NCBI GenBank assembly: GCA_027068075.1
Contig: JAMOUJ010000006.1
Coordinates: 346,706-410,705 of the forward strand
DNA length: 64,000 nucleotides
Origin: Candidatus Aminicenantes bacterium
GTDB lineage: Bacteria; Acidobacteriota; Aminicenantia; S016-38
Direction of reading: 5' to 3'
The notes under the pieces: model-generated
Databases searched by the model: none
Seen by the model: the letters and a program-made list of their open reading frames with translations, nothing else
Told to the model about the DNA's origin: nothing
Shown here: positions 1-64,000 of the stretch, one piece after another
Position numbering within the stretch: position 1 is the first letter of the stretch
Layout: every line of letters starts with the position of its first letter
Made by a program: the position numbers and the translations under genes

Positions 1-905
1 TTTACCTGGTGATCCGCTACCACGGCGGGCTTTCCAGTTCCATAGAGAGGATGTATTCCGTCCTTCCCCAGCACATGCTTTCCGCCTGGTCCACGGACCT
101 TTCCGTCCTTTCCCTCTGGATTATTTCCATGGGGCTCTTCTATCTGGTGGACCCCTGGCTTTTCCAGTGGGCCTACATGGCCCGTTCCGCCCAGACCTCC
201 TTTGACGCCTTAGTGGCGGTTTCCCTTTCCTCTCCCTGGGGGGCCATATCCTTCCTGGGGGGAATGCTTTTAGCCGCCGCTGCCCGGACGGGAATACTCG
301 CCTTCCCTTCCGGCATAAGTCCTGATCAGGTTTACCTTTACTTCATAAGCAAAATAATTCCACCCCTGGCAGGGGGTTTTCTCCTGGTGGCCTTTCTCAT
401 GACGGTTATGTCCTGCGCCTCCTCCTTCCTCATGACCGGAGCCACCCTGCTTTTCAACGATGTAATTGAGAAAGCGGTGAAGAGACCCCTTTCAGAAGAG
501 AAGAAAATTCTCCTCAGCCGGGTTTCGGTCTTGATAACCGCCCTCCTGGGGGTGGCCAGCGCCCTGTGGATTCCCTTTTTGATTCCCCTGTGGATAATGG
601 GGCAGGCCCTGGCCATCGCCGGGCTTCTGGTTCCCGTGGGTGCCGCATGGTTCTGGAGGAAGGCAACCCCCAGAGCAGCCCTGTATTCCCTTTCCCTTGG
701 AGCCACCACCGCCTTCGTGTGGTCTCTCCTGGCGTGGTGGAAGGTGGGGGACCCCAACGGTTTCGTCCTGGGCATCCATGCGGTTCATGTGGGCCTGGCG
801 ATTTCCCTTCTCACCATGATCCTGGTGAGTTTCTTCACCCCCAGGGCCAGCCAGGAAATGGAGAGGGCAACCCTCTGGAAGGAAATACCCTGGGAGGAGG
901 AATGA
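1..905 (+). CDS. Sodium:solute symporter (SSF) family transporter, C-terminal portion; the 5' end lies upstream of the window
   Basis: The frame is open from position 1. About 7 predicted TM helices. The sequence is typical of SSF C-terminal halves. The ORF-track start at 9 is a GTG inside an open frame. Confidence 0.5.
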   Translation, partial: YLVIRYHGGLSSSIERMYSVLPQHMLSAWSTDLSVLSLWIISMGLFYLVDPWLFQWAYMARSAQTSFDALVAVSLSSPWGAISFLGGMLLAAAARTGILAFPSGISPDQVYLYFISKIIPPLAGGFLLVAFLMTVMSCASSFLMTGATLLFNDVIEKAVKRPLSEEKKILLSRVSVLITALLGVASALWIPFLIPLWIMGQALAIAGLLVPVGAAWFWRKATPRAALYSLSLGATTAFVWSLLAWWKVGDPNGFVLGIHAVHVGLAISLLTMILVSFFTPRASQEMERATLWKEIPWEEE

Positions 906-1126
906 TGAGTTTAATAGAAAAGACCTTCGGCAAACTTACCCCTATCAAGGCGGCGGCCTGGATTTTCGTATTTATACTTTTCGTGCTTTTTTATGTTTTC
1001 TTCTTTATAAATTCCCCGGCCCTCATGCTGTATCTGGTGGTTTACACCTTACCCCCCATATGGATAGCCACCATAATAGGGGGAACACTGGAAATGGCGA
1101 AAATTTTTAGAAGGAGGTTAAAATGA
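902..1126 (+). CDS. Small two-TM membrane protein (74 aa) following the symporter
   Basis: GGAGGAGG RBS immediately before ATGATG at 902. Hydrophobic 2-TM product MMSLIEKTFGKL... The upstream part of the long ORF 566..1126 overlaps the symporter out of frame and is not coding. Confidence 0.4.
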   Translation: MMSLIEKTFGKLTPIKAAAWIFVFILFVLFYVFFFINSPALMLYLVVYTLPPIWIATIIGGTLEMAKIFRRRLK

Positions 1127-4098
1127 GGCGACTTTTGGTTTTGCCAGTGATTCTGGCATTGGTTACGGGGATGTGGGCACAGAGGCAAACGGGAAGCCTC
1201 AAAGGAACCGTAGTCTCCCAGGACGGTTCCCCGCTTCCCGGTGCCTCCGTGCTTCTTTCCGGTTCACCTTTAATTAATCCTATCACATTTTCCACCGGAA
1301 AGGACGGGGTATTTTTCTTCGCCAATCTTCCCCCAGGGAAGTACCAACTCAAGGTTTCCCTCAAGGGCTTTGATACGGTGGTGGTGAAGAACATAGTGGT
1401 GAGGGTGGGTAAAACCTCGGTTATCCATGTAACCCTCAAGCCCAAAACCCTCAAGGAGGAAGTGGTGGTGGAGGCTAAGATGCCGGCGGTCTCGGTGGAG
1501 GAGGCCAAAAGTTCCGTAAACATAGGAAAGGAGGTGGTGGAGGACGCCCCCATCCAGAGGGACCTCTACGACATCATAAACACCTCCCCCGGCGTGGTCT
1601 CTGACAATGTCCGCTACAGCAGAACCTTCTCCACCCACGGCTCCTCCATAAGGGAGAACATCTACGCCTTTGACGGGTTCATGATGAACGACCCACGCCA
1701 CAGTTACCTTTCCACCAACCTTAACTACAATGTCATCCAGGAAGTGGAAATTGAAACCGCAGGGCACCCCGCCGAGGTGGGGGAAGGTAATGGAGCCTAC
1801 GTAAACATAGTCACCAAAAGCGGTTCCAACCGCTTCAGCGGTGAAGCCAATTTTTACCTGATCCCTCCTGGGATGTCCTCGGATTCCCCGGGACGGGGAG
1901 CCATGGAGGCCGGAGCCTTTGAGCCCTACAAGACCCTCTGGAATTTTGACGGAGGATTCAACCTGGCGGGACCCGTGGTCCACAACAAACTCTGGTATTT
2001 TCTCTCTGCCAGGAAACTGGACTGGGCCTACCACGCCCCTGCCTTTGAACCCGATGTGGAACACCACGAGACGGAGTTCTTCTCCAAACTCTCTTTCCAG
2101 CCCTCGCCGGCCCACCGTTTTGACTGGGCCTTCAGTTACCTCACCAGTTACGAGCCCTACTGGGAAGTTCACACGGGGGTGGTAACCCAGGGAGATCCTG
2201 CCTACATAGGATGGGTTTACGATAAAGACGCCGCCCCGGTATGGGACCACGAGAAGGACTTTATGACCTACCTTAAGTGGAACTGGAACATAAGCCCCAC
2301 CGCCTACCTGGACGCCAGGGCGGGATACATTTACAAGTACTTCCCCCTGCTTATGCAAAAGGGCACGGGATACCGCCACTACGACATAGGCTGGGCCAAA
2401 TTCTGGAGGGGCTATTGGATGAACGAGGTTTACCACCGGGGAAGGTTCCAGGCCATGGCCTCCCTTACCAAGTTTCTGGACAACTTCATGGGGGGAAACC
2501 ACGAGGTGAAAATGGGCCTGGAGTTTGAACTGGCCAAGGACGACTGGGATACATGGATGCCGGAGTCCTGGAACGGTCTGTACCCCGGAGTTTACTGGAC
2601 GGAAAACGGATACTACGGACTCCCCTCCTGGTTTGGCGTGAACTGGATCGGCTACTTCGTGGCCCGCTCCGTGGGAACCAAGTCCGGCGACAGCGTCCAG
2701 AAGGACCGGATGAGGAGGGTCAGCGGATACATACAGGACACCTTCAACCTGGGAAAGAGGCTTTACTTCAACCTGGGCCTCAGGTTTGACTACAGCAAGG
2801 CTTACATACCTCCCCAGTCCACCACGGGGAATCCCCAGTGGTATGCCCTCTACAGGGCCGGAATTATTCCCGCTCCCCACGGCCAGTTCTTTGCCCCGAG
2901 GGGCATAAACGAAATAAAGGACTACATGAACTGGAAGACCCTTTCCCCCAGAATAGGGGTTATTTACGATCTTTTCGGAAACGGAAGGGCTGCGCTGAAG
3001 GCCTTTTACGGAAGGTATTACTCCTACATGAACCTTCAGTACACCTCCAACATAAACCCCATGTACTACCCCTACGCCGCCTACTACTGGTACGACCTCA
3101 ATTACAACGGGAGATACGACTTCAACGGCGCCGATTATTATTACATGGTTTATTCCTGGGGAGGATACCTCAACCCCATGGACAGGATTGACCCCAACCT
3201 CAGGGCACCCCACACCGACGAATACCTCCTGACCCTGGAGGGAGAGCCGGTGGAGGGCCTCAGGCTTTCGGTGAGTTACATTCACCGCTACGAAAAGGAC
3301 ATAATTGAGGACATAGACATCGCCAGGACCAGGGAATGGTGGGTTCCCATTGAAGTTCACGACCCGGGATACGATGCCAAACTGGGAACCTCCGACGACA
3401 AGACCTACACCGTTTACTTTCTGAAGGCCGGAGCGCCGGCGGGAAAATTCTGGATAACCAATCCCCCTGAAGCCTACAGGAAATACGACGGTCTGGAGAT
3501 AGTCCTCACCAAGCCCTTCTCCCACGGATGGTCCATCTTCGCCTCCCTTACCCTTTCCAAGGCCCGGGCCACCATTGGAAACTCCTTCTACGAAACCAAC
3601 GGAGTGAGCGTTGCCTTTGATTCCCCCAACTGGATGGTAAACCGCGAGGGCTCCGTCCCCACCTTAGACAGACCCGTGGTCCTCAAGGTGGTGGGCTCCT
3701 ACATGCTGCCGGCCCAGGTGATGTTCAGTTTCAACTTCGTGTACATGAGCGGAGTTCCCCTGCAGAGGACGGTGGTGGTTTACAACCCTGGCATTCCCGG
3801 CATAGACCCCTACTTCTACACCGAGGTTCTCTCGGAGCCCGTGGGAACCAGAAGGGGGCCCGCCTACAAGAACCTCAACATAAGGCTTGGGAAGGACTTT
3901 TCCCTGGCAGGGGGGACCCTTTCCCTGGCGGTGGACGGACTCAACATCCTTGGAAATTCTTATCTGCTTCGGAAGTACGGTCAGCACCTCACCATACCGC
4001 CGGACGCCAGTTACATCGGGGTTAATCCCAGGTGGGAAAAACCGGTGGTGGGAATAGGACAGAGAATATTCGCCATAGTGGCCAGTTACAAATTCTAA
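1123..4098 (+). CDS. TonB-dependent outer-membrane receptor with N-terminal carboxypeptidase-regulatory-like domain
   Basis: AGGAGG RBS, then a signal peptide. The N-terminal domain resembles CarbopepD_reg (VVSQDGSPLPGASVLL...GKYQLKV), followed by a plug and a long beta-barrel rich in aromatic-x-aromatic strands. C-terminal ...ASYKF ends on the aromatic Phe typical of TonB-dependent receptors. Confidence 0.7.
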   Translation: MRRLLVLPVILALVTGMWAQRQTGSLKGTVVSQDGSPLPGASVLLSGSPLINPITFSTGKDGVFFFANLPPGKYQLKVSLKGFDTVVVKNIVVRVGKTSVIHVTLKPKTLKEEVVVEAKMPAVSVEEAKSSVNIGKEVVEDAPIQRDLYDIINTSPGVVSDNVRYSRTFSTHGSSIRENIYAFDGFMMNDPRHSYLSTNLNYNVIQEVEIETAGHPAEVGEGNGAYVNIVTKSGSNRFSGEANFYLIPPGMSSDSPGRGAMEAGAFEPYKTLWNFDGGFNLAGPVVHNKLWYFLSARKLDWAYHAPAFEPDVEHHETEFFSKLSFQPSPAHRFDWAFSYLTSYEPYWEVHTGVVTQGDPAYIGWVYDKDAAPVWDHEKDFMTYLKWNWNISPTAYLDARAGYIYKYFPLLMQKGTGYRHYDIGWAKFWRGYWMNEVYHRGRFQAMASLTKFLDNFMGGNHEVKMGLEFELAKDDWDTWMPESWNGLYPGVYWTENGYYGLPSWFGVNWIGYFVARSVGTKSGDSVQKDRMRRVSGYIQDTFNLGKRLYFNLGLRFDYSKAYIPPQSTTGNPQWYALYRAGIIPAPHGQFFAPRGINEIKDYMNWKTLSPRIGVIYDLFGNGRAALKAFYGRYYSYMNLQYTSNINPMYYPYAAYYWYDLNYNGRYDFNGADYYYMVYSWGGYLNPMDRIDPNLRAPHTDEYLLTLEGEPVEGLRLSVSYIHRYEKDIIEDIDIARTREWWVPIEVHDPGYDAKLGTSDDKTYTVYFLKAGAPAGKFWITNPPEAYRKYDGLEIVLTKPFSHGWSIFASLTLSKARATIGNSFYETNGVSVAFDSPNWMVNREGSVPTLDRPVVLKVVGSYMLPAQVMFSFNFVYMSGVPLQRTVVVYNPGIPGIDPYFYTEVLSEPVGTRRGPAYKNLNIRLGKDFSLAGGTLSLAVDGLNILGNSYLLRKYGQHLTIPPDASYIGVNPRWEKPVVGIGQRIFAIVASYKF

Positions 4099-4102
4099 GG
4101 AG

Positions 4103-5395
4103 GTGAAATTGTCTCAGGAACTCCTGGAAAAGAAGAACAGGCTGATTCCCCGGGGCGTTTACAACACCAATTCGGTTTTCGTGGAAAGGGCAGAGGGAGC
4201 GCTGATATGGGGAAAGGACGGAAGGAGGTACATAGACTTTGCCGGGGCCATAGGCTCCCTGAATGTGGGCCACTCCAACCCCAGGGTTGTGGAGGCGGTA
4301 AAGAGGCAGGCGGAGAAATTCGTCGGCTCCTGCTTCCACACCGCCATGCACGAACCTTACCTTCAGGTGGTGGAGAAACTCCTTTCCCTTTACCCCGGGG
4401 ATTTTCCCAAAAAGGGCTTTTTAGTGAACTCCGGGGCGGAGGCGGTGGAAAACGCCGTAAAAATAGCCCGCCACTTCACCTCCAGACCCAACATTCTGGT
4501 TTTTGAACACGCCTTCCACGGGAGGACCCTTCTCACCCTGGCCATGACCTCCAAGGTGATGCCCTACAAGAAGGGGTTTGGGCCCTTCCCCACGGGAATT
4601 TACAGGCTTCCGTATCCCTACTGCTACCGCTGTCCCTTTTCCCTTTCCTATTCCGACTGCGGCCTTCGCTGTGCTTCTTACATAGAGGACTTCTTCGTCA
4701 CCCATGTGGACCCCCAGGAGGTGGCGGCGGTGGTGATTGAGCCGGTCATCGGAGAAGGAGGATTCGTGATCCCTCCCAGGGAATACATGGTGAAACTCAG
4801 GGAAATCACGGAGAAATACGGAATACTTCTGGTGGCGGACGAGGTTCAGGCAGGCTTCTGCCGGACGGGAAAGTTCTTCTCCATTGAGAACTTCGGAGTG
4901 GTGCCGGACATAATAACCATAGCCAAGTCCATGGCAGGAGGGCTTCCCTTAGCGGCGGTCCTTGGTAGGGCCGAGGTTATGGACCATCCCCAGGTGGGAG
5001 GTCTGGGAGGGACCTTCGGAGGAAACCCCGTATCCTGCGCCGCTGCGGTGGCGGCCATAGATTTTGCTCTGGAGGAGAACCTCTGCGAAAGGGCGGTGGA
5101 AATAGGAGATAAGGTCCTTAAAAGGTTCTCCGCCTGGAAAGAGAGGTTCCCCTTCGTGGGGGATGTGAGGGGACTGGGGGCCATGGCCGCCTTTGAAGTG
5201 GTGAAGGTCGGAAGCAAGGACCCTGACAAGGAAACCACATCCAGGATAGTCCAGATGGCCTACGAAAGGGGCCTCCTTCTCATCTCCGCCGGGGTTTACT
5301 CCAATGTGATAAGGGTTCTCATGCCCCTGGTTATCCGGGAAGAGGAATTGGAGGAGGGTCTTTCCATCCTTGAGGAGGTTCTGGAGGAAGTATGA
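4103..5395 (+). CDS. Class III PLP-dependent aminotransferase (GabT/ArgD-like omega-aminotransferase)
   Basis: AAGGAGG RBS then GTG. Motifs LVADEVQAGFCRTGKFF and IAKSMAGGLP (PLP lysine). The length and overall layout match fold-type-I class III aminotransferases. It has an unusual 4-Cys insertion, YCYRCPFSLSYSDCGLRC. Confidence 0.8.
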   Translation: MKLSQELLEKKNRLIPRGVYNTNSVFVERAEGALIWGKDGRRYIDFAGAIGSLNVGHSNPRVVEAVKRQAEKFVGSCFHTAMHEPYLQVVEKLLSLYPGDFPKKGFLVNSGAEAVENAVKIARHFTSRPNILVFEHAFHGRTLLTLAMTSKVMPYKKGFGPFPTGIYRLPYPYCYRCPFSLSYSDCGLRCASYIEDFFVTHVDPQEVAAVVIEPVIGEGGFVIPPREYMVKLREITEKYGILLVADEVQAGFCRTGKFFSIENFGVVPDIITIAKSMAGGLPLAAVLGRAEVMDHPQVGGLGGTFGGNPVSCAAAVAAIDFALEENLCERAVEIGDKVLKRFSAWKERFPFVGDVRGLGAMAAFEVVKVGSKDPDKETTSRIVQMAYERGLLLISAGVYSNVIRVLMPLVIREEELEEGLSILEEVLEEV

Positions 5396-6552
5396 GAAAA
5401 CTGGCCCTGCTCCTCCTCTCTGCGGTTCTTCTGGCCCAGGAGGTAGGATACACGAGAATGGGGATATTCGCAGTGAGGGAGGGGGAGGGTTCCCCCTCCC
5501 TTTACCTGCCCCAGACGAGGGCCCTGGTGAAGTGGGCCCTGGAGTACGGATACGAACCTCTGGGTCCCGTCAGGATAGAGTTCCAGGGAAAACCCTTTGC
5601 CGTGAGGGGAAAATTCCGGGTAATGATCAGGGTGGACATCCCCGGGATTTTTCCGCCAAGGACGGGCCTTTCCACCTATTTCAAATTCATCCCTTCCCAG
5701 CACCTGGCCCTTTCCTCCCCCTTTCCCGTGGAAAAACCTCTTCCCTGGAAGGACTTCCTTTCGTGGCTTGAATCCTCCGGATGGAAGCCTGCCGGGTCCC
5801 CCTTCCTTTATCAAAAGGATTTGAAGGAACTCAGAAGGGGGGTCTTCCGCTGGGCCGTTCCGGTAAAAAGGCTTGGCAGGGCTTTGGTGGGGATTTATTC
5901 GGATCGGGGGGCCTTTCACCTGGGGCTTATAGTTTCCCAGAGGTTTTTCCAGACCCACGGGATCACCTACGCTCCCCTCTACAAGGATGACCTTAAAAGA
6001 AAGGAAACCTACGAGAAAATAACGGTTCTGTATTTCCCGGGGGGCTGGTCCGGATATTACACCGAGGACCTGAGAGGGCGGCCGGCGAAACTCATAAGGG
6101 AGTTCGTAAGTAGCGGAGGAAAATACCTGGGGGTCTGCGCCGGAGCCTACTTCGCCTCGGAGAAAATAATCTGGGAAGGGAAGGTTTATCGTCCTCCCTT
6201 GGGAATTTTCAGGGGGGTGGCCATAGGCCCCATAAGGGCGCTTGCCCCCTGGCCCCTGTATACGGTGGCGAAAATCCTGTATCTCGGCAGAGAGGTGGAG
6301 GCCTTTTACTACGGAGGGCCGTATTTTGAGGGTGAGGGTGAGGTCCTGGGAAAGTACGCCGTCAACGGAAAGCCGGCGGTGGTTTTGGGCGCATACGGAA
6401 AGGGAAGGGTCCTTTTATCCGGCCTCCACTTTGAGTACCAACTCACCGGTGAGGAGGACGGGGTGAAGTTTCCCGAGGACCACGGCCTCAGAACTTCGGC
6501 CCCCACCTGGCCGATTTTTAAAGACCTTATAAAAACCCTTCTGGGGAGGTGA
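5392..6552 (+). CDS. Secreted protein with class-I glutamine-amidotransferase-like (BPL_N/DJ-1-type) domain
   Basis: Signal peptide MRKLALLLLSAVLLAQE. The C-terminal half has YFPGGWSGYY...GGKYLGVCAGAYFAS, typical of the GATase1-like fold. The start is ATGA-coupled to the upstream gene. Confidence 0.4.
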   Translation: MRKLALLLLSAVLLAQEVGYTRMGIFAVREGEGSPSLYLPQTRALVKWALEYGYEPLGPVRIEFQGKPFAVRGKFRVMIRVDIPGIFPPRTGLSTYFKFIPSQHLALSSPFPVEKPLPWKDFLSWLESSGWKPAGSPFLYQKDLKELRRGVFRWAVPVKRLGRALVGIYSDRGAFHLGLIVSQRFFQTHGITYAPLYKDDLKRKETYEKITVLYFPGGWSGYYTEDLRGRPAKLIREFVSSGGKYLGVCAGAYFASEKIIWEGKVYRPPLGIFRGVAIGPIRALAPWPLYTVAKILYLGREVEAFYYGGPYFEGEGEVLGKYAVNGKPAVVLGAYGKGRVLLSGLHFEYQLTGEEDGVKFPEDHGLRTSAPTWPIFKDLIKTLLGR

Positions 6553-6554
6553 AG

Positions 6555-7319
6555 ATGGAATATCTGGCGGTGGGCGTTCAAATGATGATAGGGGATGACC
6601 TGGAGGAGAACTACCGCAGGATGAAGTTTTGGGCCGAGAGGGTGAAGTTCCTGTATCCCCACACTAAGATCCTGGTTTTCCCGGAACTTTCCCTTACAGG
6701 ACCGGTTCATCCCGGAATGGAGGAGGGGGAGGTGATAAAGAGGTTTTCCCCACTGGCGGAGGAATACGGCCTGTGGCTGGTTCCCGGAAGTTTTTACATA
6801 AAAAAGGGGGATGGGAAGGTCAACCGGGCGTACCTTTTTTCCCCGGAGGGGAAGGTGGTGGGCCACTACGACAAAATTTATCCCTGGGCTCCCTTTGAAG
6901 ATTCCCTTCCGGGAAGCCAAGTTTCGGTCTTTTCTGTGGAGGGGCTCCGGGTGGGGATAGAGATTTGCTACGACATATGGTTTCCCGAAGTGGCCTTGGA
7001 GATGGCAGCCCGGGGGGTGGACCTGATAATAAATCCCGTTATGACCACCACCGCTGATAGGGAAGGGGAGAGGGTCCTGGTGAGGGCAACCTCCCTCTTT
7101 ACCCAGTCCTACCTGCTTTCGGTAAACGGCCTTGGAAGGGGAGGGGTCGGGGGTTCATTGGGGGTTGGACCTGAGGGGGAGGTTCTCGTTGAGGCCCAGG
7201 GGGAGGAAGTTGCCCTTCCCCTGGCGGTATCCACGGAAAGGCTGAAGTCCGTTAGGGAAAGGGGAAGTTTTTCGTCCAATAGAATTTTGAAAGAATTTCT
7301 AAAAAGGAGGGAAAAATGA
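6555..7319 (+). CDS. Carbon-nitrogen hydrolase (nitrilase superfamily amidase)
   Basis: Motif GIEICYDIWFPE (catalytic Cys), Glu near the N-terminus, and a Lys consistent with an E-K-C triad. GGAGG sits 5 nt before the ATG at 6555. The track start at 6549 is a GTG two codons upstream. Confidence 0.75.
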   Translation: MEYLAVGVQMMIGDDLEENYRRMKFWAERVKFLYPHTKILVFPELSLTGPVHPGMEEGEVIKRFSPLAEEYGLWLVPGSFYIKKGDGKVNRAYLFSPEGKVVGHYDKIYPWAPFEDSLPGSQVSVFSVEGLRVGIEICYDIWFPEVALEMAARGVDLIINPVMTTTADREGERVLVRATSLFTQSYLLSVNGLGRGGVGGSLGVGPEGEVLVEAQGEEVALPLAVSTERLKSVRERGSFSSNRILKEFLKRREK

Positions 7320-8740
7320 GGGAATTTAAAGTTCTCCTTGGAGGAAAATGGGAAAGGGGAGACGATGTAAAGACCATCCGCTATCCCTACGACGACAGGG
7401 AAGTGGCCAGGGTTCACATAGCCGGGGTTTCCCACGCCCAGAAGGCTCTGAATGCGGCGGAGGAGGCCTTTAAAAAGACGAGTAAACTCAGCAGCGAGGA
7501 AAGATACAACATCCTGTCCCGGGTTTCAGGTATCCTGAAGGAAAGGGAGGAGGAAATCGCCAGGGAGATTACCCTGTCCTGCGGAAAGCCGCTAAAGGAT
7601 GCCATCACCGAGGTGAAGAGGGCGCAGTTTACCTTCCTCACCGCGGCGGAGGAGGCCAAAAGGATAGGCGGCGAGATATATCCTTTGGACATGAGGAAGG
7701 GGGCAGAGGAGCGGTGGGCCATAGTTCGCAGGTTTCCCATAGGCATCATATTCGGAATTTCCCCCTTTAACTTTCCCCTGAACCTGGTGGCCCACAAACT
7801 GGCGCCGGCGGTGGCCTCAGGAAATACCATCATCGTAAGGCCCGCCACCCAGACCGCCACCGTGGCCCTTATCTTAGGGGAGATACTTTACCAGGCAGGG
7901 CTTCCTGAGGGCGCCCTTTCCGTTCTCCCCTCCACCTACGAGGCTGCGGACCTTATAATTTCCGACCCCAGGGTAAAACTCCTTACCTTTACGGGAAGCG
8001 CCCAGGTTGGCTGGGGCCTCAAGCAGAAGGCCGTAAAGAAGAAGGTAGTTTTAGAACTGGGAGGAAACGCCGCCTCCATAGTGGAGCCGGATGTTCCCTT
8101 GGAGTGGTCCGTGGAGAGGAATGTCCTTGGGGCCTACAACTATTCAGGACAGGTCTGCATCTCCGTCCAGAGAATTTATGTTCACAGTTCCATATACCGG
8201 GAGTATCTGGATAAGTTCGTCCAGAGAACCCGCAGTTTGAAAATAGGGGATCCCCTGGACCCCGAGGTGAGGATAGGGCCCATGATAAACGATGCCGCCG
8301 TGGAAAAGACCCTCTCCTGGGTGGAAGAGGCCAAGAACTTGGGAGGGAAGGTGCTTACAGGAGGAGAAAGGCAGGGGAGGATAATTACTCCCATGGTCAT
8401 CGTGGATGTTCCCCACAGCGCCAAGGTGGTAAGCGAGGAGGCCTTCGCCCCCTTGGTGGTCATAATGCCCTACGACAGTTTTGAGGAGGCGGTTGAGAGG
8501 GTAAACGACTCCAAATACGGGCTTCAGGCCGGTATTTTCGCTAAAGACCTCCTTAAGGTCCGCTACGCTTACGAGAACATAGAGGTGGGAGGGGTGGTGG
8601 TAAACGATGCCCCCTCCTTCCGGGTGGACCACATGATTTACGGAGGGGTTAAGGCGTCCGGCTTCGGAAGGGAGGGCCTCCGCTACGCCATAGAGGAGAT
8701 GACCGAGCCCAGACTCCTGGTCCTGAACACCAAATTTTAG
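7316..8740 (+). CDS. NAD(P)-dependent aldehyde dehydrogenase
   Basis: Motifs FTGSAQVGWGL, ELGGNAASIV and catalytic Cys GQVCISVQRIYV. AGGAGGG RBS. 474 aa. Confidence 0.85.
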   Translation: MREFKVLLGGKWERGDDVKTIRYPYDDREVARVHIAGVSHAQKALNAAEEAFKKTSKLSSEERYNILSRVSGILKEREEEIAREITLSCGKPLKDAITEVKRAQFTFLTAAEEAKRIGGEIYPLDMRKGAEERWAIVRRFPIGIIFGISPFNFPLNLVAHKLAPAVASGNTIIVRPATQTATVALILGEILYQAGLPEGALSVLPSTYEAADLIISDPRVKLLTFTGSAQVGWGLKQKAVKKKVVLELGGNAASIVEPDVPLEWSVERNVLGAYNYSGQVCISVQRIYVHSSIYREYLDKFVQRTRSLKIGDPLDPEVRIGPMINDAAVEKTLSWVEEAKNLGGKVLTGGERQGRIITPMVIVDVPHSAKVVSEEAFAPLVVIMPYDSFEEAVERVNDSKYGLQAGIFAKDLLKVRYAYENIEVGGVVVNDAPSFRVDHMIYGGVKASGFGREGLRYAIEEMTEPRLLVLNTKF

Positions 8741-8742
8741 AT

Positions 8743-9834
8743 TTACAGGTTAAGAAGCAGGAAAACCGCTGCCGAGGAGACGAGGAGGAAGGGCAGGGAA
8801 TAGGCCTGGAAGCGGAGATAGGCCTTCCTGAGACCTCCTAAGTTGAGGGCTAAGACATTGGCCAGGGAGGCTATAACCAGGCCGTTTCCACCTATGTTTA
8901 CGCCGTAGGCAATGGCCTTCCAGGCGGAGGAGACCTTCCCCAGCAAAATGGCTGCCGGAACATTGCTTATTAACTGAGAAAGCACTATGGCGGACAGGTA
9001 TGTTTCCCCGGTGCCCCTTAAGAAATGAGTTTCCAGGAGGTGCTCTAAGGGGAAGGTTTCGCAGAGCAGGTGGACATCCATGAAGAGCACCACAAAGAGC
9101 ACTATGAGGAGCCAATTGGTCCTGGCCAGAATTTTCGGGAAGACTGCCGCATAAAGGAGAACCACCGCCACCAACGCATAATAGGTAAGGTCCTTTTCCA
9201 CCGCCAGGAGGAAGAAGACCATGAGGGCCGCAGAAAGGGCCAGGAGTTTTCCGTTCACCCGGCGGATGTTTTTCCCGGTCTTTGCCTCTATGATTCCCTT
9301 TCCGAAGGCGAAGAAGGTGAAAATGAGAAGAAGGGCCAGGGTGATGGCCCAGGCCGGGGCCATTTTCGCCACGAATTTCCAAAAGGGTATGTTCCACCTG
9401 TGCCACAGAAATATGTTCTGTGGATTCCCTATGGGAGTGAGGAAGGAGCCGGCGTTGACGGCCATGGCTTCAAAAATCACCAATTTTCCCATGTCGTTTT
9501 CCAGTTGTTTCCCCAGGCTCAGGGTTATGGGGACCACCACGAAGAGGGTAACATCGTTGGTGAGGAAGGTGGAAAGGAGGGCCGATAAGACGACGAGAAA
9601 AAGGGCGAGGTTCCTTTCCCGGTGAAATTTAAAGGCGAGTTTTCTGGAAAGGCTTATAAAAAAACCGCTTTCCTCCATGGCGGTGGTTATCAGGAGAAGC
9701 CCCGCCAGCGTGAAAATGGTCTCCCAGTGGACCGAGTCCGGCAACGATAGGATGGAGGAAGGGTGTAGGAGAGCGAGCACCAAAAAAGTTCCCAGGGAGG
9801 CCAGGAAAAAACCGTCCTTCAGGGTATCTCTCAT
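8743..9834 (-). CDS. ArsB/NhaD/CitMHS-superfamily anion permease
   Basis: Polytopic membrane protein with the TNDVTLFVVVPI re-entrant-loop motif characteristic of this superfamily. 363 aa. Confidence 0.5.
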   Translation of the reverse strand: MRDTLKDGFFLASLGTFLVLALLHPSSILSLPDSVHWETIFTLAGLLLITTAMEESGFFISLSRKLAFKFHRERNLALFLVVLSALLSTFLTNDVTLFVVVPITLSLGKQLENDMGKLVIFEAMAVNAGSFLTPIGNPQNIFLWHRWNIPFWKFVAKMAPAWAITLALLLIFTFFAFGKGIIEAKTGKNIRRVNGKLLALSAALMVFFLLAVEKDLTYYALVAVVLLYAAVFPKILARTNWLLIVLFVVLFMDVHLLCETFPLEHLLETHFLRGTGETYLSAIVLSQLISNVPAAILLGKVSSAWKAIAYGVNIGGNGLVIASLANVLALNLGGLRKAYLRFQAYSLPFLLVSSAAVFLLLNL

Positions 9835-9868
9835 GAGGGTTTATTATATACCGCAGGCGAAGTAAGTT

Positions 9869-11605
9869 TTAGTTTTGTTTCTCCCCTGTTTTTTCCTCCT
9901 CCAGAAAGAGATCCCGGAGTTCTCCGAAGGGCTTTCCACCGTAGCCGGCCTTGTTCAGAACATCTATGTAGTGGGTGATGTGGTCAATGACCCTTTCCGA
10001 AGGAGCGTATTTGAAGGTGACCCTCTTGAGGAACAACTCCGCTTCCTCGGGAACGATCCCCATTATTTCGTAACTCAACCTTGCCGCCTGTGACGGGTTT
10101 TTTACCACCCAGTCTATGGCTTTTTCCGCCTCCTCCAGGAAAATTCTGGAAACCTCCGGATACTCCCGCAGGACTTCCCCCTTGAAGAGAATCCCGGCGT
10201 TGGGAAGGTTTCCTTTGCCCGGGAAGAGTTTTTCCCACAGGTCCGCATATCTTATGGCCTCCTTCACCTGGCCCTTGCCCTCAAAGATGGCGAAACTGGC
10301 TTCCGGTTCCCTGAGAAGTCCCACCTCCGCCTCACCCTTCACCAGCATCTCCTTTATGTCCGCAGGCCTGCCGAAGGGATTGCCGAAGGCAAATTCAAAT
10401 TCCTCGGGGTCGTAGCCCAGGGCCTTCATCAGGAAGGTGGTTACCGCATAGGGAGGGGCTGCTTTAATCAGGGGCAGGTGGATGGGTTTTCCCCTGAGGT
10501 CTCCGAAATCCCTGGCTTCAAAGCCCCGGGTCAGGATGAAGAAATTGTCCCAGACCACCACCGCCTTCATCTTTATGTCCAGACCCTTCTGGTAGAGTTT
10601 AGCCACCGCCGCCACCGCGGAAAAACTTATGTCCGCCCGGCCGTTGATTATCCACCCCAGGTGTTTCTCCGTTTTATCCCATATCTTGAGTTCCTCTATT
10701 TTTATCAGGTCCATGAGCCGCTTTGACTGGAGAAGGCGCATGATGATCGGATAGACCACCGGGGTGGCGGACTGGATTACCAGGGGAACCCTTCCTGAAA
10801 GGGTTTTCTTTCTTTCCCTTTTGACTTCCTTTTTCTTGTAGAAGTAAACATGGTGCTCCAGGGGACCCCGCTTTTCTATGTGGACTTCAAAGCCCAGGGG
10901 TTCAATCATGTTTATCAGGGGAGTGGGGAGGAAGTATTGGATTATCCTGAAGCCCTCCCCGGGAGGGGTTTCGTTGGCCTTTTTAATGATGGCGGAAAAG
11001 GGGTCTTCCCTCCAGCCCCGAACATCCAGGACTTCAAACTCCTCCTTCCTCTCCAGCCAGTTTTTCTCCTCTCCTTCTTCTTTGGGGTTTACATAGAGGA
11101 TGTGGGTGTTGAAGGAAGGGTTTTCGTAGTGAAAGGAATAACCTTCCTCCTGGAGCATGTTTATCAGGGGAGCCGGGTAGAAGTCGTTGACCACCTTGAG
11201 AATCTGGTCCCTTTCCAGGGATCTGAGGCTCCTCAGAATCTCGGGGAAAAAGAAATCGTCCCTATCCCTGACATCCATCACCACTATTTGCTTGGCTTCC
11301 TTCACCCAATCGGGCTTTTCCCCTTCCGGGAGTGTTTTTCCCACCACCTCCCTGAGGCAGTCCGGGGCGTGTTTTGCCAGTTCCTCCTCCGTGCCTACTT
11401 CTCTGTTGAGACGGTGTAGAACCTCGCAGAGGGATAGTCCTCCTATTTTCGCCACATCGGCGAAGGTGGCCCATCGGGCCACCGCCTTGAAGATGAGGCT
11501 GTTGTTCAATTTTTTAAATTTTGGGGAAAGGGATATGAGAACCTCCTTCAATTGAGGATATTTCTCCAGGGCATCCTTTACCCTGGTGCTGGCAAGGATT
11601 ACCAT
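9869..11605 (-). CDS. Multidomain cytoplasmic protein: N-terminal DUF1858-like domain, two internal approx 60-aa repeats (DUF2249/TusA-like), C-terminal NMT1/SsuA-like periplasmic-binding-fold domain
   Basis: The N-terminus resembles the 79-aa DUF1858 protein at 39611..39850. The internal repeat is visible directly: YPAPLINMLQEEGYSFHYE.. and LPTPLINMIEPLGFEVHIE... The C-terminal 300 aa is an SBP-like fold (LLREPEASFAIFEG). There is no signal peptide. Confidence 0.4.
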   Translation of the reverse strand: MVILASTRVKDALEKYPQLKEVLISLSPKFKKLNNSLIFKAVARWATFADVAKIGGLSLCEVLHRLNREVGTEEELAKHAPDCLREVVGKTLPEGEKPDWVKEAKQIVVMDVRDRDDFFFPEILRSLRSLERDQILKVVNDFYPAPLINMLQEEGYSFHYENPSFNTHILYVNPKEEGEEKNWLERKEEFEVLDVRGWREDPFSAIIKKANETPPGEGFRIIQYFLPTPLINMIEPLGFEVHIEKRGPLEHHVYFYKKKEVKRERKKTLSGRVPLVIQSATPVVYPIIMRLLQSKRLMDLIKIEELKIWDKTEKHLGWIINGRADISFSAVAAVAKLYQKGLDIKMKAVVVWDNFFILTRGFEARDFGDLRGKPIHLPLIKAAPPYAVTTFLMKALGYDPEEFEFAFGNPFGRPADIKEMLVKGEAEVGLLREPEASFAIFEGKGQVKEAIRYADLWEKLFPGKGNLPNAGILFKGEVLREYPEVSRIFLEEAEKAIDWVVKNPSQAARLSYEIMGIVPEEAELFLKRVTFKYAPSERVIDHITHYIDVLNKAGYGGKPFGELRDLFLEEEKTGEKQN

Positions 11606-11615
11606 TTTTTACCTC

Positions 11616-12680
11616 CTAAATCTCCGGGACCAGGGGAAAGTTTCCCAGCCTTTCCGGTCCCCTTTCCGTTATTAAATAGGTGTCCTCTATCTTTACCGTG
11701 CCCAGTTCCAGGCTGCTCAGGGGGGCGTGGCCCACGCTGACCACCATGGAGGGTTTTACCGGTTTCATCCGGTCTCCGGGCACTATGGTGAGGATGGGGG
11801 TTTCCTCAAACCTGAGGCCCACGCCGTGGCCGAAGCCGTAGAGGTGAGCGGAAGAAAAACCCGCTTCGGCGTAAAGTCCAGCCACCTGCTCCTCCACCTT
11901 GTGGAAGGTCTTGTTGATCTGGACGAATTCCGAAAACCTTCTGTGGAGCGCTTCCATGGTCTTTAGGGCTTTTTCCCGGAGGGAGTCCCTCCGCAGAAGG
12001 AAGGTCCTGGCGAAATCGTAAAAATAACCGTTGTAAGAAGGCATGAGGTCCACAAGTACATAATCCTGGATTGGAACTGCCCTGGGCTTTGCGTGGACCC
12101 TGGGGGGACCGGAGTTTACATACACGAATACATCCTCGGCCCCGGCCTTCCTCATGGCGTATTCAGCCTCGGCGGCTATTTCCATCTCCAGGACCCCGGG
12201 CTTTATGGCCTTTGCGGCGGCCTCCATGCCCAGGGCCGCTATTTCCCCGGCCTTCTTTATGAGGTTCACCTCCTCGTCCTCCTTGAACATCCGCAATTCC
12301 ATGAGCAGAGGATGAACATCCACCACCCTTCTCTTAGCATGGATTTTCTCAAACATGCTGTAGAGAAGGGCGGAGGCGTCTATGTCCAGGTTGAAGCCTA
12401 TCACCGGATTGTCCACCTTCTTGTGGACCGAGTTTATGAGAACCTTCACATCCCTGTAGGGCAGGAAGTTCTCCATCCAGGTGTTCTTTTTCAGTTCCGG
12501 GATTTCTTCCTCAATGGCGAAGACCACCGGAGAGCCCTCCGCAGGGATTAAAAGGGCAGGGGGGTCCCAGTAGGTTCCGGTGAAATACCTGAAGGAATAC
12601 CGGTCCCGAAACATGGCCACATCAATGCCCTTTTTCTGTAAAAGTTGCTGAAATCTTTTAACTCTTCCTTCGTAGTCCAT
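11616..12680 (-). CDS. M24 family Xaa-Pro aminopeptidase/prolidase
   Basis: Creatinase-like N-domain and a pita-bread C-domain with HGVGLRFEETP. AGGAGG RBS 6 nt upstream. Confidence 0.8.
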   Translation of the reverse strand: MDYEGRVKRFQQLLQKKGIDVAMFRDRYSFRYFTGTYWDPPALLIPAEGSPVVFAIEEEIPELKKNTWMENFLPYRDVKVLINSVHKKVDNPVIGFNLDIDASALLYSMFEKIHAKRRVVDVHPLLMELRMFKEDEEVNLIKKAGEIAALGMEAAAKAIKPGVLEMEIAAEAEYAMRKAGAEDVFVYVNSGPPRVHAKPRAVPIQDYVLVDLMPSYNGYFYDFARTFLLRRDSLREKALKTMEALHRRFSEFVQINKTFHKVEEQVAGLYAEAGFSSAHLYGFGHGVGLRFEETPILTIVPGDRMKPVKPSMVVSVGHAPLSSLELGTVKIEDTYLITERGPERLGNFPLVPEI

Positions 12681-12703
12681 CTTGTCCCTCCTTTAGAAGG
12701 GAT

Positions 12704-12713
12704 ATTATACCAT
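12704..12713 (-). promoter_or_regulatory. Extended -10 promoter element (TGgTATAAT) for the M24 peptidase gene
   Basis: Minus-strand reading gives ATGGTATAAT about 24 nt upstream of the AGGAGG RBS. An upstream TTGATA is too close to act as a -35, so this looks like an extended -10 type promoter. Confidence 0.4.
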
Positions 12714-12741
12714 ATTCCTATCAAAATGGTAGGAATTAGGG

Positions 12742-12768
12742 TTAAAAAAAGGGGGGCCTTTGCCCCCC
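12742..12768 (-). terminator. Rho-independent terminator ending the ctaB-containing operon
   Basis: Minus-strand GGGGGGGCAAAGGCCCCCC hairpin followed by TTTTTTT, directly after the stop of the gene at 12780. Confidence 0.7.
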
Positions 12769-12779
12769 TGAAAATCAGA

Positions 12780-13394
12780 TCAGTCTCCCTTTACGAAGCC
12801 AATGGCGAAGAAAAGGGCCACCAAGAAGAGAAGAGGAGCCAGAATGGTCATAACCACATTTTGGGAGAAGAAAAGGAACTGTTTCCCGGCCTTGAGGAAA
12901 GCCAGGGCCATTCCTCCCAGGCTGATGGCTATTCCGCCGATGGCCACCCAGATAAAGGATTCCTTTACGGTCTTTTTGGCCACCTGAATTATGGGAACCA
13001 GAACTATGGTGATTCCTGCTATGGCGTGGAAGAGGGGATAAACCACCTTGTTCAGGGATGCCATATCCCCGAACCTTGCTAAGGCTATGAGAACGAGGCC
13101 CACCAGCATGAGCAGGAGATACCAGGTTCCGGATTTCCTGTAGAACCGGTAGATGAGCCCCGTGGCCAGGGAGAAGGGAATCAGGCTGGCCACCACAGCC
13201 ACCAGGTCGTTTCCGAGGAGTCCCCATCCTCCGAAGAGAAGAAGAACTCCGGAAATCAGTAGCACCAGGAAGGAAATGATGTAATACACATTGCAGGTGC
13301 AGGGATTGTCCTGTTGTTTCTTCCAGAAATGTCCGATAAGATAGAGGGCTATCAAGCCCGTTAAAAGAAGAAATAGACGATCCAGGATCGTCAT
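12780..13394 (-). CDS. 7-TM membrane protein, paralog A (conserved FHxxAG motif)
   Basis: About 7 hydrophobic helices. It shares blocks with the adjacent paralog: GLLLLFGG..L.N.LV.VVA.LIP and LFHAIAGIT. Confidence 0.45.
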   Translation of the reverse strand: MTILDRLFLLLTGLIALYLIGHFWKKQQDNPCTCNVYYIISFLVLLISGVLLLFGGWGLLGNDLVAVVASLIPFSLATGLIYRFYRKSGTWYLLLMLVGLVLIALARFGDMASLNKVVYPLFHAIAGITIVLVPIIQVAKKTVKESFIWVAIGGIAISLGGMALAFLKAGKQFLFFSQNVVMTILAPLLFLVALFFAIGFVKGD

Positions 13395-13436
13395 CCTTCA
13401 CCTCCTGTAAAAAATTTATTTATGGGTAGTCCCATG

Positions 13437-14027
13437 TCAAAGGTATCTGAGGCCAGCGGAAAACGCCAGGGACATGAAAAGCAGGATCCACGGCAGAAGG
13501 GAAAAGAGAAGTTTTTGTGGCAAGAAGGGCTTTCCCATCTGGGCGGTTCCCAGTAGCATCCCGCCCAGGCCTATTATTCCTGCACCGAGGCTTATGAAGA
13601 GAACGCCGGGGGAACTCCCCCTGGCCCAAAGCAGAATTGGGAGAAAGAACAGGGTAACTCCTGCAAGGCCGTGGAAGAATACGAGGACGAGGGTTCCCCA
13701 GGGTGATTTCCGCGTGAGAGCGATCAGCACCAGGCCGGATGTGGAGAAGATAAGGTAGGGAATGTGAAGGGATGGAAAGGAGGCGCATATGAGGCCCAGG
13801 GCCATGCCCAGGGGAATCAAGGCCGCCACCACTACCACCATGGGGTTGGAGAGGATGGAGTATCCGAAGATGATGAGAAGCAGACCTGCTATGATCAGTA
13901 CCCCGAAGGCCAAGGTGAAGTAGAATACGGACCATGAGGAAAACATGTTCATGCCCGCCACCACCTGATAGGAACTTACGAGAACCATAAGAAGGAGAAC
14001 CAGTTTTGACAGCACGGTGGTTTTCAT
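13437..14027 (-). CDS. 7-TM membrane protein, paralog B (conserved FHxxAG motif)
   Basis: Similar topology and motifs to 12780..13394 (VFFHGLAGVT, VVVVAALIPLGMALGLI). The start overlaps the ctaB stop (ATGA). Confidence 0.45.
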   Translation of the reverse strand: MKTTVLSKLVLLLMVLVSSYQVVAGMNMFSSWSVFYFTLAFGVLIIAGLLLIIFGYSILSNPMVVVVAALIPLGMALGLICASFPSLHIPYLIFSTSGLVLIALTRKSPWGTLVLVFFHGLAGVTLFFLPILLWARGSSPGVLFISLGAGIIGLGGMLLGTAQMGKPFLPQKLLFSLLPWILLFMSLAFSAGLRYL

Positions 14028-14881
14028 AGGACCGTCCCTGCCATGATTATGAGCATGGAGCCCAGCATGAAGAAGGAAGCGTACTTAAACAGACCGAGGT
14101 TGACCCTTTCCGATGGGTTTTTTATGCTGTAGATCGCCAGGCCCAGAAGACCCACCGAGAGGATTCCCAGAAGCCTTAGATATCCCCACGATAGGCCCAG
14201 GGCCAGGATTCCGATCCCCACGGCCAGGGCAGCCCCTATGCTGGAGAGGGCTATTATCCATCGGGTTGTTTTAAAGCCGTAAACCGAAGGAAATGTGGGG
14301 ATTCCGGCCCTGCGGTAGTCGTCGTAATACTTCATGGAGAAGGTGAGGATGTGGGTGGGAATCCACAGGAGAATGGATAGCCCCAGGAGGACCCCTATGA
14401 GGTCCACTCTGCCCGTTCCCAGGGCTCTTCCCGCCATGATGGGCATGGCTCCGGCTATTCCTCCCCATACGATGGACCACGGAGTTCTCCGCTTAAGCCA
14501 CAGGGAATATACCACCACATCAAAGAACAATCCTGCCGCCACCAGGAGACCGTAAAGGGGTGAGAGGTAAAGGGCCATAGCGATCCCCGAGGCCGATAGC
14601 AGGGCGGCAAAGGTTAAGGCCTGACGGGTGCTCAGTTTTCCCGAGGGAAGGGGGCGCTTTCTGGTTCTCCCCATGCTCAGGTCAATGTCGCTGTCTATTA
14701 CCATGTTAAAGGCCGTGCTTCCGCCTATGGCCAGGGCAAGGCTTACTACGAGTCCCGAAAAGGTGAAGAAGTTGAGGACTGGGCATTTAGCCGTGGCGAA
14801 TCCGGCTATCCCCGTCAGAAGGAGGAGTCCGCTCTGAAGCGGCTTCACCAGTTGCCAGTAGAGGTTTATCTTTCCCCTCAT
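14024..14881 (-). CDS. ctaB: Protoheme IX farnesyltransferase (heme O synthase, UbiA family)
   Basis: UbiA-family prenyltransferase. N-terminus MRGKINLYWQLVKPLQSGLLLLTG and Asp-rich region DSDIDLSMGRTRKRPLPSG, typical of CyoE/CtaB. Confidence 0.8.
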   Translation of the reverse strand: MRGKINLYWQLVKPLQSGLLLLTGIAGFATAKCPVLNFFTFSGLVVSLALAIGGSTAFNMVIDSDIDLSMGRTRKRPLPSGKLSTRQALTFAALLSASGIAMALYLSPLYGLLVAAGLFFDVVVYSLWLKRRTPWSIVWGGIAGAMPIMAGRALGTGRVDLIGVLLGLSILLWIPTHILTFSMKYYDDYRRAGIPTFPSVYGFKTTRWIIALSSIGAALAVGIGILALGLSWGYLRLLGILSVGLLGLAIYSIKNPSERVNLGLFKYASFFMLGSMLIIMAGTVL

Positions 14882-14913
14882 TTTCCTTCTTTTATATTTT
14901 GGAACCTTCGGGG

Positions 14914-15891
14914 CTAATTTTCAACTTTCTGGGACTCTCCCTCCTGGTTCCCCTGGGTTTCGGGTTTGTGGTCCCTGACGCAGCGGAATCCCACATCTAT
15001 GTAGTAATTCCAGGGCAGAGAACTGTTGTAGGACCAGATCCTCAGGTAAACATCGTAGTTCATCCAACTTCCGCCCTTCATGAACCTATCGGACATTTTC
15101 TCGTGTTTATCGGCCACCCACTGCCATACATTTCCTGCCATGTCGTAAAGGCCGTAGGGGCTGCGGGCGTTGACGGTCTGGAAGCCTTCGTAACTCCTTC
15201 CGTTGAAGAATCCCACGGGGGTGGTTATTCCGTGCTTCACCCCCAGGATTTTCCGTATTTCCTTGTTGCTGAGGTCGTAGTTGGCGTGATGGGGGGTGAT
15301 TTCGTTGCCCCAGGGATAGGCTCTGAAATCTTCGGTGCCCCGGGCCGCCTTTTCCCATTCCGCCTCTGTGGGAAGCCTCCAGCCGTAGAATTCGCAGTAC
15401 CCCCTGGCGCCGAACCAGGTCACCATGGTGGCGGGATGGTTTTCAAATCCCTTGTCCACGGTGAAGGTTTTACCGTCAAATTTTATGCGGCTCCCGGGTC
15501 TTTCCAGGGCGTAGTAAAGATAATACCCGGGGCCTATTTTCCGTTCGTGTCTGAAGCCCGTGTACTCCTCGCCAGGATAGAATCCCTTGACATCGTTTCC
15601 CTCCACCTTTATCTTGCCTGCGGCCAGGGCTTCGTTTAGGTAGCGGGCGTATTGAAGGTTGGTGACATCGGTTACCATTATTTCGTAATCGTAATCAAGG
15701 TTCTTCAGGTGATTGAGGTTTTTGAACTGTCCCTGGAAGAAGGGACCTGCGGGCACCAGGGCCCAGGCATCGGAGGAGATTCCCGTATCTATGTATTTTA
15801 CCTCTTCGTGGGTCCACTTTTCCGGCTGATGTACGCATCCGTAGAAGGCCACCGTGGTTAAAAGGGTTATAAGCACCAGGACTTTTTTCAT
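14914..15891 (-). CDS. Formylglycine-generating-enzyme (FGE)/sulfatase-modifying-factor family protein, probable lipoprotein
   Basis: Motifs WRLPTEAEWEKAARG, YPWGNE and GGSWMN. N-terminal signal with Cys (TVAFYGC). Confidence 0.75.
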   Translation of the reverse strand: MKKVLVLITLLTTVAFYGCVHQPEKWTHEEVKYIDTGISSDAWALVPAGPFFQGQFKNLNHLKNLDYDYEIMVTDVTNLQYARYLNEALAAGKIKVEGNDVKGFYPGEEYTGFRHERKIGPGYYLYYALERPGSRIKFDGKTFTVDKGFENHPATMVTWFGARGYCEFYGWRLPTEAEWEKAARGTEDFRAYPWGNEITPHHANYDLSNKEIRKILGVKHGITTPVGFFNGRSYEGFQTVNARSPYGLYDMAGNVWQWVADKHEKMSDRFMKGGSWMNYDVYLRIWSYNSSLPWNYYIDVGFRCVRDHKPETQGNQEGESQKVEN

Positions 15892-15903
15892 CTTTAACCT
15901 CCT

Positions 15904-17400
15904 TTATGCAACTGGTCCAGTGGAGGTTTTTGCCACCTCCACTTCGGGGTTTTCCTTTTCCCTCTTCCATATTCCCTCGCCCTTGAAGAGGTCAAAGAGC
16001 CTCCAGAGAAGAAGCAGGGCGAGGATTACGAGGACCGCCGCCAGTCCCACATCCATGGCCAGGAAGATTTTGGAAACCAGGGGTTCCTGATAATAGGCGT
16101 TTACGAAGAGTCTCTTGAGGGAATAAATCGTGGCGCCGGCAAAGGCCACATCGGAACCGATGAGGAGAATCCAGCCAAACCACTGCCTTACCTTGCCCTT
16201 CAGGCCCACCATGTCAGCGTAATACATGAGGATTATGGTGGCGATGAGGGCGGCCAGAACATGCCAGTGCCCTGTCAGGGTAACCCTTTCCTCCCTCCAG
16301 GGCCAGACCCTGAAGATTTCGTCCAGTTTTATCGCCATGAATATTCCCACTCCGCTGACGGTGAAGTTCATGAAAACCATCTGCCAGAGGGCACCGAACT
16401 TCAGAGGATCGTGGAGCAGGGCCTTGAGCCCCCGGAAGAATCCCGCCTTCTCTATTCCCAGTTCGTTGAGCCTTTCACGGATAAGTTTTCTCCATCCGTA
16501 AATCACCAGCATGAGGGCTGCCAGCATGATGAAGGTGGAGCCCACATAGATTATCATGTGGGCTATGAGTTCAAAGGGAACCACCATCCACACGCCCAGG
16601 GTTATCACTATGGTGCCGAAGATCATCAGCGGCATGGCTATCTTGTGGTATATGCCCTTGAAGTCCAGCCACCTTCCCACGATGAGGGTGATGGCCACGG
16701 CTATGAGGGTGAGCATTATGTGAAGGTGTCCTATGATTCCCAACTGGAGGGGAGTTTTGTGGGCAAAGCGGACGGTGTTTTCCGCCAGGAAGGTTTCAAA
16801 GCCGTTTCCGAAGTAAGCGCCGGCCACGGCTCCGAAGAGGGAAGAACCCAGGGTGGCCACCACCATGGTGAAGAAGGCCGCCCGCTCAAGGTCCATACCG
16901 GATTTGGTGTGGGCGTATTCCGGGCTTGCCACCCGGTAGTTTTTGTTCCAGGGCCAGAGGGCTACCGCCAGAAGAAGGCCGGTGAAGAACATGAGGGAAA
17001 GTCCGAAGAGGAATAATCCGTGGAGTATCCAGTTCCTTCCGAAATAAGCAAAACCAAGGCCAAAAATCATGGAACTCAAATATCCCACCGTCACCGCAGC
17101 GTTGATGGTGAGTTTGTAAAATTTCTTCATGGGGATGATGGAGGTCATTAGATAGACCTCAATGGCGATGACGGCCATGGCGATGGTGTGGTAGAGCATT
17201 ATGATTCTACCTTCCCGGAAGAAGGGGTCAAGTTTCATGCCGAGAAGCCTTACTGTTATGTCCTTTACACCCCATTCCACCATGGGGCCGGATAGAGTTC
17301 CCCAGATGGCGGTTACCAGGGAAATAAGGGATATGGCCACCAGGACGAGGCCCTTGGTGGAAGAGAAAAGATATTCCAGCCTCTCCTTGAGAAACTTCAT
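15904..17400 (-). CDS. Large polytopic membrane protein (about 13 TM, several intramembrane His)
   Basis: 498 aa, hydrophobic throughout. His residues sit in predicted helices (HTIAM, GHLHIM, IAHMIIY, GHWHVL). It lies 12 nt upstream of the FGE-like gene on the same strand. I recognise no family with confidence. Confidence 0.4.
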   Translation of the reverse strand: MKFLKERLEYLFSSTKGLVLVAISLISLVTAIWGTLSGPMVEWGVKDITVRLLGMKLDPFFREGRIIMLYHTIAMAVIAIEVYLMTSIIPMKKFYKLTINAAVTVGYLSSMIFGLGFAYFGRNWILHGLFLFGLSLMFFTGLLLAVALWPWNKNYRVASPEYAHTKSGMDLERAAFFTMVVATLGSSLFGAVAGAYFGNGFETFLAENTVRFAHKTPLQLGIIGHLHIMLTLIAVAITLIVGRWLDFKGIYHKIAMPLMIFGTIVITLGVWMVVPFELIAHMIIYVGSTFIMLAALMLVIYGWRKLIRERLNELGIEKAGFFRGLKALLHDPLKFGALWQMVFMNFTVSGVGIFMAIKLDEIFRVWPWREERVTLTGHWHVLAALIATIILMYYADMVGLKGKVRQWFGWILLIGSDVAFAGATIYSLKRLFVNAYYQEPLVSKIFLAMDVGLAAVLVILALLLLWRLFDLFKGEGIWKREKENPEVEVAKTSTGPVA

Positions 17401-17464
17401 TTTATCCTCCTGGTTGTTTTTACAAAATTATTCTAAACAAAAATGGAGGAAAATTAAAGTATTT

Positions 17465-18568
17465 TTACGAGGCTATTACGATTCTATCTCCCCCCTCCCT
17501 CTTTCCCTTGTAGAGGGCTTCGTCGGCCTTTTCCAGGAGGGCTTCCAGGTCAATGTATTCCCTCTGGAAGTTCACCTGAACTATCCCGGCGCTCAGGGAA
17601 ATGTTCAGGTCTGGAGAGTACATCTCCGAGATCTCCTTCACCTTTTCCCTGAGCCTTTCGGCTACACTTCTGGCGCCCTGGGCATCCGCATGGGGAAGGA
17701 TTACCAGAAACTCGTCGCCTCCCCACCTTCCGATGATGTCCCCTTCCCTTAGGAGTTTGCTCCATTCCCTGGAGATTTGCTGAAGTACCCTGTCCCCGAA
17801 GGCGTGGCCAAAATTATCGTTGGCCTTTTTGAAGTTGTCCAGGTCTATCAGGATTATGGAAAGGTGGGCCTGGTTCCTGGAGAAAACCTTGATGAGGAAG
17901 TTCAACCTGTCCATGAGTTCCCTTCGGTTGTAAAGCCCTGTGAGGGGATCCCTCCGCGAAAGTTCTTCCAGTCTGACGGTGTATTCCTTGAGTTTTTCGT
18001 GGGCCACCTCAAATTTTTCCATGTAGAAGAGGGCCACGATGATGACGACCAAGAGGGAGAGGATGAAACCCCAGAAGTGGTTGTAAAAAACGCATTGGGA
18101 GGATGGACAGTGCGTTATGGCCCTGGGGTTAAGCCTTTCTATCATGACCAGGAAGGAAACCACCACCACTTCACCGATCAGGAAGAAGGCCCTCCACTTT
18201 CCGGTGAATACGATGGCGGTGAGGATGCCGAAGATTATTAGAAAATAAGGGAAACCCCCAGTCATCCCTCCGTCCCTGAGCCAGAACAGGGGAGTGTAGC
18301 CGAAGAGGGCTACCCCGTAGGCCATTACTGCAGGGAAGTAAAATTTTCTGTATTTCAGGGAGATTATGTATAAAATAAGGTAAATTACGGCTCCCACCAG
18401 GCCTATCATAACCACGAATCTGCTCTTTCCCAGGGCGATGTTTATGATTACCGAGAGGATAAAGAGGATGATCATAAACAGGAGAATGGAATTTAACACC
18501 CTGTGCCTTACGCTGAACTCCCGGGGGGAGCCCAATAAGAATTCTTCCAATCTCTTCAAATATCCCAT
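17465..18568 (-). CDS. Membrane-anchored diguanylate cyclase (5-6 TM sensor + GGDEF)
   Basis: RDPLTGLYNRR ... RWGGDEFLVILP: canonical GGDEF with the active-site motif intact. Confidence 0.8.
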   Translation of the reverse strand: MGYLKRLEEFLLGSPREFSVRHRVLNSILLFMIILFILSVIINIALGKSRFVVMIGLVGAVIYLILYIISLKYRKFYFPAVMAYGVALFGYTPLFWLRDGGMTGGFPYFLIIFGILTAIVFTGKWRAFFLIGEVVVVSFLVMIERLNPRAITHCPSSQCVFYNHFWGFILSLLVVIIVALFYMEKFEVAHEKLKEYTVRLEELSRRDPLTGLYNRRELMDRLNFLIKVFSRNQAHLSIILIDLDNFKKANDNFGHAFGDRVLQQISREWSKLLREGDIIGRWGGDEFLVILPHADAQGARSVAERLREKVKEISEMYSPDLNISLSAGIVQVNFQREYIDLEALLEKADEALYKGKREGGDRIVIAS

Positions 18569-18656
18569 TTCCCCTGTTTATTTTTCATCCATTATTCATT
18601 TAACAATTATAATCAAAATTTAATGCTACCTCAAGGGAAATGCTAAAATATCCCCT

Positions 18657-19289
18657 ATGGATTGGTTGCTCAGTGAATACAGGGAAAAGAGGAGGGCCAT
18701 TGAAGGAAGACTGAGGGAATTTAGAGATGTATGGAGACGGAGGGAACCCCGGGAGGTCTTCCGGGAATTCGTCTTCTGCCTTCTTACCCCACAGTCCAGG
18801 GCAAGGGTCTGCTGGGAGGCTGTGGAGAGGATGGATAGGAGCGGAGCCCTCTGGGAGGGTAGCCCGGAAGAGGTAGCCCGGGACCTGCATGGCGTGAGGT
18901 TCAAAAACCACAAGGCCCGATACATAGTGGAGGCCAGGGAAAGGTTCTGGAAGGATGGGGAGTTCTCCCTGGTGAGAGTTCTGGGGGAGATGTCCCCGCA
19001 GGAAGCCCGGGATTACCTGGTCCGCAATGTCAGAGGAATGGGCATGAAGGAGGCAAGTCACTTCCTCCGAAACATCGGACTGGGGGAAAATCTGGCCATA
19101 TTGGACCGCCACATCCTGAAGAACCTCCTTCGCCTGGGGGTGATAGACGAACTCCCCCGAAGCCTGGGCAGGAAGACCTATCTGGAGATAGAAGAGAGGA
19201 TGAGGAAGTTTTCCCGAAAGTCTGGAATTCCCCTGTCCCACCTGGACCTTTTGTTCTGGGCCAGAGAGGCCGGGGAAATTTTCAAGTAA
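18657..19289 (+). CDS. ogg: 8-oxoguanine DNA glycosylase/AP lyase, Ogg2-type (HhH-GPD)
   Basis: 210 aa. Layout is typical of compact thermophile Ogg. HhH region MGMKEASHFLRNIGL and the catalytic Lys/Asp region. Confidence 0.7.
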   Translation: MDWLLSEYREKRRAIEGRLREFRDVWRRREPREVFREFVFCLLTPQSRARVCWEAVERMDRSGALWEGSPEEVARDLHGVRFKNHKARYIVEARERFWKDGEFSLVRVLGEMSPQEARDYLVRNVRGMGMKEASHFLRNIGLGENLAILDRHILKNLLRLGVIDELPRSLGRKTYLEIEERMRKFSRKSGIPLSHLDLLFWAREAGEIFK

Positions 19290-19298
19290 GGAGGATCC

Positions 19299-20165
19299 AT
19301 GGAGATAACGGCGGAACTTTCCGAGAAACTTAAGGAATTTCAGAAGACAGAGATAACCGAGGCCCACATCTACAGGGCCCTGGCCCGGTCTGCCAGGGGC
19401 AAAAACCGCCGTGTTCTGGAAAGGATCGCCGCCGAGGAACTGGGCCATTACGAGAGGTGGAAAAACTACACCGGTCAGGAGGTAAAACCCAGCAGGCTTC
19501 AGGTATTTCTTTACCGGATAATTTCCTTCATTTTCGGTTTGACCTTCGCGGTGAAACTCCTGGAAGGGGGAGAAAGGGAGGCCCAGGAAAAGTATTCTGT
19601 TCTTCTGGGAAAGATACCCGAGGCGGAGGAGATAATTCAGGAGGAGGTGGACCACGAAAGGGAACTCATGAATATGATAGAGGAGGAGAGGATAAACTAC
19701 ATAGGCTCCATGGTCCTGGGACTCAACGATGCCATAGTAGAACTTACCGGGGCCCTGGCAGGTCTTACCTTTGCCATACAGAAGGTGAAGGTTATAGGTC
19801 TTGCCGGGATGATAACGGGCATAGCCGCCGCCCTTTCCATGGGGGCCTCGGAATACCTTTCCCAGAAGGCCGAGGGAAACGAAAGCCCCCTCAAGGCCGC
19901 CGTCTACACCGCCATAGCCTACATCCTGGCGGTTTTTCTCCTGGTAATTCCCTACTTCCTCTTTTCGTCATACCTTCTCGCCCTGGCCGTAACCCTTCTA
20001 AATGCCCTCCTCATCATCCTTCTTTTTACCTTCTTCGTTTCGGTGGTCAGGGAGCAGAGGTTTCTTCCCCTATTCGGAGAGATGGTGGCCATAAGTTTCG
20101 GGGTGGCCTTCGTTTCCTTCCTTATAGGGTTGGCGGCCCGCCATTTCCTTAAAATAGAGATTTAA
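19299..20165 (+). CDS. VIT1/CCC1-family iron transporter with N-terminal ferritin/rubrerythrin-like domain
   Basis: N-terminal ferritin-like helices with EELGHYERW and EVDHEREL. The C-terminus has GLNDAIVELTGALAGLT and 4-5 TM, typical of CCC1/VIT1. Confidence 0.7.
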   Translation: MEITAELSEKLKEFQKTEITEAHIYRALARSARGKNRRVLERIAAEELGHYERWKNYTGQEVKPSRLQVFLYRIISFIFGLTFAVKLLEGGEREAQEKYSVLLGKIPEAEEIIQEEVDHERELMNMIEEERINYIGSMVLGLNDAIVELTGALAGLTFAIQKVKVIGLAGMITGIAAALSMGASEYLSQKAEGNESPLKAAVYTAIAYILAVFLLVIPYFLFSSYLLALAVTLLNALLIILLFTFFVSVVREQRFLPLFGEMVAISFGVAFVSFLIGLAARHFLKIEI

Positions 20166-20179
20166 TCCGGGAGGTGAAC

Positions 20180-20593
20180 ATGAAATACAAAGTGGAAGGT
20201 TCCGTTATACTGGCGGTGGGGGAGGACGGAGACAGCCTCCACGAGGTGGCCCGCCTTTTGAAGGAGTCCGGAGACACTCCCTCCACCATGGTGGTGACCT
20301 CCGCCACGGGCATGCTCAGGAAAATAAAGATGGGATACTGGGACGGGGAAAAATACCTGGAACACTCCTTTGAGGAGCCCATGGAACTTCTGGGGATAAG
20401 CGGGTTCATAGCCAGGGACGCTGAGCCCTTCTATCACTTCCATCTTACCCTGGCGGACCGTGAAGGAAGGGTGTGGGGAGGGCACATGATGGAGGCGGAG
20501 GTCTGCAACACCCTGGAACTTTTTTTAATAGGGACTTCCCTTAGAATTAAAAGGGTGCCTGTAGGCAACCTGAAGTTAATTTCCCTGGAATGA
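20180..20593 (+). CDS. PPC/DUF296-domain protein
   Basis: 138 aa. GGGAGG sits 5 nt before the ATG at 20180. The sequence pattern resembles the PPC (plants and prokaryotes conserved) domain. Confidence 0.45.
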   Translation: MKYKVEGSVILAVGEDGDSLHEVARLLKESGDTPSTMVVTSATGMLRKIKMGYWDGEKYLEHSFEEPMELLGISGFIARDAEPFYHFHLTLADREGRVWGGHMMEAEVCNTLELFLIGTSLRIKRVPVGNLKLISLE

Positions 20594-21693
20594 GGATAGG
20601 AATAAGGGTCTCCCCCCTGGCCTCCCCCCTGACGGGGATTCCCGTGTATGTTTTAAACCTGGTCAGGGAAATAGCCAGGATAGACAGGGAAAACCTTTAC
20701 TTCCTCTACACCAACAGGGAAATTCCCTTTACCCTGGACCTTCCCGAGAACTTCCAGGTGGTTCTGGTCCGCAGACCCTATCCCCGGTGGCAGTTGTGGT
20801 ATCAAATCGGTCTTCCGGTACAGATGAGAAGGGACCGCCTTGACTTGTACCACGACACCCTCTTTCTCCTTCCCCTGCTCCAGGGAAAAATCCCCGGGGT
20901 GATAACCATCCACGACCTTTCCGGTCTCCTGATGCCCGACTTTCATCAGAGGAGGGTCTCTCTAACCAGCAGGCTGATTCCTCAGGCGGTGAGGAAGGCC
21001 CGCAGGATAATAACTGTATCCCATTTCACCCGGAAGGAGGTGGAGAAACTCTTCCCCTCCGCCGCCGGAAAGACCAGGGTGGTTTACAACGGAGTGGGTT
21101 CCCAATTCCAGCCCTCTCCTCCGGAGCGGGTGGAGGAAGTTAAGGTGAAATACGGCATAAAGGAGAATTACATAATGTACCTGGGGACGGTGGAGCCGCG
21201 TAAAAACCTGAAGACCTTACTTCGGGCCTTTGCCCTTCTCAAGAATAAGATTCCCCACCTTCTGGTGATTGCAGGGATGAAGGGCTGGAAGTACCACGGG
21301 ATTTTTGACCTCCTGAGGGAATTGTCCCTGGAGGAGAGGGTGGTTTTTACGGGATTTGTCCCCGAAGAGGACCTGCCTCCTCTTTACTCCGGGGCGGATG
21401 TCTTCGTTTATCCTTCCCTCTACGAAGGTTTTGGAATCCCGGTCCTGGAGGCCATGGCCTGCGGAACCCCTGTGGTGGCCTCTAAAACTTCATCCCTCCC
21501 CGAGGTGGTGGGGGATGCAGGTCTTCTGGCGGATCCCCATTCTCCCGGGGAAATAGCGGCGAGGATAGAGGAAGTTCTCAAAAATCCCGGCCTGGCGGAG
21601 AAACTTTCCCTTCTGGGCCGGAAAAGGGCCGGGGAGTTCACATGGGAAAGGACGGCCCGCGGGACCCTCCAGGTTTACGGCGAGGTCCTTTGA
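20590..21693 (+). CDS. Glycosyltransferase family 4 (GT-B, retaining)
   Basis: The EX7E region EGFGIPVLEAMACGTPVVAS is a typical GT4 C-terminal domain. Confidence 0.8.
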   Translation: MRIGIRVSPLASPLTGIPVYVLNLVREIARIDRENLYFLYTNREIPFTLDLPENFQVVLVRRPYPRWQLWYQIGLPVQMRRDRLDLYHDTLFLLPLLQGKIPGVITIHDLSGLLMPDFHQRRVSLTSRLIPQAVRKARRIITVSHFTRKEVEKLFPSAAGKTRVVYNGVGSQFQPSPPERVEEVKVKYGIKENYIMYLGTVEPRKNLKTLLRAFALLKNKIPHLLVIAGMKGWKYHGIFDLLRELSLEERVVFTGFVPEEDLPPLYSGADVFVYPSLYEGFGIPVLEAMACGTPVVASKTSSLPEVVGDAGLLADPHSPGEIAARIEEVLKNPGLAEKLSLLGRKRAGEFTWERTARGTLQVYGEVL

Positions 21694-22022
21694 AGTTCCT
21701 CCCAGGCATCGTAGGCCCTTCGGAGGTGGGGGATGGTAATGGAGCCTCCCACCACCAGGGCGATGGCCATGGCTTCGTTGAATTCTTCCCGGGAGATCCC
21801 TTCCCGATGACACCTGATTATGTGGTAGGTTACACAGTCGTCGCACCGCAGGACCAGGGAAGCCACCAGTCCCAGCAATTCCTTGTATTTGACAGGAATG
21901 CTTCCTCCCCGATAAACCTGGGAATCCAGGCTGAAGAACCTCTTTATCTCCAGGTTGGCCCTGGAAAGGACCAGGGCGTTCAACCTATCCCTTTCCCTCT
22001 GGAATTCTTCAATTTTTCCCAT
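21675..22022 (-). CDS. Carboxymuconolactone decarboxylase/AhpD-like family protein
   Basis: 115 aa. CxxC-like motif LRCDDCVTYH in a CMD-fold context. Confidence 0.65.
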   Translation of the reverse strand: MGKIEEFQRERDRLNALVLSRANLEIKRFFSLDSQVYRGGSIPVKYKELLGLVASLVLRCDDCVTYHIIRCHREGISREEFNEAMAIALVVGGSITIPHLRRAYDAWEELQRTSP

Positions 22023-22040
22023 TTCGTTCCTCCTTTCTCC

Positions 22041-23810
22041 TCATCCCTCAAAGGAATGGGAGTAGGTTATAAGTATGGAGTTTCGTGAAATAACCCTTTC
22101 CACCCTTCCCCCTTCCTCCATAATCGGAAGTTCCCCCAGGTCCAGTTTGGTGAGTTTCTGCAGAACCATTTTCAAGTTATCCCGGGGATAGACCAGGACT
22201 TCCTCCCCGTGGGTTATAAGGTCGTGGGCAAGGACCAGGGGGAAGATGAGTTCCCGGTTTTGAAGGACAAATTCCTTTACATGGTTTATGGAAATTATGC
22301 CTGAAAACTTCCCCCGGGCGTCCCTCACGCAGAGTATGTCTGCTCTGGTTCTTGTGAAAAGGTCCAGGATTCTCTCCAGGTTTTCCCCCTCGGAGACCCA
22401 GACCGCCTTTCCGCAGTAGGGGAGGGCATCCTCCACGGTGAGGCTTTCCAGGATGTCCACGGCGAAATCCCCTATGTGGGCCGGGGAGGAAAGTTTGTTG
22501 GGAACTTGTTTCTCGTAGATGGTTACCTCTCCGCTGGCCAGAAGTCCGAAGATTATAACCACCAGGGCAGGAACTATGAGACCGTAACCTCCGGTCATTT
22601 CCATGGTCATTATGAGGCCGGCCAGGGGAACCTTGGCCACGGCGGATATGTAGCCTGCCATCCCCACCACCACCAGAGGTTCAGGGCTGACCCCCAGGGA
22701 GGGAAACAGGGCCGAGGCCACATGGGCAAAAAGGGCTCCGAAAATACCGCCTATAACTATGGTGGGCCCGAAAATTCCTCCGGAGCCTCCGGAACTTATG
22801 GTGAAGGAGGTGGCCAGCATTTTTGCGAAGGGAAAAATTAGCATTACCCAGAAGGCCAGTTGTCCTGCGATGGCTACCTGAATCCACCCGTATCCTATTC
22901 CGGCGGCGTAGGGGAAAAACATGGCCATGGCCCCCAGGAGAATTCCGCCCAGGGCGGGTTTGAAAATATTGGGTATCCTCAGAGACCGGAAGATGTCCCT
23001 TATCCCGTAAAAAACCTTCACATAGGGATAGGCCATGAGGCCCAGAAAAAATCCGAAGGCAGAGTACATAAGAAGGTGGGCCGGATTGGTGAACCGGCTT
23101 CCCTGGGTTATGAAAATGGGTTTCCATCCGTGGAAGGCTCCGAAGATGGAATACCCCATGATGGAGCCGATGAGGGTGGGGATGAGGCTTTCCATTTCCA
23201 TGTCCATCTGGGTGTAAAGAACTTCCACGGCAAAGAGAGCACCTCCGAAGGGGGCCCTGAAGATGCTTCCTATGCCGGCCCCTATCCCCACCACCACCAG
23301 GGTTCTCCGCAACTCGGTGGGAAGTTTGAAAACATCCGCCAAAAAGGAACCGAAACCGGCTCCTATCTGGGCTATGGGACCTTCCCTTCCTGCGGAGCCA
23401 CCGCTTCCAATGGTGACGGCGGAGGCCAGGGTCTTTATTATGGGTACCCTCCACCTTATTTTCCCCTTTTTGAAATGGAAGGCCTCTATGGCGCTGTCGG
23501 TTCCGTGGCCCTCGGTTTCCGGGGCAAAGGTGTATATTAAAAATCCGGCCACCAGTCCGCCCAGGCCCAGGATCAGGGGGAAAAGATACCAGTGGTGGGG
23601 GAGGACGAAGGCCGAACTCCCTTCCCCTCCGGGCTTGGGGGGAACGAACCTCATGAGACCCACCATGACGAGTTTTTCTGCCCAGCGGAGAACCAGGTCA
23701 AAGAGGAGGGCTCCTCCCCCGGCAATGACGCCCACCAGAATTGAGTAGATTACCAGTTTAGGGAGTTTTTTCACGGAGAAAATTATAAGAATAAAGGGGG
23801 AGGGAGACAA
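22041..23810 (-). CDS. ClC voltage-gated chloride channel/H+-Cl- antiporter with C-terminal CBS pair
   Basis: Selectivity motifs GSGGSAGREGP and GIFGP. Two C-terminal CBS domains. Confidence 0.85.
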   Translation of the reverse strand: MSPSPFILIIFSVKKLPKLVIYSILVGVIAGGGALLFDLVLRWAEKLVMVGLMRFVPPKPGGEGSSAFVLPHHWYLFPLILGLGGLVAGFLIYTFAPETEGHGTDSAIEAFHFKKGKIRWRVPIIKTLASAVTIGSGGSAGREGPIAQIGAGFGSFLADVFKLPTELRRTLVVVGIGAGIGSIFRAPFGGALFAVEVLYTQMDMEMESLIPTLIGSIMGYSIFGAFHGWKPIFITQGSRFTNPAHLLMYSAFGFFLGLMAYPYVKVFYGIRDIFRSLRIPNIFKPALGGILLGAMAMFFPYAAGIGYGWIQVAIAGQLAFWVMLIFPFAKMLATSFTISSGGSGGIFGPTIVIGGIFGALFAHVASALFPSLGVSPEPLVVVGMAGYISAVAKVPLAGLIMTMEMTGGYGLIVPALVVIIFGLLASGEVTIYEKQVPNKLSSPAHIGDFAVDILESLTVEDALPYCGKAVWVSEGENLERILDLFTRTRADILCVRDARGKFSGIISINHVKEFVLQNRELIFPLVLAHDLITHGEEVLVYPRDNLKMVLQKLTKLDLGELPIMEEGGRVERVISRNSILITYSHSFEG

Positions 23811-23833
23811 ATTCTGATGTTATAATAATCTGG

Positions 23834-24679
23834 ATGACCATGAAGGATTTTTTAATCAAAACGGCCGTAAGGCTCAAGGAGAGGGGTTATTACAGGCTTT
23901 CCTTCTGGTTTTTGGAAAGGGCCAAGAAAATGGGGGCCCGGGAAAGGGCCGAGGAACTGCTGGAAAAGCAAAAACACGAATACGCCGAATACCTGCTGGA
24001 AAAGGCCAGGGATTACGAAAGGAAGGGGGATTTTACCGAAGCCCTGATCCTGGCTGAGAGGGCCGGGGAGATGGGCGAAGATGTGGACGAGGAGTGGATG
24101 GAGGACCTGAGAAAGCGCTCCAGAAAGCAGAAGGAGTTTGAAACCCGGCTTCTTTTAAATCCCGCCTCCATGGGGTTTCAATTCGCCTCCAATTATAGAA
24201 AATGGCTTTTCTCCCTCACCGGAACTCCCCATTACTCGGACCAGGACGACAGTTCAAGGAAGGTTTTGCCCCCGGAACTTCTTAAGACCTGGAAGGAGGC
24301 GTACAACAAACCGGAGAATTACGAAGCACAGTATAAACTGGCCCTGAATTTTTCCGTGTACGGTTACATCTGGGAGGCCATTTCCCAGGCCCAGAGGGCC
24401 GAAGAACTAAAGAAAACTTCGGAGGTGGAGTTCCTCCTGGGGATGCTTTACATGGAGATGGGGGACAAGGAAAAGGCCGGGGAAAAATTGACCTGCGCCG
24501 TGGAATTGGACCCGGAAAATCAAGCCGCTTATTATTTCTTGGGAAAACTTTTTCTGGACCTGGACGAGGAGGCATCCCTCCATTACCTCCGCCGGTGCAT
24601 AGAGATAGACCCCAGCAGCGATCTGGCGGAGAACGCCCTGGACCTTCTGGGTGGGATAAGGAAGGAAGTGGAGGTATAA
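23834..24679 (+). CDS. TPR-repeat protein
   Basis: Repeated 34-aa helical-hairpin pattern (AEYLLEKARDYERKGDFTEAL, AAYYFLGKLFLDL). Confidence 0.6.
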   Translation: MTMKDFLIKTAVRLKERGYYRLSFWFLERAKKMGARERAEELLEKQKHEYAEYLLEKARDYERKGDFTEALILAERAGEMGEDVDEEWMEDLRKRSRKQKEFETRLLLNPASMGFQFASNYRKWLFSLTGTPHYSDQDDSSRKVLPPELLKTWKEAYNKPENYEAQYKLALNFSVYGYIWEAISQAQRAEELKKTSEVEFLLGMLYMEMGDKEKAGEKLTCAVELDPENQAAYYFLGKLFLDLDEEASLHYLRRCIEIDPSSDLAENALDLLGGIRKEVEV

Positions 24680-24993
24680 CTCTCCCTCCTGTTTTCGGCT
24701 ATTTTAGGGATAAGGTTTAAATTTTACGCCGGCGTGCCTATAATATTCTGGGGGAAGATGTGAAAAGCCTTTGTTTCAAGGCCCTTAGTCGTCCGGTTTT
24801 TCGTCTGTGTTTCAGATACGCAGGGGGGATACTCCCGGAGCCGGGCAGGGGCGCAGGAAGTGGAATTAAGTTACTCCTCGGTTTCCTTCGCCCCCATATG
24901 GAAAACTCCCCTTCAAGTGAAGTCATCCGCCACCTGAAAACTTCCCCAACATCGGTTAAGGCGGGGAGTCCATGATTTTTTCTGAAAAGAAAA

Positions 24994-26982
24994 ATGTTTC
25001 TGGATGAGTATTCCTTTTCCCTTTTCCTCCTCCTATCCTTCACCTTTATACTTGCCCTTTTTCTTATCCGCCTCAAAAATAAGGAAAAGTCCACCTATTT
25101 TCTTATCGGCTCCTACGCCAATATTTTCATGCTGTTTCTCTCCGGTTTTCTCGGTCTTTTGTTCCCTGACGGGCTGGGGGATAAATTTATCCTCCTCCAG
25201 TATGTGTTCGTTCACCTATCCCTGGTTTTTTTCATCCTTTTCGTCTACCATTTCCAGGGCCTATACCGGGGGAGGGAAGCCACGAAGATTTTTTACCTTT
25301 CCCTTCTTATTTTTTCGTTAATTTCCCTTTACATCTTGAAGTTGATATTTTCCAGGAAGGCGGTAAAGGGGGAGGAAATAGCATGGATCGCCATCGTGGC
25401 GGGTCTGGAGTTTCTTTGGGTCCTGGTGGTTCTGGTGAGGAAAACCCTCTTCTTCTTCCGGGGTGGAGCGAAGGATAAATCAAATCTTTTGAAGGCCAGA
25501 AGAACGAAAGTTTTTGCCTATTTGATGATTATTCCCATCGCCTTGAGTTTTTTGGTTTACCTGGGCTATCGGGGCGTTATCTCCAAAGAGGTACACAATG
25601 TATTTTTCACAGAGGGAACGGCCCTGTTCTTTTTCCTTTTCGTTTTAATGTATTTGAATCATTCCACCATCCCCGTGAGTTTGGTTTCCAAAATAGTAGG
25701 GATAACCCTGGTTTCGGCCTTGATCCTCCTGAATTTTACGGGTATGTTCTTCGTCTGGGAGGCCCGGAAGGCCTACGACAGCCTGAACCTTCAAAGGGTG
25801 AAACTCTGCCGGGAAAAACTGAGGACGGGTTCCCTGAAGGAACTTCCCTCGGATGTAAAGTACATTCTAAGGTTGAGGGGAGAAGAGTTTTTCCCCGGGG
25901 ATTTTGAAATAGTTTATTCTGCCCCCGGATGGGGAGGTACGGATTTTTTAAAGGAGGACAACCGCCTGAAAAGGGGGCGCAGGGTTAAATTCTTTTCCAG
26001 GGTGGAGAGGCTCGTGAAAAATACCCTCCACAGGGATCCGATGTATTTTTCCTATTTTTTCCCGTTGAGGGGAGGGGTTTATGAGGTGGGAATTTCGTCC
26101 ATGGCCTACAGGAAGCACATCCATCGTCTGGTTCTCAAGTTAATTTCGCTTTCCCTTTTCATATTCCTCTCCATTGTCTTTGTATTTCCCCGATTCTTTA
26201 AAAACTGCATAATAAATCCCGTGGACCAACTTCTCGGGGCCGCCCGGGAGATAGAAAGGGGAAACCTCAACCTGGAGGTTCCTGTGATGGTCCGCGACGA
26301 ATTTGGAATCCTCTCCGAAGCCTTTAACAACATGGCTTCTTCCCTGAGAAACTCCCGGGAGAAAATCCTGGAATACAGCAGAACCCTGGAGAGAAAAGTG
26401 GTTGAGAGAACCAGGGACCTTATGGAGAAAAACAGGATGCTTTCCCAGATGAAAAGGAGGCTGGAGGAGGCGGCCATCACCGATCCTTTGACCGGCCTTC
26501 TCAACAGGAGGGGGCTTTATCAACTCATAGAGCACGAGATGCGCAGGGCCAGGAGAAAGGGGAGTTGCTTCAGTTTGATAATCTGCGACATAGACGATTT
26601 TAAAAGAATCAACGACACCTATGGTCACGATTGTGGAGATAATGTTTTGCGAACCATAGCCCGTCTCCTTGAGGACAACTCCAGAAAGGTGGATCGGGTG
26701 GGCAGGTGGGGTGGGGAGGAATTTCTTATGGTACTTCCGGAAACCCCTCTGGACGGAGCCGTTGAGGTGGCGGAGAAGATAAGGAGGGTGATTGAGGCCA
26801 GGGAATTTCATTATGGAAAGGTATCTTTCCGGGTTACCATGACCTTCGGTATTTCCCTGTTTTCCTCTGCTACCCCATCCCTCCATCACTGCCTTAAAGA
26901 AGCCGACGACGCCCTCTACCGCGGTAAGTTTCTGGGGAAAAACACGGTGGTGGTATGGGAAAGGAATGTTCAGGAGTCCTGA
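24994..26982 (+). CDS. Sensor diguanylate cyclase: polytopic membrane sensor, HAMP, then GGDEF (GGEEF variant)
   Basis: About 8 TM N-terminal region. HAMP-like segment (EFGILSEAFNNMASSL). DPLTGLLNRRG...RWGGEEFLMVLP. Confidence 0.8.
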   Translation: MFLDEYSFSLFLLLSFTFILALFLIRLKNKEKSTYFLIGSYANIFMLFLSGFLGLLFPDGLGDKFILLQYVFVHLSLVFFILFVYHFQGLYRGREATKIFYLSLLIFSLISLYILKLIFSRKAVKGEEIAWIAIVAGLEFLWVLVVLVRKTLFFFRGGAKDKSNLLKARRTKVFAYLMIIPIALSFLVYLGYRGVISKEVHNVFFTEGTALFFFLFVLMYLNHSTIPVSLVSKIVGITLVSALILLNFTGMFFVWEARKAYDSLNLQRVKLCREKLRTGSLKELPSDVKYILRLRGEEFFPGDFEIVYSAPGWGGTDFLKEDNRLKRGRRVKFFSRVERLVKNTLHRDPMYFSYFFPLRGGVYEVGISSMAYRKHIHRLVLKLISLSLFIFLSIVFVFPRFFKNCIINPVDQLLGAAREIERGNLNLEVPVMVRDEFGILSEAFNNMASSLRNSREKILEYSRTLERKVVERTRDLMEKNRMLSQMKRRLEEAAITDPLTGLLNRRGLYQLIEHEMRRARRKGSCFSLIICDIDDFKRINDTYGHDCGDNVLRTIARLLEDNSRKVDRVGRWGGEEFLMVLPETPLDGAVEVAEKIRRVIEAREFHYGKVSFRVTMTFGISLFSSATPSLHHCLKEADDALYRGKFLGKNTVVVWERNVQES

Positions 26983-27830
26983 AGCACGGCCCTGATCATG
27001 GCCTTCAAATTGATCGTATAGGCCTCTTTGGGCTGGCGGAGTCCAAGTTTCTGGTACTCGTTTTTGTAAATCTCCTCGGCCACCCTTTCCGGGTCTCCCC
27101 ACCTGGCGTAGAGTTTTAGAATTTCCTCCCGGAATTCCCGGGTCCTTTCCATGGACTTTTCAAGAAATTCCTTTCCCCGGGGAAATATTCCCCCGTGTCC
27201 CAGCCCCAGGGAGAAGTGGGAGTAGGTCATGATTTTTTTCAGGGAATCCAGGTATTGGGAGTAATTGGAGAGAAATTGTGGCCTTATGTGCCCGTCGTCT
27301 ATAACCCCGGCGGCGTCCCCCACGAATATTATTTCCTTCTCCTGAAAAGCGAAGGATATGGAACATCTCGTATGTCCCGGGGTTTCCAGGACGAAAAACT
27401 CGTCCAGCCCCTCCCCTTCCCCCAGGACCACATCCACGGAGAAGGGTTCAAACTCGTCTTCGGAGCGGACACCGAAGACCCTTTCCGCTTCCCTCTCCAG
27501 TTTTTTTATCAACTCCACGGCCCTGGGTTTCTTAAGGACCTCGGCGGTCCTGGCAGAAGAAACGATTTTCATGTGGGGGAAGCGTTTTTTCAAAACTGGA
27601 GCGGCCCCCACATGGTCGTAATGGGAGTGGGTAAGGAGAAGGAAATGGGGTTCCACCTCCAATTTCTCCAGGTCCTTCAGGATTTTTCGGCCCATGAAGG
27701 TAAAGGCTGAATCTACGAGGTAGTTCTTTTTGCCCCGTATTAAATAGACGGGGACCTCAGGAGCGTTCAAAAGGTAAATTCCGTCCCTGAATTCTCCCGT
27801 TCTGCTGAACATGTTTTTAATATACCACAT
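26970..27830 (-). CDS. Metallo-beta-lactamase-fold hydrolase
   Basis: THSHYDHVGA motif (HxHxDH) with downstream His/Asp ligands. Confidence 0.75.
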   Translation of the reverse strand: MWYIKNMFSRTGEFRDGIYLLNAPEVPVYLIRGKKNYLVDSAFTFMGRKILKDLEKLEVEPHFLLLTHSHYDHVGAAPVLKKRFPHMKIVSSARTAEVLKKPRAVELIKKLEREAERVFGVRSEDEFEPFSVDVVLGEGEGLDEFFVLETPGHTRCSISFAFQEKEIIFVGDAAGVIDDGHIRPQFLSNYSQYLDSLKKIMTYSHFSLGLGHGGIFPRGKEFLEKSMERTREFREEILKLYARWGDPERVAEEIYKNEYQKLGLRQPKEAYTINLKAMIRAVLQDS

Positions 27831-27856
27831 AGAGCCTTATGTGATATAATCATAGC

Positions 27857-28450
27857 ATGAAATTTCTCGGAATAAACGGCTCCAGTAGAAAGGATGGGTT
27901 ATCCAACAAACTTCTACAGATCGCTTCCAGGGAGTTTTCCCGTCTCGGACACGATTTTGAGGTTCTTCACCTGGTGGATTACAGGGTTGAATACTGCCGG
28001 GGCTGCGTTTCTGAGGACATTTCCCTGTGCACGCCGAAAAAATGTTACGAAATAGGGGACGATTTTGAGAAAATAGCCCGGAAAATGATCGGGAGCCAGG
28101 GAATCGTTTTTTCCACCCCCGTCTACTGGTATGCTCCCTCCGCCAGGCTGTGGGCCCTCATAGAGAGGATGACCTCCCTGGAGAACACCCCCCGGAAATA
28201 TCTGGAGGGAAAACCGGTGGGGGTGGTGGCGGCGGCAGGGGAAGATGGAGCCCAGAGCGCCATAACCAATCTGGTGGTACCCCTTATCCACATGGGGATG
28301 CTGGTGCTTCCCTTCGGGATGACTTATTTTTCCGGGAAAGAGGACGACCCTGAAACCGTCCGCTACATAGAAAGAATGGTTAAGAACATGATTTTTGCCG
28401 CCGAAAAATTGAAAGGTTATTCGTGGTGGCAAAGCAGGGAGGCTGACTGA
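27857..28450 (+). CDS. Iron-sulfur flavoprotein (Isf-like NADPH-dependent FMN reductase, flavodoxin fold)
   Basis: N-terminal GINGSSRKDG flavodoxin-like FMN site plus compact Cys cluster CRGCVSEDISLCTPKKC (CX2CX7CX4C), as in Isf proteins. Confidence 0.6.
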   Translation: MKFLGINGSSRKDGLSNKLLQIASREFSRLGHDFEVLHLVDYRVEYCRGCVSEDISLCTPKKCYEIGDDFEKIARKMIGSQGIVFSTPVYWYAPSARLWALIERMTSLENTPRKYLEGKPVGVVAAAGEDGAQSAITNLVVPLIHMGMLVLPFGMTYFSGKEDDPETVRYIERMVKNMIFAAEKLKGYSWWQSREAD

Positions 28451-29505
28451 TGCCTATTTTAAATTACACCTCTAAAGAAATAACAGTAAAAATCGTTTAC
28501 TACGGGCCTGCCCTTTCCGGCAAGACCACCAATGTGAAGTATATTTCCAGCATCCTTCCCGAGGAGAAACGGGGAAAGATGGTCACCCTCCCCACCAAGG
28601 AGGACAGGACCCTCTTCTTTGATTTTCTCCCCTTTTCCCTGGGGGGAAAGGCGGGATACAAGATAAGGCTTCAACTTTACACCGTCCCCGGGCAGGTTAT
28701 CTACGATTCCACCCGAAGGCTGGTCCTTCAGGGGGCAGACGGCGTGGTCTTCGTGGCCGATTCCCAAAAGGCCCTTTTGGAAAACAACCGGGATAGTTTG
28801 GAAAACATGAAGGCAAATTTGAAGAGAAACGGCTTGAACTACCAGAAAATCCCCCTGGTTCTTCAGTACAACAAGAGGGACCTGCCCAACATACTTTCCG
28901 TGGAGGAACTGGATGCTGCCCTGAACGAACTTTCCAGGGAGTCGGTTCCTGCCATCGCCATAAGGGGAGAGGGGGTGGTGGAAACCCTGGCCAAGATCGC
29001 TGAACTCACCCTGCGGGACCTACAGACCCGATACACCGTCCTTGAAGACATGGATGTGGAAACCCTGATTGAGGAGTTGAAGTCCTTTGAGAGCGTGGAA
29101 AAACCCTTTGAGGCCTTCCCCTGGGAAGGGGACCTGCCCGAGGAACTTTCCGAGGACGAGCCCTTCACCGAGAGTCTTCCTGAGGAAACCCAGGAGGAAA
29201 TCTCCCCCACGGAGGTTGAGTCCATAATCTCTCCGGATGTGGAGGTGGAGGAAGAGTTTGAGGAGTTTCTGGACACATCGGAGGATTTGAGCGAAGCGGT
29301 AAAGGGTCAGGAGGCGGAAGTTTACGATTCTGATTTTCCCGTGGAAGTTCCCGAGGACCAATTTGATAATCTTCTGGGCCGTGTTGAAAGCAGGCTCAAA
29401 AAGGTGGTCCAGGAAATCCCCATTAACATCAAGGTGAAGGAAGGGGAGGAAATTGAACTGATCCTTAAGTTTAAGATAAAGGTGAAAAAGTCAGGAGAGG
29501 AATAA
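28450..29505 (+). CDS. mglA: MglA-type small Ras-like GTPase with 155-aa acidic C-terminal extension
   Basis: G1 GPALSGKTT. LYTVPGQV block, close to the MglA switch II as I remember it. NKRD (G4). The MglA-like core ends at about residue 195. The tail is dominated by E/D/S/P. Confidence 0.7.
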   Translation: MPILNYTSKEITVKIVYYGPALSGKTTNVKYISSILPEEKRGKMVTLPTKEDRTLFFDFLPFSLGGKAGYKIRLQLYTVPGQVIYDSTRRLVLQGADGVVFVADSQKALLENNRDSLENMKANLKRNGLNYQKIPLVLQYNKRDLPNILSVEELDAALNELSRESVPAIAIRGEGVVETLAKIAELTLRDLQTRYTVLEDMDVETLIEELKSFESVEKPFEAFPWEGDLPEELSEDEPFTESLPEETQEEISPTEVESIISPDVEVEEEFEEFLDTSEDLSEAVKGQEAEVYDSDFPVEVPEDQFDNLLGRVESRLKKVVQEIPINIKVKEGEEIELILKFKIKVKKSGEE

Positions 29506-30267
29506 TTCCACCGGTTCCCCTATTCCTGCATTGAGAACCTGGGCGGCGGAGCCCATTCTCACGGCAATTTCCAGGTAACCGAAACTGTTTATCACGAAGG
29601 CCAGTTCGTTGGGCGGAATTTCCATGAAGGTTCTGGCGAAGTGGGAGATCTTCACCCCCTTTATTGAACCGAAGAGGATTTTTTTATTCCCGAGGTCTTC
29701 CTGCCTTATGTTGAGGGCCAGGTTTCCAAAGCGGTCCACATGGATTACGATCCCCCGAATTTTGTTCCCCTCCCTTTTCGGCTGGGGAAGTTTGAACTTA
29801 CGGTAGTTTTCCGTCCTGGTTCCAAACCTCTCCACCGGAATTCCCTTGGAAAGCCAGGCGGCCACCGGGGCCATTTTATCCCGGGCTTCAAAGGTGGAAC
29901 TGGGTTCCGGCAGGAAGAAGTGGGTTTCCGTCACTTCGTAAACCGTCGGTTCCTCCGGCCGCTGATAAACCGGGGCGAAAACACCGTTGTCCGGGCCTAT
30001 GTAGTATTTCCCCTCGGAGGAGATGAGGAGGATCTTTCTGTCCGTTCCCACCCCGGGATCCACCACGGTGAGGAAGATGGTACCCCTGGGGAAATAATCC
30101 ATTACCCCGGAGAGGACATAGGCGGCGGATATGGGGTGAAAGGGAATAATCTCGTGGGATATGTCCACGATTTTAGCCTCAGGATTTATTGAAAGAATAA
30201 CTCCCTTCATGGCCCCCACATAGGGGTCTTTGATTCCGAAGTCGGTTATAAGCGCAATGGTTCTCAT
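29491..30267 (-). CDS. SAM hydroxide adenosyltransferase family (DUF62, fluorinase/chlorinase-like)
   Basis: N-terminus TDFGIKDPYVGAMKGVILSINPEAKIVDISHEI is the signature of the DUF62 family. Confidence 0.8.
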   Translation of the reverse strand: MRTIALITDFGIKDPYVGAMKGVILSINPEAKIVDISHEIIPFHPISAAYVLSGVMDYFPRGTIFLTVVDPGVGTDRKILLISSEGKYYIGPDNGVFAPVYQRPEEPTVYEVTETHFFLPEPSSTFEARDKMAPVAAWLSKGIPVERFGTRTENYRKFKLPQPKREGNKIRGIVIHVDRFGNLALNIRQEDLGNKKILFGSIKGVKISHFARTFMEIPPNELAFVINSFGYLEIAVRMGSAAQVLNAGIGEPVELFLS

Positions 30268-30299
30268 AGGAAAATCTTATGATATGTGGAAGATAAAAA

Positions 30300-31475
30300 T
30301 CAAGATAGGTTTTTAGATTTATCTTCGTACATTAGCCGGTCGGCCTTTTTGAAGGCTTCGTAGAAGGGGGTTTTTTCGCTGAATACGCTGATCCCCACGG
30401 AGATGGAAAGGGGAATGTGGTGGGAAGAAGCCTTGCTCAATTCGGCCTTTAACCTTTTCACTCTGCCTTTTACGGCCTCCAGGGGTCCCCCGGTTATTAC
30501 CAGGAACTCGTCTCCCCCGTAGCGGAATATTCCGTCCTCTTTCCTGAAACTGGAGAGGAGGAGTTCGGAGATCCTTCTCAGGCATCGGTCCCCTGCCGTA
30601 TGGCCCCATCTGTCGTTTATTTTTTTGAAGTTGTCTATGTCAATGAAGACGATGACCCCCTTCTTTTCCTTCAGGGTGTTTATGAAGGAGCGAAGTTTTC
30701 TTCTGTTGTAAAGGCCGGTGAGGGGGTCTATGTCAACCAGGTGACGGAGTTTTGCCCGGCTTATCTCCAGTTCCTTCACGGTGTTCTCCAGTTGGGACAG
30801 GGTCCTTAGAAAGACCACCGTGAGAAAACTTATGCCCAGTATGAGTTCAAAGCCCGCATCGTAGAAGGATATTCTGCTCATTACCCCGGAAATTTTCAGG
30901 CCAACGAAATAGGGAAGGAGCACGATGCCGTGGTGTAAGAAGACCGCGCCGTAAAGCAACAGCACCAGAGAAAGAATGAGGGAGGCGGGAGTTCCACCCC
31001 CAAGCCATTCCTTGAGGCCGAAGATCGCTCCGAGGGTGGCCAATAAACCCACGGTGAGAAACACCGTGGCCTGAATGTGAACCGAGGTGGCCCGGAAAAA
31101 CATGAATACCACCGTGGCGAAGGCCACGAGAAGGATTATCTGGGTTGTCCTCTGTATTCTTTTAGTACTGTACCCCTTTATGAATTGGAAAAAACCCAGG
31201 AGGATAAAATAGATAAAGGCCAATTTGAAAAAGGAGTAGAAAGTATAGAGCATCCTGGTGTAGGGGGTTCCCTCGTGTTTGCCCACCACCATGAGAACGG
31301 AGGTAAGGGCCAGAAGGTCGCTGCTCCACGCCACGGTCCAGTATTTGAGAATGTCCCTTTTGGTTATAATCCACCCGGTGAGGAAGAAGAAGCCGATGAT
31401 GAAGATTATTATGCTTTGAAAGAGTATGGAGGCGTGGGTGAGGCTCACCTCCATGGTAGTAGGTTCTGCAGGCAT
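30300..31475 (-). CDS. Membrane-anchored diguanylate cyclase (7-8 TM + GGDEF)
   Basis: DPLTGLYNRRKL ... FRYGGDEFLVITGG. Confidence 0.75.
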   Translation of the reverse strand: MPAEPTTMEVSLTHASILFQSIIIFIIGFFFLTGWIITKRDILKYWTVAWSSDLLALTSVLMVVGKHEGTPYTRMLYTFYSFFKLAFIYFILLGFFQFIKGYSTKRIQRTTQIILLVAFATVVFMFFRATSVHIQATVFLTVGLLATLGAIFGLKEWLGGGTPASLILSLVLLLYGAVFLHHGIVLLPYFVGLKISGVMSRISFYDAGFELILGISFLTVVFLRTLSQLENTVKELEISRAKLRHLVDIDPLTGLYNRRKLRSFINTLKEKKGVIVFIDIDNFKKINDRWGHTAGDRCLRRISELLLSSFRKEDGIFRYGGDEFLVITGGPLEAVKGRVKRLKAELSKASSHHIPLSISVGISVFSEKTPFYEAFKKADRLMYEDKSKNLS

Positions 31476-31483
31476 CTTCCCGA

Positions 31484-33586
31484 CTACTTCAAGTTCACGA
31501 GGTAAACATCTTTTCTGGAAGGGAGGTAGAGAAAGATTCTGGATACGGATGGATTGCGGAGAATTATTTTGTTGTCTTCCACATATACGGGAAGAATAGA
31601 GTCGCCCTTAAGAATGTATGCGGTGGTGGTGGGATCCTTGAGAAGGAGAAAGGAATTAAGGTTTCCCAGGGAACTCCACAGATAATCGGTTAGCCTTTCG
31701 GTATCGTCCCTTTTGGGGTCGTAGAGGTAAAGTCTCTTTTTCCCCTCGTCGTCGCCGGCGAGAAAATACAGTTTTTCGTTTAAATAAACCGCATCCCCCA
31801 TTTTTTTCTCAAGTTTCCTGAACTTCCTCTGCCTTTCCCAGAATATGTAACCCCTCCCTCCATCGTTGCGGCACACGAAGCCTGCCCTGTCCTTCATCCA
31901 GGCCAGAAATTCGTATTCCTCCTTCCCCTCCTTTATTCTTAACGGTTTCCACACCCCCTCCTTTATGTAACCCAGGAGGAATTTTTTCTCCCCGCTCACC
32001 CTGTAGACTACGGCGTCCTGGGAATCTCCCAGAAAATCTATTTTCACGGTTTCGCTGGCCACCGAAGAATGGGTGTCTATGATGCTGCGGAAATCCGGAT
32101 TTTCCCGGTAAAGGGATTTGAGGAGGGCATACCTGGAAAGGGGAAGGGGCATAAAGGGCAGGGCCTTTAAACTTCTTATTTTCCTGCTCCGGCGGGTTTT
32201 CAGGTTGTAGTCTATGAAGAGGAAGGGAAATTTTGGGGAATAAAGGGGATAGTAATTTCTTAGATTTACGATTTTTTTGAAGGGGGATTGGAAAGGCAGG
32301 GTCAAGAAATCCTCAGAATACACCAGGAGGTGGTCTCCCCTTATTTCCCCCACGAATTTTTCCTCGGTAAGGCGCATCACCACGGCCCTCCTGGGCTTTT
32401 TCATCTCATTCCATATGTAGAAACTTCTTCTTCCCCTTATTCTGTTCACCACGGAAATTACCAGGGTTTTCCCGTCCTTCTGGGGATAAAAATCCTCCAC
32501 CTCACCCCTCAGGGGAATGGGCACCTGAAGGCCAGTTTCGGGGTTCCAGAGGTAAAGGCCGTAGGTATCCGTTCCCTTTACCCTTCCCAGCACCACCAGG
32601 TTTTCGTCCCCCAGCCATTTGGCCATGTCTATTTTTATTACCCTGAGCCTTTTCACCCCGAAGAGATTGGGAACATCCCCGCCGTTGAAGAATGAGAGGT
32701 AAAGGTATTTGAGTTTTCTCTCCCTCTTTTTCTCGCACCGGGCCAACCAATCCCATACGAAGTGGTCTTCCGGTCGGTAAAGGGAAAGTTTGGTGAGTAT
32801 TTTCTTTGCCCGGCGGCACTTTCCGTTCCTTACCAGAAAATAGGCTTCAATTTCGCTGGACAGAAGGGGATCGGAGACCAGGGGCTGAACTTCCTTCACC
32901 ATGTAATCCCTCTCCAGGGTGAAGGCGAAATCCATCATCAGGGAAACCACCTGGGGGGTCTTGGGAAGGGTTTTCAGGAGTTCCCATCCCTGGATAAGGT
33001 CCCCCCTTTCCTTGTAGGCCCTTGCCAATTCCACGCCCAGTTCCGGAAACCTGTATTCTTCAAAGATCTCCCGGGCCTTTTCCAGATCTCCCTTCTGGAT
33101 GTAAACCCTGGAGAGAAAGAGGGCAAATATTCCGTCCTTGAGTTTTTTTACCGCCAGCGAGAGGCGTTTTTCCGCCCTCTTCAAGTTCCCCATTTGAAGG
33201 TCGTAGACGCCCTGAACGAAGATAACGATGGGGGAATTGGGGGCAAACTCTCTGGCTTTAGCGGCGAACCATTCCCTTTGAAAATATCCGAGTTCCGAGG
33301 CCGCCAGGGAGAGGCCCAGGTATTTAAGCCATTCGTATTTCCCGTAGTAGGAGGTTCTGCTTTCCTTGCGGTAAGAGTTAAAGGCCAGGGAGGCTTCCAT
33401 AAACTGTCCCTGGGCCAGTTTTCGGAATCCCCGGGCGATGGGGTCCCTGCGGGAAGAAAAATACTTGTTCCACAGTTCTCCGGCGGTTTGAAGGTCTCCT
33501 TTGAGATAATAAGCGATGCCCTTTTCCAGGAGGTTGGCAGATAGTGCGAAGCCAACCATAAGAATTAAAGCGAGAACTTTCCTCAT
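31484..33586 (-). CDS. Exported TPR plus beta-propeller (PD40/TolB-like) protein
   Basis: Signal peptide. N-terminal TPR-like helices. C-terminal repeated LYLWNPETG / LYLYDPKRD strand-turn motifs typical of propeller blades. It sits 8 nt upstream of the GGDEF gene. Confidence 0.45.
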   Translation of the reverse strand: MRKVLALILMVGFALSANLLEKGIAYYLKGDLQTAGELWNKYFSSRRDPIARGFRKLAQGQFMEASLAFNSYRKESRTSYYGKYEWLKYLGLSLAASELGYFQREWFAAKAREFAPNSPIVIFVQGVYDLQMGNLKRAEKRLSLAVKKLKDGIFALFLSRVYIQKGDLEKAREIFEEYRFPELGVELARAYKERGDLIQGWELLKTLPKTPQVVSLMMDFAFTLERDYMVKEVQPLVSDPLLSSEIEAYFLVRNGKCRRAKKILTKLSLYRPEDHFVWDWLARCEKKRERKLKYLYLSFFNGGDVPNLFGVKRLRVIKIDMAKWLGDENLVVLGRVKGTDTYGLYLWNPETGLQVPIPLRGEVEDFYPQKDGKTLVISVVNRIRGRRSFYIWNEMKKPRRAVVMRLTEEKFVGEIRGDHLLVYSEDFLTLPFQSPFKKIVNLRNYYPLYSPKFPFLFIDYNLKTRRSRKIRSLKALPFMPLPLSRYALLKSLYRENPDFRSIIDTHSSVASETVKIDFLGDSQDAVVYRVSGEKKFLLGYIKEGVWKPLRIKEGKEEYEFLAWMKDRAGFVCRNDGGRGYIFWERQRKFRKLEKKMGDAVYLNEKLYFLAGDDEGKKRLYLYDPKRDDTERLTDYLWSSLGNLNSFLLLKDPTTTAYILKGDSILPVYVEDNKIILRNPSVSRIFLYLPSRKDVYLVNLK

Positions 33587-33668
33587 AAAGAAAGTTTAAA
33601 AATCATTCTCACGGAAGTCAAATGGTGAAGGTTGACGGGGAAAAAACCTTTCTGATAACCTTTCCTCC

Positions 33669-35993
33669 ATGAAAGGAGAACACATTAAAAGGGCCTTTTT
33701 CGCCGTTCTGCTTCTGGCAGCCCTGATGCGAACCGCCGGACTTTTTACTTACGATTACAAAAGGCTCCCCTCGGAAGGGGATGTGAGGCTGAACACCGGG
33801 TACATGTGGGTGAAAAACACCCTGCAGTTGAGGGAATACGCTTACCCTTCCCTTTATTTTTATGTGGAATTTGCCGTGGAGAAACTGGCCTACGGGTTTC
33901 TCCGGTTTATGGGCACCGTCCGCTCCCCGGTGGACTTTTTGTATTCCAGGAAGTTCTGGCACACCCTTTACACCACCGGAAGACTCCTTTCCGTTATCTT
34001 CACCCTCCTTATATTTCCTTTTCTTTTTCGTCTCGGGGAGGGGGAATTTGGACCTACGGTGGGCCTGGTAGCCGCCGTGTTTCTAACCTTTCCCTTGATT
34101 GATGTTGTAAACTCCAGGCTGGCCAAGCCCGACAGCCTTTTGAATCTTTTGCTTTTCCTCACCGTCTTTTTCTCCGTGAGGTTTTTCCGGGAGGGCCGCC
34201 GGAAATTCCTCACCCTCGCCTCCCTGGCGGCGGGTCTTTCCCTTTCCACCAAGTATTTTTTCATAGGAGGCGTTCCGGTTTTTCTCGCCGTGGTGCTTTC
34301 CCGGGGTAGGGCAGGGGAGAAAATCAAAGACCTCCTCCGGGCAGGGGCCGTGGCCCTGATAAGTTTTCTCCTCACTTGTCCCTATTGCATCCTGGACTAC
34401 CGAAAGGTTCTGGAAACCTTCAGCGGGGCCCAGAACTTCAGCAAGGGATACATAGTTCCGGTCCACGGGGCTTACAAACAGGTCTTCGCTGATCTGGTTC
34501 ACTACTCCGGCTATGGGGTTTTCTTTTTGTTTTTGATAGGCGTGATTGTGGCCCTGGCCAGGGACTGGAAGTTGAACATCGTAATCCTTTCCTTTCCCGC
34601 CGTTTACCTCATAATGCTTTCCATTACCAAGGTTTACGGACCGAGATATCTGGTCTATCTTTTCCCCTACATCTCCCTTTACGCCGCCTATGCCCTGGTT
34701 CGGGCAGTGAGGAAACCGGTCCTCGCCCTCGTGTTTTCCCTCTTCCTGGTTTTTCCCATGGCTTCCCAGAGTTTCAAAGCCCTGGATTGGCTGGTAAACA
34801 GAATGGCCAACCGGGAGATAATGAACGATTTTATAAAAAACAGCCTTCCGGATCCCCACAGGGTGGTTTCCTACCACGCCTACTGGCTTTCCACCACCCA
34901 TTATTCCATCTTTCCGAGGTATTCTAAGAACATGGGAAAGCCCCTGTTCTTCATATACGGAGCCCACGAGGAATACTTCTGCTCGCCGGGAAGCCGATTC
35001 CTGAAATTCTGCGATCCCCTCCTTTCTTCCCTGCCGAAATACTGGACTGTCCTTTCCCTCCCTTCTCCTCCCATGCCCTTTGCCATAGATTACTCCATGG
35101 CCCTTTTGAGGAAAAGGCCAGCCCCCGGTCCCCGGAAGGAAGTCTTCCCCGCCCTAGTGAAACTTCCAGGGGAGGGGAAGTTGCTTTTCCCGGGAATTCC
35201 CTATGTGAAGGATGCCCTGGTGGGAAAACTTTCTCCCCTGGGAGGCGTGGAAAAGTTTTACTTGTATCAGGGAAAGGGAGAGATCTGCCTTTTGGTGAGA
35301 AAAATCTCCAGAAGGGTAAGATACAGGGTGTACTTCAACGGGAGAAAATCCCTTCAAAGGGGCCTTTTTTTAAAATGCGAAAAACCTGAAAGGGACTTCG
35401 GGAGAATTTCGGTCCAGTCCCTGGAGGGTTATATTGAGGTTTTCATGACCACTTCCCCCCTGAACCTGGCCCAGGTGATGGTGAAGTATGCCCCTACCAG
35501 GGCCCGGGAATTTCTCCTGACCCTCCGGAAAGATAAATACTACAGATTTGAGGCCAGCAGGCTTCTGTGGACGATATCCCGCGGGCACGGCGGGGAGGAC
35601 GGAAATCTACGGAAGGAGTTGGTTTTCAAGGCCAGGGAGTTAAAATCTCTTCTGGGGGAACATTTTCCCCCCAGGTATAGAAGGGCAGGTTTTGATCTGG
35701 GTTACCTGAAACTTTCCCAGAGAATTTATCCGGTTTTTAAACGGGGAAGAAGGAAAAGCGTCCCCTTTTATCTTTTCCCAGGGGTTTACGGGATAAAAAT
35801 GCCCCTGGATGGTTATCTGGAGATGGGGGACCGCAGGTATGAACTTTCGGGGTCTGTGAGGATTTCGGCCCCGGGATGGGCCCGGGTGGTCCTGGAAGGG
35901 GAGCACATCCCCAGGGATTTTTACCTGTTTTTCTCTCCCGGGGATACCCTGGAGTGGGAGATTCAGGAGATTCTACAGGAGGGTGGACGGTGA
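33669..35993 (+). CDS. GT-C-fold-like polytopic membrane protein with large C-terminal soluble domain (ArnT/PMT-like candidate)
   Basis: About 11 N-terminal TM helices, then a 350-aa hydrophilic domain. It is translationally coupled (GTGA) to a GT2 polyprenyl-phosphate sugar synthase, the classic ArnC/ArnT-like pairing. No clean DE motif, so the family call is tentative. Confidence 0.4.
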   Translation: MKGEHIKRAFFAVLLLAALMRTAGLFTYDYKRLPSEGDVRLNTGYMWVKNTLQLREYAYPSLYFYVEFAVEKLAYGFLRFMGTVRSPVDFLYSRKFWHTLYTTGRLLSVIFTLLIFPFLFRLGEGEFGPTVGLVAAVFLTFPLIDVVNSRLAKPDSLLNLLLFLTVFFSVRFFREGRRKFLTLASLAAGLSLSTKYFFIGGVPVFLAVVLSRGRAGEKIKDLLRAGAVALISFLLTCPYCILDYRKVLETFSGAQNFSKGYIVPVHGAYKQVFADLVHYSGYGVFFLFLIGVIVALARDWKLNIVILSFPAVYLIMLSITKVYGPRYLVYLFPYISLYAAYALVRAVRKPVLALVFSLFLVFPMASQSFKALDWLVNRMANREIMNDFIKNSLPDPHRVVSYHAYWLSTTHYSIFPRYSKNMGKPLFFIYGAHEEYFCSPGSRFLKFCDPLLSSLPKYWTVLSLPSPPMPFAIDYSMALLRKRPAPGPRKEVFPALVKLPGEGKLLFPGIPYVKDALVGKLSPLGGVEKFYLYQGKGEICLLVRKISRRVRYRVYFNGRKSLQRGLFLKCEKPERDFGRISVQSLEGYIEVFMTTSPLNLAQVMVKYAPTRAREFLLTLRKDKYYRFEASRLLWTISRGHGGEDGNLRKELVFKARELKSLLGEHFPPRYRRAGFDLGYLKLSQRIYPVFKRGRRKSVPFYLFPGVYGIKMPLDGYLEMGDRRYELSGSVRISAPGWARVVLEGEHIPRDFYLFFSPGDTLEWEIQEILQEGGR

Positions 35994-36685
35994 AACTTTC
36001 GGTGGTGATCCCTGCTTACAACGAGGAGGAAAACCTGGAAAGGACCCTCAGGGTTATAGCCCGGGAACTGGAGGGGTTGGACTACGAATTTGTGGTGGTG
36101 GACGATGCGTCCACCGATGCCACCCCTGAGATTTTAAAGGACCTTTCCCGGGAACTTCCCCTGAGGTTTTTCAGAAACGAAAGGAACATGAAACTGGGAT
36201 ACACCCTGAGAAGGGGCTTGAAGGAGGCCCGGGGGGAACTGGTTTTTTATACCGACTGCGACCTTCCGTGTTTGCCCTCCGTCATAACCTATGCCCTTAA
36301 GATTATGGAGGTTTACGACTGCGACCTGGTCCTGGCCTACCGCCTGGACCGCACGGGAGAAGGGCTCTTGCGCAGGATGTATTCTTCGGTTTATAACGCC
36401 ATGGTGAGGGTTCTCTTCGGCTTGAAGGTTCGGGATGTAAACTTCGCATGCAAACTGATGAAGAAAAGGGTGGTTGACGAGGTTGATCCGGAGTCTTCGG
36501 GATCCTTCATAGATGCTGAGATTTTAATAAAAGCCCACAGGAAAGGGTTTAAAATTCTCCAATTCGGAGCGGATTACTTCCCCAGAATAAGGGGAACTTC
36601 CACCCTGGCAGGAGTGGGGGTAATTTTTAAACTTCTCCGGGAAATGTTCGCCTTCAGGTTAAAACTCTGGTTTAAAGGCGATTGA
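35990..36685 (+). CDS. GT2 family glycosyltransferase (polyprenyl-phosphate sugar synthase, DPM1/ArnC-like)
   Basis: VVIPAYNEEENLERTL, VVDDASTD and DCDL motifs. GTG start at 35990 overlapping the previous stop. The track ORF extends spuriously upstream. Confidence 0.75.
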   Translation: MKLSVVIPAYNEEENLERTLRVIARELEGLDYEFVVVDDASTDATPEILKDLSRELPLRFFRNERNMKLGYTLRRGLKEARGELVFYTDCDLPCLPSVITYALKIMEVYDCDLVLAYRLDRTGEGLLRRMYSSVYNAMVRVLFGLKVRDVNFACKLMKKRVVDEVDPESSGSFIDAEILIKAHRKGFKILQFGADYFPRIRGTSTLAGVGVIFKLLREMFAFRLKLWFKGD

Positions 36686-37556
36686 GCATTCTCCGGGAAA
36701 GGCGTATGGCGGTGAGCATGCTTCCCTCGGAGGCTTCCCCTTTTCCCGCTATGTCAAAGGCGGTGCCGTGGCACGGGGAAGTTCTGGGCCAGGGAAGGCC
36801 GAAGGTCAGTTCCGCCCCGTCTTCCAAGTGAAGGAGTTTAAAGGGAGCGAGGCCTACATCGTGGAAGAAGGCCAGGATCCATCGGGATTCCACCTCGCCC
36901 CGGAGGAAAACAGTATCCGACGAGAGGGGGCCTTCCAGGGCAAAGTCCTGAATGATGGGGCCTATGACCTCTATTTCCTCCCTTCCCATTTCTCCGCCTT
37001 CGCCGGCGTGGGGATTTACCGAGGATACGATGAGTTCGTCCCCGGGGAAGAACCTCTCAAGGCTGGGGAGGAGGAGGTTGAGAAATTCCCTGAGTTCTTC
37101 CGGGGTTATCTTTTCCAGGGCCCTTTTCAGGGGGAGGTGGTGGGTGAAAAGGACCACCTTCATTCCCCCGGACCAGAATCCCATCACCACCCTTCCAAAC
37201 TTCTTTTCAAAAAACTCCGTGTGTCCCAGGAAATCGTGACCTGCCGCCACCCATGCGTGTTTGCTTACGGGACCGGTGACCAGGGCAGAGGCGGGTTCGG
37301 ATTTTAAAATTTCAAGAGATTTGTTGAAGTAAAGGAAGGAGAGTTCTCCGTGGGGTTTTCCCACCTGAATTTCCGCCTCCGGCTTTGGGTCCACGAATCT
37401 GTACCGCCTCCATTTAAACATCTTCAGGTTTTGAGCCGTCTGTTCAAAGGCCTTACGGGAACCGACGATTAAAAAATCGTCCTCCACCTTTTCCAGGGCT
37501 TTTATTATTACTTCGGGACCTATTCCGCCCGGGTCCCCTCCAGTTATGACGATCAT
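36672..37556 (-). CDS. pdxA: 4-hydroxythreonine-4-phosphate dehydrogenase
   Basis: TGGDPGGIGPEV, GPVSKHAW..GHTE, NPHAGEGGE and PRTSPCHGTAFDIAGKG motifs. Confidence 0.8.
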   Translation of the reverse strand: MIVITGGDPGGIGPEVIIKALEKVEDDFLIVGSRKAFEQTAQNLKMFKWRRYRFVDPKPEAEIQVGKPHGELSFLYFNKSLEILKSEPASALVTGPVSKHAWVAAGHDFLGHTEFFEKKFGRVVMGFWSGGMKVVLFTHHLPLKRALEKITPEELREFLNLLLPSLERFFPGDELIVSSVNPHAGEGGEMGREEIEVIGPIIQDFALEGPLSSDTVFLRGEVESRWILAFFHDVGLAPFKLLHLEDGAELTFGLPWPRTSPCHGTAFDIAGKGEASEGSMLTAIRLSRRMLNRL

Positions 37557-37837
37557 TTCTTAAGGGCTTCCTCGTCTTTAAGGATGTATTTAATTGCGTG
37601 CTTGTACACCAGGAGGTTGGGTTCACCTTCCCTGTGAACTTTTATCACCTTTTCGTCGTACCATTCTATCCTTCCACGGATCACCTCTCCATCCTGGAAA
37701 ACTATTATCATGGGGTTTTTATTCCGCATTTGCTTCAGATAGTAGTAATTTTCCGCGTGGGTCTGGTAAGAGGGCTTATCCTTCTTTACCCGGGTCGGGT
37801 GAGAAGGGGCCATGGGCGGTATCAATTTTCTTCCCAT
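37553..37837 (-). CDS. hfq: Divergent Hfq-like (Sm-fold) RNA chaperone with N-terminal extension
   Basis: Sm1-like ..IVFQDGEVIRGRIEWYDEKVIKV.. and Sm2 LLVYKHAIKYI, matching Hfq YKHAI. Strong RBS AAGGAGG sits 6 nt before the ATG at 37837. The stop is ATGA-coupled to pdxA. The track ORF starts 16 codons further upstream with no RBS. Confidence 0.55.
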   Translation of the reverse strand: MGRKLIPPMAPSHPTRVKKDKPSYQTHAENYYYLKQMRNKNPMIIVFQDGEVIRGRIEWYDEKVIKVHREGEPNLLVYKHAIKYILKDEEALKK

Positions 37838-37896
37838 TTTCAACCTCCTTAATGAAATTATAATTTGTTGAGAGAAAAAAATCAAATTAAAATTTA

Positions 37897-38781
37897 TTGA
37901 TGTTAATTGTGAAAGAACTCAGCATTAAAACCAGTGCTTTCCATATAATTCGGCAGGTTTCCTTTAAAATTAACCAGGGAAGGGTGAAAGTGCTTTTGGG
38001 AGAATCCGGAGCCGGAAAATCAACCCTGGGACTTTTTCTTTCCGGAGTATTGAAGCCCGGGCTTTCCTGGGAGGGGGAGGTTTTTTATCATGGAGAAAAA
38101 ATCAACCCTTTGGGGGAGGACTGGAGGGGAAGAACCGCCGGGTTGATCCTCCAGGACCCTTATTCTTCCTTTGATCCCAGACAGAGGATTCTTTCAGCCC
38201 TGGTGGAACCGTTGATGGTCCATCTTTCCTTGTCCAGGGGTGAGGCGGAGGACCGGGCCCTTTACTGGCTTCGCCAGGTGGAATTTCCCCTGGAAAAAAG
38301 GTGGAGGTTTCCCCACGAATTGAGCGGTGGACTTCTCCAAAGGGCCGCCGTGGCCGCCGCCCTGATCCTGGAACCCGGCGTACTGATAGCCGACGAGCCC
38401 ACCTCAGCCCTGGATCCCCCCCTGCGGGCCGGGATAAGGGAACTTATTAAGAAATTTTCCCACAAAAGGCATGTGCTTTACATAACCCATTTCGTGGAGG
38501 ATGCCCTCTTCTTCGGCGAGGACTATCTGGTCCTTTACGGGGGACTGGTCATGGAAGAGGGCCCCCGGTTGCGTCACCCCTATTCAAAACTTCTCATGAC
38601 TTCGGTGGTAAAGCCGGGAAAGGAACTTCCAGAAGTTACTGGGTTTTCCCCTCACCCATCTTCCCTTCCCCCGGGATGCCCCTTCCGACCGCGCTGTGGC
38701 GAGGCTTCCGATAGGTGCTATGAACTTCCACCGTTAAAAAAAGCGGGCGAAAACTTGGTGAGGTGCTGGAATGTCCGTTGA
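37897..38781 (+). CDS. ABC transporter ATP-binding protein, OppD/DppD-like with C-terminal Cys-rich oligopeptide-ABC domain
   Basis: Walker A GESGAGKST, signature LSGGLLQR, Walker B LIADEP. C-terminal PGCPFRPRCGEASDRC. Confidence 0.8.
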   Translation: MMLIVKELSIKTSAFHIIRQVSFKINQGRVKVLLGESGAGKSTLGLFLSGVLKPGLSWEGEVFYHGEKINPLGEDWRGRTAGLILQDPYSSFDPRQRILSALVEPLMVHLSLSRGEAEDRALYWLRQVEFPLEKRWRFPHELSGGLLQRAAVAAALILEPGVLIADEPTSALDPPLRAGIRELIKKFSHKRHVLYITHFVEDALFFGEDYLVLYGGLVMEEGPRLRHPYSKLLMTSVVKPGKELPEVTGFSPHPSSLPPGCPFRPRCGEASDRCYELPPLKKAGENLVRCWNVR

Positions 38782-39610
38782 ACTGGTGAAGATAGAGAAA
38801 AAATTGGGGGAATTTCGGTTGAGGGATTTTAACTTGAGGGTGGAACGGGGGGAAACCCTGGGAGTGGTAGGCGGCTCGGGTTCCGGTAAAACCACCGTCT
38901 TCAAAATTCTCCTCCGCCTGCTCAGGCCGGATAGGGGAAGTTATTTTCTGGACGGCAGGGATGCCATGGCCCTTTCCAGGAGGGCCTTTTCCCGGAGGGT
39001 ACAAGGGGTTTTTCAAAACGCTTCCCGGGCCCTGGACCCCCGGAAGACCGTGGATTTCCTCCTCAGGGAGCCCTACCTCATCCACCGGGACCTGGAGCCC
39101 AGGGTGGAGGAACTCCTAAGGGAAGTTTCTCTGCCCCCCGAAATCCTAAGGTCCTATCCTCCGCAACTCAGCGGTGGACAACAGCAGAGGGTGGTTTTGG
39201 CCCGGGCTCTGGCCCTGGAGCCGGACTATCTGGTGGCCGACGAGCCCACCTCCGCCCTGGACCCCACGGTTCAGGTTCAAATTTTGAAATTGTTAAAGAA
39301 AATTCAGGCCAGGAGGAATATGGGCCTCGTTTTTATATCCCACGACATAAATCAGGTGCTTTACATGAGCCAGGGACTTCTGGTTATGCTATCGGGATTG
39401 ATCATGGAAAGCGGCGGCGTGGAGGAGGTTCTTAAAAAACCCTCCCCGTACACCCTTCATCTTCTGAACCCCCGGCCTTCCAGGGAAAGGGAAGGGGGAG
39501 CGTGTCCCTTTTACGGTCTTTGTCCTCTGGCAGGGCCTAAATGCCAGAAGGAAATCCCTCCCCTAAGAAGCCTGGGGGAAGGTCACCTGGTCCGTTGTCA
39601 CTATATGTGA
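38771..39610 (+). CDS. ABC transporter ATP-binding protein, OppF/DppF-like
   Basis: GGSGSGKTT, LSGGQQQRV, LVADEP. C-terminal GACPFYGLCPLAGPKC. Confidence 0.8.
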   Translation: MSVELVKIEKKLGEFRLRDFNLRVERGETLGVVGGSGSGKTTVFKILLRLLRPDRGSYFLDGRDAMALSRRAFSRRVQGVFQNASRALDPRKTVDFLLREPYLIHRDLEPRVEELLREVSLPPEILRSYPPQLSGGQQQRVVLARALALEPDYLVADEPTSALDPTVQVQILKLLKKIQARRNMGLVFISHDINQVLYMSQGLLVMLSGLIMESGGVEEVLKKPSPYTLHLLNPRPSREREGGACPFYGLCPLAGPKCQKEIPPLRSLGEGHLVRCHYM

Positions 39611-39850
39611 TTATTTCTTCGGTCCTATGCCCACGAATATGGGACCGGAGGATTTTTCGGCCACTTCGTTCAGTTCCTTTAGGATGGCCTCCAGGTCCCC
39701 GCCGTTTTCCGTAACCACTTCTTCCACCGTTCCCCACACCGGGTCTCCGCAGACCAGGGCCGGGATGGCGTGTTTGACGAAGACCTGAACCGTCTGAGGA
39801 TACTTGGTCACCACCTCCTCAATGAGCATGTCCTTGGTAATGAGAGCCAT
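39611..39850 (-). CDS. DUF1858-domain small protein (79 aa)
   Basis: MALITKDMLIEEVVTKYPQTVQVFVKHAIPALVCGDPVWGT.. resembles the N-terminus of the 578-aa protein at 9869..11605. Confidence 0.5.
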   Translation of the reverse strand: MALITKDMLIEEVVTKYPQTVQVFVKHAIPALVCGDPVWGTVEEVVTENGGDLEAILKELNEVAEKSSGPIFVGIGPKK

Positions 39851-39887
39851 TTTCTCCTCCTTCAGTTTCCTCTAAAATTATAGCAGA

Positions 39888-41741
39888 TTATGGGCAGAAC
39901 TCTAATTTTCCCTCCAGAACCCTCAGGGCTAAAAGTCTTCCCCCCAGAAAGGGCATGCCCACGGCGGGGGATACCAGGGTTTCCTCCCCCACCTTTCTTT
40001 TTCTCCTGCCGTTTACGAGGACCTTTCCCCAGCCCTTCACCGTTATGGGTCGGCGGGTTATGAAAACTATGGGGTCGTAATTCCCACCGAGGAAGCATCT
40101 TCCCCGTTTTCCCTCCCAGTTGTAGACTTTTACTGCGTATTTTCCCCCTTTGAGGGTGGTCTTCTTAGCCAGGGGAATTTGTGGCAGGACCAGGAAGGGG
40201 AGAAGGAGTACGATGAAAAAGGCCGTAAGGTAAACCTTCCTTTCTCTGCCGGTTTTTTCCATTTTCAAAACTGCAAGAAGCAGAAGGGCAAGCACCAGGG
40301 GGACCCAGAAATAATTGGGGAGCCAGGAGGAGGGCATGGCCCGGGGGTGTTTGGTGAAGGAGGGTAGAACGGAGGGAAGGTAAACCGCCGGGGTTGAAAG
40401 TTTGTGGAAGAGGAGTCCCACCCTGTTGGCTACATCGTGGGTGGTGGGGCCGTAGTAGGCCATGGGAAGAGAGGCCAGCAGGAAGGCAAGCCCCGAGGAG
40501 ACTCCCACCAAAAATTTAAATGTGAATTTTAAATTTCCGTTTCGGGTACGGTGGAGGAACAGGGCGTAGCCCACCGCCAGGGCCCACACCGCCGAGGTCA
40601 GCGGCCTGGCCGGAGGACAGTATCCTCCCCGGTGGGTCTGCCACCCGTAGTTGAAGACGAAGGGAAGAACCAGGAGGAGGGAGGTCAGGGCTATTTTCCT
40701 CCTCCAGAATCTTAACAGGGCCGCCAGGGAAAGGAGGGCCACGGGGGCGTAGGGTAGAAGCCCGTCCCTCTGGTCAAACAGGTAGTCCAGGAAGGTGGAG
40801 AATCTGTAGTGCCAGGGGATTCTGTAGAGGATGTCCTTCATCACCTCAAGTCTTCTACCCGGAGGAAGGGGGCCGTAGTAAACGGAAAGCAGGGAGAAGT
40901 TTCCGTAGTTGACCTTTAAAAAATAGAGGAAGGCCGATAAGGGAAGCAGAGCGGGGAGAAGGAAATAAGGGGATTTTTTCCTGAGGAAATAAAGGGAAAG
41001 CAGGAGGAGTACCAGGAGGTAAACGGCGTATTTGGCGCCGAACCACGGAAGGGCTCCTGCCATCAGTCCTGAAAGAATGAGAAGGCCTCTATTTTTCCTC
41101 CACAGGGAGAGAAGGCTCAGGGTGATAATCAGGGCCACGGGTATTTCCGGGAAGATGTGAAAAAAATAGGGGAAGGCCGGTGCGGTGAAGGCTATCAGGG
41201 CCGTGGCGTAAAGGGAAACCTCTTCGGAAAATTCCTCCCTGAGAAACAGATAGAGTATGTACAAGAATATGAGGCCGTATAGGGAAAAACCCAGCCTCAG
41301 CACGATTTTTTTCCCCGGGGGGGCCAGTGGCCTGGAGAGGGCGTAAAAGGGAATCATTAGAACCGAGGTTCCCGGCAGGTGTATGGAAAGCCAGGTTCTG
41401 GCGCTTACCGGCCTGGCGTGGGGAAGGATTCTCACCTTCTTCCGCTGATAAAATTCCTTCCACTGTCCCTGGAGGTATTGATTTTTCACATTCAGATCCC
41501 CGTCGTATACCAGGGATTTGGTTATGAGAAGGTAGTGGGGCTCGTCTCCGCTGGGCCCCAGGTTCTGCATTTTGAACACGGAATAAACGGTGAACAGCAG
41601 GGATAGGAGCAGAACATGCCATATTTTCAATTTGACCCTGTCCCTCCGGAGCCACAGCCAGGACCAGATCCATAGGAAAAAGACCAGCCTGGCCAAATGG
41701 TTCAATGGGGCGTAGGGGAACAGGATTTGACCCATTGCCAC
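39888..41741 (-). CDS. GT-C-fold membrane glycosyltransferase (ArnT/PMT-like)
   Basis: About 13 TM. First periplasmic loop PSGDEPHYLLITKSL resembles the DE(x)RY(A)E motif of the ArnT/PMT families. Confidence 0.5.
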   Translation of the reverse strand: MAMGQILFPYAPLNHLARLVFFLWIWSWLWLRRDRVKLKIWHVLLLSLLFTVYSVFKMQNLGPSGDEPHYLLITKSLVYDGDLNVKNQYLQGQWKEFYQRKKVRILPHARPVSARTWLSIHLPGTSVLMIPFYALSRPLAPPGKKIVLRLGFSLYGLIFLYILYLFLREEFSEEVSLYATALIAFTAPAFPYFFHIFPEIPVALIITLSLLSLWRKNRGLLILSGLMAGALPWFGAKYAVYLLVLLLLSLYFLRKKSPYFLLPALLPLSAFLYFLKVNYGNFSLLSVYYGPLPPGRRLEVMKDILYRIPWHYRFSTFLDYLFDQRDGLLPYAPVALLSLAALLRFWRRKIALTSLLLVLPFVFNYGWQTHRGGYCPPARPLTSAVWALAVGYALFLHRTRNGNLKFTFKFLVGVSSGLAFLLASLPMAYYGPTTHDVANRVGLLFHKLSTPAVYLPSVLPSFTKHPRAMPSSWLPNYFWVPLVLALLLLAVLKMEKTGRERKVYLTAFFIVLLLPFLVLPQIPLAKKTTLKGGKYAVKVYNWEGKRGRCFLGGNYDPIVFITRRPITVKGWGKVLVNGRRKRKVGEETLVSPAVGMPFLGGRLLALRVLEGKLEFCP

Positions 41742-41764
41742 CGCGGCGGAAGAAATCAGGAAAA

Positions 41765-43804
41765 CTACCCCATGAGGACCTCTATTTCCTTAAGTCTTTT
41801 CAACTTATCCCTGTAGTGGGCCGCCAGTTCAAAATCCATCCGTTGGGCCGCCTCCAGCATTTTTTTCTCCAGTTCTTCCATCATCCGTTTCCTTTCCTCC
41901 GAGGTGATGTATTCCTCGGCGTTTTCCGCCACCCTTTCCGCCTCAAAATAATCGGAGGCGCTCATCTGGTAGGCGATGTCCTTTTTTACGGTCCTGGGCG
42001 TTATCCCGTGTATTCTGTTGTATTCCTCCTGGACCTTCCTCCTTCTGGAGGTTTCCTCCACCGCTTCCTTCATGGCGGAGGTCATTCTGTCCGCATACAT
42101 TATAACCCTGCCCCGAGCATTTCTGGCGGCCCTTCCGAAGGTCTGAATAAGGGCCGTGGTGGAGCGGAGGAAGCCCTCCCTGTCGGCGTCAAATATGACC
42201 ACCAGGGAGACCTCGGGAAGGTCAAGTCCCTCCCTCAGCAAGTTTATCCCCACCAGAACATCAAATTCCCCCTGGCGAAGGGCCTTTATGATCTTTATCC
42301 TTTCCAGAGTGTCTATGTCCGAGTGAAGGTACTTGGCCTTTATTCCCACGGAGAGAAGGAAGGAAGTGAGTTCTTCCGCCAGCCTTTTGGTGAGGGTGGT
42401 TACCAGAATCCGGTCCCCCATCTCCACCCTCTTCTTTACTTCACCTATGAAGTCCTCTATCTGTCCCCGGGTGGGCCTTATCTCCACCTGGGGATCCAGA
42501 AGTCCCGTGGGTCTGACCAATTGTTCCACCACCGCATCCCCCGCTTTCTGAAGTTCGTAGGGACCCGGGGTGGCGGAGACATAGAGAACCTGGCCCACCC
42601 TGGCCTCCCATTCTTCAAACTTCAGGGGTCTGTTGTCCAGGGCGGAGGGAAGGCGAAATCCGTGTTCCACCAGTTTCAATTTCCTGGAGCGGTCCCCTTC
42701 GTACATGGCCCTCAGTTGTGGGATGGTCATGTGGCTTTCGTCTACTATTATGAGGGTGTCGTCCGGTATGTAGTCCATCAATGTGAAGGGGGGTTGTCCC
42801 GGGAGTCTCCCGCTGAGGTGCCTGGAGTAGTTTTCAATGCCAGGGCAGTGGCCCGTTTCCCTGAGAAGGAGCAGGTCGTAGCGGGTCCTCCTTTCTAACC
42901 TTTCCGCCTCCAGTAGTTTTCCCCGGGAGACCAATTCCTTTAGCCTTTCCTCCAGTTCCTTTTCTATGGATTTTATGGCTTTTTCCAGCCTATCCCTTGG
43001 GGTTACAAAGTAGGTGGGGGGATAAACGGTGGCGTATTTGCGCTGGCTGAGAACCCTCCCGGAGAGGGGGTCAATTTCAAATATGGCGTCCACCTCCCTG
43101 CCGAAGAACTCTATCCTGTAGCCCGTCTCTTCGTACGGTGGAAAAATCTCCAGTTGATCTCCCCTTAACCTGAATTTTCCCGGTTCTGGAAGTTCCGAGC
43201 GGGAGTATTGTATCTCCACCAGTTTTTCCGCCACATCCGCAGGATTGAGAATTTCCCCCTGATGAATCCTGAAGGCCAGACCGAAGTAAACATCTGGATC
43301 ACCCATACCGTAAATACATGAGACCGAGGCCACCACTATCACATCCCTCCGCTCGTGGAGGGAACGGGTGGCCCTCAGGCGGAATTTATCCAGTTCCTGG
43401 TTGATGGTGGCTTCCTTGGCGATGTAGGTGTCGGTCTGGGGTATGTAGGCTTCGGGTTGATAGTAATCGTAGTAACTGACGAAGTACTCCACGGCGTTCC
43501 CTGGGAAGAACCTCCGGAATTCCTGGTAGAGTTGGGCCGCCAGGGTTTTGTTGTGGGAAATCACCAGGACAGGCCTTTGAAGTCTCTCTATGACATTGGC
43601 CATGGTGAAGGTTTTGCCCGAGCCGGTAACCCCCAGAAGGACCACATGCCGGCGTCCCCCCTGGAGGTAGTCCACTATTTTCTCTATCGCCCGGGGTTGG
43701 TCCCCGGTGGGTTTGTAGGGAGCCTTCAGTTGAAACCTATTCCAGTTTGATGGGCTGGAATAGGGTGAGGAAGTTTGCCCTGCCATATCCCATGTAGTAG
43801 TCAA
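41765..43804 (-). CDS. uvrB: Excinuclease ABC subunit B
   Basis: Walker A GVTGSGKTFT, helicase motifs, beta-hairpin region and C-terminal UVR domain (MDFELAAHYRDKLKRLKE). The true start is probably Met7 (MAGQ...). Confidence 0.95.
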   Translation of the reverse strand: MTTTWDMAGQTSSPYSSPSNWNRFQLKAPYKPTGDQPRAIEKIVDYLQGGRRHVVLLGVTGSGKTFTMANVIERLQRPVLVISHNKTLAAQLYQEFRRFFPGNAVEYFVSYYDYYQPEAYIPQTDTYIAKEATINQELDKFRLRATRSLHERRDVIVVASVSCIYGMGDPDVYFGLAFRIHQGEILNPADVAEKLVEIQYSRSELPEPGKFRLRGDQLEIFPPYEETGYRIEFFGREVDAIFEIDPLSGRVLSQRKYATVYPPTYFVTPRDRLEKAIKSIEKELEERLKELVSRGKLLEAERLERRTRYDLLLLRETGHCPGIENYSRHLSGRLPGQPPFTLMDYIPDDTLIIVDESHMTIPQLRAMYEGDRSRKLKLVEHGFRLPSALDNRPLKFEEWEARVGQVLYVSATPGPYELQKAGDAVVEQLVRPTGLLDPQVEIRPTRGQIEDFIGEVKKRVEMGDRILVTTLTKRLAEELTSFLLSVGIKAKYLHSDIDTLERIKIIKALRQGEFDVLVGINLLREGLDLPEVSLVVIFDADREGFLRSTTALIQTFGRAARNARGRVIMYADRMTSAMKEAVEETSRRRKVQEEYNRIHGITPRTVKKDIAYQMSASDYFEAERVAENAEEYITSEERKRMMEELEKKMLEAAQRMDFELAAHYRDKLKRLKEIEVLMG

Positions 43805-44966
43805 ACCCCGGGAGACTTTCTCCGTTTACATCGTCGGTGGTGTAGATGAGGGCCTTTCTAACCTGGTCGGGGGTGAGGTTGGGCTTCAGGCTCAGAAGGA
43901 GGGCGGCGGCACCGCTTATTATAGGAGCCGCAAAGGAAGTACCGTCTCCCACGGCGTATCCACCGGGATAGGTGGAGAGTATGCTTACCCCGGGAGCCAC
44001 CAGGTCCAGGTGGGGACCGAAGTTGGAGAACCAGGCCTTTTTGTCTTCCGGATCGCTGGCCCCCACGGAAATGCAGAGGGGAGAATAGGCCGCTGGATAC
44101 AGAAGGGCTCCGGCGTCGTTCCCGGAGGCGGCCACCAGGACCACATTGTTGTCGGCGGCCCTCTTTACCGCTTCCTCCAAAACCAGCGAGGGTTTATAGC
44201 CTCCCCCGGAGAGGTTTATAACTTTAACCCCCCGTTCCACGGCGTATTCTATCCCGTCGGCGATCTCCGAGTATGTTCCCAGGCCGTGGGCGTCAAATAT
44301 CTTTATGGCCATTATCTTGCATTTCCAGCAGATCCCGGCCATTCCCTTGCCGTTGTTGGTCTTGGCTCCGATGATTCCGGCCACCATGGTGCCGTGTCCG
44401 TGATCGTCCCTGGGATCTTCGTCGCTGTTTATGAAATCGTAGCCTTTGATGACCTTGCCCTTCAGGTCAGGGTGATTGTAGGCCACCCCGGTATCCACCA
44501 CCGCCACCACCACATCTTCGGAGCCAGTGGTGTACTTCCATGCGTAGGTGGCTTTGACATCGGCACCCCTCTTAAATCCTTCCTTGCCTCCGGGATTTTT
44601 CAAGTACCACTGGTCGGCAAAATAGGCGTCGTCGGGGATTACTTCTTCGTCCTCGTCGGCTATTCTGGCCGGGTAATCGGGTTCGGCCCAGAGCACCCGG
44701 GAATCGGAGGCCAGAACCTGAAGGAGGTCCTTCTGACCTTTGGCCTGAAAGACCACCCATCCCTTCATCAGGAGTTTCTTCACCGGCTTTATTCCGTAGT
44801 CCCTGGTGAGGCCCCTGATGTCCGCCTGGGGATGGAGTTTCACCAGAATCCTGGCGGAACCCTGCTTAAAGGTGGGATTAAAGTCCGGCTCCCGGTCCTT
44901 CTTTATGGCTCCCACCAGAAGAAAACTCACCCCCATGAGGGCTATTATTATGTGTTTTTTCCTCAT
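43737..44966 (-). CDS. Secreted subtilisin-like serine protease (S8)
   Basis: Signal peptide. Asp (VAVVDTGV), His (HGTMVAGIIGA) and Ser (GTSFAAPIISGAAALL) triad motifs. Confidence 0.85.
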   Translation of the reverse strand: MRKKHIIIALMGVSFLLVGAIKKDREPDFNPTFKQGSARILVKLHPQADIRGLTRDYGIKPVKKLLMKGWVVFQAKGQKDLLQVLASDSRVLWAEPDYPARIADEDEEVIPDDAYFADQWYLKNPGGKEGFKRGADVKATYAWKYTTGSEDVVVAVVDTGVAYNHPDLKGKVIKGYDFINSDEDPRDDHGHGTMVAGIIGAKTNNGKGMAGICWKCKIMAIKIFDAHGLGTYSEIADGIEYAVERGVKVINLSGGGYKPSLVLEEAVKRAADNNVVLVAASGNDAGALLYPAAYSPLCISVGASDPEDKKAWFSNFGPHLDLVAPGVSILSTYPGGYAVGDGTSFAAPIISGAAALLLSLKPNLTPDQVRKALIYTTDDVNGESLPGFDYYMGYGRANFLTLFQPIKLE

Positions 44967-44977
44967 TTCCTACCTCC

Positions 44978-45715
44978 TTAGAATGTAAACCCAACTTCCC
45001 CGTGGAAACTTAGGCCGTTTATGAAACCCACGGAAACCCCTCCGCTGAGGTGTTCTCCGCTGTAGAAATTGATGCCCAGCAAAATCTCCATCGGAATCCT
45101 CGGCCGAATTTTCTCGTCGCTCTGTCCTTCAAGGTCCTGAAATTTTTCGGTGAACTTGACGCTTCCCCAGAAGTAGTCAAAGTAAAGGCCGATGTAGGGT
45201 TCTATGTTTTCCTGGCCCTCGTACATGGCCAGAACTCCCAGCCTGAAGTCCCAGAAGTGAACCTTCCCTTCCACCGAACCGGTTAAGTAGTCGGAGCGTT
45301 CCACCCCCCACCGGTGGGAGGAAAGGTTGTAGGATATTTCCGGGTTCAAGACCAGGGAAACCTCGTCGGAAAAAACATAGGGTTCCCAATATGCCCCTGC
45401 ATACACGGAATAACTGGGCTTGGAGTAGGTGGTGGATACGGAAATGGGCAAGGAGGTGAAGGTGAGTTCCTCCCCGAAGGAAGTTTTACCGTACATGATT
45501 CCGAAGTAGAATTCGGTGAATTCGTTGATCAGCACCGAATTTTTAAGCCCCACCAATGTAAGGTTTAGAGAGGTTTCCTTTTCTCCTATTTTTGCTTTTA
45601 AACTCCTGTAACTTCCCCTGAGGCTCAGGGTGTATTCCAGGCCTTCCCCGGCCACTAAGAAGATTGAGAGGAGTAAAAACAAAATCGCTTTTTTCATTTC
45701 TCCTCCTTTTCGCAA
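44978..45715 (-). CDS. Outer-membrane beta-barrel protein
   Basis: Signal peptide. Alternating amphipathic strands. C-terminal ...GEVGFTF with terminal Phe. Confidence 0.5.
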   Translation of the reverse strand: MRKGGEMKKAILFLLLSIFLVAGEGLEYTLSLRGSYRSLKAKIGEKETSLNLTLVGLKNSVLINEFTEFYFGIMYGKTSFGEELTFTSLPISVSTTYSKPSYSVYAGAYWEPYVFSDEVSLVLNPEISYNLSSHRWGVERSDYLTGSVEGKVHFWDFRLGVLAMYEGQENIEPYIGLYFDYFWGSVKFTEKFQDLEGQSDEKIRPRIPMEILLGINFYSGEHLSGGVSVGFINGLSFHGEVGFTF

Positions 45716-46368
45716 TTAATTTTTGCTTCCCAGATTTTCCTCCAGTTTCCCTCCCATGTGTATAGTTTACACTTTATTTCGTTCCGGGAAACTTCCATGT
45801 TCCATTGGGCTTTTCCGCTGCCCTTTAGAGTGAAAATTCTGGTAATTTTACGGCCCTCCTCTTCCATTATAAGCATGAGCCTGGCCTTGTCAACCAGGGA
45901 ATACGAAGCCTCTATGAGGAGTTTTCCAGCCCTGCAGGAATATCTTTCCACCTCTATTTTCCCCGATTTGTGGGGCAGGGGTTTCATCTTTCCAGGTATT
46001 ATTCCCATGGCCAATCCGTAAAACCTAAAAACCCTGCCCTCCAGGGGGTAAACCCTCCACCTATCGGGAAAGTCCTCTTCCCTTCCCGCAAGGAATTTAA
46101 CCACCTCCTCCCTGTCCACCGTAATCTGGAGGACGGGGATCCTGAACTTCCTCAGAACCAGAGAAAACTTTTCCCCGTAGGGATATGTAAAAGCCAGGGA
46201 GGAAAGGAGAACCGAGGCCCGGGGCACCAGGTCGCCCCTTTTCCATTCCCCTGCCTCGCAACTCAGCACCACCTCTTTCTTTAATGCGAATATCCTGGGT
46301 TGCTGGCATCCGTAGTTGAGGAGGACCTGGTGGAATTCCATCAAAAGGGCGAGGATCACACCGCTCAC
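45694..46368 (-). CDS. Hypothetical protein (224 aa)
   Basis: ORF in an operon context with stop/start overlaps on both sides. I recognise no family. Confidence 0.35.
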   Translation of the reverse strand: MSGVILALLMEFHQVLLNYGCQQPRIFALKKEVVLSCEAGEWKRGDLVPRASVLLSSLAFTYPYGEKFSLVLRKFRIPVLQITVDREEVVKFLAGREEDFPDRWRVYPLEGRVFRFYGLAMGIIPGKMKPLPHKSGKIEVERYSCRAGKLLIEASYSLVDKARLMLIMEEEGRKITRIFTLKGSGKAQWNMEVSRNEIKCKLYTWEGNWRKIWEAKINCEKEEK

Positions 46369-47210
46369 TGGAAAAACCTCCGGTAAATCATTTCAAAGGC
46401 CTCCTTCATTTCCGGGGATGAGGTGAAGGGGGAAGAAAACTCCACCCTTGCCTGGGAATCGGCCCTGGTGAAGGCTTCACCCGGGGAGAGTCCCCTCTTT
46501 CTCAACAGAAGATATCGGTATAACCTGATTCCTATGGGCTTGAAGTCCCTTATGTCCACGGCGTCCCAGCCGAGATACCTGTATATCCCCGGCAGGGAGG
46601 GTTCGCTCTCATCGGCGGAAAGGCAGAACAGTCCCGTTTTTTCTGGGGCGTTTATCATGTAAAGGATCAACCTGTAGATAAAGTGGGCTTCTCCTGGGTC
46701 CTGGTTTATTCTGAAGGGGGGCACCTTCCTCAATTTTTCGTCCTCCCACCACCGGAGCCACAGGTATTTGTCCGGGAAGGGTTTTCTGGCCCTGGCCTCC
46801 ACATCGGAAAGGGTAAAAACCCCCGCATCGTAAAAGAGTTTCATTCCGTGTTTTCCCTCCCCGATGAGGTTTTGTTTTTTCACCCACCTTTTACACCGGT
46901 TTTCGTCCAGGGTGGGCTTATTCCTTTTTACCGGGCAGGAGGAAAAGAGGAGTTTCCAGGTCCCCGGTCCCTTGAGGAGGAAAAAATACCTTCCCTCCCT
47001 CAGGTAAATTTCCTTTTTCCCCGATTCCAGAAGAACCTTCCCCGAGGAATTCACCAAAAGATAGTCCTCCGCCTGGACCTCGGCGTAGATTTTTCCGGGA
47101 AACTCCAGGGCGAAGGAGTAAACCTGAACCCATCCCTTTCTTTCGGTATTGCCCTGGGATATCAAATACGGCCTGGAGCAGAGCAGGGATAGGATCAGTA
47201 GAAGGGTCAT
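46365..47210 (-). CDS. Hypothetical exported protein (281 aa)
   Basis: N-terminal signal-like segment MTLLLILSLLCSRP. Overlapping coupling to the S9 peptidase gene. Confidence 0.35.
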   Translation of the reverse strand: MTLLLILSLLCSRPYLISQGNTERKGWVQVYSFALEFPGKIYAEVQAEDYLLVNSSGKVLLESGKKEIYLREGRYFFLLKGPGTWKLLFSSCPVKRNKPTLDENRCKRWVKKQNLIGEGKHGMKLFYDAGVFTLSDVEARARKPFPDKYLWLRWWEDEKLRKVPPFRINQDPGEAHFIYRLILYMINAPEKTGLFCLSADESEPSLPGIYRYLGWDAVDIRDFKPIGIRLYRYLLLRKRGLSPGEAFTRADSQARVEFSSPFTSSPEMKEAFEMIYRRFFQ

Positions 47211-49576
47211 TTTTCCCTCTCCTGAAGGAGAGAATTCCAGAGGTTGGGATTTCCCCGGAGGTATTTTTCAAACCATCCCAGTATGGTCATGTACCATCCC
47301 CTCCTGTGTTTGTATCCGAGAATCCAGTGATTTTCCCCCTTCACCAGAACCAGGGCCACGGGCCTCCTGAGAAGTTTAAGGGCCGTAAACATCTGATGAC
47401 TTTCCCCCGGTGGAACATTGGTGTCGTCGGTTCCGTGTAAAAGTAGGAGGGGAGTTTTTATCCTGTGGGCAGAAAACAGTGGGGAGCGTCCCACATAGAT
47501 GTCCCTTCTGTTCCAGGGAAAGGAGAAGGCGGCGGAGATGGCGTTGTAGGTGTATCCCCAGTAGCCCTGTCCCCAATAGGAGGGGATCATGCTTATTCCT
47601 GCGTGGGAGACGGCGGCGTCAAAAATATCGGTCTTGGTTAGGAGGAATTGAGTCATAAACCCGCCGAAGGAGGCCCCTATTATTCCTTTTTTGGCCACCC
47701 AGGCATGCGTTTTTATGAACTTCTTGCTTGCCTCCAGAATGATTTTCCCCGAGAGTTTTCCCCAGTCGTTTACATGTTTTGCGGAGTATTCCTGGCCGAA
47801 GCCCGTGGCTCCAGGGGGGGTGAGGGCGTAAACCACAAAACCCTTGGCCGCCCACCATTCCTTGGGATACCTTCCCCCGAAGTCCCTGGTCAGGGGGGAA
47901 GTTCCCCCGTAGTAGTAAACGATCAGGGGGTATTTCTTCCCGGGATTGAATTCCGGGGGATAGTAAACTCTTCCCTTAACCGGGTATTTGCCTATCCGGA
48001 TATCCCAGTCCTCCACCTTGCCCCATTTTACCAGGGAGTACTCCTTTTCGGCTGGGAAAAGGGATAAGAGAGTTTTTCCTTCCTCCATGACCACCAGTCT
48101 GGGTGGTAGGTTTACCCCTGTTAGCACGGCGGAAATTGCCCCGGAGGGGGAGACCTGAAGGGCCCTCGCCACTTCGCCTTGGGTGGGAATTTCCTTTATC
48201 TTCCCGTTTTCGGCCGCGTAGAGACGGACGAAGGTTCTGTCTTCGGCGGCGAAGACTATTCTACCGGTTTCGGTCCAATGGGCGGAGAGGATCGAGGGGG
48301 AGAAGTCCCGGGTAAGGCAGTCCACCCTTCCAGATTTTATGTAATAAACCATTAGTTCTCCGTTGTAGTCGTTGGGAATTTCCCCCTTTTTCAATTTAAG
48401 GCAGGTCCCGGAAAAGGAAGAGGGGCCTCCGATGAGGAGGAGTTTTTCTCCCTGGGGACTCCAGCGGGCGTAGTTTATCCACGGGTCGTCTATGAGGTCC
48501 TGCACCCTGCCGGTTTTCAGATTCAGCAGCATGTATTTGTTGAGGAGATAGGGCCTTCGGGTGGGGTCAAAGTATGTGAAGGTTAAAAGGAGGCTCGTTC
48601 CGTCGGGGCTCAACTCCACCGGGGAGGCGGGGGTGGTGATGAGCCTTCTGTCCACTTTACCCCGGGGCCAGAAGATGTGTATTTCGTTCTTTCCTCCCCA
48701 TCCCTTCTGACGAAAGGCTGGGTCCTTTATCCTGTTGAGGCCGAATTCGTTGAATTCCTTTCTCCCGTGATAAACGGTGTAAACGAGGAATTTTCCGTCT
48801 TTGCTCCAGAGGTAGGAGGACAGGTCCTTAACCTCCACAAGTTTTCGGTTTTTCCCTTCAAGGTCCGAGAGCCAGAGGGCGTTTTTGAGTATGTAGGAAA
48901 TTTGAGGATGACCGGGTCTCCATCGGGGCTGTTTTATATCACATCCCCGGAAGGAACGAAGGACACCTCCGCTTTCCAGGGAATATACCTCGTACCAGGT
49001 TTCCTCCTTCCCCTCCCGGGTCCACCTTTTGAACTCCACCAGGAGAAGACTGCCGTCGGGAGAGGGTATTCCCCTGGTGACCTTCACCGTGTCCATGAGT
49101 TCCAGGAGGGAAAGATTGTGTTGGGGGGAGAGGGAAGTGGAAAAATCTCCGGACAGGGAGATGTCCAGTTCCCCGCCCTCCTTGGCGTTTATTTTAACCA
49201 GGAGGAAGTGTTTTCCCTTTTCCAGAAGTTTGGAAACCTTTACCTTCCTTCCCGTTCCCAGGGGTATGCCGTCCAGGAAAGCCTCCGCAGGATGACTGGA
49301 AGACAGGCGAATTTCCCGGTTTCCCCATCCTGTTTTAAGATAAACCGCCAGGTAATGGGTTGAACCTGGCTTAACTGCCATGGGAAGGTTTACCCTTTCC
49401 CATCTCAATAGCGTCCCTGGGCCATTTGAAACTTCCCTTCCCTCCGCCGCAGAAAAGGGTTCTATTTGAAGGGATGTCCCTTCCGGCAGGGGGCCCAGAT
49501 GTAAAAATTCTGCCCCCCATCCCCACAGGGCTACCAAGAGGAAAACCAGGATCTTTTTAAGCATTTTGACCTCCAC
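47207..49576 (-). CDS. S9 family serine peptidase (acylaminoacyl-peptidase/DPP-like): N-terminal beta-propeller plus alpha/beta-hydrolase
   Basis: Signal peptide. Nucleophile elbow GASFGGFMT. LLLLHGTDDTNVP (Asp) and GENHWI (His). Confidence 0.8.
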   Translation of the reverse strand: MEVKMLKKILVFLLVALWGWGAEFLHLGPLPEGTSLQIEPFSAAEGREVSNGPGTLLRWERVNLPMAVKPGSTHYLAVYLKTGWGNREIRLSSSHPAEAFLDGIPLGTGRKVKVSKLLEKGKHFLLVKINAKEGGELDISLSGDFSTSLSPQHNLSLLELMDTVKVTRGIPSPDGSLLLVEFKRWTREGKEETWYEVYSLESGGVLRSFRGCDIKQPRWRPGHPQISYILKNALWLSDLEGKNRKLVEVKDLSSYLWSKDGKFLVYTVYHGRKEFNEFGLNRIKDPAFRQKGWGGKNEIHIFWPRGKVDRRLITTPASPVELSPDGTSLLLTFTYFDPTRRPYLLNKYMLLNLKTGRVQDLIDDPWINYARWSPQGEKLLLIGGPSSFSGTCLKLKKGEIPNDYNGELMVYYIKSGRVDCLTRDFSPSILSAHWTETGRIVFAAEDRTFVRLYAAENGKIKEIPTQGEVARALQVSPSGAISAVLTGVNLPPRLVVMEEGKTLLSLFPAEKEYSLVKWGKVEDWDIRIGKYPVKGRVYYPPEFNPGKKYPLIVYYYGGTSPLTRDFGGRYPKEWWAAKGFVVYALTPPGATGFGQEYSAKHVNDWGKLSGKIILEASKKFIKTHAWVAKKGIIGASFGGFMTQFLLTKTDIFDAAVSHAGISMIPSYWGQGYWGYTYNAISAAFSFPWNRRDIYVGRSPLFSAHRIKTPLLLLHGTDDTNVPPGESHQMFTALKLLRRPVALVLVKGENHWILGYKHRRGWYMTILGWFEKYLRGNPNLWNSLLQEREK

Positions 49577-49614
49577 AGGGGAATTTTAATATAATTCCCG
49601 GCGGGAGGGAAACC

Positions 49615-49980
49615 ATGAGAAACAAAAGCAAAGGAAGTTCGGCTTTATTTAACCTCATACTCCTGGCCCTGCTGGGTTACGGAGTGTATGTATTGTATGT
49701 TTACGGGAAAATTGAACTTGACCGGAGGGCCCTGGTTTCGGATATTACGGAAGCCGTAGCAGGAAGGGTTTATCTTTCCATTCCTCAGTTGAAGGAGAGG
49801 GTTCTCAAGGTGGCGGAGAAAAGGAATGTGGACATAGACCCCGACTCCGTCTACATAGAGAAAAGCAAGGACACCATCCATGTGGAGTTCACCTATTATG
49901 TGGAAAAAAACATGCTGTTGTGGCATCTGGACAAGGAGATTTTCGTTAGTTTGGACCTGCCAGCGGTGGCCGGTCTATGA
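49615..49980 (+). CDS. Small membrane-anchored protein (121 aa)
   Basis: Single N-terminal TM. Overlaps the start of the hybrid kinase gene (ATGA). Confidence 0.4.
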   Translation: MRNKSKGSSALFNLILLALLGYGVYVLYVYGKIELDRRALVSDITEAVAGRVYLSIPQLKERVLKVAEKRNVDIDPDSVYIEKSKDTIHVEFTYYVEKNMLLWHLDKEIFVSLDLPAVAGL

Positions 49981-52235
49981 AGAAGTATTTTCTTCCTCTC
50001 CTCACGGTATCCCTGGAGAAGTCGCTGGAGGAGGGGGTCCGGGAACTTCTCAGCCAGGCGTGCGGTTTTCTGGGGGCTAAGGGTTATTCCCTTTTCATCT
50101 CCTTGGAAAGAAAGGGAAAATTTTTCCCGCTCCACCGGGGCATTTCCCCAGGGGTTCAGGAAAAAATAAGGGCAATGGTGGAGAAGGCCGGAGAGGAGGT
50201 TCAGGTTTTTGAGGGTCTCCGAGAACTTCCGAGCCGTGACCTCAAGCAGGCCCTCAGGGATGAAGGGATCTCTTCCTTCATAATTTTTCCACTTAAGTGC
50301 CGGGGAAGGGCTTCTGGAAAACTGGTTCTTTACTTCAGGAAAAAAAGAAAACTCAAGGGGAAATTCAAGGAAAGGCTTGAGGCCATGGCCTCCGTCCTCT
50401 CCGCATATGTGGACAATTATTTTCTCTTCTCCGCCCTGCAGGAGAGGGAAAAGACCCTCAACACCATCTTTGAAAGTTCACCGGCGGCCATATTCGTAAT
50501 GCAGGACATGAGATACAAGGTGGTCAACCCTGCCTTTGAAAAAATCACCGGGTTTTCCGCAGAGGAAGTTAAAGACATGTTCTTCTGGGAGATAGTCCAT
50601 CCGGACGACCGGGAGGAGGTTAAGGAAAGGGGAATCAGGAGGGAAAGGGGCGAGAGGGTGGAACCCGAACTATACGAAATGAAAATAGTGGACAAGGAGG
50701 GCCGGGAAAAATGGGTCCTGTTCCGGGGAACCCCCATCCAATTTGACGGAAGGTCCGCCAACCTGGGCATTGCCTTTGACATAACCGAGAAAAAGGAACT
50801 GGAGGATAGGCTCAGTTCCCTGAAGGAAAACCTCAAGGCCATCTACGAATCCACGGTGATGGGCATATATCTCTTTGACTTTGAGAAGGGAATTTACGAG
50901 ATGGTCAACCCCAAGGGAAAGGAAATACTGGGTCTTGATCTGGAGAACAAAAGCCCCGGGGAGGTATTCCCCCCTGAGGAGGCCGAGAGGATAGACGAAA
51001 TTTTAAATTACATAAGGAAAACTAAAAGAACACTGACCACCGTGGAGAAATACCACACCGGTCTGGGGGAAAGATTCGTTTTCGTGAGCCGGGCCCCTGT
51101 TTTCGGAAGGGATGGAACCGTAAAAAAGGTGGTGGGCATTTTCCGGGACATAACCGAAGAGGAAAGGGCCAAGCACGAGTGGGAGAAGAGGGCAGATTTC
51201 TCTATGATGGAAAAAACCATAGAGGTGGTGGCCAAGGAACTTAACAACATCCTGAGCATAATCCTGGCCACCTCCGAGATTGGGCTGAAATCCGGAATAG
51301 ACGAGACCAACTGGCAAAGGATCCACCAGAAGGCCAAGGAGGCCCAGAACTTCATTTATCAGTTGATGGAAATAGGCAGGGGAGAAGGCGGTAAAAAAAC
51401 TGCGGTGGAATTAAACGATTTCATCCGGAATTCCCTTCTTTTATTCCGGAGCATACTCCCCCACGACATAGTGCTGGAATTTTCCCCCTGGCCCGCTCCG
51501 GTTTACATCCTGTGCAATCCCTCGGCCCTGAAAACCGCCCTTTCCCACCTTCTCATAAACGCCAGGGAGGCCACAAAGGGAGGGGGAATAATCCACATTC
51601 TGGTGGAAAGCCACGGAGGATTCGCCCTTTTAAAAATCCGGGACACCGGCCGGGGAATGAGCCAGCAGGAGATTTCCAGGGCCTTTGAGCCCTTCTTTTC
51701 CACCAAATCCCTGGAAAGCGGCTCCGGTCTGGGTTTGACCTTCGTGAAGAAATTCGTTGAAAAAATGGGAGGAAGCGTCTCCATTGACAGTTCCCCAGGA
51801 AGGGGAACCACCGTGATCCTCAAAATTCCCCTGACCTCGGAGCCCCGGGAGGAAGAAAGGAGAAGCGTGGTCAAACCTTCGGGTCAAAGGGTCCTTCTGG
51901 TGGAGGACGACCACGATGTCCGGAGGGTGGAGCACGAACTTCTTACCATCCTGGGCTACAGTGTGGAGGAGGCCTCCTCCGCCAGGGAAGCCCTGGAGAG
52001 CATTCAGCGGAGTCGCCCTTCCATCGTCATAACCGACCTCTCCATGCCGGGAATGGGAGGAGCCCAACTGGCCCGGGAAATAAAGAAGATAGACCCCTCC
52101 ATCAGGATTTTGCTCATAAGCGGATATGTGGGGGAGGGCGAAGCGGAAGAATTGAGAAAAATGGGCATAGACGAGGTTCTTCACAAACCCTTTGGCCTGG
52201 AGGAGTTAAAGAAGGCCCTTCATAGCCTATCTTGA
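49977..52235 (+). CDS. Hybrid sensor histidine kinase (GAF-like, 2x PAS, HisKA, HATPase_c, C-terminal receiver)
   Basis: PAS-like blocks (FESSPAAIFVMQD..; YESTVMGIYLFD..). HATPase G-boxes (RDTGRGMS, GSGLGLTFV). Receiver D-box (VLLVEDDHDV ... ITDLSMPGMGG ... K). Confidence 0.8.
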   Translation: MKKYFLPLLTVSLEKSLEEGVRELLSQACGFLGAKGYSLFISLERKGKFFPLHRGISPGVQEKIRAMVEKAGEEVQVFEGLRELPSRDLKQALRDEGISSFIIFPLKCRGRASGKLVLYFRKKRKLKGKFKERLEAMASVLSAYVDNYFLFSALQEREKTLNTIFESSPAAIFVMQDMRYKVVNPAFEKITGFSAEEVKDMFFWEIVHPDDREEVKERGIRRERGERVEPELYEMKIVDKEGREKWVLFRGTPIQFDGRSANLGIAFDITEKKELEDRLSSLKENLKAIYESTVMGIYLFDFEKGIYEMVNPKGKEILGLDLENKSPGEVFPPEEAERIDEILNYIRKTKRTLTTVEKYHTGLGERFVFVSRAPVFGRDGTVKKVVGIFRDITEEERAKHEWEKRADFSMMEKTIEVVAKELNNILSIILATSEIGLKSGIDETNWQRIHQKAKEAQNFIYQLMEIGRGEGGKKTAVELNDFIRNSLLLFRSILPHDIVLEFSPWPAPVYILCNPSALKTALSHLLINAREATKGGGIIHILVESHGGFALLKIRDTGRGMSQQEISRAFEPFFSTKSLESGSGLGLTFVKKFVEKMGGSVSIDSSPGRGTTVILKIPLTSEPREEERRSVVKPSGQRVLLVEDDHDVRRVEHELLTILGYSVEEASSAREALESIQRSRPSIVITDLSMPGMGGAQLAREIKKIDPSIRILLISGYVGEGEAEELRKMGIDEVLHKPFGLEELKKALHSLS

Positions 52236-52287
52236 AAAATCTCCCCTCCCCTGTTATCCTATTAACTCATTTTTTCAGGAGGTAGAA

Positions 52288-52980
52288 ATGGCCGAGTTGA
52301 AGGAAATTGGAGAAGAGACGGTCAAACTTTTAGTTCCCAGGGACCTGGTGGTGGTGGCGGGCCATCCCAGGAGCGGAACCTCCCTTACCTGTCAACTTCT
52401 GGAAAGCGCCGGTGTGAAGTTCCCCTCGGACATAGGCCCGGATAGGTACAATAAAAAAGGGTATTACGAACTCAGTTTCGCCAAGGAACTGGAAAAGAAA
52501 CTCATAGAAGAGGCCATGACGGTGGAAAACACCAGGGCCCTCAACCGGGTCATAGAGACCCTGAACGAGGCAGGCACTCCCAGCGGGCTGAAAATCGTCA
52601 TCGTCCCCGCCATATTCTTCTACAGGCACATAACCAAGGGGGACATGAGGGCCGTGTTCGTTTTCCGTCGTCCAGCCGATTCCAAGGCCAGTATGCTGAG
52701 GAGGGGAATTTCCCAGTTCAGGCTTTCTTGGTTTGAAAACAACAACGCCATAATAGCCGCCCACGAAAACATAAAGAGGAGCATAGTCGTAAGTTACGAG
52801 ACTCTGATAGAGGGAAAGCCCTGTATTAAGAAGGCGTTTAAAAAGATAGGGTTTGATGTGGACCTGGGGGTGGTGAGGAAGACCTACCGAACCCAGAAGG
52901 GTAGTGAAATGGTGGTTACCGACGAGGAGATGAAGGTTTACAAAAAACTCAAGGAACTGGAAAAGAGGTCCTGTAGATAG
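52288..52980 (+). CDS. Sulfotransferase-family protein
   Basis: PAPS 5'-phosphosulfate-binding-like loop GHPRSGTSL. Size and pattern match cytosolic-type sulfotransferase domains. Confidence 0.55.
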   Translation: MAELKEIGEETVKLLVPRDLVVVAGHPRSGTSLTCQLLESAGVKFPSDIGPDRYNKKGYYELSFAKELEKKLIEEAMTVENTRALNRVIETLNEAGTPSGLKIVIVPAIFFYRHITKGDMRAVFVFRRPADSKASMLRRGISQFRLSWFENNNAIIAAHENIKRSIVVSYETLIEGKPCIKKAFKKIGFDVDLGVVRKTYRTQKGSEMVVTDEEMKVYKKLKELEKRSCR

Positions 52981-54165
52981 TTAAAAAAGTTTCCCCGCCC
53001 GGCGGAAAACGAATAGTTTGCTTTCCTTCTCCTGCTTTTCTCCCAGAAACCTTACCGCGGAGAACCCGAACCTCCTCCTTATCCTCTCCACGGCATCCAT
53101 CATCCTCTCCTCCCGGGGAGTGAAAAGCAGGGTTTGTTCGGCATAGGTGAGGGAAGAGGCTTCCACCGCCAGAAGCCTTACGGGCCTGCCGTCCATCATT
53201 TTTTCCGCCAGGGAAATTGCCTTGTGGTATATTCTCAGGGCATCGTTGCCCGGAGGGGATAGGGGAAGACATTTCTGGGATTCGGAAAAATCCGACCACC
53301 TTATTCTCAGGCATACCCTTCCTCCCCTGGCGCCCTCCTCCCGGAGCCTCATGGCCACGCAATCGCTGAGGTGAAGGATATGGGGTTTTGCCTCCTTAAG
53401 GGTAAAGATGTCCCTTTCCAGGGTTTGTCCCCGGGATACCGACCTGGGTTTTTCCGGTGAAAGTATGGGAACCTGGTTCTCCCGCCGTAGCGTTTCCCGG
53501 AGGTTTTCCCCCTTTCTCCCCAGGAGGCCTCGCAGGTTCTGGACCGAGACTCCCCTTAGGTCTGCCACGGAGGATATTCCCCTTTCCCTCAGCAAGGTGA
53601 GGGTTTTTTGGCCTATTCCCGGGATTTCCTCCAGTTGGAAACTCTCCAGGAATTGCTCCGTTTTTTCCGGGGGAATGTGAAGAAAGCCGTCGGGTTTTGC
53701 CCGGGAAGCCGCCAGTTTTGCCACCAGTTTGGTAGGACCCATCCCTGCGGAGACCGTGAGACCCAGTTGTGTTTTTATCTCCTCCCTTTTTTCCCGGAGG
53801 GAGGCCACGGGATCCCGATAAATAAGGCCACAGCGGGAGAGGTCCACCACGCCTTCGTCCTGGGAGATGATCTCCAGGTCCGGGCTTATGGAGTAGAGGA
53901 GTCGGTAGAATTTTCTTGAGAACTCCTGATACAGGGGAAAATTCGGTTTTACTACCAGGCACCGGGGACAAAGCCTGAGGGCCTGAAAGAGGGGCATGCC
54001 CGATTTTACTCCGTAGGCCCTGGCTTCGTAGGACGCCGAAGCCACCACCGACCGGCGGAGGGAGTTCCCGCCCACTATTACGGGTTTTCCCCGCAGGGCA
54101 GGGTTTTTGACCTGTTCCACCTGGGCGTAAAAGGCATCAATGTCAAAATGAGCGAACAACCCCAT
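52981..54165 (-). CDS. dinB: DNA polymerase IV (Y-family translesion polymerase)
   Basis: The N-terminus FAHFDIDAFYAQVEQVKNPALRGKPVIVGG is the Y-family signature. I chose Met65 of the track ORF as the start, because the longer N-terminal extension is Pro/Lys-rich non-domain sequence and would run across an intrinsic terminator. Confidence 0.8.
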   Translation of the reverse strand: MGLFAHFDIDAFYAQVEQVKNPALRGKPVIVGGNSLRRSVVASASYEARAYGVKSGMPLFQALRLCPRCLVVKPNFPLYQEFSRKFYRLLYSISPDLEIISQDEGVVDLSRCGLIYRDPVASLREKREEIKTQLGLTVSAGMGPTKLVAKLAASRAKPDGFLHIPPEKTEQFLESFQLEEIPGIGQKTLTLLRERGISSVADLRGVSVQNLRGLLGRKGENLRETLRRENQVPILSPEKPRSVSRGQTLERDIFTLKEAKPHILHLSDCVAMRLREEGARGGRVCLRIRWSDFSESQKCLPLSPPGNDALRIYHKAISLAEKMMDGRPVRLLAVEASSLTYAEQTLLFTPREERMMDAVERIRRRFGFSAVRFLGEKQEKESKLFVFRRAGKLF

Positions 54166-54190
54166 CGGTAATATTTTATCCCCCGGGAGT

Positions 54191-54224
54191 AAAATAAAAA
54201 ACCCCGCCCTCCGAGAGGGCGGGG
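54191..54224 (-). terminator. Rho-independent terminator after the FmdB-like gene
   Basis: Perfect 9-bp stem CCCCGCCCT/AGGGCGGGG with a 5-nt loop, followed on the minus strand by TTTTTTATTTT. Confidence 0.75.
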
Positions 54225-54256
54225 CGAGGAGGTGGGAGTGAGAAGGATTCAGGAGG

Positions 54257-54514
54257 TCAGGTTGGGTTTTGGGGTTTGGTTTTGGGGGGAGAATCTTTGG
54301 TTTTGTTTTTAGGGGAGTGTTTTGTTCCGTTGTCTTTACCCTTGTAGTCCGTAACATACCATCCGCTTCCCTTGAAGTGGATGGCAGGAGGTGAAAGGAT
54401 TTTCTTCAGGGGTCCGCCGCATTTGGGGCAGACCTTTAACGGCTCGTCGTCAAATTTCTGAATGACTTCAAATCTATATCCGCACTTCTCACAAGTGTAT
54501 TCGTAAAGCGGCAT
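54257..54514 (-). CDS. FmdB-family zinc-ribbon protein
   Basis: MPLYEYTCEKCG...CPKCGG: the two CxxC pairs of the FmdB putative-regulatory family. Basic, low-complexity tail. Confidence 0.7.
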   Translation of the reverse strand: MPLYEYTCEKCGYRFEVIQKFDDEPLKVCPKCGGPLKKILSPPAIHFKGSGWYVTDYKGKDNGTKHSPKNKTKDSPPKTKPQNPT

Positions 54515-54552
54515 CTTTACCTCCCGGCAAAATTATAACATTCTGGTCAATA

Positions 54553-54580
54553 TTGACAAGGGAGCCAATTTTGATAAAAT
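54553..54580 (+). promoter_or_regulatory. Sigma70-type promoter for tRNA-Arg (TTGACA-16-TAAAAT), with the -35 inside the palindrome GTCAATATTGAC
   Basis: TTGACA at 54553..54558 and TAAAAT at 54575..54580. The tRNA 5' end is 10 nt downstream. Confidence 0.55.
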
Positions 54581-54590
54581 ACACTTCGGT

Positions 54591-54664
54591 GCGGCTGTAG
54601 CTCAACAGGATAGAGCGTGGGATTCCTAATCCCAAGGTTGTGGGTTCGATTCCCGCCAGCCGCA
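54591..54664 (+). tRNA. tRNA-Arg (anticodon CCT)
   Basis: Hand-folded cloverleaf. 7-bp acceptor stem (GCGGCTG/CAGCCGC), D stem GCTC/GAGC, anticodon stem TGGGA/TCCCA with loop TTCCTAA (CCT), T stem GTGGG/CCCGC with TTCGATT loop, discriminator A. No encoded CCA. Confidence 0.9.
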
Positions 54665-54669
54665 CTTAA
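54621..54669 (+). repeat. Direct repeat copy 1 (49 bp): tRNA-Arg 3' half plus 5 nt; attL-like
   Basis: GATTCCTAATCCCAAGGTTGTGGGTTCGATTCCCGCCAGCCGCACTTAA. It is identical to the copy at 56339..56387. Confidence 0.85.
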
Positions 54670-55031
54670 CCTCCTTCCTGCTCCGCTATGATTTTTCTCC
54701 AACAAAATAAGGAACTCCCTCTCTTATGTGCTACATTTATGTCATGCGGATGATGATCTTTCTTCCGGGTCTATGCTTTCATCAGAATTTTTGCTTCAAG
54801 CTTTCGTATAACTTTGTTAAGGAGGATTTAAAGGATGCCTAAATCCTCTCTCTTTTTTCGAAAACTTCCTTATTGCGTCCTGGGGAAATCTATATTGCCA
54901 AGAATCTTTGGTAATGGACTATATGTTTGGTTTGCTCAACTCTTTTAATGAGCTTAGGGCAAGGCAATCTTTTCCTCAATAGAGAAAAAAGAGGATGAGA
55001 TATTACCTCGTTTACAAGGCTTCCATCGAGC

Positions 55032-55466
55032 TTACTTTATCATTTTTATTATAGGAAGAACCAATGGAGGTAATCCTGCTCTTACGGTTAAATCATGGAC
55101 TAGTTGACGGAAATATGGCCAAATATGAAGAATTAGGGTACTTTTAGCAAAAATCTCAAACATTTTCTTTGTGATAGAAACGCTGGTTCTATAATGAACC
55201 TTATATGAGGCATTTATTGCGAACTTTTCCCCGTTATTTCTTTCCGCCAACAAGAAAAAAGAGATATAAGCTGCGAAACCTTCTTCCGTTTTTTTGTAGC
55301 TGGTTTCTTCGTTTAAGGTAAGCTCAACTCCTGTAGGCTTAAATTCTTCATCTTTTTCCATAGAACATTTGATTAGTTGAATGCTATGCAGCTCCAATCC
55401 TTTTATGAAGTCTGCATATTTTTCCCTGAATTTCTTATCTAATTTCACGCTGCCCCCTCCTCCCAT
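55032..55466 (-). CDS. SecB-like chaperone (TAC-system chaperone candidate)
   Basis: Collinear similarity to SecB: LELHSIQLIKCSME vs SecB FQIQRIYTKDISFE, and C-terminal ILHIWPYFRQLVHDLTVRAGLPPLVLPII vs SecB [29 protein letters not shown]. 144 aa. It overlaps the hicB stop by 22 nt. Confidence 0.6.
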   Translation of the reverse strand: MGGGGSVKLDKKFREKYADFIKGLELHSIQLIKCSMEKDEEFKPTGVELTLNEETSYKKTEEGFAAYISFFLLAERNNGEKFAINASYKVHYRTSVSITKKMFEIFAKSTLILHIWPYFRQLVHDLTVRAGLPPLVLPIIKMIK

Positions 55467-55972
55467 TTATCTGTATATTCTATCTTAAGCGGTCGTTCTT
55501 CTATCATCCTCCACTCAAATTCTTCTAAGGTGTGGTGAAAGATATCTTTCAATTCTTTCTTGAGCTCATTTACTATTTCTTTCTTAAGATTATCTACCAT
55601 CTCTCTTTCTTTTAGAGCCTCTGAAAGTAAAGCTACAACTAATTGATTCAAGCTTATTCCTTCTCTTTTAGCTCTTTGAACTAACTTGCGATGAATGTAT
55701 TTGGGAATTCTTACAAGGAATTTTCCGCTGTATTCTTCCATCTCATAAGGAAGCGGAATCTTTCTGCCCATTTCTAAGGCTGTTTCTATCCACAATTCTT
55801 GAGCTTCTCTTATAGCATTGATTACATCTTCATAGCTGTCTCCTTCGGTCATACACCCAGGAAGTTCTGGGATTTTTGCAAAGTAGCCTTTTTCTTCTGG
55901 AATAATCACAATAGAGTAAGGTAAACTCATGAAATACTTAACTTTTTCCTTAATGTCATTTTTGGCTCTCAT
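55445..55972 (-). CDS. hicB: HicB-family antitoxin (UPF0150 RNase-H-like N-domain plus RHH-type DNA-binding domain) with about 50-aa C-terminal extension
   Basis: YSIVIIPEEKGYFAKIPELPGCMTEGDSYEDVINAIREAQELW is the UPF0150/HicB fold signature. SGKFLVRIPKYIHRKLVQRAKREGISLNQLVVALL is the HicB C-terminal DNA-binding motif. It is followed by a charged extension KEREMVDNLKKEIVNELKKELKDIFHHTLEEFEWRMIEERPLKIEYTDKWEEGAA. Confidence 0.8.
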   Translation of the reverse strand: MRAKNDIKEKVKYFMSLPYSIVIIPEEKGYFAKIPELPGCMTEGDSYEDVINAIREAQELWIETALEMGRKIPLPYEMEEYSGKFLVRIPKYIHRKLVQRAKREGISLNQLVVALLSEALKEREMVDNLKKEIVNELKKELKDIFHHTLEEFEWRMIEERPLKIEYTDKWEEGAA

Positions 55973-56213
55973 ACCATTCCTCCAAATCTAGTAAATCTCT
56001 GAGATGTTTTATGTATATCTTTTCTACCATTCGGCCCTTCCTAATTCTTATCGTTATCTCATATTCCCCTTTCACATAAATGAAATGATCTCCTCTTACC
56101 CGTCCTCTTTTATATCCAAAAAATTTAAGCACTGTTTCGACCTCCTCTTTTCTCATTTGGGAAGGTAAGTTTAACATCTTTCTTACAAGTTTTATTACCT
56201 TGCTCTTTGACAC
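55956..56213 (-). CDS. hicA: HicA-like mRNA-interferase toxin candidate (85 aa)
   Basis: Small basic protein immediately upstream of and overlapping hicB, the canonical hicA-hicB order. FFGYKRGRVRGDHFIYV loosely matches the HicA GSHH region. GTG start with a GGAGG RBS. The family assignment is weaker than for hicB. Confidence 0.45.
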   Translation of the reverse strand: MSKSKVIKLVRKMLNLPSQMRKEEVETVLKFFGYKRGRVRGDHFIYVKGEYEITIRIRKGRMVEKIYIKHLRDLLDLEEWYESQK

Positions 56214-56224
56214 TCACACCTCCA

Positions 56225-56252
56225 TTATACTAAATATGATACCAGTGTCAAC
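56225..56252 (-). promoter_or_regulatory. Sigma70 promoter (TTGACA-16-TATAAT) driving the hicA-hicB-secB-like operon
   Basis: Minus-strand TTGACActggtatcatatttagTATAATggaggtgtgaGTG. Consensus hexamers are immediately followed by the GGAGG RBS and the GTG start, giving a very short leader. Confidence 0.6.
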
Positions 56253-56338
56253 ATTTTGGTCTGCTCAGATGATTAGATGAAAGTTTAGTAAATTTTTTGG
56301 GTTAAGTAAAGGCATATTTGCGGTAAGCTACCTCCTTC

Positions 56339-56387
56339 GATTCCTAATCCCAAGGTTGTGGGTTCGATTCCCGCCAGCCGCACTTAA
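56339..56387 (+). repeat. Direct repeat copy 2 (49 bp): partial duplicate of tRNA-Arg 3' half; attR-like
   Basis: Identical to 54621..54669. The upstream 20 nt (GCGGTAAGCTACCTCCTTC) looks like a decayed tRNA 5' part with the D-arm deleted. It cannot fold into a cloverleaf. Confidence 0.85.
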
Positions 56388-56788
56388 ATTGAGTCCCCCA
56401 GGTCTTCCCGATAGATCGCCTTCACCCAGTAATGAACTTCCTCCCCCGCCGACGGAGGGTTAAAATCCACCAGGGCCTCTTCTCCCTCAAAACCCCTGAG
56501 TCTCGCCGTCCATTCTCCGGCGGGGGTTTTGAGGAGGAATTCTTCCCCTTCCTTGAGGTCCCCTGGAATAAGGTGGCGGGGGATTCTCTTTATTTTCCTC
56601 TCGTCGTAAGGAACCCTTATCCAGAATTCCTTTTCTTCCCCGGGTTTCATATCCCTGAGTTTTTCCTCCAGTTCCGGCCAGACCTCTCCGCTTCCTATCC
56701 TGAGTTTCAGCGGGCCCTGGAACCGGGAATTGCCCAGGACCCGCCCTTCCCGGTCGGTTATCCTGTATTCAAGGACGAGAACGATCAC
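56384..56788 (-). CDS. FKBP-type peptidyl-prolyl cis-trans isomerase (SlyD/FkpB-like)
   Basis: VLEYRITDREGRVL...GPLKLRIGSGEVWPELEEKLRDMKPGEEKEF, the FKBP domain pattern. 134 aa. Confidence 0.75.
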   Translation of the reverse strand: MIVLVLEYRITDREGRVLGNSRFQGPLKLRIGSGEVWPELEEKLRDMKPGEEKEFWIRVPYDERKIKRIPRHLIPGDLKEGEEFLLKTPAGEWTARLRGFEGEEALVDFNPPSAGEEVHYWVKAIYREDLGDSI

Positions 56789-58272
56789 TTTATTTCTTCC
56801 CAGATGGCCACCTCAATAACCCTGTAATCGGTGCTTCTGGCCTTCACTTCGTGGGAGAAGTTATAGGTCCAGCCCAGGGACGGCAGGGGGCCGACGGCTT
56901 CGGTGGTTACCAGAAACTTCGCCGGGAGAAAGCCGAAGCCTGTGGCTGCGTCCAGGGGATTGGGTTTGTCCCCGTGCTGGGCGTCCACGGGAACCCATCC
57001 GTAGCCCGGGAAGTAAACCTCGGCCCATCTGTGAAAGACCCAGTCGTAGCCCGTCCCCCTCTCTACCACGGACCCCACATATCTTGCGGGGATTCCTGCA
57101 GCCCGGAGAAGGGAGATGAAGGAAAAGGTGTATTCGGAGCAGGAGCCGGAACCCCTTTTCAGGACCACCGGGGCAGGGTTCCATCCCCCCGCCAGTTCGT
57201 AGTGAAGTCTTTCTCCCAAAAACTGGTAAATTTTCCTCACCTTCCGATAGTAGTTGTTTTCCCCCTTCAGGACTTGGTCCACCAGTTTTCTTATGTAAGG
57301 GTTTTTGATGTCGTATTTTTCTCCGTCCCTGAGATACAGTTTTTTTACCCTCTCCGGGATCTCTCCTTTCACGCTGGAGGGGGAAAGGAAGTAGTGAACT
57401 TCGTGGAGGACCACATCCACCACCAGGCTACAGTAGCGAACCTCTCCGGGTTTTATGTCCTTGAGACGGCAGGTGGCTATTTTTTGATCGTCTTCCACGG
57501 TGTATGTGGGGGAGAAGTCGGGTTTTATTTTCAGTATTTCCTGGAAATCCCTGTTCCTGGGCACGGCGAAGTGGAAGACCGCCTCCTGAACCCCTCCTCC
57601 GCCGGCTATTATCCCCTGGCGGAGGGTTATCCTCCATCTTTTCCCCGGTCCCTTTTTCACCTTTTTCTGAAAGAAGGAGTTTATGTCAACTTCGGCAATT
57701 CTGCCGGAAAAGTCCAGGATTTTTGCCTTTCCCCCTTCGTAGGAAAGGCCCACGGGAAGAGGGAGGTCCAGGGGAAAGAAGTTGAGCACCCAGCCGGTTT
57801 CCGGATCAATTTGATAGAGGAGTTTTTTCTTAGAATCCAGGGCCCAGATGTATCCATCCCCGTAGTCGGCGGCGGAAACGGTCCTGGAGGGGGAGGGGAA
57901 GGCGCCGAAGGAAGTCCCGTCCTGGGGGGAAAGTTTGTATATTTTACTGGAAGAAAAGCCCCAGAGGCATTTCCTTTCCGGGTCCCAGGCCACCGCCAGA
58001 AGGGGAGAAGGTCCCTCCAGGAGAACCCTCTGAAAGATACCGTTTTCCGACAGGGCTGCGATTTTGTTCTCCATCCTGGATACCACCCACCACCTTTCCC
58101 CGTCCCATGTGAGGTCCGTGGGAAGAACCAGGTCAGCCCTCAGTTTTTTCCCGTTTACTTCCAGGTGGGAATCCAGGTAAAGGGTGGCTTTGAAATTCCC
58201 TTTCCAGAAAAGCCCCACCGGTTTTGAAGCCCACAAAGACAAACTGAGCAGAATTATTAATGCCCTTCTCAT
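56785..58272 (-). CDS. Exported transglutaminase-like cysteine-protease-fold protein with N-terminal beta-propeller-like domain
   Basis: Signal peptide. C-terminal GSGSCSEYTFSFISLLRAAGIPARYVGS ... VFHRWAEVYFPGYGWVPVDAQH, the Cys-His-Asp transglutaminase-core motifs. Confidence 0.65.
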   Translation of the reverse strand: MRRALIILLSLSLWASKPVGLFWKGNFKATLYLDSHLEVNGKKLRADLVLPTDLTWDGERWWVVSRMENKIAALSENGIFQRVLLEGPSPLLAVAWDPERKCLWGFSSSKIYKLSPQDGTSFGAFPSPSRTVSAADYGDGYIWALDSKKKLLYQIDPETGWVLNFFPLDLPLPVGLSYEGGKAKILDFSGRIAEVDINSFFQKKVKKGPGKRWRITLRQGIIAGGGGVQEAVFHFAVPRNRDFQEILKIKPDFSPTYTVEDDQKIATCRLKDIKPGEVRYCSLVVDVVLHEVHYFLSPSSVKGEIPERVKKLYLRDGEKYDIKNPYIRKLVDQVLKGENNYYRKVRKIYQFLGERLHYELAGGWNPAPVVLKRGSGSCSEYTFSFISLLRAAGIPARYVGSVVERGTGYDWVFHRWAEVYFPGYGWVPVDAQHGDKPNPLDAATGFGFLPAKFLVTTEAVGPLPSLGWTYNFSHEVKARSTDYRVIEVAIWEEIK

Positions 58273-58333
58273 CTATCCCTCCTTTTTCTTAATCAACTAT
58301 TCCATTATAATCCACTCCGCTTACAAAGAAAAC

Positions 58334-58362
58334 TTGACAAATTCCCCACAAATCCTTAAATT
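58334..58362 (+). promoter_or_regulatory. Sigma70-type promoter upstream of metK (TTGACA-17-TAAATT)
   Basis: TTGACA at 58334..58339 and TAAATT at 58357..58362. AGGAGG RBS at about 58383. The leader is too short to hold a SAM riboswitch. Confidence 0.5.
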
Positions 58363-58393
58363 TTTTATTTAACCCTAAATCAAGGAGGTTTCC

Positions 58394-59539
58394 ATGGGAA
58401 GGAGACATTTTTTTACATCAGAATCCGTAACCGAAGGCCATCCCGATAAAATAGCGGACCAGATTTCCGACGCCATCCTTGATGAGTTGATCAAACAGGA
58501 TCCCCAGTCCAGGGTGGCGGTGGAAACCCTGGTAACCACCGGGCTGGCCTTTATAGCCGGCGAAATAACCACCAGAGCCTACGCCGACCTTCCCTCCATA
58601 GTCCGCAGGACCATAAAGGAGATAGGATACACCAGGGCTAAATTCGGCTTTGACTACGAAACCTGCGCCGTAATATCCTCCATCCACGAGCAGTCTCCGG
58701 ATATAGCCATGGGGGTGGACACCGGGGGAGCCGGTGATCAGGGGATAATGTTCGGATACGCAGTGAGGGAAACCGAAGAACTCATGCCCCTTCCCATAAT
58801 GCTGGCCCACAAACTGGCCATGAGGCTGGCCCAGGTTCGGAAGGAGAAGGTGGTGGATTTCCTTCGCCCCGACGGAAAAACCCAGGTTACCGTAGAATAC
58901 GAGGACAAGAAACCCATCAGGGTGGATGCCATAGTGGTTTCCACCCAGCACAACGAAAAGGTTACTGCCGGGGAGATAAGGGAGGCCATAATAAAGCATG
59001 TGATAACCCCCATAATCCCTTCGGATATGATAGACGGCAACACCAAGTATTACATAAACCCCACGGGGAAATTCGTCATAGGTGGTCCCATGGGGGATAC
59101 CGGCCTTACCGGAAGAAAAATTATAGTGGACACCTACGGGGGAAGGGCCTATCACGGAGGAGGATGCTTTTCCGGAAAGGACCCCACCAAGGTGGACCGT
59201 TCAGCCTCCTACATGGCCCGTTACATCGCCAAGAACATAGTGGCGGCGGGATTGGCAGACGAAGTTTCCGTTCAACTGGCCTACGCCATCGGCGTGGCCC
59301 AACCGGTTTCCATCTTCGTGGAAACCTTCGGCACCGGGAAGGTTCCAGAGGAAAGGCTGGAAAAGGCCGTCAGGGAGGTCTTCCCTCTTACCCCCAGGGG
59401 CATGATTGAGCACCTGGACCTTCTCCGACCCATCTACAGGAAAACCGCCGCCTACGGTCATTTCGGGAGAAAGGATCCGGACTTCACCTGGGAAAAAACG
59501 GATAAAATAAAGGACCTTCTGGAGGCAACCAAGGCATGA
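58394..59539 (+). CDS. metK: S-adenosylmethionine synthetase
   Basis: [40 protein letters not shown] and GDQG motifs. 381 aa. Confidence 0.95.
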
Positions 59540-60792
59540 AATACCATGTAAAGGACCTTTCGTTAGCCGACAAGGGAAAACTCAGGATAGAATGGGCCGA
59601 TGCCCACATGCCTGTTCTGCGCAGGATCCGGGAGGATTTCAGGCGTGAGAAACCCCTGGAAGGAATAAGAATAGCCGCCTGCCTGCATGTGACCACGGAG
59701 ACGGCAAACCTGATGATAACTCTGAAGGAAGGGGGTGCTCAGGTGGTTCTTACGGCTTCCAATCCCCTTTCCACCCAGGACGATGTGGCGGCGGCCCTGG
59801 TTCGTCATTACGAGATTCCGGTTTTCGCCGTGAAGGGAGAGGACGAAAAAACCTACTACCAGCACATAGAGGCTGCCCTTTCCATAAAACCCCACATAAC
59901 CATGGACGACGGGGCGGACCTTGTCTCCACCCTTCACCGCCGGGGTGGCGATGTCTTGAAGGGGGTTATAGGCGGCACCGAGGAAACCACCACCGGGGTC
60001 ATAAGGCTCAGAGCCATGGCCAGGGAAGGGGTCCTGGCCTACCCCATAATCGCCGTGAACGATGCCTACACCAAGCACCTTTTTGACAATCGTTATGGAA
60101 CGGGTCAAAGCACCATAGACGGAATTCTGAGGGCCACCAACATCCTCCTGGCCGGGACGGTGTTCGTGGTGGCGGGCTACGGATGGTGCGGCAGGGGAGT
60201 GGCCATGAGGGCCCGGGGCGCCGGAGCCAAGGTGGTGGTAACCGAGGTGGATCCCCTGAGGGCCCTGGAAGCCAACATGGACGGGTTCATGGTCATGAAG
60301 ATGGAGGAGGCCGCCAAAATAGGAGATGTTTTCGTTACCGTCACCGGAGATAAACATGTTCTGAGGAGGGAGCATTTTGAACTCATGAAGGACGGAGCCG
60401 TGGTGGCCAACGCCGGCCACTTCAATGTGGAAATAGACATACCCGCCCTGGAAAAAATGTCCATTTCCAGAAGGAAGATCAGGGAATTCGTGGACGAGTA
60501 TAAACTTCCCGACGGTCGCAGAATTTATCTTCTGGCCGAGGGCAGGTTGATTAACCTTTCCGCCGCCGAAGGTCATCCTGCGGTGGTCATGGACATGAGT
60601 TTCGCCAATCAGGCCCTCTCGGCCCTTTATCTCAAGGAGAATGCGGATAAACTGGAAAGAAAGGTTTACAGGGTTCCGGAGGATATTGACCGCAGGATTG
60701 CCAGGATGAAACTTGACGCCCTGGGGATAAAAATAGACGAACTTACACCGGAGCAAAGGGCGTACCTTGAAACCTGGAAGGAGGGAACATAA
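59536..60792 (+). CDS. ahcY: Adenosylhomocysteinase
   Basis: NAD-binding [18 protein letters not shown] and RLINL motifs. 418 aa. ATGA-coupled to metK. Confidence 0.95.
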
Positions 60793-61547
60793 TGGGAGAC
60801 AACCACTGGACCACGGAAATAACCAAAATTGAGCCCAACAAAATAGCGGTGAGGGGTTATCGGGTGGATCAACTTATGGGAAGGGTTAGTTTCCCCCAGG
60901 TTATTTATCTCATCCTCAAGGGGGAACTCCCTGACGAGAGGACGGGAAGGATGCTGGATGCTATCCTGGTCTCCTCCGTAGACCACGGAGCAACTCCGCC
61001 CTCCACCCTGGCGGCCAGGACCATAGCCTCCACCGGTTCCCCCCTTAACGCTGCCCTGGCAGGGGGAATTTTGGCCATCTACAAATATCACGGCGGAGCC
61101 ATAGAAAACGCCATGCGGCAGTATCTGGAAATCGTTGAAGAAGGCAAGGACCCCCTGGAGTGGGTAAAGGGTAAACTGGAGGCCAGGCAGATAATATACG
61201 GCTTCGGACACCGTTATCACAAGAACGACCCGAGAACTGCCAGACTTTTCCAGTTGGCCGAGGAACTGGGATTTGCCGGAAAGTATGTGAAGGTGGCCCG
61301 GGAGATAGCCCAGGCCATTGAGAAGGTGAAGGGTAAGCGTCTCCCGGTGAATGTGGACGGAGGTATTGCCGCCGTTCTCTGCGAGATGGGTTTTCCCCCT
61401 GAACTGGGAAACGCCTTCTTTATAATGGCCAGAACTCCCGGCCTCATCGCCCACATATACGAGGAGCAGACCAGGATGAAGCCCATGAGGAAAATTGACC
61501 CCGTGGACCACGAGTATGTGGGCCCGCCGGAGAGGGATTTGACTTAA
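60792..61547 (+). CDS. Small citrate-synthase-family protein, citryl-CoA lyase (CCL)-like
   Basis: 251 aa carrying only the citrate-synthase catalytic core: YHGGAIENA (HGGA) and GFGHRYHKNDPR (GFGHRVYKNYDPR in citrate synthases). The size matches Aquificae-type CCL. Confidence 0.6.
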   Translation: MGDNHWTTEITKIEPNKIAVRGYRVDQLMGRVSFPQVIYLILKGELPDERTGRMLDAILVSSVDHGATPPSTLAARTIASTGSPLNAALAGGILAIYKYHGGAIENAMRQYLEIVEEGKDPLEWVKGKLEARQIIYGFGHRYHKNDPRTARLFQLAEELGFAGKYVKVAREIAQAIEKVKGKRLPVNVDGGIAAVLCEMGFPPELGNAFFIMARTPGLIAHIYEEQTRMKPMRKIDPVDHEYVGPPERDLT

Positions 61548-61573
61548 TCCAGCGGGTAAGTTAGAATTGCCAG

Positions 61574-62098
61574 ATGTTAATTCCGGTTGAAAAAATAGGC
61601 CCTAAAGGATTAGAACTGAGCCTTTTTCTGATGGTTAATCAGGGGAGGCTCACGGAGGGAAGAACTGAGTCCCCCGTTCATCTCAAGATAAAACTCCGCA
61701 GAAAGGGCAAGGCCATAAAGGCCGTGGGAAGGGTGAAGGGAGAGATAAAACTGGTGTGTAGCCGGTGCGCCGAAGAATTTCCCTTCCGCATAAATTCAAG
61801 TTTTTCCCTGGATTTGCTCCCCCTGGAGAGTTTGACCAGCGGGGAAGTGGAACTGGAGGAAAAGGACATGGATACCGCCTTTTACCGGGATGGCATCCTG
61901 GACCTGGACGCACTGACGGCGGATCAGATAAACCTTTCCATTCCCATGAAGCCCCTTTGTAAATCCAATTGTAAGGGGATATGCCCGGTATGCGGAGCCA
62001 ATAGAAACAAGGTCAATTGTGGTCACAAACCGGAATCAAGGGATCCCAGGTTTTCCCAATTAAAATTTCTCCTGGAGGTAAAAAATGGCACAGCCTAA
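61574..62098 (+). CDS. yceD: YceD/DUF177 large-ribosomal-subunit accumulation protein
   Basis: Two CxxC pairs (CSRC...; CPVCGAN). Conserved position immediately upstream of rpmF. Confidence 0.75.
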   Translation: MLIPVEKIGPKGLELSLFLMVNQGRLTEGRTESPVHLKIKLRRKGKAIKAVGRVKGEIKLVCSRCAEEFPFRINSSFSLDLLPLESLTSGEVELEEKDMDTAFYRDGILDLDALTADQINLSIPMKPLCKSNCKGICPVCGANRNKVNCGHKPESRDPRFSQLKFLLEVKNGTA

Positions 62099-62279
62099 GA
62101 GGAGGCATTCCAGATCCCGCAAGGGCAAGAGGCGTTCCCATCACCACCTCAAAATGCCTGCGGTGGCCATATGCCCCAAATGCGGAAATCCCTACATACC
62201 CCACAGGCCCTGCCCTTATTGCGGGTATTACAACGAGAGGCTGGTGATTCAGCCCATGGAAGAGCATCTTGAAAAATGA
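62085..62279 (+). CDS. rpmF: 50S ribosomal protein L32
   Basis: MAQPKRRHSRSRKGKRRSHHHL...CPKCGN..CPYCGYY. Confidence 0.9.
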   Translation: MAQPKRRHSRSRKGKRRSHHHLKMPAVAICPKCGNPYIPHRPCPYCGYYNERLVIQPMEEHLEK

Positions 62280-63337
62280 AAATAGGCATTGATGGTATGG
62301 GGGGGGATTTTGCCCCCCTGAACATCGTGGAGGGGGTGAGTCTCGCCGCCCGGAGGGTGGACGATATCGAGTTCGTAATTTACGGTCCCGAAAATCTCCT
62401 CAGAAGGGAACTGGAGAAATACCCCCCCATGTCTAATGTAAGTCTGGTCCATGCCCCGGAGGTGGTGGGCATGGGAGACAGCGTTCTTTCCCTGCTCAGA
62501 AGGAAGAGAAAAACCTCGCTCCACCTGGGCCTTGAAGACCTGGCCCGGGGCGAGGTGGATGCCTTCCTATCCGCAGGAAACACCGCCGCGGTGGTGGCCC
62601 TCTCAAGGAAAATAGTGGGCACCGAGGAGGGGATAGAAAGGGGAGCCATCCTGGTGGTTCTTCCTTCCATGAAGGGGGAATTTGTGATGATAGACGCCGG
62701 GGCCAATGTCTACGCTAAATCTCCGGATTATAGGAGAAACGCCATCATAGGTAAAACCTTTTCCCAGATTATTCTGGGGAAAAAGGAGCCCCGGGTTGCC
62801 CTTCTGAACATAGGGGAGGAAGCCAGCAAGGGGCACAAAATTTTAAAGGAGGTTCACAAGTCCCTTCAGGAAGCCCCCTTTAAATTCGTGGGGAATGTGG
62901 AAAGCAGGGAGATTTTCTTCAACAAGGCCGATGTGGTAGTTACCGACGGGTTCGTGGGCAACATAGTGCTGAAGTTAGCCGAGGGATTGGCGGAACTCTT
63001 CGTTCGCTATCTGAAGGATGCCCTCCGGGAGAAGTTCCTGTACAAAATGGGTTTTCTTCTTTCCCGGGGTGCCTTCAAAAAACTGAGGGATAAACTGGAT
63101 TACTCGGAATACGGAGGAGGACTTCTCGTAGGATTCAAGGGGAACATAGTGGTAGCCCACGGAAGAAGCAGCGGCCGGGCCATTGAGAATGCCATTCTCT
63201 TTACCCGGCGTCTTCCCATGTCAAAGTTCAGGGAGGTGTGGAGGCAGGAGGTCTTGAAGCACATTGATTGGGTAGAAAAAGGCGAAAGGAGGAAAAATGG
63301 GAGTAATAGTAACGGGACTTGGAGCCTCGCTTCCTGA
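62276..63337 (+). CDS. plsX: Phosphate acyltransferase PlsX
   Basis: MKIGIDGMGGDFAP N-terminus. DAGANV and HGRS motifs. 353 aa. Confidence 0.9.
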   Translation: MKIGIDGMGGDFAPLNIVEGVSLAARRVDDIEFVIYGPENLLRRELEKYPPMSNVSLVHAPEVVGMGDSVLSLLRRKRKTSLHLGLEDLARGEVDAFLSAGNTAAVVALSRKIVGTEEGIERGAILVVLPSMKGEFVMIDAGANVYAKSPDYRRNAIIGKTFSQIILGKKEPRVALLNIGEEASKGHKILKEVHKSLQEAPFKFVGNVESREIFFNKADVVVTDGFVGNIVLKLAEGLAELFVRYLKDALREKFLYKMGFLLSRGAFKKLRDKLDYSEYGGGLLVGFKGNIVVAHGRSSGRAIENAILFTRRLPMSKFREVWRQEVLKHIDWVEKGERRKNGSNSNGTWSLAS

Positions 63338-64000
63338 GCGCAGGCTCACCAATCAGGATCTTGAAAAAATGGTGGACACATCCGACGAATGGATCACCAC
63401 CAGAACGGGAATTAAGGAAAGGAGAATTGCCGGAGAAGACGAGCCCAGTTCCAAGTTTGCCATCGGGGCGGCCAGGCAGGCCCTGGAAGATGCGGGAATG
63501 AAGCCCGAAGACATTGACCTTGTGATAGTGGCCACCGTAACTCCAGACATGATGTTTCCCTCCACCAGTTGCATAGTGGCCAGCGAATTGGGGATGGGGG
63601 AAATCCCGGCCTTTGACATCTCCGCCGGATGCTCGGGCTTCCTCTACGCCATGAGCGTGGGAGATTCCTTCATCCGCAGTGGCAGGGCGGACAATGTTCT
63701 GATAATAGGAGTGGAAACCCTCAGTAAAATCACCGATTGGACCGACAGAACCACCTGCATCCTCTTCGGAGATGGAGCCGGAGCCGCCGTCCTTAGCCGG
63801 TCGGAGGAAGAGGGAATCCTCTCCATAGAACTCAGGGCCGACGGGAGCAAGGGAGAACTTCTCTACATGCCCGCCGGCGGAAGCCGCATGCCCGCCTCTG
63901 AATACACCGTGAAGAACAGACTTCACTATTTGAAAATGAACGGCAGGGAGGTCTTCAAGTATGCGGTTACCAAGATGCCGGCCATTTCCAAAACGGCCCT
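63297..64000 (+). CDS. fabH: 3-oxoacyl-ACP synthase III (5' portion; continues past window end)
   Basis: GGAGG RBS then ATG at 63297. MGVIVTGLGASLPERRLTNQDLEKMVDTSDEWITTRTGIKERRIA and active-site region AGCSGFLYA (Cys). Open to the window edge. Confidence 0.85.
   Translation, partial: MGVIVTGLGASLPERRLTNQDLEKMVDTSDEWITTRTGIKERRIAGEDEPSSKFAIGAARQALEDAGMKPEDIDLVIVATVTPDMMFPSTSCIVASELGMGEIPAFDISAGCSGFLYAMSVGDSFIRSGRADNVLIIGVETLSKITDWTDRTTCILFGDGAGAAVLSRSEEEGILSIELRADGSKGELLYMPAGGSRMPASEYTVKNRLHYLKMNGREVFKYAVTKMPAISKTA

What the first reader, a model, noticed from the sequence alone, without database searches (positions are those of the whole stretch)
12742..17400. Five-gene membrane operon: His-rich 13-TM protein, FGE-like protein, heme O synthase and tandem 7-TM paralogs
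All five genes are on the minus strand with gaps or overlaps of 0 to 40 nt, and the operon ends at a clean intrinsic terminator. FGE-family proteins are copper enzymes, and homologues such as NirV are linked to copper and nitrogen-oxide enzymes. The large membrane protein has several intramembrane His pairs, suggestive of heme or copper ligation and NnrS-like in flavour. CtaB makes heme O. The two paralogs share an FHxxAG motif in a late helix. Together this looks like an uncharacterised heme-copper biogenesis or NO-stress module rather than a canonical cta operon, since no CtaA or oxidase subunits are present.
Basis: partly seen in the sequence, partly recalled or inferred. Interest (0 to 1): 0.55.

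Follow-up and report, generated by a model that had tools for sequence, protein, structure and literature searches.

The report
Divergent heme-copper-oxidase-like enzyme operon
The large "mystery" membrane protein of this operon is a very distant, unannotated relative of the catalytic subunit of respiratory oxidases and nitric-oxide reductases, and it travels with its own heme O synthase and unusual partner proteins in thousands of mostly anaerobic bacteria, which points to an undescribed respiratory or detoxifying enzyme.

Summary
The five-gene minus-strand operon and its terminator are real. The annotations as FGE-fold protein, heme O synthase and two 7-TM paralogs all hold. The interpretation needs one major correction: an oxidase subunit is present.

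- **Fold.** The 498-aa protein (G1) has no Pfam, NCBIfam or PDB sequence match. Its AlphaFold model nevertheless matches only subunit I of heme-copper oxidoreductases (cbb3, ba3, aa3, cNOR), with probability 1.0 and TM-score 0.5-0.6.
- **Ligands.** It keeps an invariant His in TM2 and an HxH in TM10, the pattern of the two heme ligands. The canonical HH doublet of the CuB site is missing. TM6 carries an invariant HxH instead, and TM4 has an extra invariant His.
- **Family.** It has more than 3,000 members at 64-94% identity across Aminicenantes, Anaerolineae, Calditrichia, Bacteroidales, Ignavibacteria, Marinimicrobia and Geobacteraceae. The gene order G1, FGE-like, heme O synthase is kept wherever enough contig is available.
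- **Partners.** Two independent G1-FGE fusions exist. The FGE-fold lipoprotein lacks the copper-binding Cys pair. No cupredoxin or cytochrome c partner is conserved.

Best reading: a new, deeply divergent heme-copper-superfamily enzyme complex that uses heme O, is probably quinol-fed, and reduces O2 and/or NO. I found no paper describing it.

The parts
15904..17400 (-). G1: 498-aa, 12-TM protein, a deeply divergent homologue of heme-copper oxidoreductase subunit I. Invariant residues: H71 (TM2), H127 (TM4), H225/H227 (TM6), H281 (start of TM8), H378/H380 (TM10), E207, E371, R65, R364.
   Evidence: No Pfam or NCBIfam hit. AF2 pLDDT 79.8, pTM 0.86. Foldseek top hits are only HCO subunit I. More than 3,282 homologues.
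14914..15891 (-). G2: 325-aa periplasmic lipoprotein with an FGE-sulfatase fold (signal peptide plus Cys19 lipobox). It lacks the Cu-binding Cys pair of true FGE. Probable periplasmic subunit of the G1 complex.
   Evidence: PF03781 E=1e-38. Best PDB relative is SUMF2; the Cys positions are N278 and L283. Lipobox or signal peptide in orthologues. Fused to G1 in P0090 and P0254. Directly downstream of G1 in 77/80 loci.
14024..14881 (-). G3: heme O synthase (protoheme IX farnesyltransferase, CtaB/CyoE).
   Evidence: TIGR01473 227 bits against a cut-off of 210.3; UbiA PF01040 E=7e-53. Follows G2 in 72/80 loci. A UbiA gene also follows divergent G1-like genes that lack the FGE gene.
13437..14027 (-). 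G4: 196-aa 7-TM protein, paralog of G5, with the single conserved His in FFHGLAG.
   Evidence: 34% identity to G5, E=7e-16. No family match. 4-nt overlap with G3.
12780..13394 (-). G5: 204-aa 7-TM protein of an uncharacterised family. Invariant H123 about 11 residues into TM5 from the periplasmic side. Probable membrane subunit of the G1 complex.
   Evidence: AF2 pLDDT 93. No significant PDB fold match. No consistent Pfam hit across 30 members. Adjacent to G1 in 60/80 loci, and also next to divergent G1-like genes, including one on a complete chromosome.
12750..12769 (-). Intrinsic-terminator-like hairpin (8 bp, 7 G-C) followed by T7, 10 nt after the G5 stop codon.
17465..18568 (-). Upstream GGDEF diguanylate cyclase with a multi-TM N-terminal domain. 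Possibly co-transcribed (64-nt gap, no terminator-like site). Syntenic only in the closest relatives.
   Evidence: PF00990 E=2e-44. Conserved upstream in L001 and L002. No terminator between the two genes.

Best explanation

- **G1 (catalytic subunit).** It is a 12-helix membrane protein. It would bind a low-spin heme between H71 (TM2) and H380 (TM10), and a high-spin farnesylated heme (heme O, made by G3) on H378.
- **Active site.** Next to that heme sits a non-canonical third site built from one His of the TM6 HxH pair (H225/H227) and H281, in place of the usual His plus His-His triad.
- **G2.** This FGE-fold lipoprotein sits on the periplasmic face in the place of the usual cupredoxin or cytochrome c subunit. 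It cannot perform FGE copper chemistry.
- **G4 and G5.** These 7-TM proteins are additional membrane subunits.
- **Electron supply and substrate.** Because no cytochrome c or CuA partner is conserved, electrons most likely come from membrane quinol. The complex most likely reduces a small oxidant (O2 and/or NO) in organisms that live at or below the oxic-anoxic boundary.

**Shown here:** the fold homology, the invariant His pattern, the conserved gene linkage and the fusions.
**Inferred:** cofactor occupancy, electron donor and substrate.
For: - **Fold.** Of the listed Foldseek PDB matches, only HCO subunit I chains (cbb3 CcoN, ba3, aa3, cNOR NorB) combine probability >=0.96 with TM-score 0.47-0.60; the non-HCO rows have TM <=0.26 and probability <=0.60.
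- **Sequence repeat.** An internal repeat with a period of four TM helices fits the pseudo-threefold HCO architecture. TM5-8 against TM9-12 gives E=2.4e-10, against 0.1-0.3 for most reversed controls. A canonical HCO family shows a comparable signal.
- **Ligand pattern.** The His in TM2, the HxH in TM10, and the His residues in TM6 and after TM7 are invariant from 25% to 94% identity. Their spacing (71 / 225-227 / 281 / 378-380) resembles that of canonical enzymes (from memory: bovine 61/240/290-291/376-378; cbb3 60/207/257-258/345-347).
- **Cofactor.** A heme O synthase gene follows in every locus with enough sequence, and also next to divergent G1-like genes that lack the FGE gene.
- **Complex.** Two independent G1-G2 fusions retain the G2 signal/anchor helix as a 13th TM. 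A G5-like gene adjoins G1 in 60/80 loci and in distant subfamilies.
- **Independent hint.** UniRef names one member after the PROSITE cytochrome oxidase subunit I profile.
- **Donor.** No conserved c-type cytochrome or cupredoxin is found.
- **Regulation.** Crp/FNR, Rrf2 and TetR regulators recur upstream.
Against: - No sequence method links G1 to HCOs: Pfam, NCBIfam, PDB hmmsearch, hhalign against human COX1 and against a B-type family (best E=0.043, probability 1.2%).
- My residue-to-residue mapping onto canonical ligands rests on helix order and spacing only. A window-scan test of the motif matches was not significant, and I had no access to model coordinates.
- The HH doublet that defines the CuB/FeB site is absent.
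- The active-site Tyr needed for O2 reduction is not at the canonical position (M229 instead). The only candidate, Y285 (i+4 from H281), is lost in divergent subfamilies.
- There is no experimental or expression data, and no paper was found.
- The AF2 model has low-confidence loops exactly before TM6, TM8 and TM10.
Confidence: 0.6

Rival explanations
1. One reading: a heme-copper biogenesis or NO-stress accessory module. The FGE-like protein would be a copper enzyme or chaperone like NirV, the large protein an NnrS-like heme/copper protein, and the module would serve an oxidase or reductase encoded elsewhere.
For: - CtaB is a cofactor-biosynthesis gene.
- PF03781 does include NirV-type proteins implicated in nitrite reduction (bioRxiv 10.1101/2021.05.21.445229).
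- One locus (L045) has a canonical HCO plus a cupredoxin-like subunit directly upstream.
- Crp/FNR and Rrf2 regulators recur upstream.
- A DUF1858/DUF2249 protein lies nearby in the window.
Against: - G1 has the fold of the catalytic subunit itself and no NnrS or COX15 match.
- G2 lacks the Cu-binding Cys pair.
- A canonical HCO is adjacent in only 1 of 80 loci.
- 64-94% identity across phyla suits an enzyme core better than an assembly factor.
Confidence: 0.1
2. G1 is not a terminal reductase but a heme-O-handling protein, for example an oxygen-independent heme O modifying enzyme (a functional analogue of heme A synthase), or a heme O chaperone or exporter. It would reuse the HCO scaffold, with G4/G5 and G2 as helpers.
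For: - The tightest and most widespread partner of G1 is the heme O synthase gene, even in subfamilies without G2.
- No electron-donor subunit is conserved.
- The CuB-type site is non-canonical.
- CtaA is absent from the operon.
Against: - The invariant TM2 His plus TM10 HxH pattern is what holds two permanently bound hemes in HCOs.
- No precedent is known to me for an HCO-fold protein acting as a heme-modifying enzyme.
- E. coli cyoABCDE (from memory) shows that a heme O synthase gene inside an oxidase operon is normal.
Confidence: 0.12
3. The electron flow is reversed. The periplasmic FGE-fold subunit G2 (invariant H115, E116, H152) would bind a metal and oxidise a periplasmic substrate. G1 and G4/G5 would act as a multi-heme membrane wire delivering electrons to the quinone pool.
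For: - G2 is tightly coupled to G1 and sometimes fused to it.
- G2 has family-specific invariant His/Glu residues outside the generic FGE-fold motifs.
- G4 and G5 each carry one invariant His at heme-ligand depth.
- FGE-fold domains are catalytic in EgtB/OvoA-type enzymes.
Against: - Divergent G1 subfamilies work without any G2, so G2 cannot be the universal catalytic part.
- The best solved relative of G2 is the non-catalytic SUMF2.
- No substrate candidate emerges from the neighbourhoods.
Confidence: 0.08
4. G1 is a degenerate, cofactor-less HCO-fold protein reused as a transporter or scaffold, and the link with CtaB is incidental.
For: There is no sequence similarity to active HCOs, and the HH doublet has been lost.
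Against: - Seven His residues are invariant down to 25% identity.
- Sequence conservation is extreme.
- CtaB linkage holds in every locus with enough sequence and in distant subfamilies.
Confidence: 0.05

Closest known systems
Heme-copper oxidoreductase subunit I of the B and C families and the NO reductases (ba3 CbaA, cbb3 CcoN, cNOR NorB; Pfam COX1 PF00115)
   Same: - The 12-TM fold, with TM-score 0.5-0.6.
- The four-helix internal repeat.
- His in TM2, HxH in TM10, and His residues in TM6 and after TM7, at similar spacing.
   Different: - No detectable sequence similarity.
- No HH doublet; TM6 carries HxH, and TM4 carries an extra invariant His.
- No canonical active-site Tyr or NOR-type Glu cluster could be assigned.
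- No cupredoxin or cytochrome c subunit.
- The partner subunits are an FGE-fold lipoprotein and novel 7-TM proteins.
gNOR and the other recently proposed HCO families (eNOR, sNOR, nNOR; Murali et al. 2024, PMC11214002)
   Same: They show that HCO active sites can vary: gNOR replaces one CuB-type His with Asp, and several families lack the Tyr. They were also found mostly in uncultured taxa.
   Different: According to the paper those families are close to the B family or to qNOR and encode cupredoxin-type second subunits. The present family has no Pfam COX1 match, has no such subunit, and does not appear in that paper (no mention of FGE, sulfatase or Aminicenantes).
Cytochrome bo3 ubiquinol oxidase operon cyoABCDE of E. 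coli (from memory)
   Same: An HCO enzyme encoded together with its own heme O synthase (cyoE). Heme O sits in the high-spin site, and quinol rather than cytochrome c is the electron donor. This is the closest analogue for how the system probably works.
   Different: bo3 has canonical subunits I-IV and the canonical His triad with cross-linked Tyr, and it occurs in aerobes. Here subunits II-IV are replaced by unrelated proteins, and the hosts are mostly anaerobes.
SUMF2/pFGE and other non-catalytic FGE-fold proteins (e.g. T6SS immunity Tsi3; NirV as an uncharacterised member)
   Same: G2 has the FGE-sulfatase fold and lacks the two Cu-binding cysteines, as do SUMF2 (its best PDB match) and Tsi3.
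   Different: G2 is a bacterial lipoprotein genetically coupled, and sometimes fused, to an HCO-like membrane protein. Specific relatedness to NirV could not be tested.

Membership tests
Heme-copper oxidoreductase superfamily, subunit I | Sequence match to the COX1 profile (Pfam PF00115) or to solved HCO subunit I chains | tested here: not met
   - No Pfam hit at E<=0.1 for G1, nor at E<=1 for ten family members, nine divergent relatives and one G1-FGE fusion.
- PDB phmmer and hmmsearch found nothing relevant.
- hhalign against human COX1 and a B-type family was not significant.
- The only hint is a UniRef name derived from the PROSITE COX1 profile for P0037.
Heme-copper oxidoreductase superfamily, subunit I | 12-TM fold with pseudo-threefold arrangement of four-helix units | tested here: met
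   - The AF2 model has 12 long TM helices.
- Of the listed Foldseek matches, only HCO subunit I chains combine probability >=0.96 with TM-score 0.47-0.60; the non-HCO rows have TM <=0.26.
- A period-4-helix sequence repeat gives E=2.4e-10 against reversed controls of mostly 0.1-0.3.
- The same kind of repeat appears in a canonical family.
Heme-copper oxidoreductase superfamily, subunit I | Heme ligands: one His in TM2 and an HxH pair in TM10 | tested here: met
   H71 lies in model helix 59-88, and H378-W-H380 in helix 370-397. All are invariant in 78 core orthologues and 12 divergent relatives. Actual heme binding is not testable here.
Heme-copper oxidoreductase superfamily, subunit I | CuB/FeB triad: one His in TM6 plus an adjacent HH doublet after TM7 | tested here: not met
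   G1 contains no HH dipeptide (sequence). A single invariant His (A280-H281) follows TM7, and TM6 has an invariant H225-x-H227.
HCO oxygen reductases (A, B, C families) | Active-site Tyr able to cross-link to a CuB His | tested here: inconclusive
   The residue at +4 from H225 is M229 (78/78). Y285, at +4 from H281, is present in 75/78 core orthologues but is Asn in most divergent relatives. Without coordinates I cannot say whether Y285 faces the active site.
HCO complexes | Redox partner subunit (CuA cupredoxin, or cytochrome c such as CcoO/NorC) | tested here: not met
   None in the operon. CXXCH proteins appear only sporadically within 6 kb in 80 loci, and a cupredoxin-like gene only in L045.
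Formylglycine-generating enzyme (FGE/SUMF1) | FGE-sulfatase domain fold (PF03781) | tested here: met
   E=1.2e-38, covering profile positions 4-255 of 255.
Formylglycine-generating enzyme (FGE/SUMF1) | Two active-site cysteines that bind Cu(I) | tested here: not met
   In the alignment to the T. curvata FGE chain 5nxl, GGSFLCHESYC aligns with GGSWMNYDVYL, so Cys becomes N278 and L283. No conserved Cys lies in that segment among 73 orthologues. The role of these cysteines is described.
Heme O synthase (CtaB/CyoE) | Score above the curated cut-off of the equivalog model TIGR01473 | tested here: met
   227.1 bits against a cut-off of 210.3, full length.
   No such hit at E<=0.1. None at E<=1 across 30 members of the G5 family or across ten G1-family members, nine divergent relatives and one fusion.

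The most novel reading that the evidence does not exclude
G1 may be a heme-copper-superfamily enzyme that still uses all three of its symmetry-related four-helix units. In canonical oxidases only two "pores" hold cofactors. Here the second His of the TM6 HxH pair must face away from the first, as in TM10. Together with the extra invariant H127 of TM4, which is the symmetry mate of H281, it could form a third heme or metal site in the pore that serves as the D proton channel in A-type oxidases. G5 and G4 would each add a further His at the same membrane depth. That would make this a new catalytic architecture, and possibly a relic of the ancestral triplicated protein.
Probability: 0.15. Interest if true: 0.9.

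Novelty: new variant of a known kind. Interest (0 to 1): 0.7.

Why it matters
Heme-copper oxidoreductases carry out almost all aerobic respiration and much of biological NO reduction, which is a source of N2O. Their catalogue of families is thought to be nearly complete because all known ones are found with the COX1 profile.

This family escapes that profile. It has thousands of members in abundant sediment, subsurface and hydrothermal lineages (Aminicenantes, Anaerolineae, Calditrichia, Marinimicrobia, Ignavibacteria, Bacteroidales, Geobacteraceae). It also combines a rearranged active-site His set with an FGE-fold subunit and a dedicated heme O synthase.

If it reduces O2 or NO, metabolic reconstructions of these "anaerobes" and gene-based N2O and O2 budgets miss an enzyme. 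If its active site differs as the sequence suggests, it widens the chemistry and the evolutionary picture of the superfamily. It would also explain orphan heme O synthase genes in genomes annotated as lacking oxidases.

Tried and rejected
- **An exhaustive profile search of 1.84 billion representatives** found only 349 proteins and no bridge to canonical HCOs.
- **By-eye motif matches were not significant.** GHLHIM against canonical GHPEVY, AHMIIYVG against AHHMFTVG, and GHWHVL against AHFHYVL did not beat shuffled windows. I therefore do not use them as evidence.
- **The internal repeat is not unique to G1.** I first took it to be special, but a control on a canonical family gave a comparable signal. 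It supports the fold and is not a novelty.
- **The G5 fold search** gave only generic 7-TM matches (GPCRs, rhodopsins, E>0.03). A Pfam scan of 30 members gave nothing consistent.
- **Rrf2 and Crp neighbours** did not score as NsrR or Dnr/FNR equivalogs, so I do not claim NO sensing.
- **Context look-ups** for P0271 and P0282 returned contigs too short to help.
- **Eight literature searches** found no description of this family; two of them were too broad to be useful.
- **NnrS-like and CtaA-like readings** are rejected for lack of any profile match.

Full report
**Observation.** The region holds five minus-strand genes:
- G1, 15904-17400, 498 aa
- G2, 14914-15891, 325 aa
- G3, 14024-14881, 285 aa
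- G4, 13437-14027, 196 aa
- G5, 12780-13394, 204 aa

They are separated by 12, 32, -4 and 42 nt, each with a Shine-Dalgarno-like motif. A strong hairpin plus T-run at 12769-12750 closes the unit. The 64 nt between G1 and the upstream GGDEF gene (17465-18568) contain no terminator-like site, so that gene may belong to the same transcript. The consensus scans found only weak internal sites, no more than expected.

**Annotations.**
- G2 is an FGE-sulfatase-fold protein (PF03781, E=1e-38) with a signal peptide and lipobox.
- G3 passes the curated cut-off of the heme o synthase equivalog TIGR01473 (227 against 210 bits).
- G4 and G5 are paralogs (34% identity, E=7e-16).
- G1, G4 and G5 match no Pfam or NCBIfam family. 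In particular, there is no match to NnrS or COX15/CtaA.

**What G1 is.** G1 has more than 3,282 homologues, and the best 120 are 66-93% identical. None carries a Pfam domain except the FGE domain of a fusion protein. One member is named by UniRef after the PROSITE cytochrome oxidase subunit I profile.

An AlphaFold2 model built on 35 sequences (pLDDT 79.8, pTM 0.86) shows 12 long TM helices. Foldseek against the PDB returns HCO subunit I chains: cbb3 CcoN, ba3, aa3 and cNOR NorB. These have probability 0.96-1.0, TM-score 0.47-0.60 and 9-16% identity. The non-HCO rows in the list have TM <=0.26 and probability <=0.60.

Sequence methods see nothing. An exhaustive profile search of 1.84 billion representative proteins finds only 349 proteins and none of the huge canonical families. 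The family is therefore an isolated island in sequence space. None of ten family members, nine divergent relatives and one G1-FGE fusion, has a COX1 hit.

**Conserved residues.** The following are invariant across 78 core orthologues and 12 relatives at 25-62% identity: Y70-H71, H127, E207, H225, H227, H281, E371, H378-W379-H380, R65 and R364.

Placed on the model helices, H71 is in TM2, H127 in TM4, H225/H227 in TM6, H281 at the start of TM8, and H378/H380 in TM10. The order and spacing resemble the canonical ligand set (from memory: bovine H61, H240, H290/H291, H376/H378). The differences are:
- There is no HH dipeptide anywhere in G1.
- TM6 has HxH instead of a single His.
- TM4 has an additional invariant His.

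Two His residues at i and i+2 on a helix point to opposite sides, as in TM10. H225 and H227 therefore probably serve two different sites.

M229 occupies the +4 position that holds the cross-linked Tyr in A/B-type oxidases. Y285 (+4 from H281) is kept in 75/78 core members but not in the divergent subfamilies.

I could not superimpose coordinates, and a window-scan test of my by-eye motif matches was not significant. The residue mapping is therefore an inference from helix order, not a demonstrated equivalence.

**Internal repeat.** Sub-alignments of G1 match each other with a period of four helices:
- TM5-8 against TM9-12: E=2.4e-10
- TM4-7 against TM8-11: E=1.8e-8
- TM2-3 against TM10-11: E=3e-5

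Reversed-sequence controls give 0.1-0.3, with one at 4e-4. An unrelated TM family gives >0.02. The repeat equates H71=H227=H380, H225=H378 and H127=H281. This is the known pseudo-threefold symmetry of subunit I (from memory). A control on a canonical B-type family gave a comparable signal (E=2e-10). The repeat therefore supports the fold assignment and is not itself novel.

**Genomic linkage.** A scan of one genome per species found at least 539 species with a relative. The 80 best come from Aminicenantes (94% identity, the likely source of the window), Anaerolineae and other Chloroflexota, Calditrichia, Marinimicrobia, Ignavibacteria/Melioribacteraceae, Bacteroidales, KSB1 and Geobacteraceae/Desulfuromonadaceae.

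Gene linkage in those 80 loci:

| Partner | Loci with the gene | Loci with enough flanking sequence |
|---|---|---|
| G2 directly after G1 | 77/80 | all 76 with >=1.1 kb downstream |
| G3 next | 72/80 | all 68 with >=2.1 kb downstream |
| G4/G5-like gene adjacent (often upstream) | 60/80 | 40 of 50 with enough flank on both sides |

Two independent fusion proteins (796 and 785 aa) join G1 to G2 through the G2 signal/anchor helix. This places the FGE domain in the periplasm next to the cytoplasmic C-terminus of G1.

Divergent G1-like genes keep parts of the set:
- G5-like + G1-like + UbiA (P0292)
- Crp + G1-like + UbiA (P0259)
- G5-like + G1-like on a complete 1.63-Mb chromosome (P0329)

The heme O synthase and the 7-TM protein are thus the oldest partners, and the FGE-fold protein is specific to the main branch.

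Recurrent neighbours are TetR, Crp/FNR and Rrf2 regulators, DUF423 and several unknown membrane proteins. The regulators do not score as NsrR or Dnr. No cytochrome c or cupredoxin is conserved. Only L045 has a canonical HCO with a cupredoxin-like subunit next door.

**The partners.**
- *G2.* Its closest solved relative is SUMF2, the non-catalytic FGE paralog. The two Cu-binding cysteines of FGE align with N278 and L283, and no Cys is conserved there in 73 orthologues. G2 therefore cannot be a copper FGE. FGE-fold proteins without these cysteines are known as non-enzymatic binders. G2 has its own invariant H115, E116 and H152, whose role is unknown.
- *G5.* It models as a confident 7-TM bundle (pLDDT 93) with no significant structural or profile relative. 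Its one invariant His lies about 11 residues into TM5 from the periplasmic side, at a depth similar to the heme ligands of G1.

**Mechanism proposed.** G1 is the catalytic subunit of a new HCO-superfamily complex.
- It binds a low-spin heme (H71/H380) and a high-spin heme O (H378) supplied by G3.
- It carries a rearranged third site (one TM6 His plus H281, perhaps with M229).
- G2 caps the periplasmic face, and G4/G5 are membrane subunits.
- Electrons come from quinol, because no soluble-carrier subunit is conserved.
- The substrate is O2 and/or NO.

The operon logic resembles cyoABCDE of E. coli, where an oxidase is encoded with its heme O synthase (from memory). According to Murali et al. 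2024, HCO families without the active-site Tyr are not expected to reduce O2, and varied active sites are compatible with NO reduction. That favours NO for the Tyr-less divergent subfamilies and leaves O2 open for the core family with Y285.

Confidence by step:

| Claim | Confidence |
|---|---|
| HCO-fold homology | about 0.9 |
| Heme-O-containing redox enzyme | about 0.7 |
| Whole statement, including quinol and O2/NO | about 0.6 |

**Comparison and novelty.** The family fails the sequence criterion and the HH-doublet criterion of HCO subunit I. It meets the fold and heme-ligand criteria. I therefore describe it as a new, deeply divergent branch, or variant, of the superfamily and not as a member of any described family. 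It is not among the families of Murali et al. 2024, which are B-family- or qNOR-related and have cupredoxin subunits. Eight full-text searches found no description. The only prior trace is an automatic UniRef name.

**Verdict.** Interest is 0.7. The family is widespread and strongly conserved, and it is testable by expression, heme and metal analysis, and structure.

Noticed in passing
window 54489-56213: G+C drops to 0.41 immediately after tRNA-Arg(CCT) at 54591-54665. The small minus-strand ORFs there (55956-56213, 55445-55972, 55032-55466) look like a HicA/HicB-type toxin-antitoxin pair plus one more gene. This would be a small island inserted next to the tRNA.
   Followed up: partly
window 9869-11605 (-): A 578-aa protein with DUF1858, two DUF2249 repeats and an NMT1-like C-terminal half. 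It is syntenic with the operon in the two closest Aminicenantes loci (L001, L002), together with an M24 peptidase (11616-12680). Its function is unknown and it matches no NCBIfam model.
   Followed up: partly
L045 312-5202: In one Chloroflexota MAG, a canonical HCO subunit I (PF00115, 208 bits; B-type-like) lies directly upstream of the G1 cluster, together with a cupredoxin-like subunit II, two Crp/FNR genes and a 265-aa unknown membrane protein. This is the only one of 80 loci with such a neighbour.
   Followed up: partly
loci L001-L080, within about 5 kb of the G1 gene: Several unannotated membrane-protein families recur beside the cluster: about 147 aa in 19 loci, about 358 aa in 17, about 229 aa in 17, and about 262 aa in 13. 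The last of these also follows the UbiA gene in L089. DUF423 occurs in 11 loci and a FadL-like porin in 6. These may be further subunits or substitutes for G4/G5.
   Followed up: partly
L082 7001-8356 and L084 7001-8311: Shorter G1-like proteins (436-451 aa, about 30% identity) stand alone without FGE, UbiA or G5-like neighbours. Their riboflavin/GltX/GGDEF context suggests a related lineage. The invariant His set is kept.
   Followed up: partly
P0403 family (relatives of L045 3562-5202): A canonical HCO family also shows a sequence-detectable internal repeat by hhalign (residues about 83-167 against about 431-519, E=2e-10). The pseudo-threefold symmetry of subunit I is therefore visible in sequence profiles generally.
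   Followed up: yes
window 18657-20165 (+): Divergently transcribed from the GGDEF gene are an 8-oxoguanine DNA glycosylase (18657-19289) and a VIT1-family iron transporter (19299-20165). This is a loosely oxidative-stress-flavoured neighbourhood.
   Followed up: no
window 14899-15639 (+), 16261-17016 (+), 12775-13401 (-): Long ORFs antisense to, or out of frame with, G1, G2 and G5. They have biased, low-complexity-like translations, are fully nested in the confirmed genes, and are best treated as non-coding shadows.
   Followed up: no

Follow-up and report, generated by a model that had tools for sequence, protein, structure and literature searches.

The DNA analysed here, a window of 64 kb from an Aminicenantes-like bacterium, contains a two-gene operon in which a flavodoxin-fold flavoprotein is followed by a long mglA. 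The core of the encoded GTPase is a group-1 MglA, and it continues into a tail of 156 residues. This layout defines a large subfamily of long MglAs, apparently undescribed in the literature, which in the sampled loci never adjoined MglB. The best overall explanation, to which we assign a probability of about 55%, is a switch that would operate free of MglB and would be anchored through a tethered C-terminus; the flavoprotein would be a lineage-specific companion.

Results and discussion

Organisation of the operon

The features of the locus are collected in Table 1. At the junction of the two genes (...GGGAGGCTGACTGATGCC) the TGA stop of the flavoprotein and the ATG start of mglA overlap, as a first-pass annotation of this DNA had stated; they share 1 nt. 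The 3' end of mglA is overlapped by 15 nt by the 3' end of the convergent SAM_HAT gene. Since 6 nt separate the end of the promoter-like -10 box from the flavoprotein ATG, the operon mRNA would be leaderless. A generic -35/-10 promoter scan did not flag the box at 27842..27850. A TGnTATAAT-like box was present at the same 6-nt distance in 5/6 orthologous loci, and locus L008 has TATAAA at equal spacing. A GGAGG-type Shine-Dalgarno sequence precedes mglA in all six. The conserved -10 box before the flavoprotein together with the separate Shine-Dalgarno sequence of mglA indicates that the two genes are co-transcribed.

Table 1. Genes, sequence elements and protein segments of the flavoprotein-mglA locus (window coordinates).
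Feature	Position	Strand	Basis or remark
MBL-fold hydrolase (HSHYDH motif), divergent	26970..27830	-	26 bp from flavoprotein start; Pfam Lactamase_B 6e-22
Extended -10 promoter-like box TGATATAAT	27842..27850	+	sequence
FMN_red/flavodoxin-fold flavoprotein, 197 aa, first gene of the operon	27857..28450	+	Pfam, ORF list
Four-Cys cluster C47-X2-C50-X7-C58-X4-C63, putative metal or Fe-S site	27995..28045	+	invariant in six orthologues
Shine-Dalgarno GGGAGG of mglA	28437..28442	+	within 3' end of flavoprotein gene; 7 nt before ATG
Long mglA, 351 aa, second gene of the operon	28450-29505	+	ORF at these coordinates
MglA group-1 G domain, aa 1-195	28450..29034	+	phmmer, AF2, Foldseek, motif check
A21 in P-loop GPALSGKTT	28510-28512	+	motif begins at aa 19
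Arg finger R53 and T54	28606-28611	+	within DRTLFFDFLP
G3 TVPGQ (in LYTVPGQV, aa 76-83)	28681-28695	+	sequence motif
G4 NKRD, aa 141-144	28870-28881	+	sequence motif
Post-core segment, aa 196-216	29035..29097	+	AF2 helix at 203-215; block pLDDT 95, then 75
Acidic fast-evolving linker, predicted disordered, aa 217-318	29098..29403	+	AF2 pLDDT mostly <50
Conserved C-terminal motif, aa 319-347: VVQEIPINIKVKEGEEIELILKFKIKVKK	29404..29490	+	alignment, profile search
(R)-SAM hydrolase-type gene (SAM_HAT), convergent	29491..30267	-	Pfam SAM_HAT_N 2e-53 and SAM_HAT_C; NCBIfam

The G domain is that of a group-1 MglA

All MglA hallmarks that the first-pass annotation had named for the first 195 residues (GPALSGKTT, DFLP, LYTVPGQV and NKRD) were located, with DFLP beginning at residue 58. 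The P-loop conforms to GxxxxGK[ST] (G19-PALS-G24-K25-T26) and G4 to [NT]KxD (N141-K-R-D144). An intrinsic Arg finger, R53, directly precedes the G2 Thr, T54, and both are invariant among 73 aligned homologues. G3 reads TVPGQ in place of DxxGQ, as group 1 demands; RT, TVPGQ and NKRD are the hallmarks by which the group was defined (PMC4316618).

It had been asked whether generic Ras/Arf families fit the core better. In a phmmer search of the PDB the MglA of M. xanthus scored 218 bits (2e-63) and that of T. thermophilus reached 5e-57; the best Arf-like chain had 23 bits (4e-4). In the AF2 model pLDDT exceeded 90 across most of the core, and Foldseek gave target-normalised TM scores of 0.90-0.95 with MglA versus 0.66-0.79 with Ras, Arf and Rab. 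Pfam, which has no MglA model, returned a weak Arf match of 26 bits. Among Ras-like families, then, both sequence and fold place the core closest to MglA.

The G domain is about 55-58% identical, without gaps over 192 residues, to M. xanthus and T. thermophilus MglA (6H17, 6IZW, 3T12). It has the same P-loop, Arg finger R53, T54, TVPGQ with Q82, and NKRD, and the predicted fold superposes at 1.3-2.3 Å. The differences are a length of 351 residues rather than about 195, because of the tail, the absence of mglB within the 64 kb, and the exchanges Gly21 to Ala, Lys181 to Ala, Lys185 to Glu, C13 to Val and F177 to Val. With 351 residues the protein is outside the size range of the family survey, 150-240 aa. 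Because that survey dropped sequences longer than 240 aa, the long branch fell outside its analysis (PMC4316618). The full-length layout of core and tail recurs in dozens of homologues, so the ORF did not arise by chance.

Long MglAs of the sampled loci are not linked to MglB

The annotation had seen no MglB gene nearby, and this held for the entire window. The best E-value was 0.73 when the window was searched by phmmer with two MglB sequences and 1.1 when an HMM of 86 MglB sequences was run against the six-frame translation of the window; Pfam found no Robl_LC7 match among the small ORFs. Likewise, genes for motility, for RomR/RomX or for type IV pili did not turn up in Pfam scans of about 48 window ORFs.

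The layout of G domain, acidic linker and C-terminal motif is common to about 100 long MglAs; the homologues carrying the motif, dozens in number, are 290-460 aa long. Linkage was examined in 92 MglA loci. The sample was built from the 80 metagenome matches most similar to the query, which are mutually related, and the reads covered +/-10 kb of related contigs. Of these 92 loci 47 had long forms, in a sample that is biased to relatives of the query. MglB lay within 500 bp in 0/32 long forms with usable flanks versus 34/35 short forms (Fisher p=2e-18). After dereplication the figures were 0/22 versus 12/13 (p=2e-8). In a neighbour-joining tree, which carries no support values, the MglB-coupled short forms including M. 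xanthus MglA formed one clade, with the long forms outside. A literature search for an earlier description of tailed MglA gave nothing relevant. Our view of the genome spans 64 kb; outside it there may be an mglB not linked to this locus, or a further MglA of the canonical kind.

Could this be an ordinary MglA of a polarity system with unlinked MglB and RomR, a neutral or solubilising passenger tail and an accidental neighbour in the flavoprotein? The G domain retains all catalytic residues, the linker evolves fast, the genome was seen through 64 kb, and orphan MglAs are known, 59 of 449 being unlinked to MglB in the reference survey (PMC4316618). However, the division into long and short forms coincides nearly completely with MglB linkage and reappears in the phylogeny of the core, the C-terminal motif described below is gapless across most of the family and restricted to long MglAs, A21 and K181A alter two positions relevant to MglB, and the operon including its promoter geometry is kept in 8 loci. 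We regard an ordinary MglA with a passenger tail as very improbable.

Positions that matter for MglB are altered

Ala replaces Gly21 of the P-loop, the position of G12 in Ras, in 15/73 aligned sequences, among them the window protein and its whole clade. Position 181 is Lys or Arg in 35/35 MglB-coupled MglAs and Ala in the window protein. K181 of helix alpha5 contacts the C-terminal helix of MglB (PMC6785124). Position 185 is Glu and position 67 is Lys in place of I67. C13 and F177, which are invariant in MglB-coupled forms, are both Val. G21 is retained by the majority of long MglAs, and K181 together with K185 by many of them, e.g. the der-linked L009 and L010. Across the family the short and long cores are discriminated only by C13, F177, R161 and S2, none of which lies in a switch region.

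G21V is known to lower hydrolysis, and five species with Ala or Ser at position 21 lack MglB (PMC3983030). The MglA of Bdellovibrio bacteriovorus resembles the window protein in that Gly21 is substituted (S21) and no MglB is adjacent; its authors proposed that it is GTP-locked and reported that it acts together with a TPR protein and with a c-di-GMP receptor of the GGDEF type (PMC3983030). Unlike the window protein it is short and single-domain, with neither acidic tail nor C-terminal motif. TPR and GGDEF genes flank the window mglA, but those neighbours are only partly conserved in its clade. By analogy, A21 and the loss of K181 fit MglB independence; slow hydrolysis, disregard of MglB and a mostly GTP-bound state would be expected. 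The effects of A21 and K181A are carried over from Ras, M. xanthus and Bdellovibrio. We think it somewhat probable that the window protein is an MglB-independent variant of MglA.

The tail carries a conserved C-terminal motif

The tail is more than low complexity: a short predicted helix is followed by an acidic linker and a conserved C-terminal motif of about 30 residues. Glu accounts for 25% of the tail, Asp for 7%, Ser for 8% and Pro for 6%, and the net charge is -36. The first-pass annotation had described 155 residues dominated by Glu, Asp, Ser and Pro. There are 156, and Glu does dominate, but Asp, Ser and Pro are equalled in abundance by Val, Leu and Lys. The final basic patch KFKIKVKK that it had pointed out begins at residue 340.

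The three parts have evolved differently. The post-core segment is 33-62% identical within the close clade and 5-14% outside, i.e. it is kept in the nearest relatives only. The linker, with a net charge of -4 to -10 per 20-aa block and short acidic motifs of the ELP and EEL type, is 8-50% identical among long homologues and has indels; the core is 57-92% identical. The tripeptides EEL, ELE and EIP are commoner in tails than in shuffled tails. A disorder prediction had been suggested for the tail, and the low AF2 pLDDT of the linker agrees with disorder. The C-terminal motif, in contrast to a mere appendage, is conserved: 34-86% identical and gapless in most long homologues, down to about 40% overall identity, and 14-24% identical with 0-3 gaps in the most distant ones. 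An MglA-type GTPase with an extension, as annotated, is thus one whose extension is conserved. The motif consists of a Pro, invariant in alignment A5, two alternating-hydrophobic runs flanking a turn, and a basic end; the family form is EIPIxI...IxLxIxI.

In 98 distinct long-MglA tails alternating hydrophobic runs of at least 4 occurred in 93%, versus 7% of shuffles. Their median net charge was -20, and the last 20 residues were net positive in 69%. Long-MglA tails were acidic (net charge of -10 or below) in 82%, and acidic/hydrophobic segments of the ELPxxEEL and EEEFEEF type are conserved. A profile of the motif was run against 1.84e9 representative proteins and returned 37 matches, nearly all C-terminal fragments of long MglAs. 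Besides these there were three marginal matches, two of which were confirmed as repeat proteins. Because the matches were essentially confined to long-MglA C-termini, the idea of a mobile module common to other architectures was rejected. Seven diverse tails had no Roadblock or other Pfam domain at E<=1, only inconsistent noise, and the MglB HMM on the mglA ORF gave E=11, i.e. no Roadblock domain is fused into the tail.

AF2 models were calculated for the window protein (73 sequences) and for a shorter family member, P0084 (68 sequences). The C-terminal motif had a pLDDT of about 80 in the former and 54-60 in the latter; DSSP assigned no strands in either. Reproducible docking of the tail onto the core was absent in the models of both proteins. 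Core and tail charges were anticorrelated (rho=-0.48, p=0.001, phylogeny ignored). A more basic core in long than in short MglAs found no support (mean charges 0.82 vs -0.13, p=0.24).

MglA has an allosteric pocket (alpha5, beta2-beta3 loop) to which two acidic elements bind, a D/E-rich helix at the C-terminus of MglB and the RomR tail, rich in Glu; both promote nucleotide exchange (PMC6785124). The window tail is likewise acidic, with stretches such as EEEFEEFLD. Possibly, then, the tail is a built-in regulator which acts in cis, mimics the MglB helix or the RomR tail and permits self-contained cycling without a partner. The prevalence of acidic tails with conserved acidic/hydrophobic segments, the charge anticorrelation, the retention of K181 and K185 in many long MglAs, the absence of MglB from all long-form loci sampled and the pLDDT of the C-terminal segment in the window model are in line with this. 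However, the MglB helix and the RomR tail act in trans on K181/K185 and L64/I67 (PMC6785124), and in the window protein both pocket lysines (now A181 and E185) and I67 (now Lys) are replaced. The linker is disordered in AF2 and docking was irreproducible, A21 would lead one to expect slow hydrolysis and not a cycle that stimulates itself, the mean core charge does not differ between long and short forms, and the tail has neither a Roadblock nor any other domain. A built-in regulator is thus improbable.

The flavoprotein is a lineage-specific neighbour

The first gene of the operon encodes a protein with a flavodoxin-like FMN-binding fold (Pfam FMN_red 5e-27, Flavodoxin_2 2e-10). C47, C50, C58 and C63 are invariant among six orthologues of 62-86% identity. 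The annotation had called it an Isf-like FMN/Fe-S flavoprotein. The fold and the four Cys would fit this, and Isf of Methanosarcina and the flavone reductase FLR (7D38) also have the FMN_red/flavodoxin fold with a compact Cys cluster after the second strand. However, the spacing is CX2CX7CX4C and that of Isf is CX2CX2CX5-7C (PMC3164229). No Isf structure was among the PDB matches at E<0.01, of which flavone reductase 7d38 was the best. Since the spacing differs and no Isf structure matched, the label is only partly right, and membership in Isf was rejected. FLR aligns with residues 1-105 of the flavoprotein including the first CX2C; it is an ene-reductase of 310 aa (PMC7862272), the flavoprotein has 197.

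Is the pairing with mglA conserved, as the annotation wished to see checked? The flavoprotein gene lies directly upstream of a long mglA, co-directional and overlapping or at most 3 nt apart, in 8 loci, among which the identity of mglA falls to 51%. One of these, L008, has quite different outer neighbours. All 8 belong to one lineage. The other 39 long-MglA loci have no flavoprotein pairing, and several adjoin der or GAF-GGDEF genes instead. The nearest flavoprotein outgroup (55-59% identity) comes after RNase R, whose surroundings are of two kinds; a homologue at 41% identity sits in yet another place. In 7 loci the MBL gene is divergent at position -2, which makes it a member of a conserved three-gene cluster, and SAM_HAT is at position +1 in 7 loci and absent from L008. 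The best PDB match of the MBL protein was the PqsE thioesterase (5e-20). A flavodiiron-like pair of MBL protein and flavodoxin was dropped in view of the HSHYDH motif of the MBL protein, which is of the Zn type, and of its resemblance to thioesterases like PqsE.

These data bear on a redox-coupled switch, as the first-pass annotation had envisaged for polarity or GTPase control. Either the redox state of flavin and Fe-S site would govern the GTPase, or the GTPase would position or regulate the flavoprotein, and the MBL hydrolase may belong to the module. The proximity to mglA in 8 loci, including L008 with its different surroundings, the conserved -10 box with a separate mglA Shine-Dalgarno sequence, the four invariant Cys and the persistent divergent MBL gene would all agree with such a coupling. 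However, no flavoprotein-MglA fusion was found, the tail motif occurs independently of the flavoprotein, and the Fe-S site is putative, its Cys spacing not being the Isf motif. Because the pairing is confined to one lineage and the outgroup follows RNase R, a general redox-coupled switch is unsupported beyond operon membership. We consider a functional pair of this kind unlikely.

A proposed switch with a tethered C-terminal anchor

Our preferred reading, the MglB-free switch with a tethered anchor, would work as follows. Long MglA would be a nucleotide switch that runs without the GAP and GEF activities of MglB. From the sequence, GTP binding appears intact, and so do R53, T54, Q82 and NKRD, which serve intrinsic catalysis. 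Analogy suggests that A21 and the lost K181 slow hydrolysis and render the protein indifferent to MglB, such that it would be mostly GTP-bound. On its long flexible acidic tether the C-terminal motif would hold the G domain at a membrane, pole or partner, and the tail may in addition modulate the core electrostatically. The four-Cys flavoprotein, co-transcribed in one lineage only, would be either a lineage-specific partner or a co-regulated gene.

Other long MglAs end in a transmembrane helix (P0098), in KKSWFKF or in AKRFKVVVKGFKK, which speaks for an anchor. Against it, anionic membranes would be expected to repel a linker of such acidity, and the C-terminal pattern looks beta-type, unlike a classical amphipathic-helix membrane anchor.

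To our knowledge, MglA is the reference bacterial Ras-like polarity switch, and all that is known of its cycle rests on MglB as GAP and GEF and on RomR/RomX. The long branch keeps the catalytic machinery, is without adjacent MglB in the sampled loci and has a conserved tail module; it may rival the canonical branch in diversity. A wider proposal, which we put forward tentatively and with more doubt than belief, is that long MglAs form an ancient and widespread group, sister to the MglB-coupled MglAs, in which regulator or anchor has become part of the GTPase chain itself, and whose inputs differ by lineage (four-Cys flavoprotein, GAF-GGDEF c-di-GMP enzymes, Der). Each would have an acidic tether of the hypervariable type and, at the C-terminus, a motif dedicated to targeting or auto-regulation. 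If true, prokaryotes would have a second design of small-GTPase signalling, so far unexplored, in which the GTPase cycles or localises without a Roadblock GAP. If the tail anchors or regulates in cis, a small GTPase would be controllable without a separate GAP, and bacteria would have their own version of the linker and anchor seen in eukaryotic Ras, Rho and Rab. The lineage-specific operons with flavoprotein, GAF-GGDEF or der genes supply candidate inputs or effectors that can be tested, for Aminicenantes and other uncultivated phyla.

SofG of M. xanthus carries terminal extensions. Compared by its description, it is like the window protein a group-1 member of the MglA family, uncoupled from MglB and equipped with an intrinsic Arg finger (PMC4316618). 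The C-terminal motif EIPIxI...IxLxIxI is not known from SofG. Eukaryotic small GTPases combine a G domain, a flexible, poorly conserved linker and a short basic targeting end; the window protein is analogous to these, not homologous. It differs in that it has no CAAX box or lipidation signal, that the linker is far longer and acidic, and that the end is of the alternating beta type. Ran has an acidic tail which is able to fold back on the core, and the window tail may be a parallel to it.

An MglA core without MglB

The feature described in the first-pass annotation is real, with more structure to it than could be read there. The identity of the window protein is secure: it has the G domain of a group-1 MglA and belongs to a long-tailed subfamily that is not linked to MglB. 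Every motif quoted in the annotation was located in the mglA ORF at its stated place. Pfam, which has no MglA model, returned only a weak Arf match for the core (26 bits), and a small_GTP match in NCBIfam was sub-threshold. When all PDB sequences were searched, M. xanthus MglA matched residues 1-192 without gaps (2e-63, 218 bits) and T. thermophilus MglA matched at 5e-57; the best non-MglA chain was an Arf-like GTPase at 4e-4. In the AlphaFold2 (AF2) model most of the core had a pLDDT >90. Its target-normalised TM was 0.90-0.95 against MglA crystal structures (rmsd 1.3-2.3 Å) versus only 0.66-0.79 against Ras, Arf and Rab chains. Group-1 MglAs are defined by an Arg finger that immediately precedes the G2 Thr, by G3 = TVPGQ and by G4 = NKxD (PMC4316618). 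All these features were present. Sequence scores, fold and motifs thus spoke against a better fit to generic Ras/Arf families.

The annotation had noted that MglB is missing beside mglA, and this was borne out. No Roadblock/MglB domain was found in the 64-kb window by Pfam on small ORFs, by phmmer (best E 0.73) with two bona fide MglB queries from L002 and L003, both canonical mglBA loci, or with an 86-sequence MglB HMM on the six-frame translation (best E 1.1). We then compared 92 MglA loci, i.e. the window, 11 loci obtained via homologues and 80 metagenome loci. MglB was absent from the available flanks of all 47 long forms (tail ≥80 aa), 32 of which had usable flanks (≥700 bp on each side), and was present within 500 bp in 34 of 38 short forms (Fisher p = 2e-18). 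When loci were dereplicated at 80% core identity, MglB accompanied 0/22 long versus 12/13 short forms (p = 2e-8). In a neighbour-joining tree of G domains, midpoint rooted and without support values, all MglB-coupled short forms, M. xanthus MglA among them, formed one clade and the long forms fell outside it. Two short MglAs of about 200 aa without adjacent MglB (L016, L068) were placed among the long forms; they may be long MglAs after tail loss. Homologues of 290-460 aa were numerous beside the usual forms of about 200 aa (5.8e9 proteins searched). We found no description of the long branch in the literature, probably because the reference survey left out all sequences >240 aa (PMC4316618).

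Two core substitutions, at positions 21 and 181, bear on MglB. The P-loop GPALSGKTT has Ala at Gly21, the Ras G12 position; 15 of 73 aligned sequences share it, the whole window clade included. In M. xanthus MglA, G21V reduced hydrolysis; for Bdellovibrio MglA, which has S21 and lacks MglB, a GTP-locked state was proposed, and A/S21 coincides with MglB absence in five species (PMC3983030). Among 35 sampled MglB-coupled short MglAs, Cys13 and Phe177 were invariant and position 181 was always K/R. These positions vary in long MglAs; the window protein has Val13, Val177 and Ala181, the last shared by its clade. Of the three, only K181 has a known role: on helix α5 it touches the acidic C-terminal helix of MglB (structure 6IZW; PMC6785124). 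In addition, the window protein has Lys185 replaced by Glu and Ile67 by Lys. Neither A21 nor A181 is general among long MglAs: G21 is retained in most of them, K181 and K185 in many. A21 and A181 fit a protein deaf to MglB. We favour the reading that the window protein is an MglB-independent switch, which in its clade may be mostly GTP-bound via A21 and loss of the C-terminal-helix pocket.

A conserved motif at the end of an acidic tail

Glu makes up 25% of the 156-aa tail after residue 195, Ser 8%, Asp 7% and Pro 6%; the net charge of the tail is -36 versus about +5 for the core. Glu does dominate as annotated, but Asp, Ser and Pro are matched in frequency by Val, Leu and Lys. Judged from alignments, the tail is a conserved module. 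It has three parts. A post-core segment with a helix predicted at 203-215, confident in the model, is conserved in close relatives only. The linker is long, acidic and Pro-rich, with indels and short ELPxxEEL-type motifs; AF2 predicted it to be disordered. The C-terminal motif of about 30 residues, EIPINIKVKEGEEIELILKFKIKVKK in the window protein, has the consensus (E)IP(I/V)x(I/L)x(V/L), a turn of 4-7 residues, then (I/V)xLx(I/L)x(I/L)x(I/V), with an invariant Pro and a usually basic end. Identity to the window protein was 57-92% in the core, 8-50% in the linker and, without gaps, 34-86% in the C-terminal motif of most long homologues (14-24% in the three most distant). Net charge had a median of -20 over 98 distinct tails and was ≤ -10 in 82%; in 69% the last 20 residues carried a net positive charge. 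Within the last 25 residues, 93% of the tails had an alternating hydrophobic run of at least 4, versus 7% of shuffled tails.

Seven diverse long-MglA tails gave no Pfam family match. The motif looks specific to the subfamily because the 37 profile matches among 1.84e9 representative proteins were nearly all C-terminal fragments of long MglAs. Two inspected exceptions were chance similarities in repeat proteins. The motif reached a pLDDT of about 80 in the model of the window protein and of 54-60 in that of a second member, and DSSP assigned no strands to it in either; its reading as a possible β-hairpin therefore draws on the sequence pattern. In some long MglAs other endings replace the EIPIxI motif: a 20-residue hydrophobic TM-like helix in the homologue P0098 and, in three locus groups (L023/L026/L031/L053/L063; L025/L044/L047/L051/L072; L054/L066/L082/L087), KKSWFKF, AKRFKVVVKGFKK and LLLRLNIALNAKE. 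Each of these endings is hydrophobic or amphipathic, and the majority finish with basic residues.

In the reading we favour, the C-terminal motif, on a flexible acidic tether, would fix the G domain to membrane, pole or partner; the P0098 helix, KKSWFKF and AKRFKVVVKGFKK, which look like anchors, support this. It is an attractive alternative that, in long MglAs keeping K181 and K185, the tail would act in cis on the core and mimic the acidic MglB/RomR helix. The window protein has lost both lysines, and the AF2 models had no tail docking. Core and tail charge were anticorrelated (rho -0.48, p 0.001, uncorrected for phylogeny), which is compatible with anchor and cis-regulator alike.

Operon and neighbouring genes

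The flavoprotein and mglA genes meet at GGGAGGCTGACTGATG: stop TGA and ATG have one base in common, and a strong Shine-Dalgarno sequence, GGGAGG, lies 7 nt 5' of the mglA ATG. GGAGG-type sites precede mglA in 6/6 distinct loci. At its 3' end mglA overlaps a convergent SAM_HAT gene, without a terminator-like site between the two; the overlap is also present in L001, L004 and L006.

Genes and sites in the window and at two outgroup loci
Feature	Coordinates	Strand	Remarks
Flavoprotein gene	27857-28450	+	197 aa, ORF listing
mglA	28450-29505	+	351 aa, ORF listing
Core position 13	28486-28488	+	codon in mglA
Core position 177	28978-28980	+	codon in mglA
Core position 181	28990-28992	+	codon in mglA
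SAM_HAT, (R)-SAM hydrolase-type	29491-30267	-	convergent with mglA
mglA/SAM_HAT overlap	29491-29505		15 nt
281-aa TPR protein gene	23834-24679	+	conserved upstream of cluster in L001, L004/L005, L012; 2.8 kb upstream in L006
700-aa TPR-containing protein gene	31484-33586	-	conserved downstream in L001, L004/L005
GGDEF gene	17465-18568	-
GGDEF gene	24994-26982	+
GGDEF gene	30300-31475	-
HicB-type antitoxin gene	55445-55972	-	in low-GC stretch
SecB-like ORF, weak	55032-55466	-	in low-GC stretch
RNase R/flavoprotein outgroup, L092	3836-6582		genes as listed
RNase R/flavoprotein outgroup, L093	3809-6582		genes as listed

The flavoprotein had been called Isf-like. It does belong to FMN_red/Flavodoxin_2, but its four invariant cysteines are spaced CX2CX7CX4C and not as in the Isf motif CX2CX2CX5-7C; its nearest structural relatives by sequence are the flavone reductase FLR and WrbA-type proteins. 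The order divergent MBL-fold hydrolase (PqsE-like), flavoprotein, long mglA is repeated in L001 (Aminicenantes MAG with 72% identity), L004/L005, L006/L007, L008, where the outer genes are unrelated, and L012. The pairing is conserved in relatives, but it ends at the edge of the lineage. The flavoprotein and MBL gene starts are 26 bp apart. Upstream of the flavoprotein (window 27842-27856 and L001, L004, L006, L008, L012), an extended -10 box TGnTATAAT ends exactly 6 nt before the ATG in 5/6 distinct loci; at this distance L008 reads TATAAA. The bicistronic mRNA is probably leaderless, because this leaves no space for a 5' UTR or Shine-Dalgarno sequence.

The nearest flavoprotein outgroup (55-59% identity) follows RNase R, a second conserved pairing of the family: in L092 and L093, otherwise different contexts, the 193-aa protein overlaps the RNase R stop. 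A 41% homologue lies in another location again. What speaks for the redox-coupled MglA switch proposed in the annotation is the flavoprotein operon, conserved within one lineage, and nothing beyond it.

Other long mglA genes have other neighbours. The ribosome-assembly GTPase gene der/engA directly precedes mglA in more distant long forms (L009, L010, L011 and L033; gap 2-114 nt); this order may be ancestral, since the branches of the four loci lie far apart in the core tree. A co-directional GAF-GGDEF (diguanylate-cyclase-type) gene directly adjoins long mglA at seven loci of two subgroups (gap 2-3 nt), as gene -1 in L023, L026, L031, L053 and L063 and as gene +1 in L030 and L050. Together with the three GGDEF genes that the window carries no more than 14 kb from mglA, this hints at a link of long MglAs with c-di-GMP signalling and recalls Bdellovibrio MglA and CdgA. 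Two TPR genes also lie near the locus, and TPR proteins are MglA partners in Bdellovibrio (PMC3983030). Pfam scans of about 48 window ORFs found no motility, RomR or pilus genes. Elsewhere in the window, the stretch 54001-56000 has a GC content of 0.41 versus about 0.52 and could be a small island, either mobile or of toxin-antitoxin type.

Follow-up and report, generated by a model that had tools for sequence, protein, structure and literature searches.

Elements that are flanked by att sites and lack genes for integration and transfer are known as CIMEs, and were defined for decayed streptococcal ICEs and IMEs (Guedon et al. 2017, PMC5704250). Integration into tRNA genes falls into three sublocation classes, at the anticodon loop, the T loop, or the 3' end (10.1101/2020.11.02.365908), and an intact tDNA together with a displaced fragment is the signature of tDNA-integrated islands such as those of the Islander catalogue (Hudson, Lau and Williams 2015, PMC4383910). 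Toxin-antitoxin-chaperone (TAC) systems composed of HicAB and SecB, with a chaperone-addiction (ChAD) region, are also established, an example being Mmet-TAC of Methylomonas methanica MC09 (Bordes et al. 2016, PMC5105189). Antiphage triggering of TACs has been demonstrated.

The islet described here shares with CIMEs its intact attL and attR, produced when an element integrates site-specifically into the 3' end of a conserved gene, the lack of integration and transfer genes, and a possible maintenance module. It is far smaller (1.7 kb, with one operon), resides in an uncultured Aminicenantes lineage, and has neither an accreted partner nor detectable ICE or IME remains, so that its origin by decay is something we infer. 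In common with the anticodon-loop class of Islander tDNA islands, it has an intact tDNA and a directly oriented, displaced 3' fragment, a block of identity that starts at the anticodon stem/loop and extends as far as the 3' end, a foreign composition, and is absent from relatives, but it differs in having no island-encoded tyrosine integrase. Because the Islander algorithm discards integrase-less candidates at its integrase filter (PMC4383910), islets of this sort are systematically absent from that catalogue.

An insertion at tRNA-Arg(CCT)

The locus contains a single intact tRNA-Arg(CCT) gene on the plus strand (54591..54665), identified by both ARAGORN and Rfam (RF00005, 72.3 bits), with the anticodon stem at tRNA positions 28-32/40-44 and the loop at 33-39; Rfam searches of the locus (E-value mode) and of the whole window, the entire 64-kb stretch of DNA analyzed, yielded nothing beyond this tRNA. 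From position 31 on, the tRNA forms the left copy of a 49-nt direct repeat (54621-54669 = 56339-56387) that is 100% identical (49/49). The exact repeat reported by the initial annotation is therefore real, with just two copies in the window, and a 29-nt sub-pattern of it also occurs exactly twice there when three mismatches are allowed (0 expected). The identity block begins in the 5' strand of the anticodon stem and ends 4 nt beyond the tRNA 3' end, such that the attL core (54621..54669, plus strand) consists of the last 45 nt of the tRNA followed by TTAA. A start within the anticodon stem is the position anticipated if a tyrosine integrase had acted at the anticodon-loop sublocation. The attR core (56339..56387, plus strand) is the displaced copy of the tRNA 3' part, in which Rfam detects just a T-arm fragment, and it holds the stop codon (56384-56386) of an FKBP ORF (56384-56788, minus strand).

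The unique part between the repeats is 1669 bp, of which 487 bp are in two noncoding arms. The AT-rich arm next to the tRNA (54670..55031; GC 0.39), between attL and the chaperone gene, is 362 bp long, or 366 nt if counted from the tRNA end, in agreement with the ~367 bp first annotated, and has stop codons in all six frames. The second arm (56214..56338), between hicA and attR, is 125 bp long and contains the operon promoter. In a putative attP, the 125-bp arm would be the P arm and the 362-bp arm the P' arm, although the latter may instead be decayed DNA. The suggestion that the 20 nt preceding the right-hand repeat is a decayed tRNA 5' part was not upheld; the best local alignment is GCGG, scoring 8, whereas shuffled sequences average 9.8 and in 98% of cases do as well or better.

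The composition of the islet is foreign. GC content is 0.34 to 0.39 across the islet versus 0.50 to 0.58 in the flanks, and the unique part (GC 0.361) is the lowest of all windows of equal size, the others having 0.527 ± 0.021 (z = -8); for the genome as a whole, the comparison is ∼36% to 53%. GC3 values show the same pattern, with 0.34 to 0.36 for the three islet genes and 0.54 to 0.66 for the neighboring host genes. These GC and codon profiles confirm the earlier description of an AT-rich islet that follows the tRNA and lies between GC-rich flanks.

Three related Candidatus Aminicenantes genomes (L006, L007, and L008) have the gene order FKBP, tRNA, FmdB, DinB and lack the islet. In each, the FKBP gene directly abuts a tRNA-Arg(CCT) that is 100% identical to the tRNA here, with one att copy; the transglutaminase neighbor is 81%, 74%, and 73% identical in L006, L007, and L008, respectively. 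All four species thus share a 100% conserved tRNA with syntenic flanks. Because these three relatives hold an empty site, the islet is a lineage-specific insertion with precisely placed boundaries, and the empty sites support the original proposal of site-specific integration into the tRNA gene leaving attL and attR.

A recombinase is absent from the islet, as was noted initially. No integrase, excisionase, or other recombinase domain is present in the three islet ORFs, and six-frame translations of the noncoding stretch compared to Pfam and PHROGs contain no recombinase remnant. The 362-bp arm has no Pfam match and no meaningful PHROGs match (a lone match at E=0.06, to a PHROG of unknown function, was disregarded), no Rfam match, and no similarity by blastn or tblastx to ∼100 fetched loci. 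A rough screen for tyrosine-recombinase motifs with a relaxed regular expression, which is not a domain search, gave only spurious matches in the 64-kb window, and the same rough screen of the fetched loci, with two control fragments, did likewise. Phage, conjugation, and mobilization genes are also lacking in the 1669 bp, where the sole genes are hicA, hicB, and a secB-like gene. We therefore rejected the islet as an autonomous integrative element (prophage, ICE, or IME), as it has no integrase, phage, or transfer genes of its own. Islet DNA has no match among GenBank phages or PLSDB plasmids (blastn, distant mode), and a 44-nt att sequence has none in IMG/VR. None of the collections searched holds a near-identical islet elsewhere, whether at a different site or in a different host, and all public copies of the islet are 100% identical.

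A toxin-antitoxin-chaperone module

The gene content of the islet is a three-gene TAC module. The genes are co-oriented on the minus strand in the order toxin, antitoxin, SecB-like chaperone, with one promoter, and they overlap by 17 nt (hicA/hicB) and 22 nt (hicB/chaperone; 4 nt with the 138-amino-acid chaperone start). The addiction module proposed from the initial inspection is thus present, but as three genes rather than a simple toxin-antitoxin pair. The operon is predicted to have its own perfect sigma-70 promoter (56224..56251, minus strand), with TTGACA and TATAAT hexamers (12/12) separated by 16 nt, followed by GGAGGTG and a GTG start. The 38 nt upstream of hicA are 84 to 89% identical to the equivalent stretch in two related loci (L012 and L013), and the identical three-gene order is present in 30 related loci.

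The first gene encodes a divergent HicA-family toxin (55956..56213, minus strand) of 85 amino acids, with a GTG start and a G-D-H motif at residues 41-43. Alone it falls short of the Pfam HicA_toxin cut-off (PF07927; E=1e-3, 19.5 bits versus a cut-off of 27), but an iterated local profile ties it (E values of 1e-11 to 1e-26) to 35 ORFs that precede hicB in TAC loci; Pfam HicA_toxin matches 10 of these 35 ORFs (best E=4e-10). The HicA assignment is therefore transitive via these relatives. A G-[SD]-H motif is conserved in the four closest relatives. PDB profile searches with 4 and with 35 sequences gave no significant match, with 1WHZ recurring weakly, and a single-sequence AF2 model is mediocre (pLDDT 64), with nothing significant in Foldseek. 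An RNase-type toxin activity would be expected of a HicA protein.

The HicB antitoxin (55445..55972, minus strand) has an N-terminal HicB/UPF0150 domain, a ribbon-helix-helix (RHH) DNA-binding domain, and a 53-amino-acid C-terminal extension. Matches to Pfam HicB_lk_antitox (3e-12) and HicB (2e-11) are above the cut-offs and are accompanied by an Arc/FitA RHH match; the closest PDB matches are the HicB structures 6U0I and 6HPB (E ∼5e-5). The extension (residues 123-175) follows the RHH domain and contains the aromatic residues F145, F152, W154, Y166, and W170. A C-terminal tail is found in relatives too, where it is variable, and from its position and residues the extension is a candidate ChAD region.

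The third gene (55032..55466, minus strand) is a maximal ORF of 144 amino acids encoding a SecB-like TAC chaperone; public gene calls use a GTG at 55448, giving 138 amino acids. It scores just below the Pfam SecB cut-off (E=3e-5, 24.4 bits, cut-off 26) and far below those of the NCBIfam SecB equivalogs (13 to 19 bits versus 143 to 223), and it matches the PADLOC PD-T4-9_C model (E=9e-8). When its profile was compared to the PDB, the sole significant match was 5MTW_C, the Rv1957 SecB-like chaperone (E=2.7e-6). The AF2 model (pLDDT 79) has 5MTW chains A-D as its best four Foldseek matches (E=1e-7, TM ∼0.7), ahead of 1OZB, 1FX3, and 1QYN. Profile and model together predict a SecB fold that is nearer to SecB(TA) than to export SecB.

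With Mmet-TAC, the islet shares the order hicA-hicB-secB-like, a HicB C-terminal extension past the DNA-binding domain, and a dedicated small SecB-like chaperone. It differs in that its toxin is a divergent HicA failing the Pfam cut-off alone, and the likeness is one of description, the islet being known from sequence. The chaperone of Mycobacterium tuberculosis HigBA1-SecB(TA) (Rv1955-1957; PDB 5MTW) is the nearest solved relative by both profile and fold, and the PADLOC match is to the chaperone of the antiphage Escherichia coli system CmdTAC/PD-T4-9. As in HigBA1-SecB(TA), CmdTAC/PD-T4-9, and HigBAC, the last likewise an antiphage system of E. coli, an aromatic-rich antitoxin tail would be the expected chaperone ligand, although the islet toxin-antitoxin pair is HicAB rather than HigBA or CmdTA. 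By analogy with these systems, the islet may have a role in defense.

The nearest relatives of the module are oriented convergently to the 3' end of a tRNA gene: Arg-CCT in L013, Lys-CTT in L012 and L097, and Arg-TCT in L065. On the distal side, L012/L097 and L065 have neither a tRNA-fragment repeat nor an integrase, and the L013 sequence is too short to judge a distal att repeat. Other module relatives are in phage, defense-island, and further unrelated contexts. We considered whether a position beside tRNA genes is the rule for TAC modules with this family of chaperones, and rejected this, as only 4 independent loci of ∼90 are so placed. An apparent TAC-integrase-tRNA layout in L042 and L094 was also discarded; the region is a phage structural module (terminase, portal, capsid).

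Origin of the islet

We are inclined to view the islet as a CIME-like, non-autonomous islet that is most likely, though by no means securely, an addiction-stabilized remnant of a larger integrative element. This reading presumes an integrase mechanism, a history of reduction, chaperone addiction, and toxin activity. A small foreign element would have entered the Aminicenantes lineage through tyrosine-integrase-type site-specific recombination, with the anticodon-loop-to-3'-end segment of tRNA-Arg(CCT) as the chromosomal target and a matching segment brought by the element. Recombination would have rebuilt the tRNA at attL and pushed the original 3' part to attR beside the FKBP gene, and what would remain today are two intact 49-bp att cores, 487 bp of arms, and one self-promoted TAC operon. 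By analogy with characterized TACs, the chaperone would bind the aromatic HicB C-terminal extension and shield HicB from proteolysis; HicB would neutralize HicA and probably repress the promoter through its RHH domain; and the toxin would be released if the locus were lost or the chaperone titrated (e.g., by phage structural proteins). The islet would then be retained because deletion is costly (addiction), because antiphage defense is gained, or both. The attP junction of an excised circle would read CTACCTCCTTC + 49-bp core + CCTCCTTCCTG, with the attP flanks also listed as GGTAAGCTACCTCCTTC + core + CCTCCTTCCTGCTCC, and the flanks of the empty attB would be ATAGAGCGTGG + core + ATTGAGTCCCCCAGG. 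The tRNA-end relatives lacking both repeats and integrases resemble further steps of one decay process that only the module outlasted. That the collections searched hold no near-identical islet elsewhere also inclines us toward a remnant.

Because the 362-bp arm bears no trace of an integrase pseudogene or other decayed gene, the support for a remnant history is solely indirect, coming from the relatives at tRNA ends that lack repeat and integrase. We note that a deletion sparing the module, both att cores, and ∼490 bp of arms would be rather tidy, which runs counter to a remnant, as does a reconstructed attP (536 bp, noncoding) that is right-sized for a functional site and suits a mini-element equally. 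That the 49-bp cores are perfectly identical and the GC content un-ameliorated suggests a recent event, with little time for extensive decay. As to whether the islet is a degraded remnant or a cargo islet mobilized in trans, the two options first put forward, the evidence leans toward the remnant without closing the question.

An alternative that we regard as rather unlikely, while taking it seriously, is that the islet is a complete minimal non-autonomous element (attP plus the TAC cassette, a 1718-bp circle) that integrated at its present size, excised and inserted by a trans-acting integrase that belongs to another element using the tRNA-Arg(CCT) site, as a miniature counterpart of integrative mobilizable elements. 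Perfect att cores, arms free of gene remnants, and un-ameliorated composition all accord with this, as do the recurrence of close module relatives beside tRNA 3' ends in other organisms and a 13-mer, TTTGGT(C/T)TGCTCA, that is present in both arms; closing the circle would give a 536-bp noncoding attP, compatible with the ∼250-bp attP of tyrosine integrases (PMC4383910). Nonetheless, the collections searched contain no second copy, none at a different site or in a different host, and no related islet with matching ends, and the tRNA-adjacent relatives that can be checked lack the repeat. Arm-type repeats are not above those in shuffled sequences (7 pairs versus 3.4 ± 3.3), the rough screen found no candidate helper integrase in the window, and the k=31 assembly graph is unable to show circles. 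That the islet is an active mini integrative element, its attP and TAC cassette exploiting the integrase of a resident but unrelated element, strikes us as improbable; if true, integrase-less tRNA mini-islands would be a common vehicle spreading TACs and other small defense cassettes.

There is likewise a small chance that the reduced islet was imported ready-made from a related strain, taken up by transformation and recombined homologously through conserved flanking sequence (tRNA/FmdB and FKBP). The tRNA conserved in four species and the syntenic flanks offer ample homology, an integrase-less islet is accounted for without a local recombinase, and both att copies have the host-type T-arm (G; A in L013), which implies that any immediate donor shared the tRNA 3' half. 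Such an import only shifts the att duplication to the donor, which would itself have required an integrase event, and no islet-bearing donor is known, the three available relatives being empty. We see very little likelihood of an assembly artifact, in which a low-GC fragment of another organism, or a free 1.7-kb circle, was misthreaded through the shared 49-bp tRNA sequence. A k=31 Logan assembly does show the islet as a separate 1729-bp contig with both ends overlapping the same 49-bp node, a graph that also matches a circle, but k=31 on a 49-bp repeat will itself yield 1669 + 2 x 30 = 1729, and the split into three contigs is therefore uninformative on excision. A k=141 assembly (ENA k141_152324, 145 kb) crosses both junctions, requiring k-mers that cover the whole 49-bp core and unique sequence on both sides, and another public record has the same proteins on a 541-kb contig. 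A native locus, in which the tRNA 3' half was duplicated locally on either side of normal chromosomal genes without any horizontal transfer, has nothing in its favor except the repeat itself; the empty sites in three relatives, together with GC and GC3 values far beyond the host range, already all but refute it, and module homologues in phage, defense-island, and unrelated contexts also argue against it.

A tRNA island probably reduced to one operon

The islet is a real and tidy case of two known things, a probably decayed, non-autonomous tRNA island and a HicAB-SecB TAC, and not a new kind of element. It provides an example, resolved to the base pair, of a tRNA island probably reduced to one addiction/defense operon with both att sites kept, and adds the uncultured Aminicenantes to the lineages in which HicAB-SecB TAC modules are known. 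As things stand, it confirms known principles and changes none; if excision were true, the islet would be a very small trans-mobilized integrative element. Small defense and addiction cassettes at tRNA genes are probably undercounted by catalogues that require an integrase.

Insertion at the tRNA-Arg(CCT) gene and cognate empty sites

The sole tRNA gene of the window by both ARAGORN and Rfam (72.3 bits) is tRNA-Arg(CCT) (54591-54665, plus strand). A 49-nt segment composed of 45 nt of this gene plus TTAA is directly repeated with 100% identity (54621-54669, attL; 56339-56387, attR), starting at tRNA position 31, which belongs to the 5' side of the anticodon stem (28-32/40-44; the loop is 33-39). 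A 29-nt piece of the repeat occurs exactly twice in the window with up to three mismatches permitted, where none is expected by chance. The 1669 bp between the copies have a GC content of 0.361, compared to a mean of 0.527 ± 0.021 (minimum 0.464) for all other 1669-bp windows of the 64 kb (z = -8), and GC3 is 0.34 to 0.36 in the three islet genes versus 0.54 to 0.66 in the neighboring DinB, FmdB, FKBP, transglutaminase-like, and MetK genes. The coordinates and description in the initial annotation therefore hold; its suggestion that the right repeat is preceded by a decayed tRNA 5' part does not, as the best local alignment is only GCGG (score 8; shuffles average 9.8), with 98% of shuffles scoring as high or higher.

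Related genomes were recovered using the transglutaminase-like neighbor against species-representative genomes, yielding three Candidatus Aminicenantes MAGs (L006, L007, and L008; 81, 74, and 73% identity). Each carries MetK, transglutaminase-like, FKBP, tRNA-Arg(CCT), FmdB zinc ribbon, and DinB in that order, with the FKBP stop abutting the tRNA 3' end and a single copy of the att sequence, and the tRNA is 100% identical across the four genomes. The empty site anticipated from the window alone, with FKBP directly at the tRNA, is thus present in each, and the islet together with one copy of the repeat makes up a lineage-specific insertion of 1718 bp. The tRNA is intact, and the foreign 1.7-kb segment inserted there is bounded by duplicated sequence that extends from the anticodon stem to 4 nt beyond the tRNA.

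We note several features of the junctions and their surroundings. The attR repeat contains the FKBP stop codon, and the FKBP C-terminus (56384-56430, compared with L006:11842-11877, L007:11848-11883, and L008:11845-11880) is four residues longer in the window (...YREDLGDSI versus ...YREEI), with a 13-nt insertion (TGAGTCCCCCAGG) immediately beside attR; in the relatives, the stop overlaps the final tRNA base. This may be an integration scar, or may be unrelated. Following attL, the islet bases (54666-54685; TTAACCTCCTTCCTGCT) resemble the post-tRNA chromosome of the empty-site relatives (TAAATCTCCTCCCTGTA in L006), and identity between the element's attP and an Aminicenantes-type attB might once have reached beyond 49 bp, although this could be chance likeness in a CT-rich stretch. 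The gap between fmdB and the tRNA (54532-54580) has a near-consensus promoter on either strand, arranged back to back and each with an 11/12 match and an extended -10 TG; these are probably the native tRNA promoter and a divergent fmdB promoter, because the TTGACA box is kept in the three relatives. A G/T-rich run at 54240-54300 (GGTTGGGTTTTGGGGTTTGGTTTTGGGGGG...) is minus-strand coding for the proline/lysine-rich tail of the FmdB zinc ribbon (…KNKTKDSPPKTKPQNPT), and inflates the apparent DinB N-terminus (maximal ORF of 458 aa versus a public call of 394 aa). Milder GC dips occur at 25001-26000, 37001-38000, and 45001-46000 (0.46 to 0.48 in 1-kb bins), and in the intergenic interval ahead of metK (0.43 at 58100-58400); across the whole window only the tRNA reaches an Rfam threshold, with no other family, SAM riboswitches included.

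By exact-protein look-ups, the region also occurs in run SRR7968104 (Logan contigs) and on an ENA contig of 145 kb, and across the 8 kb compared all of these match the window with 100% identity. These copies may come from the same sample, and therefore provide no population view. The Logan assembly splits at the repeat into three contigs, and the 1729-bp length of the islet contig (1669 + 2 x 30) is the exact behavior of a k=31 graph at a 49-bp repeat and thus uninformative on excision; integrated, excised, and empty forms are indistinguishable in short-k assembly graphs.

A toxin-antitoxin-chaperone operon and its non-coding arms

The islet encodes only a toxin-antitoxin-chaperone (TAC) operon with its own promoter, the three ORFs overlapping one another on the minus strand. 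The promoter is a perfect sigma-70 consensus (TTGACA-16-TATAAT; 56251-56224, minus strand), with GGAGGTG and a GTG start codon downstream, and its spacer carries an imperfect palindrome, with a perfect counterpart (ATGATATCAT) in the related locus L012. The antitoxin gene (55445-55972, minus strand; 175 aa) matches Pfam HicB_lk_antitox (3e-12), HicB (2e-11), and Arc/FitA-type ribbon-helix-helix models, and its profile retrieves the solved HicB structures 6U0I and 6HPB; a 53-residue tail with aromatic residues F145, F152, W154, Y166, and W170 lies beyond the DNA-binding domain. The chaperone gene (55032-55466, minus strand; 144 aa, or 138 aa from the publicly called start) matches Pfam SecB slightly below the cut-off (E=3e-5), and the sole significant PDB match of a profile built from 10 sequences (E=2.7e-6) is 5MTW chain C, which is Rv1957, the SecB-like chaperone of the Mycobacterium tuberculosis TAC system. 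An AlphaFold model (pLDDT 79) similarly has all four 5MTW chains as top Foldseek matches (E ~1e-7, TM ~0.7), with canonical SecB structures ranking after them. The protein also matches PADLOC model PD-T4-9_C (9e-8), the system since renamed CmdTAC, and falls far short of the cut-offs of NCBIfam export-SecB equivalogs. The family is large, with 1171 representatives at E <= 1e-3.

The first gene (55956-56213, minus strand; 85 aa) has only a weak Pfam HicA match of its own (E=1e-3). Through an iterated local profile it is connected (E 1e-11 to 1e-26) with 35 ORFs that precede hicB in related loci; 10 of these ORFs match Pfam HicA_toxin (best 4e-10), and a G-[SD]-H motif is kept among its four closest relatives. 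The model predicted from the single sequence (pLDDT 64) places three or four strands between two helices; fold and PDB-profile searches return nothing significant, with 1WHZ recurring weakly. By these sequence relationships, the protein is probably a divergent HicA. Among 86 chaperone loci, 58 have hicB directly upstream and 30 of these 58 also have a hicA of this type, most of the remaining loci being truncated at contig ends. From the HicB, SecB-like, and HicA matches and the gene order in related loci, we assign the cargo to the tripartite HicAB-SecB type, a TAC subtype described and tested previously, in which a C-terminal antitoxin extension (ChAD) confers chaperone dependence (Bordes et al. 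2016; PMC5105189).

Domain searches of the three ORFs find no recombinase, excisionase, relaxase, or phage domains, and in a rough motif screen the whole 64-kb window is likewise free of tyrosine recombinases. The 362-bp tRNA-side stretch (54670-55031) has stops in all frames, no Pfam or Rfam match, a lone negligible PHROGs match (E=0.06, function unknown), and no similarity to any of ~100 related loci compared. The 125-bp opposite arm holds the promoter, and only its first 38 nt, beside hicA, are conserved with the closest relatives (84 to 89%). Joined via one core, the arms form a 536-bp non-coding attP-like region with no enrichment of repeated 11-mers (7 pairs versus 3.4 +/- 3.3). Neither the islet DNA nor the att sequence has a match among GenBank phages, PLSDB plasmids, or IMG/VR.

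Relatives of the module

Among 5.8 billion proteins, close homologues of the chaperone number only three, with a few others recovered by a HicB search. L013, whose chaperone is 55% identical, has this operon followed after 118 bp by a convergent tRNA-Arg(CCT), differing from the window tRNA at two positions, and an unrelated NfeD-like gene; the contig ends 106 nt upstream of hicA, leaving the distal end out of view. L012, L097, and L098 are a single locus (99.8% identical) with the order SpoU methylase, 113 bp, hicA-hicB-secB-like, 184 bp (1287-1470), convergent tRNA-Lys(CTT), and with neither a tRNA-Lys fragment nor an integrase on the distal side. The layout recurs beside tRNA-Arg(TCT) in L065 (chaperone 29% identical), where the 317 bp upstream contain no repeat. 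Such adjacency is otherwise missing among ~90 other loci. With nine tRNAs per ~470 kb of these loci, we roughly estimate the chance that a locus has a convergent tRNA no more than 400 bp away as well under 1%, and tRNA clustering in the nearest clade is therefore non-random.

Other relatives occupy varied contexts. An IMG/VR contig (L094:1995-3364, the same as L042:9054-10423) has a HicA-HicB-SecB-like TAC within a high-GC phage or prophage, inserted like a moron cassette with the gene for the terminase large subunit on one side and the portal gene on the other; a 69-nt 'tRNA-Val' called there by ARAGORN within the structural gene region may be spurious. Others adjoin MmeI-type restriction-modification genes (L100, L101) or a helicase/methylase/HigB cluster (L099), or lie amid housekeeping genes (L102-L104), and a rough motif screen finds no recognizable tyrosine recombinase within 10 kb in any of these phage, restriction-modification, helicase, or housekeeping contexts. 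In L099, a segment of at least 300 nt is directly repeated (8793-9092 and 10596-10895; 97% identity, 1803 bp spacing), with a partial second chaperone gene copy and downstream DNA, then a RadC-like N-terminal fragment, then the full operon, which suggests tandem duplication of, or recombination at, the TAC unit. The RadC-like fragment (PF20582, UPF0758_N) is short and immediately precedes hicA in two independent relatives (L099:9432-9731; L101:249-578), both near restriction-modification or helicase genes. An identical HicB (P0163; L102, L103, and L104), with hicA and a 165-aa chaperone, is found on 9 contigs from several NCBI MAGs with at least two different upstream neighbors: L103 has a YkuD-domain gene in this position, and L102 and L104 have others.

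Origin and persistence of the islet

Targeting of tRNA genes is known only for tyrosine integrases, and from this established targeting and the att signature we infer that a tyrosine integrase made the insertion. These enzymes leave a regenerated gene and a displaced fragment (PMC4383910), the same signature as in the islet, and their three recognized sublocations include an identity block that starts at the anticodon stem/loop (10.1101/2020.11.02.365908). The att flanks at a tRNA gene and lack of an integrase are shared with cis-mobilizable elements and decayed islands.

We favor decay of a larger element as the probable origin. The nearest relatives resemble later stages of this process, with a bare module at a tRNA end and no repeat or integrase, our data contain neither a second copy of the islet nor another host, and toxin-antitoxin modules are expected survivors of island decay. 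However, positive signs of decayed genes are lacking, the two att cores match perfectly, the base composition shows no amelioration, and the non-coding arms have a length suited to a functional attP; because of these features, we retain a cargo-only element moved in trans as a less likely alternative. Import of an already reduced islet through homologous recombination is rather improbable. The ENA contig (k=141) is continuous through both islet junctions, which is evidence against a mis-join, and an assembly artefact is very improbable; native duplication is hardly credible at all.

How the cargo would work can be projected from studied TACs. The chaperone would bind the aromatic HicB tail and shield HicB from proteolysis, HicB would neutralize HicA, and its ribbon-helix-helix domain probably represses the promoter with the imperfectly palindromic spacer. 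Upon loss of the locus, or titration of the chaperone by phage structural proteins, HicB would be degraded and HicA would act. Addiction or abortive-infection defense of this kind would explain persistence of the operon after loss of everything else.

Both components, an integrase-less att-flanked islet at a tRNA gene and a HicAB-SecB TAC module, are already known kinds; what is new is the host lineage, the very small size of a single operon, and the base-pair resolution with empty sites. Island catalogues that demand an integrase reject islets of this sort by design (PMC4383910).
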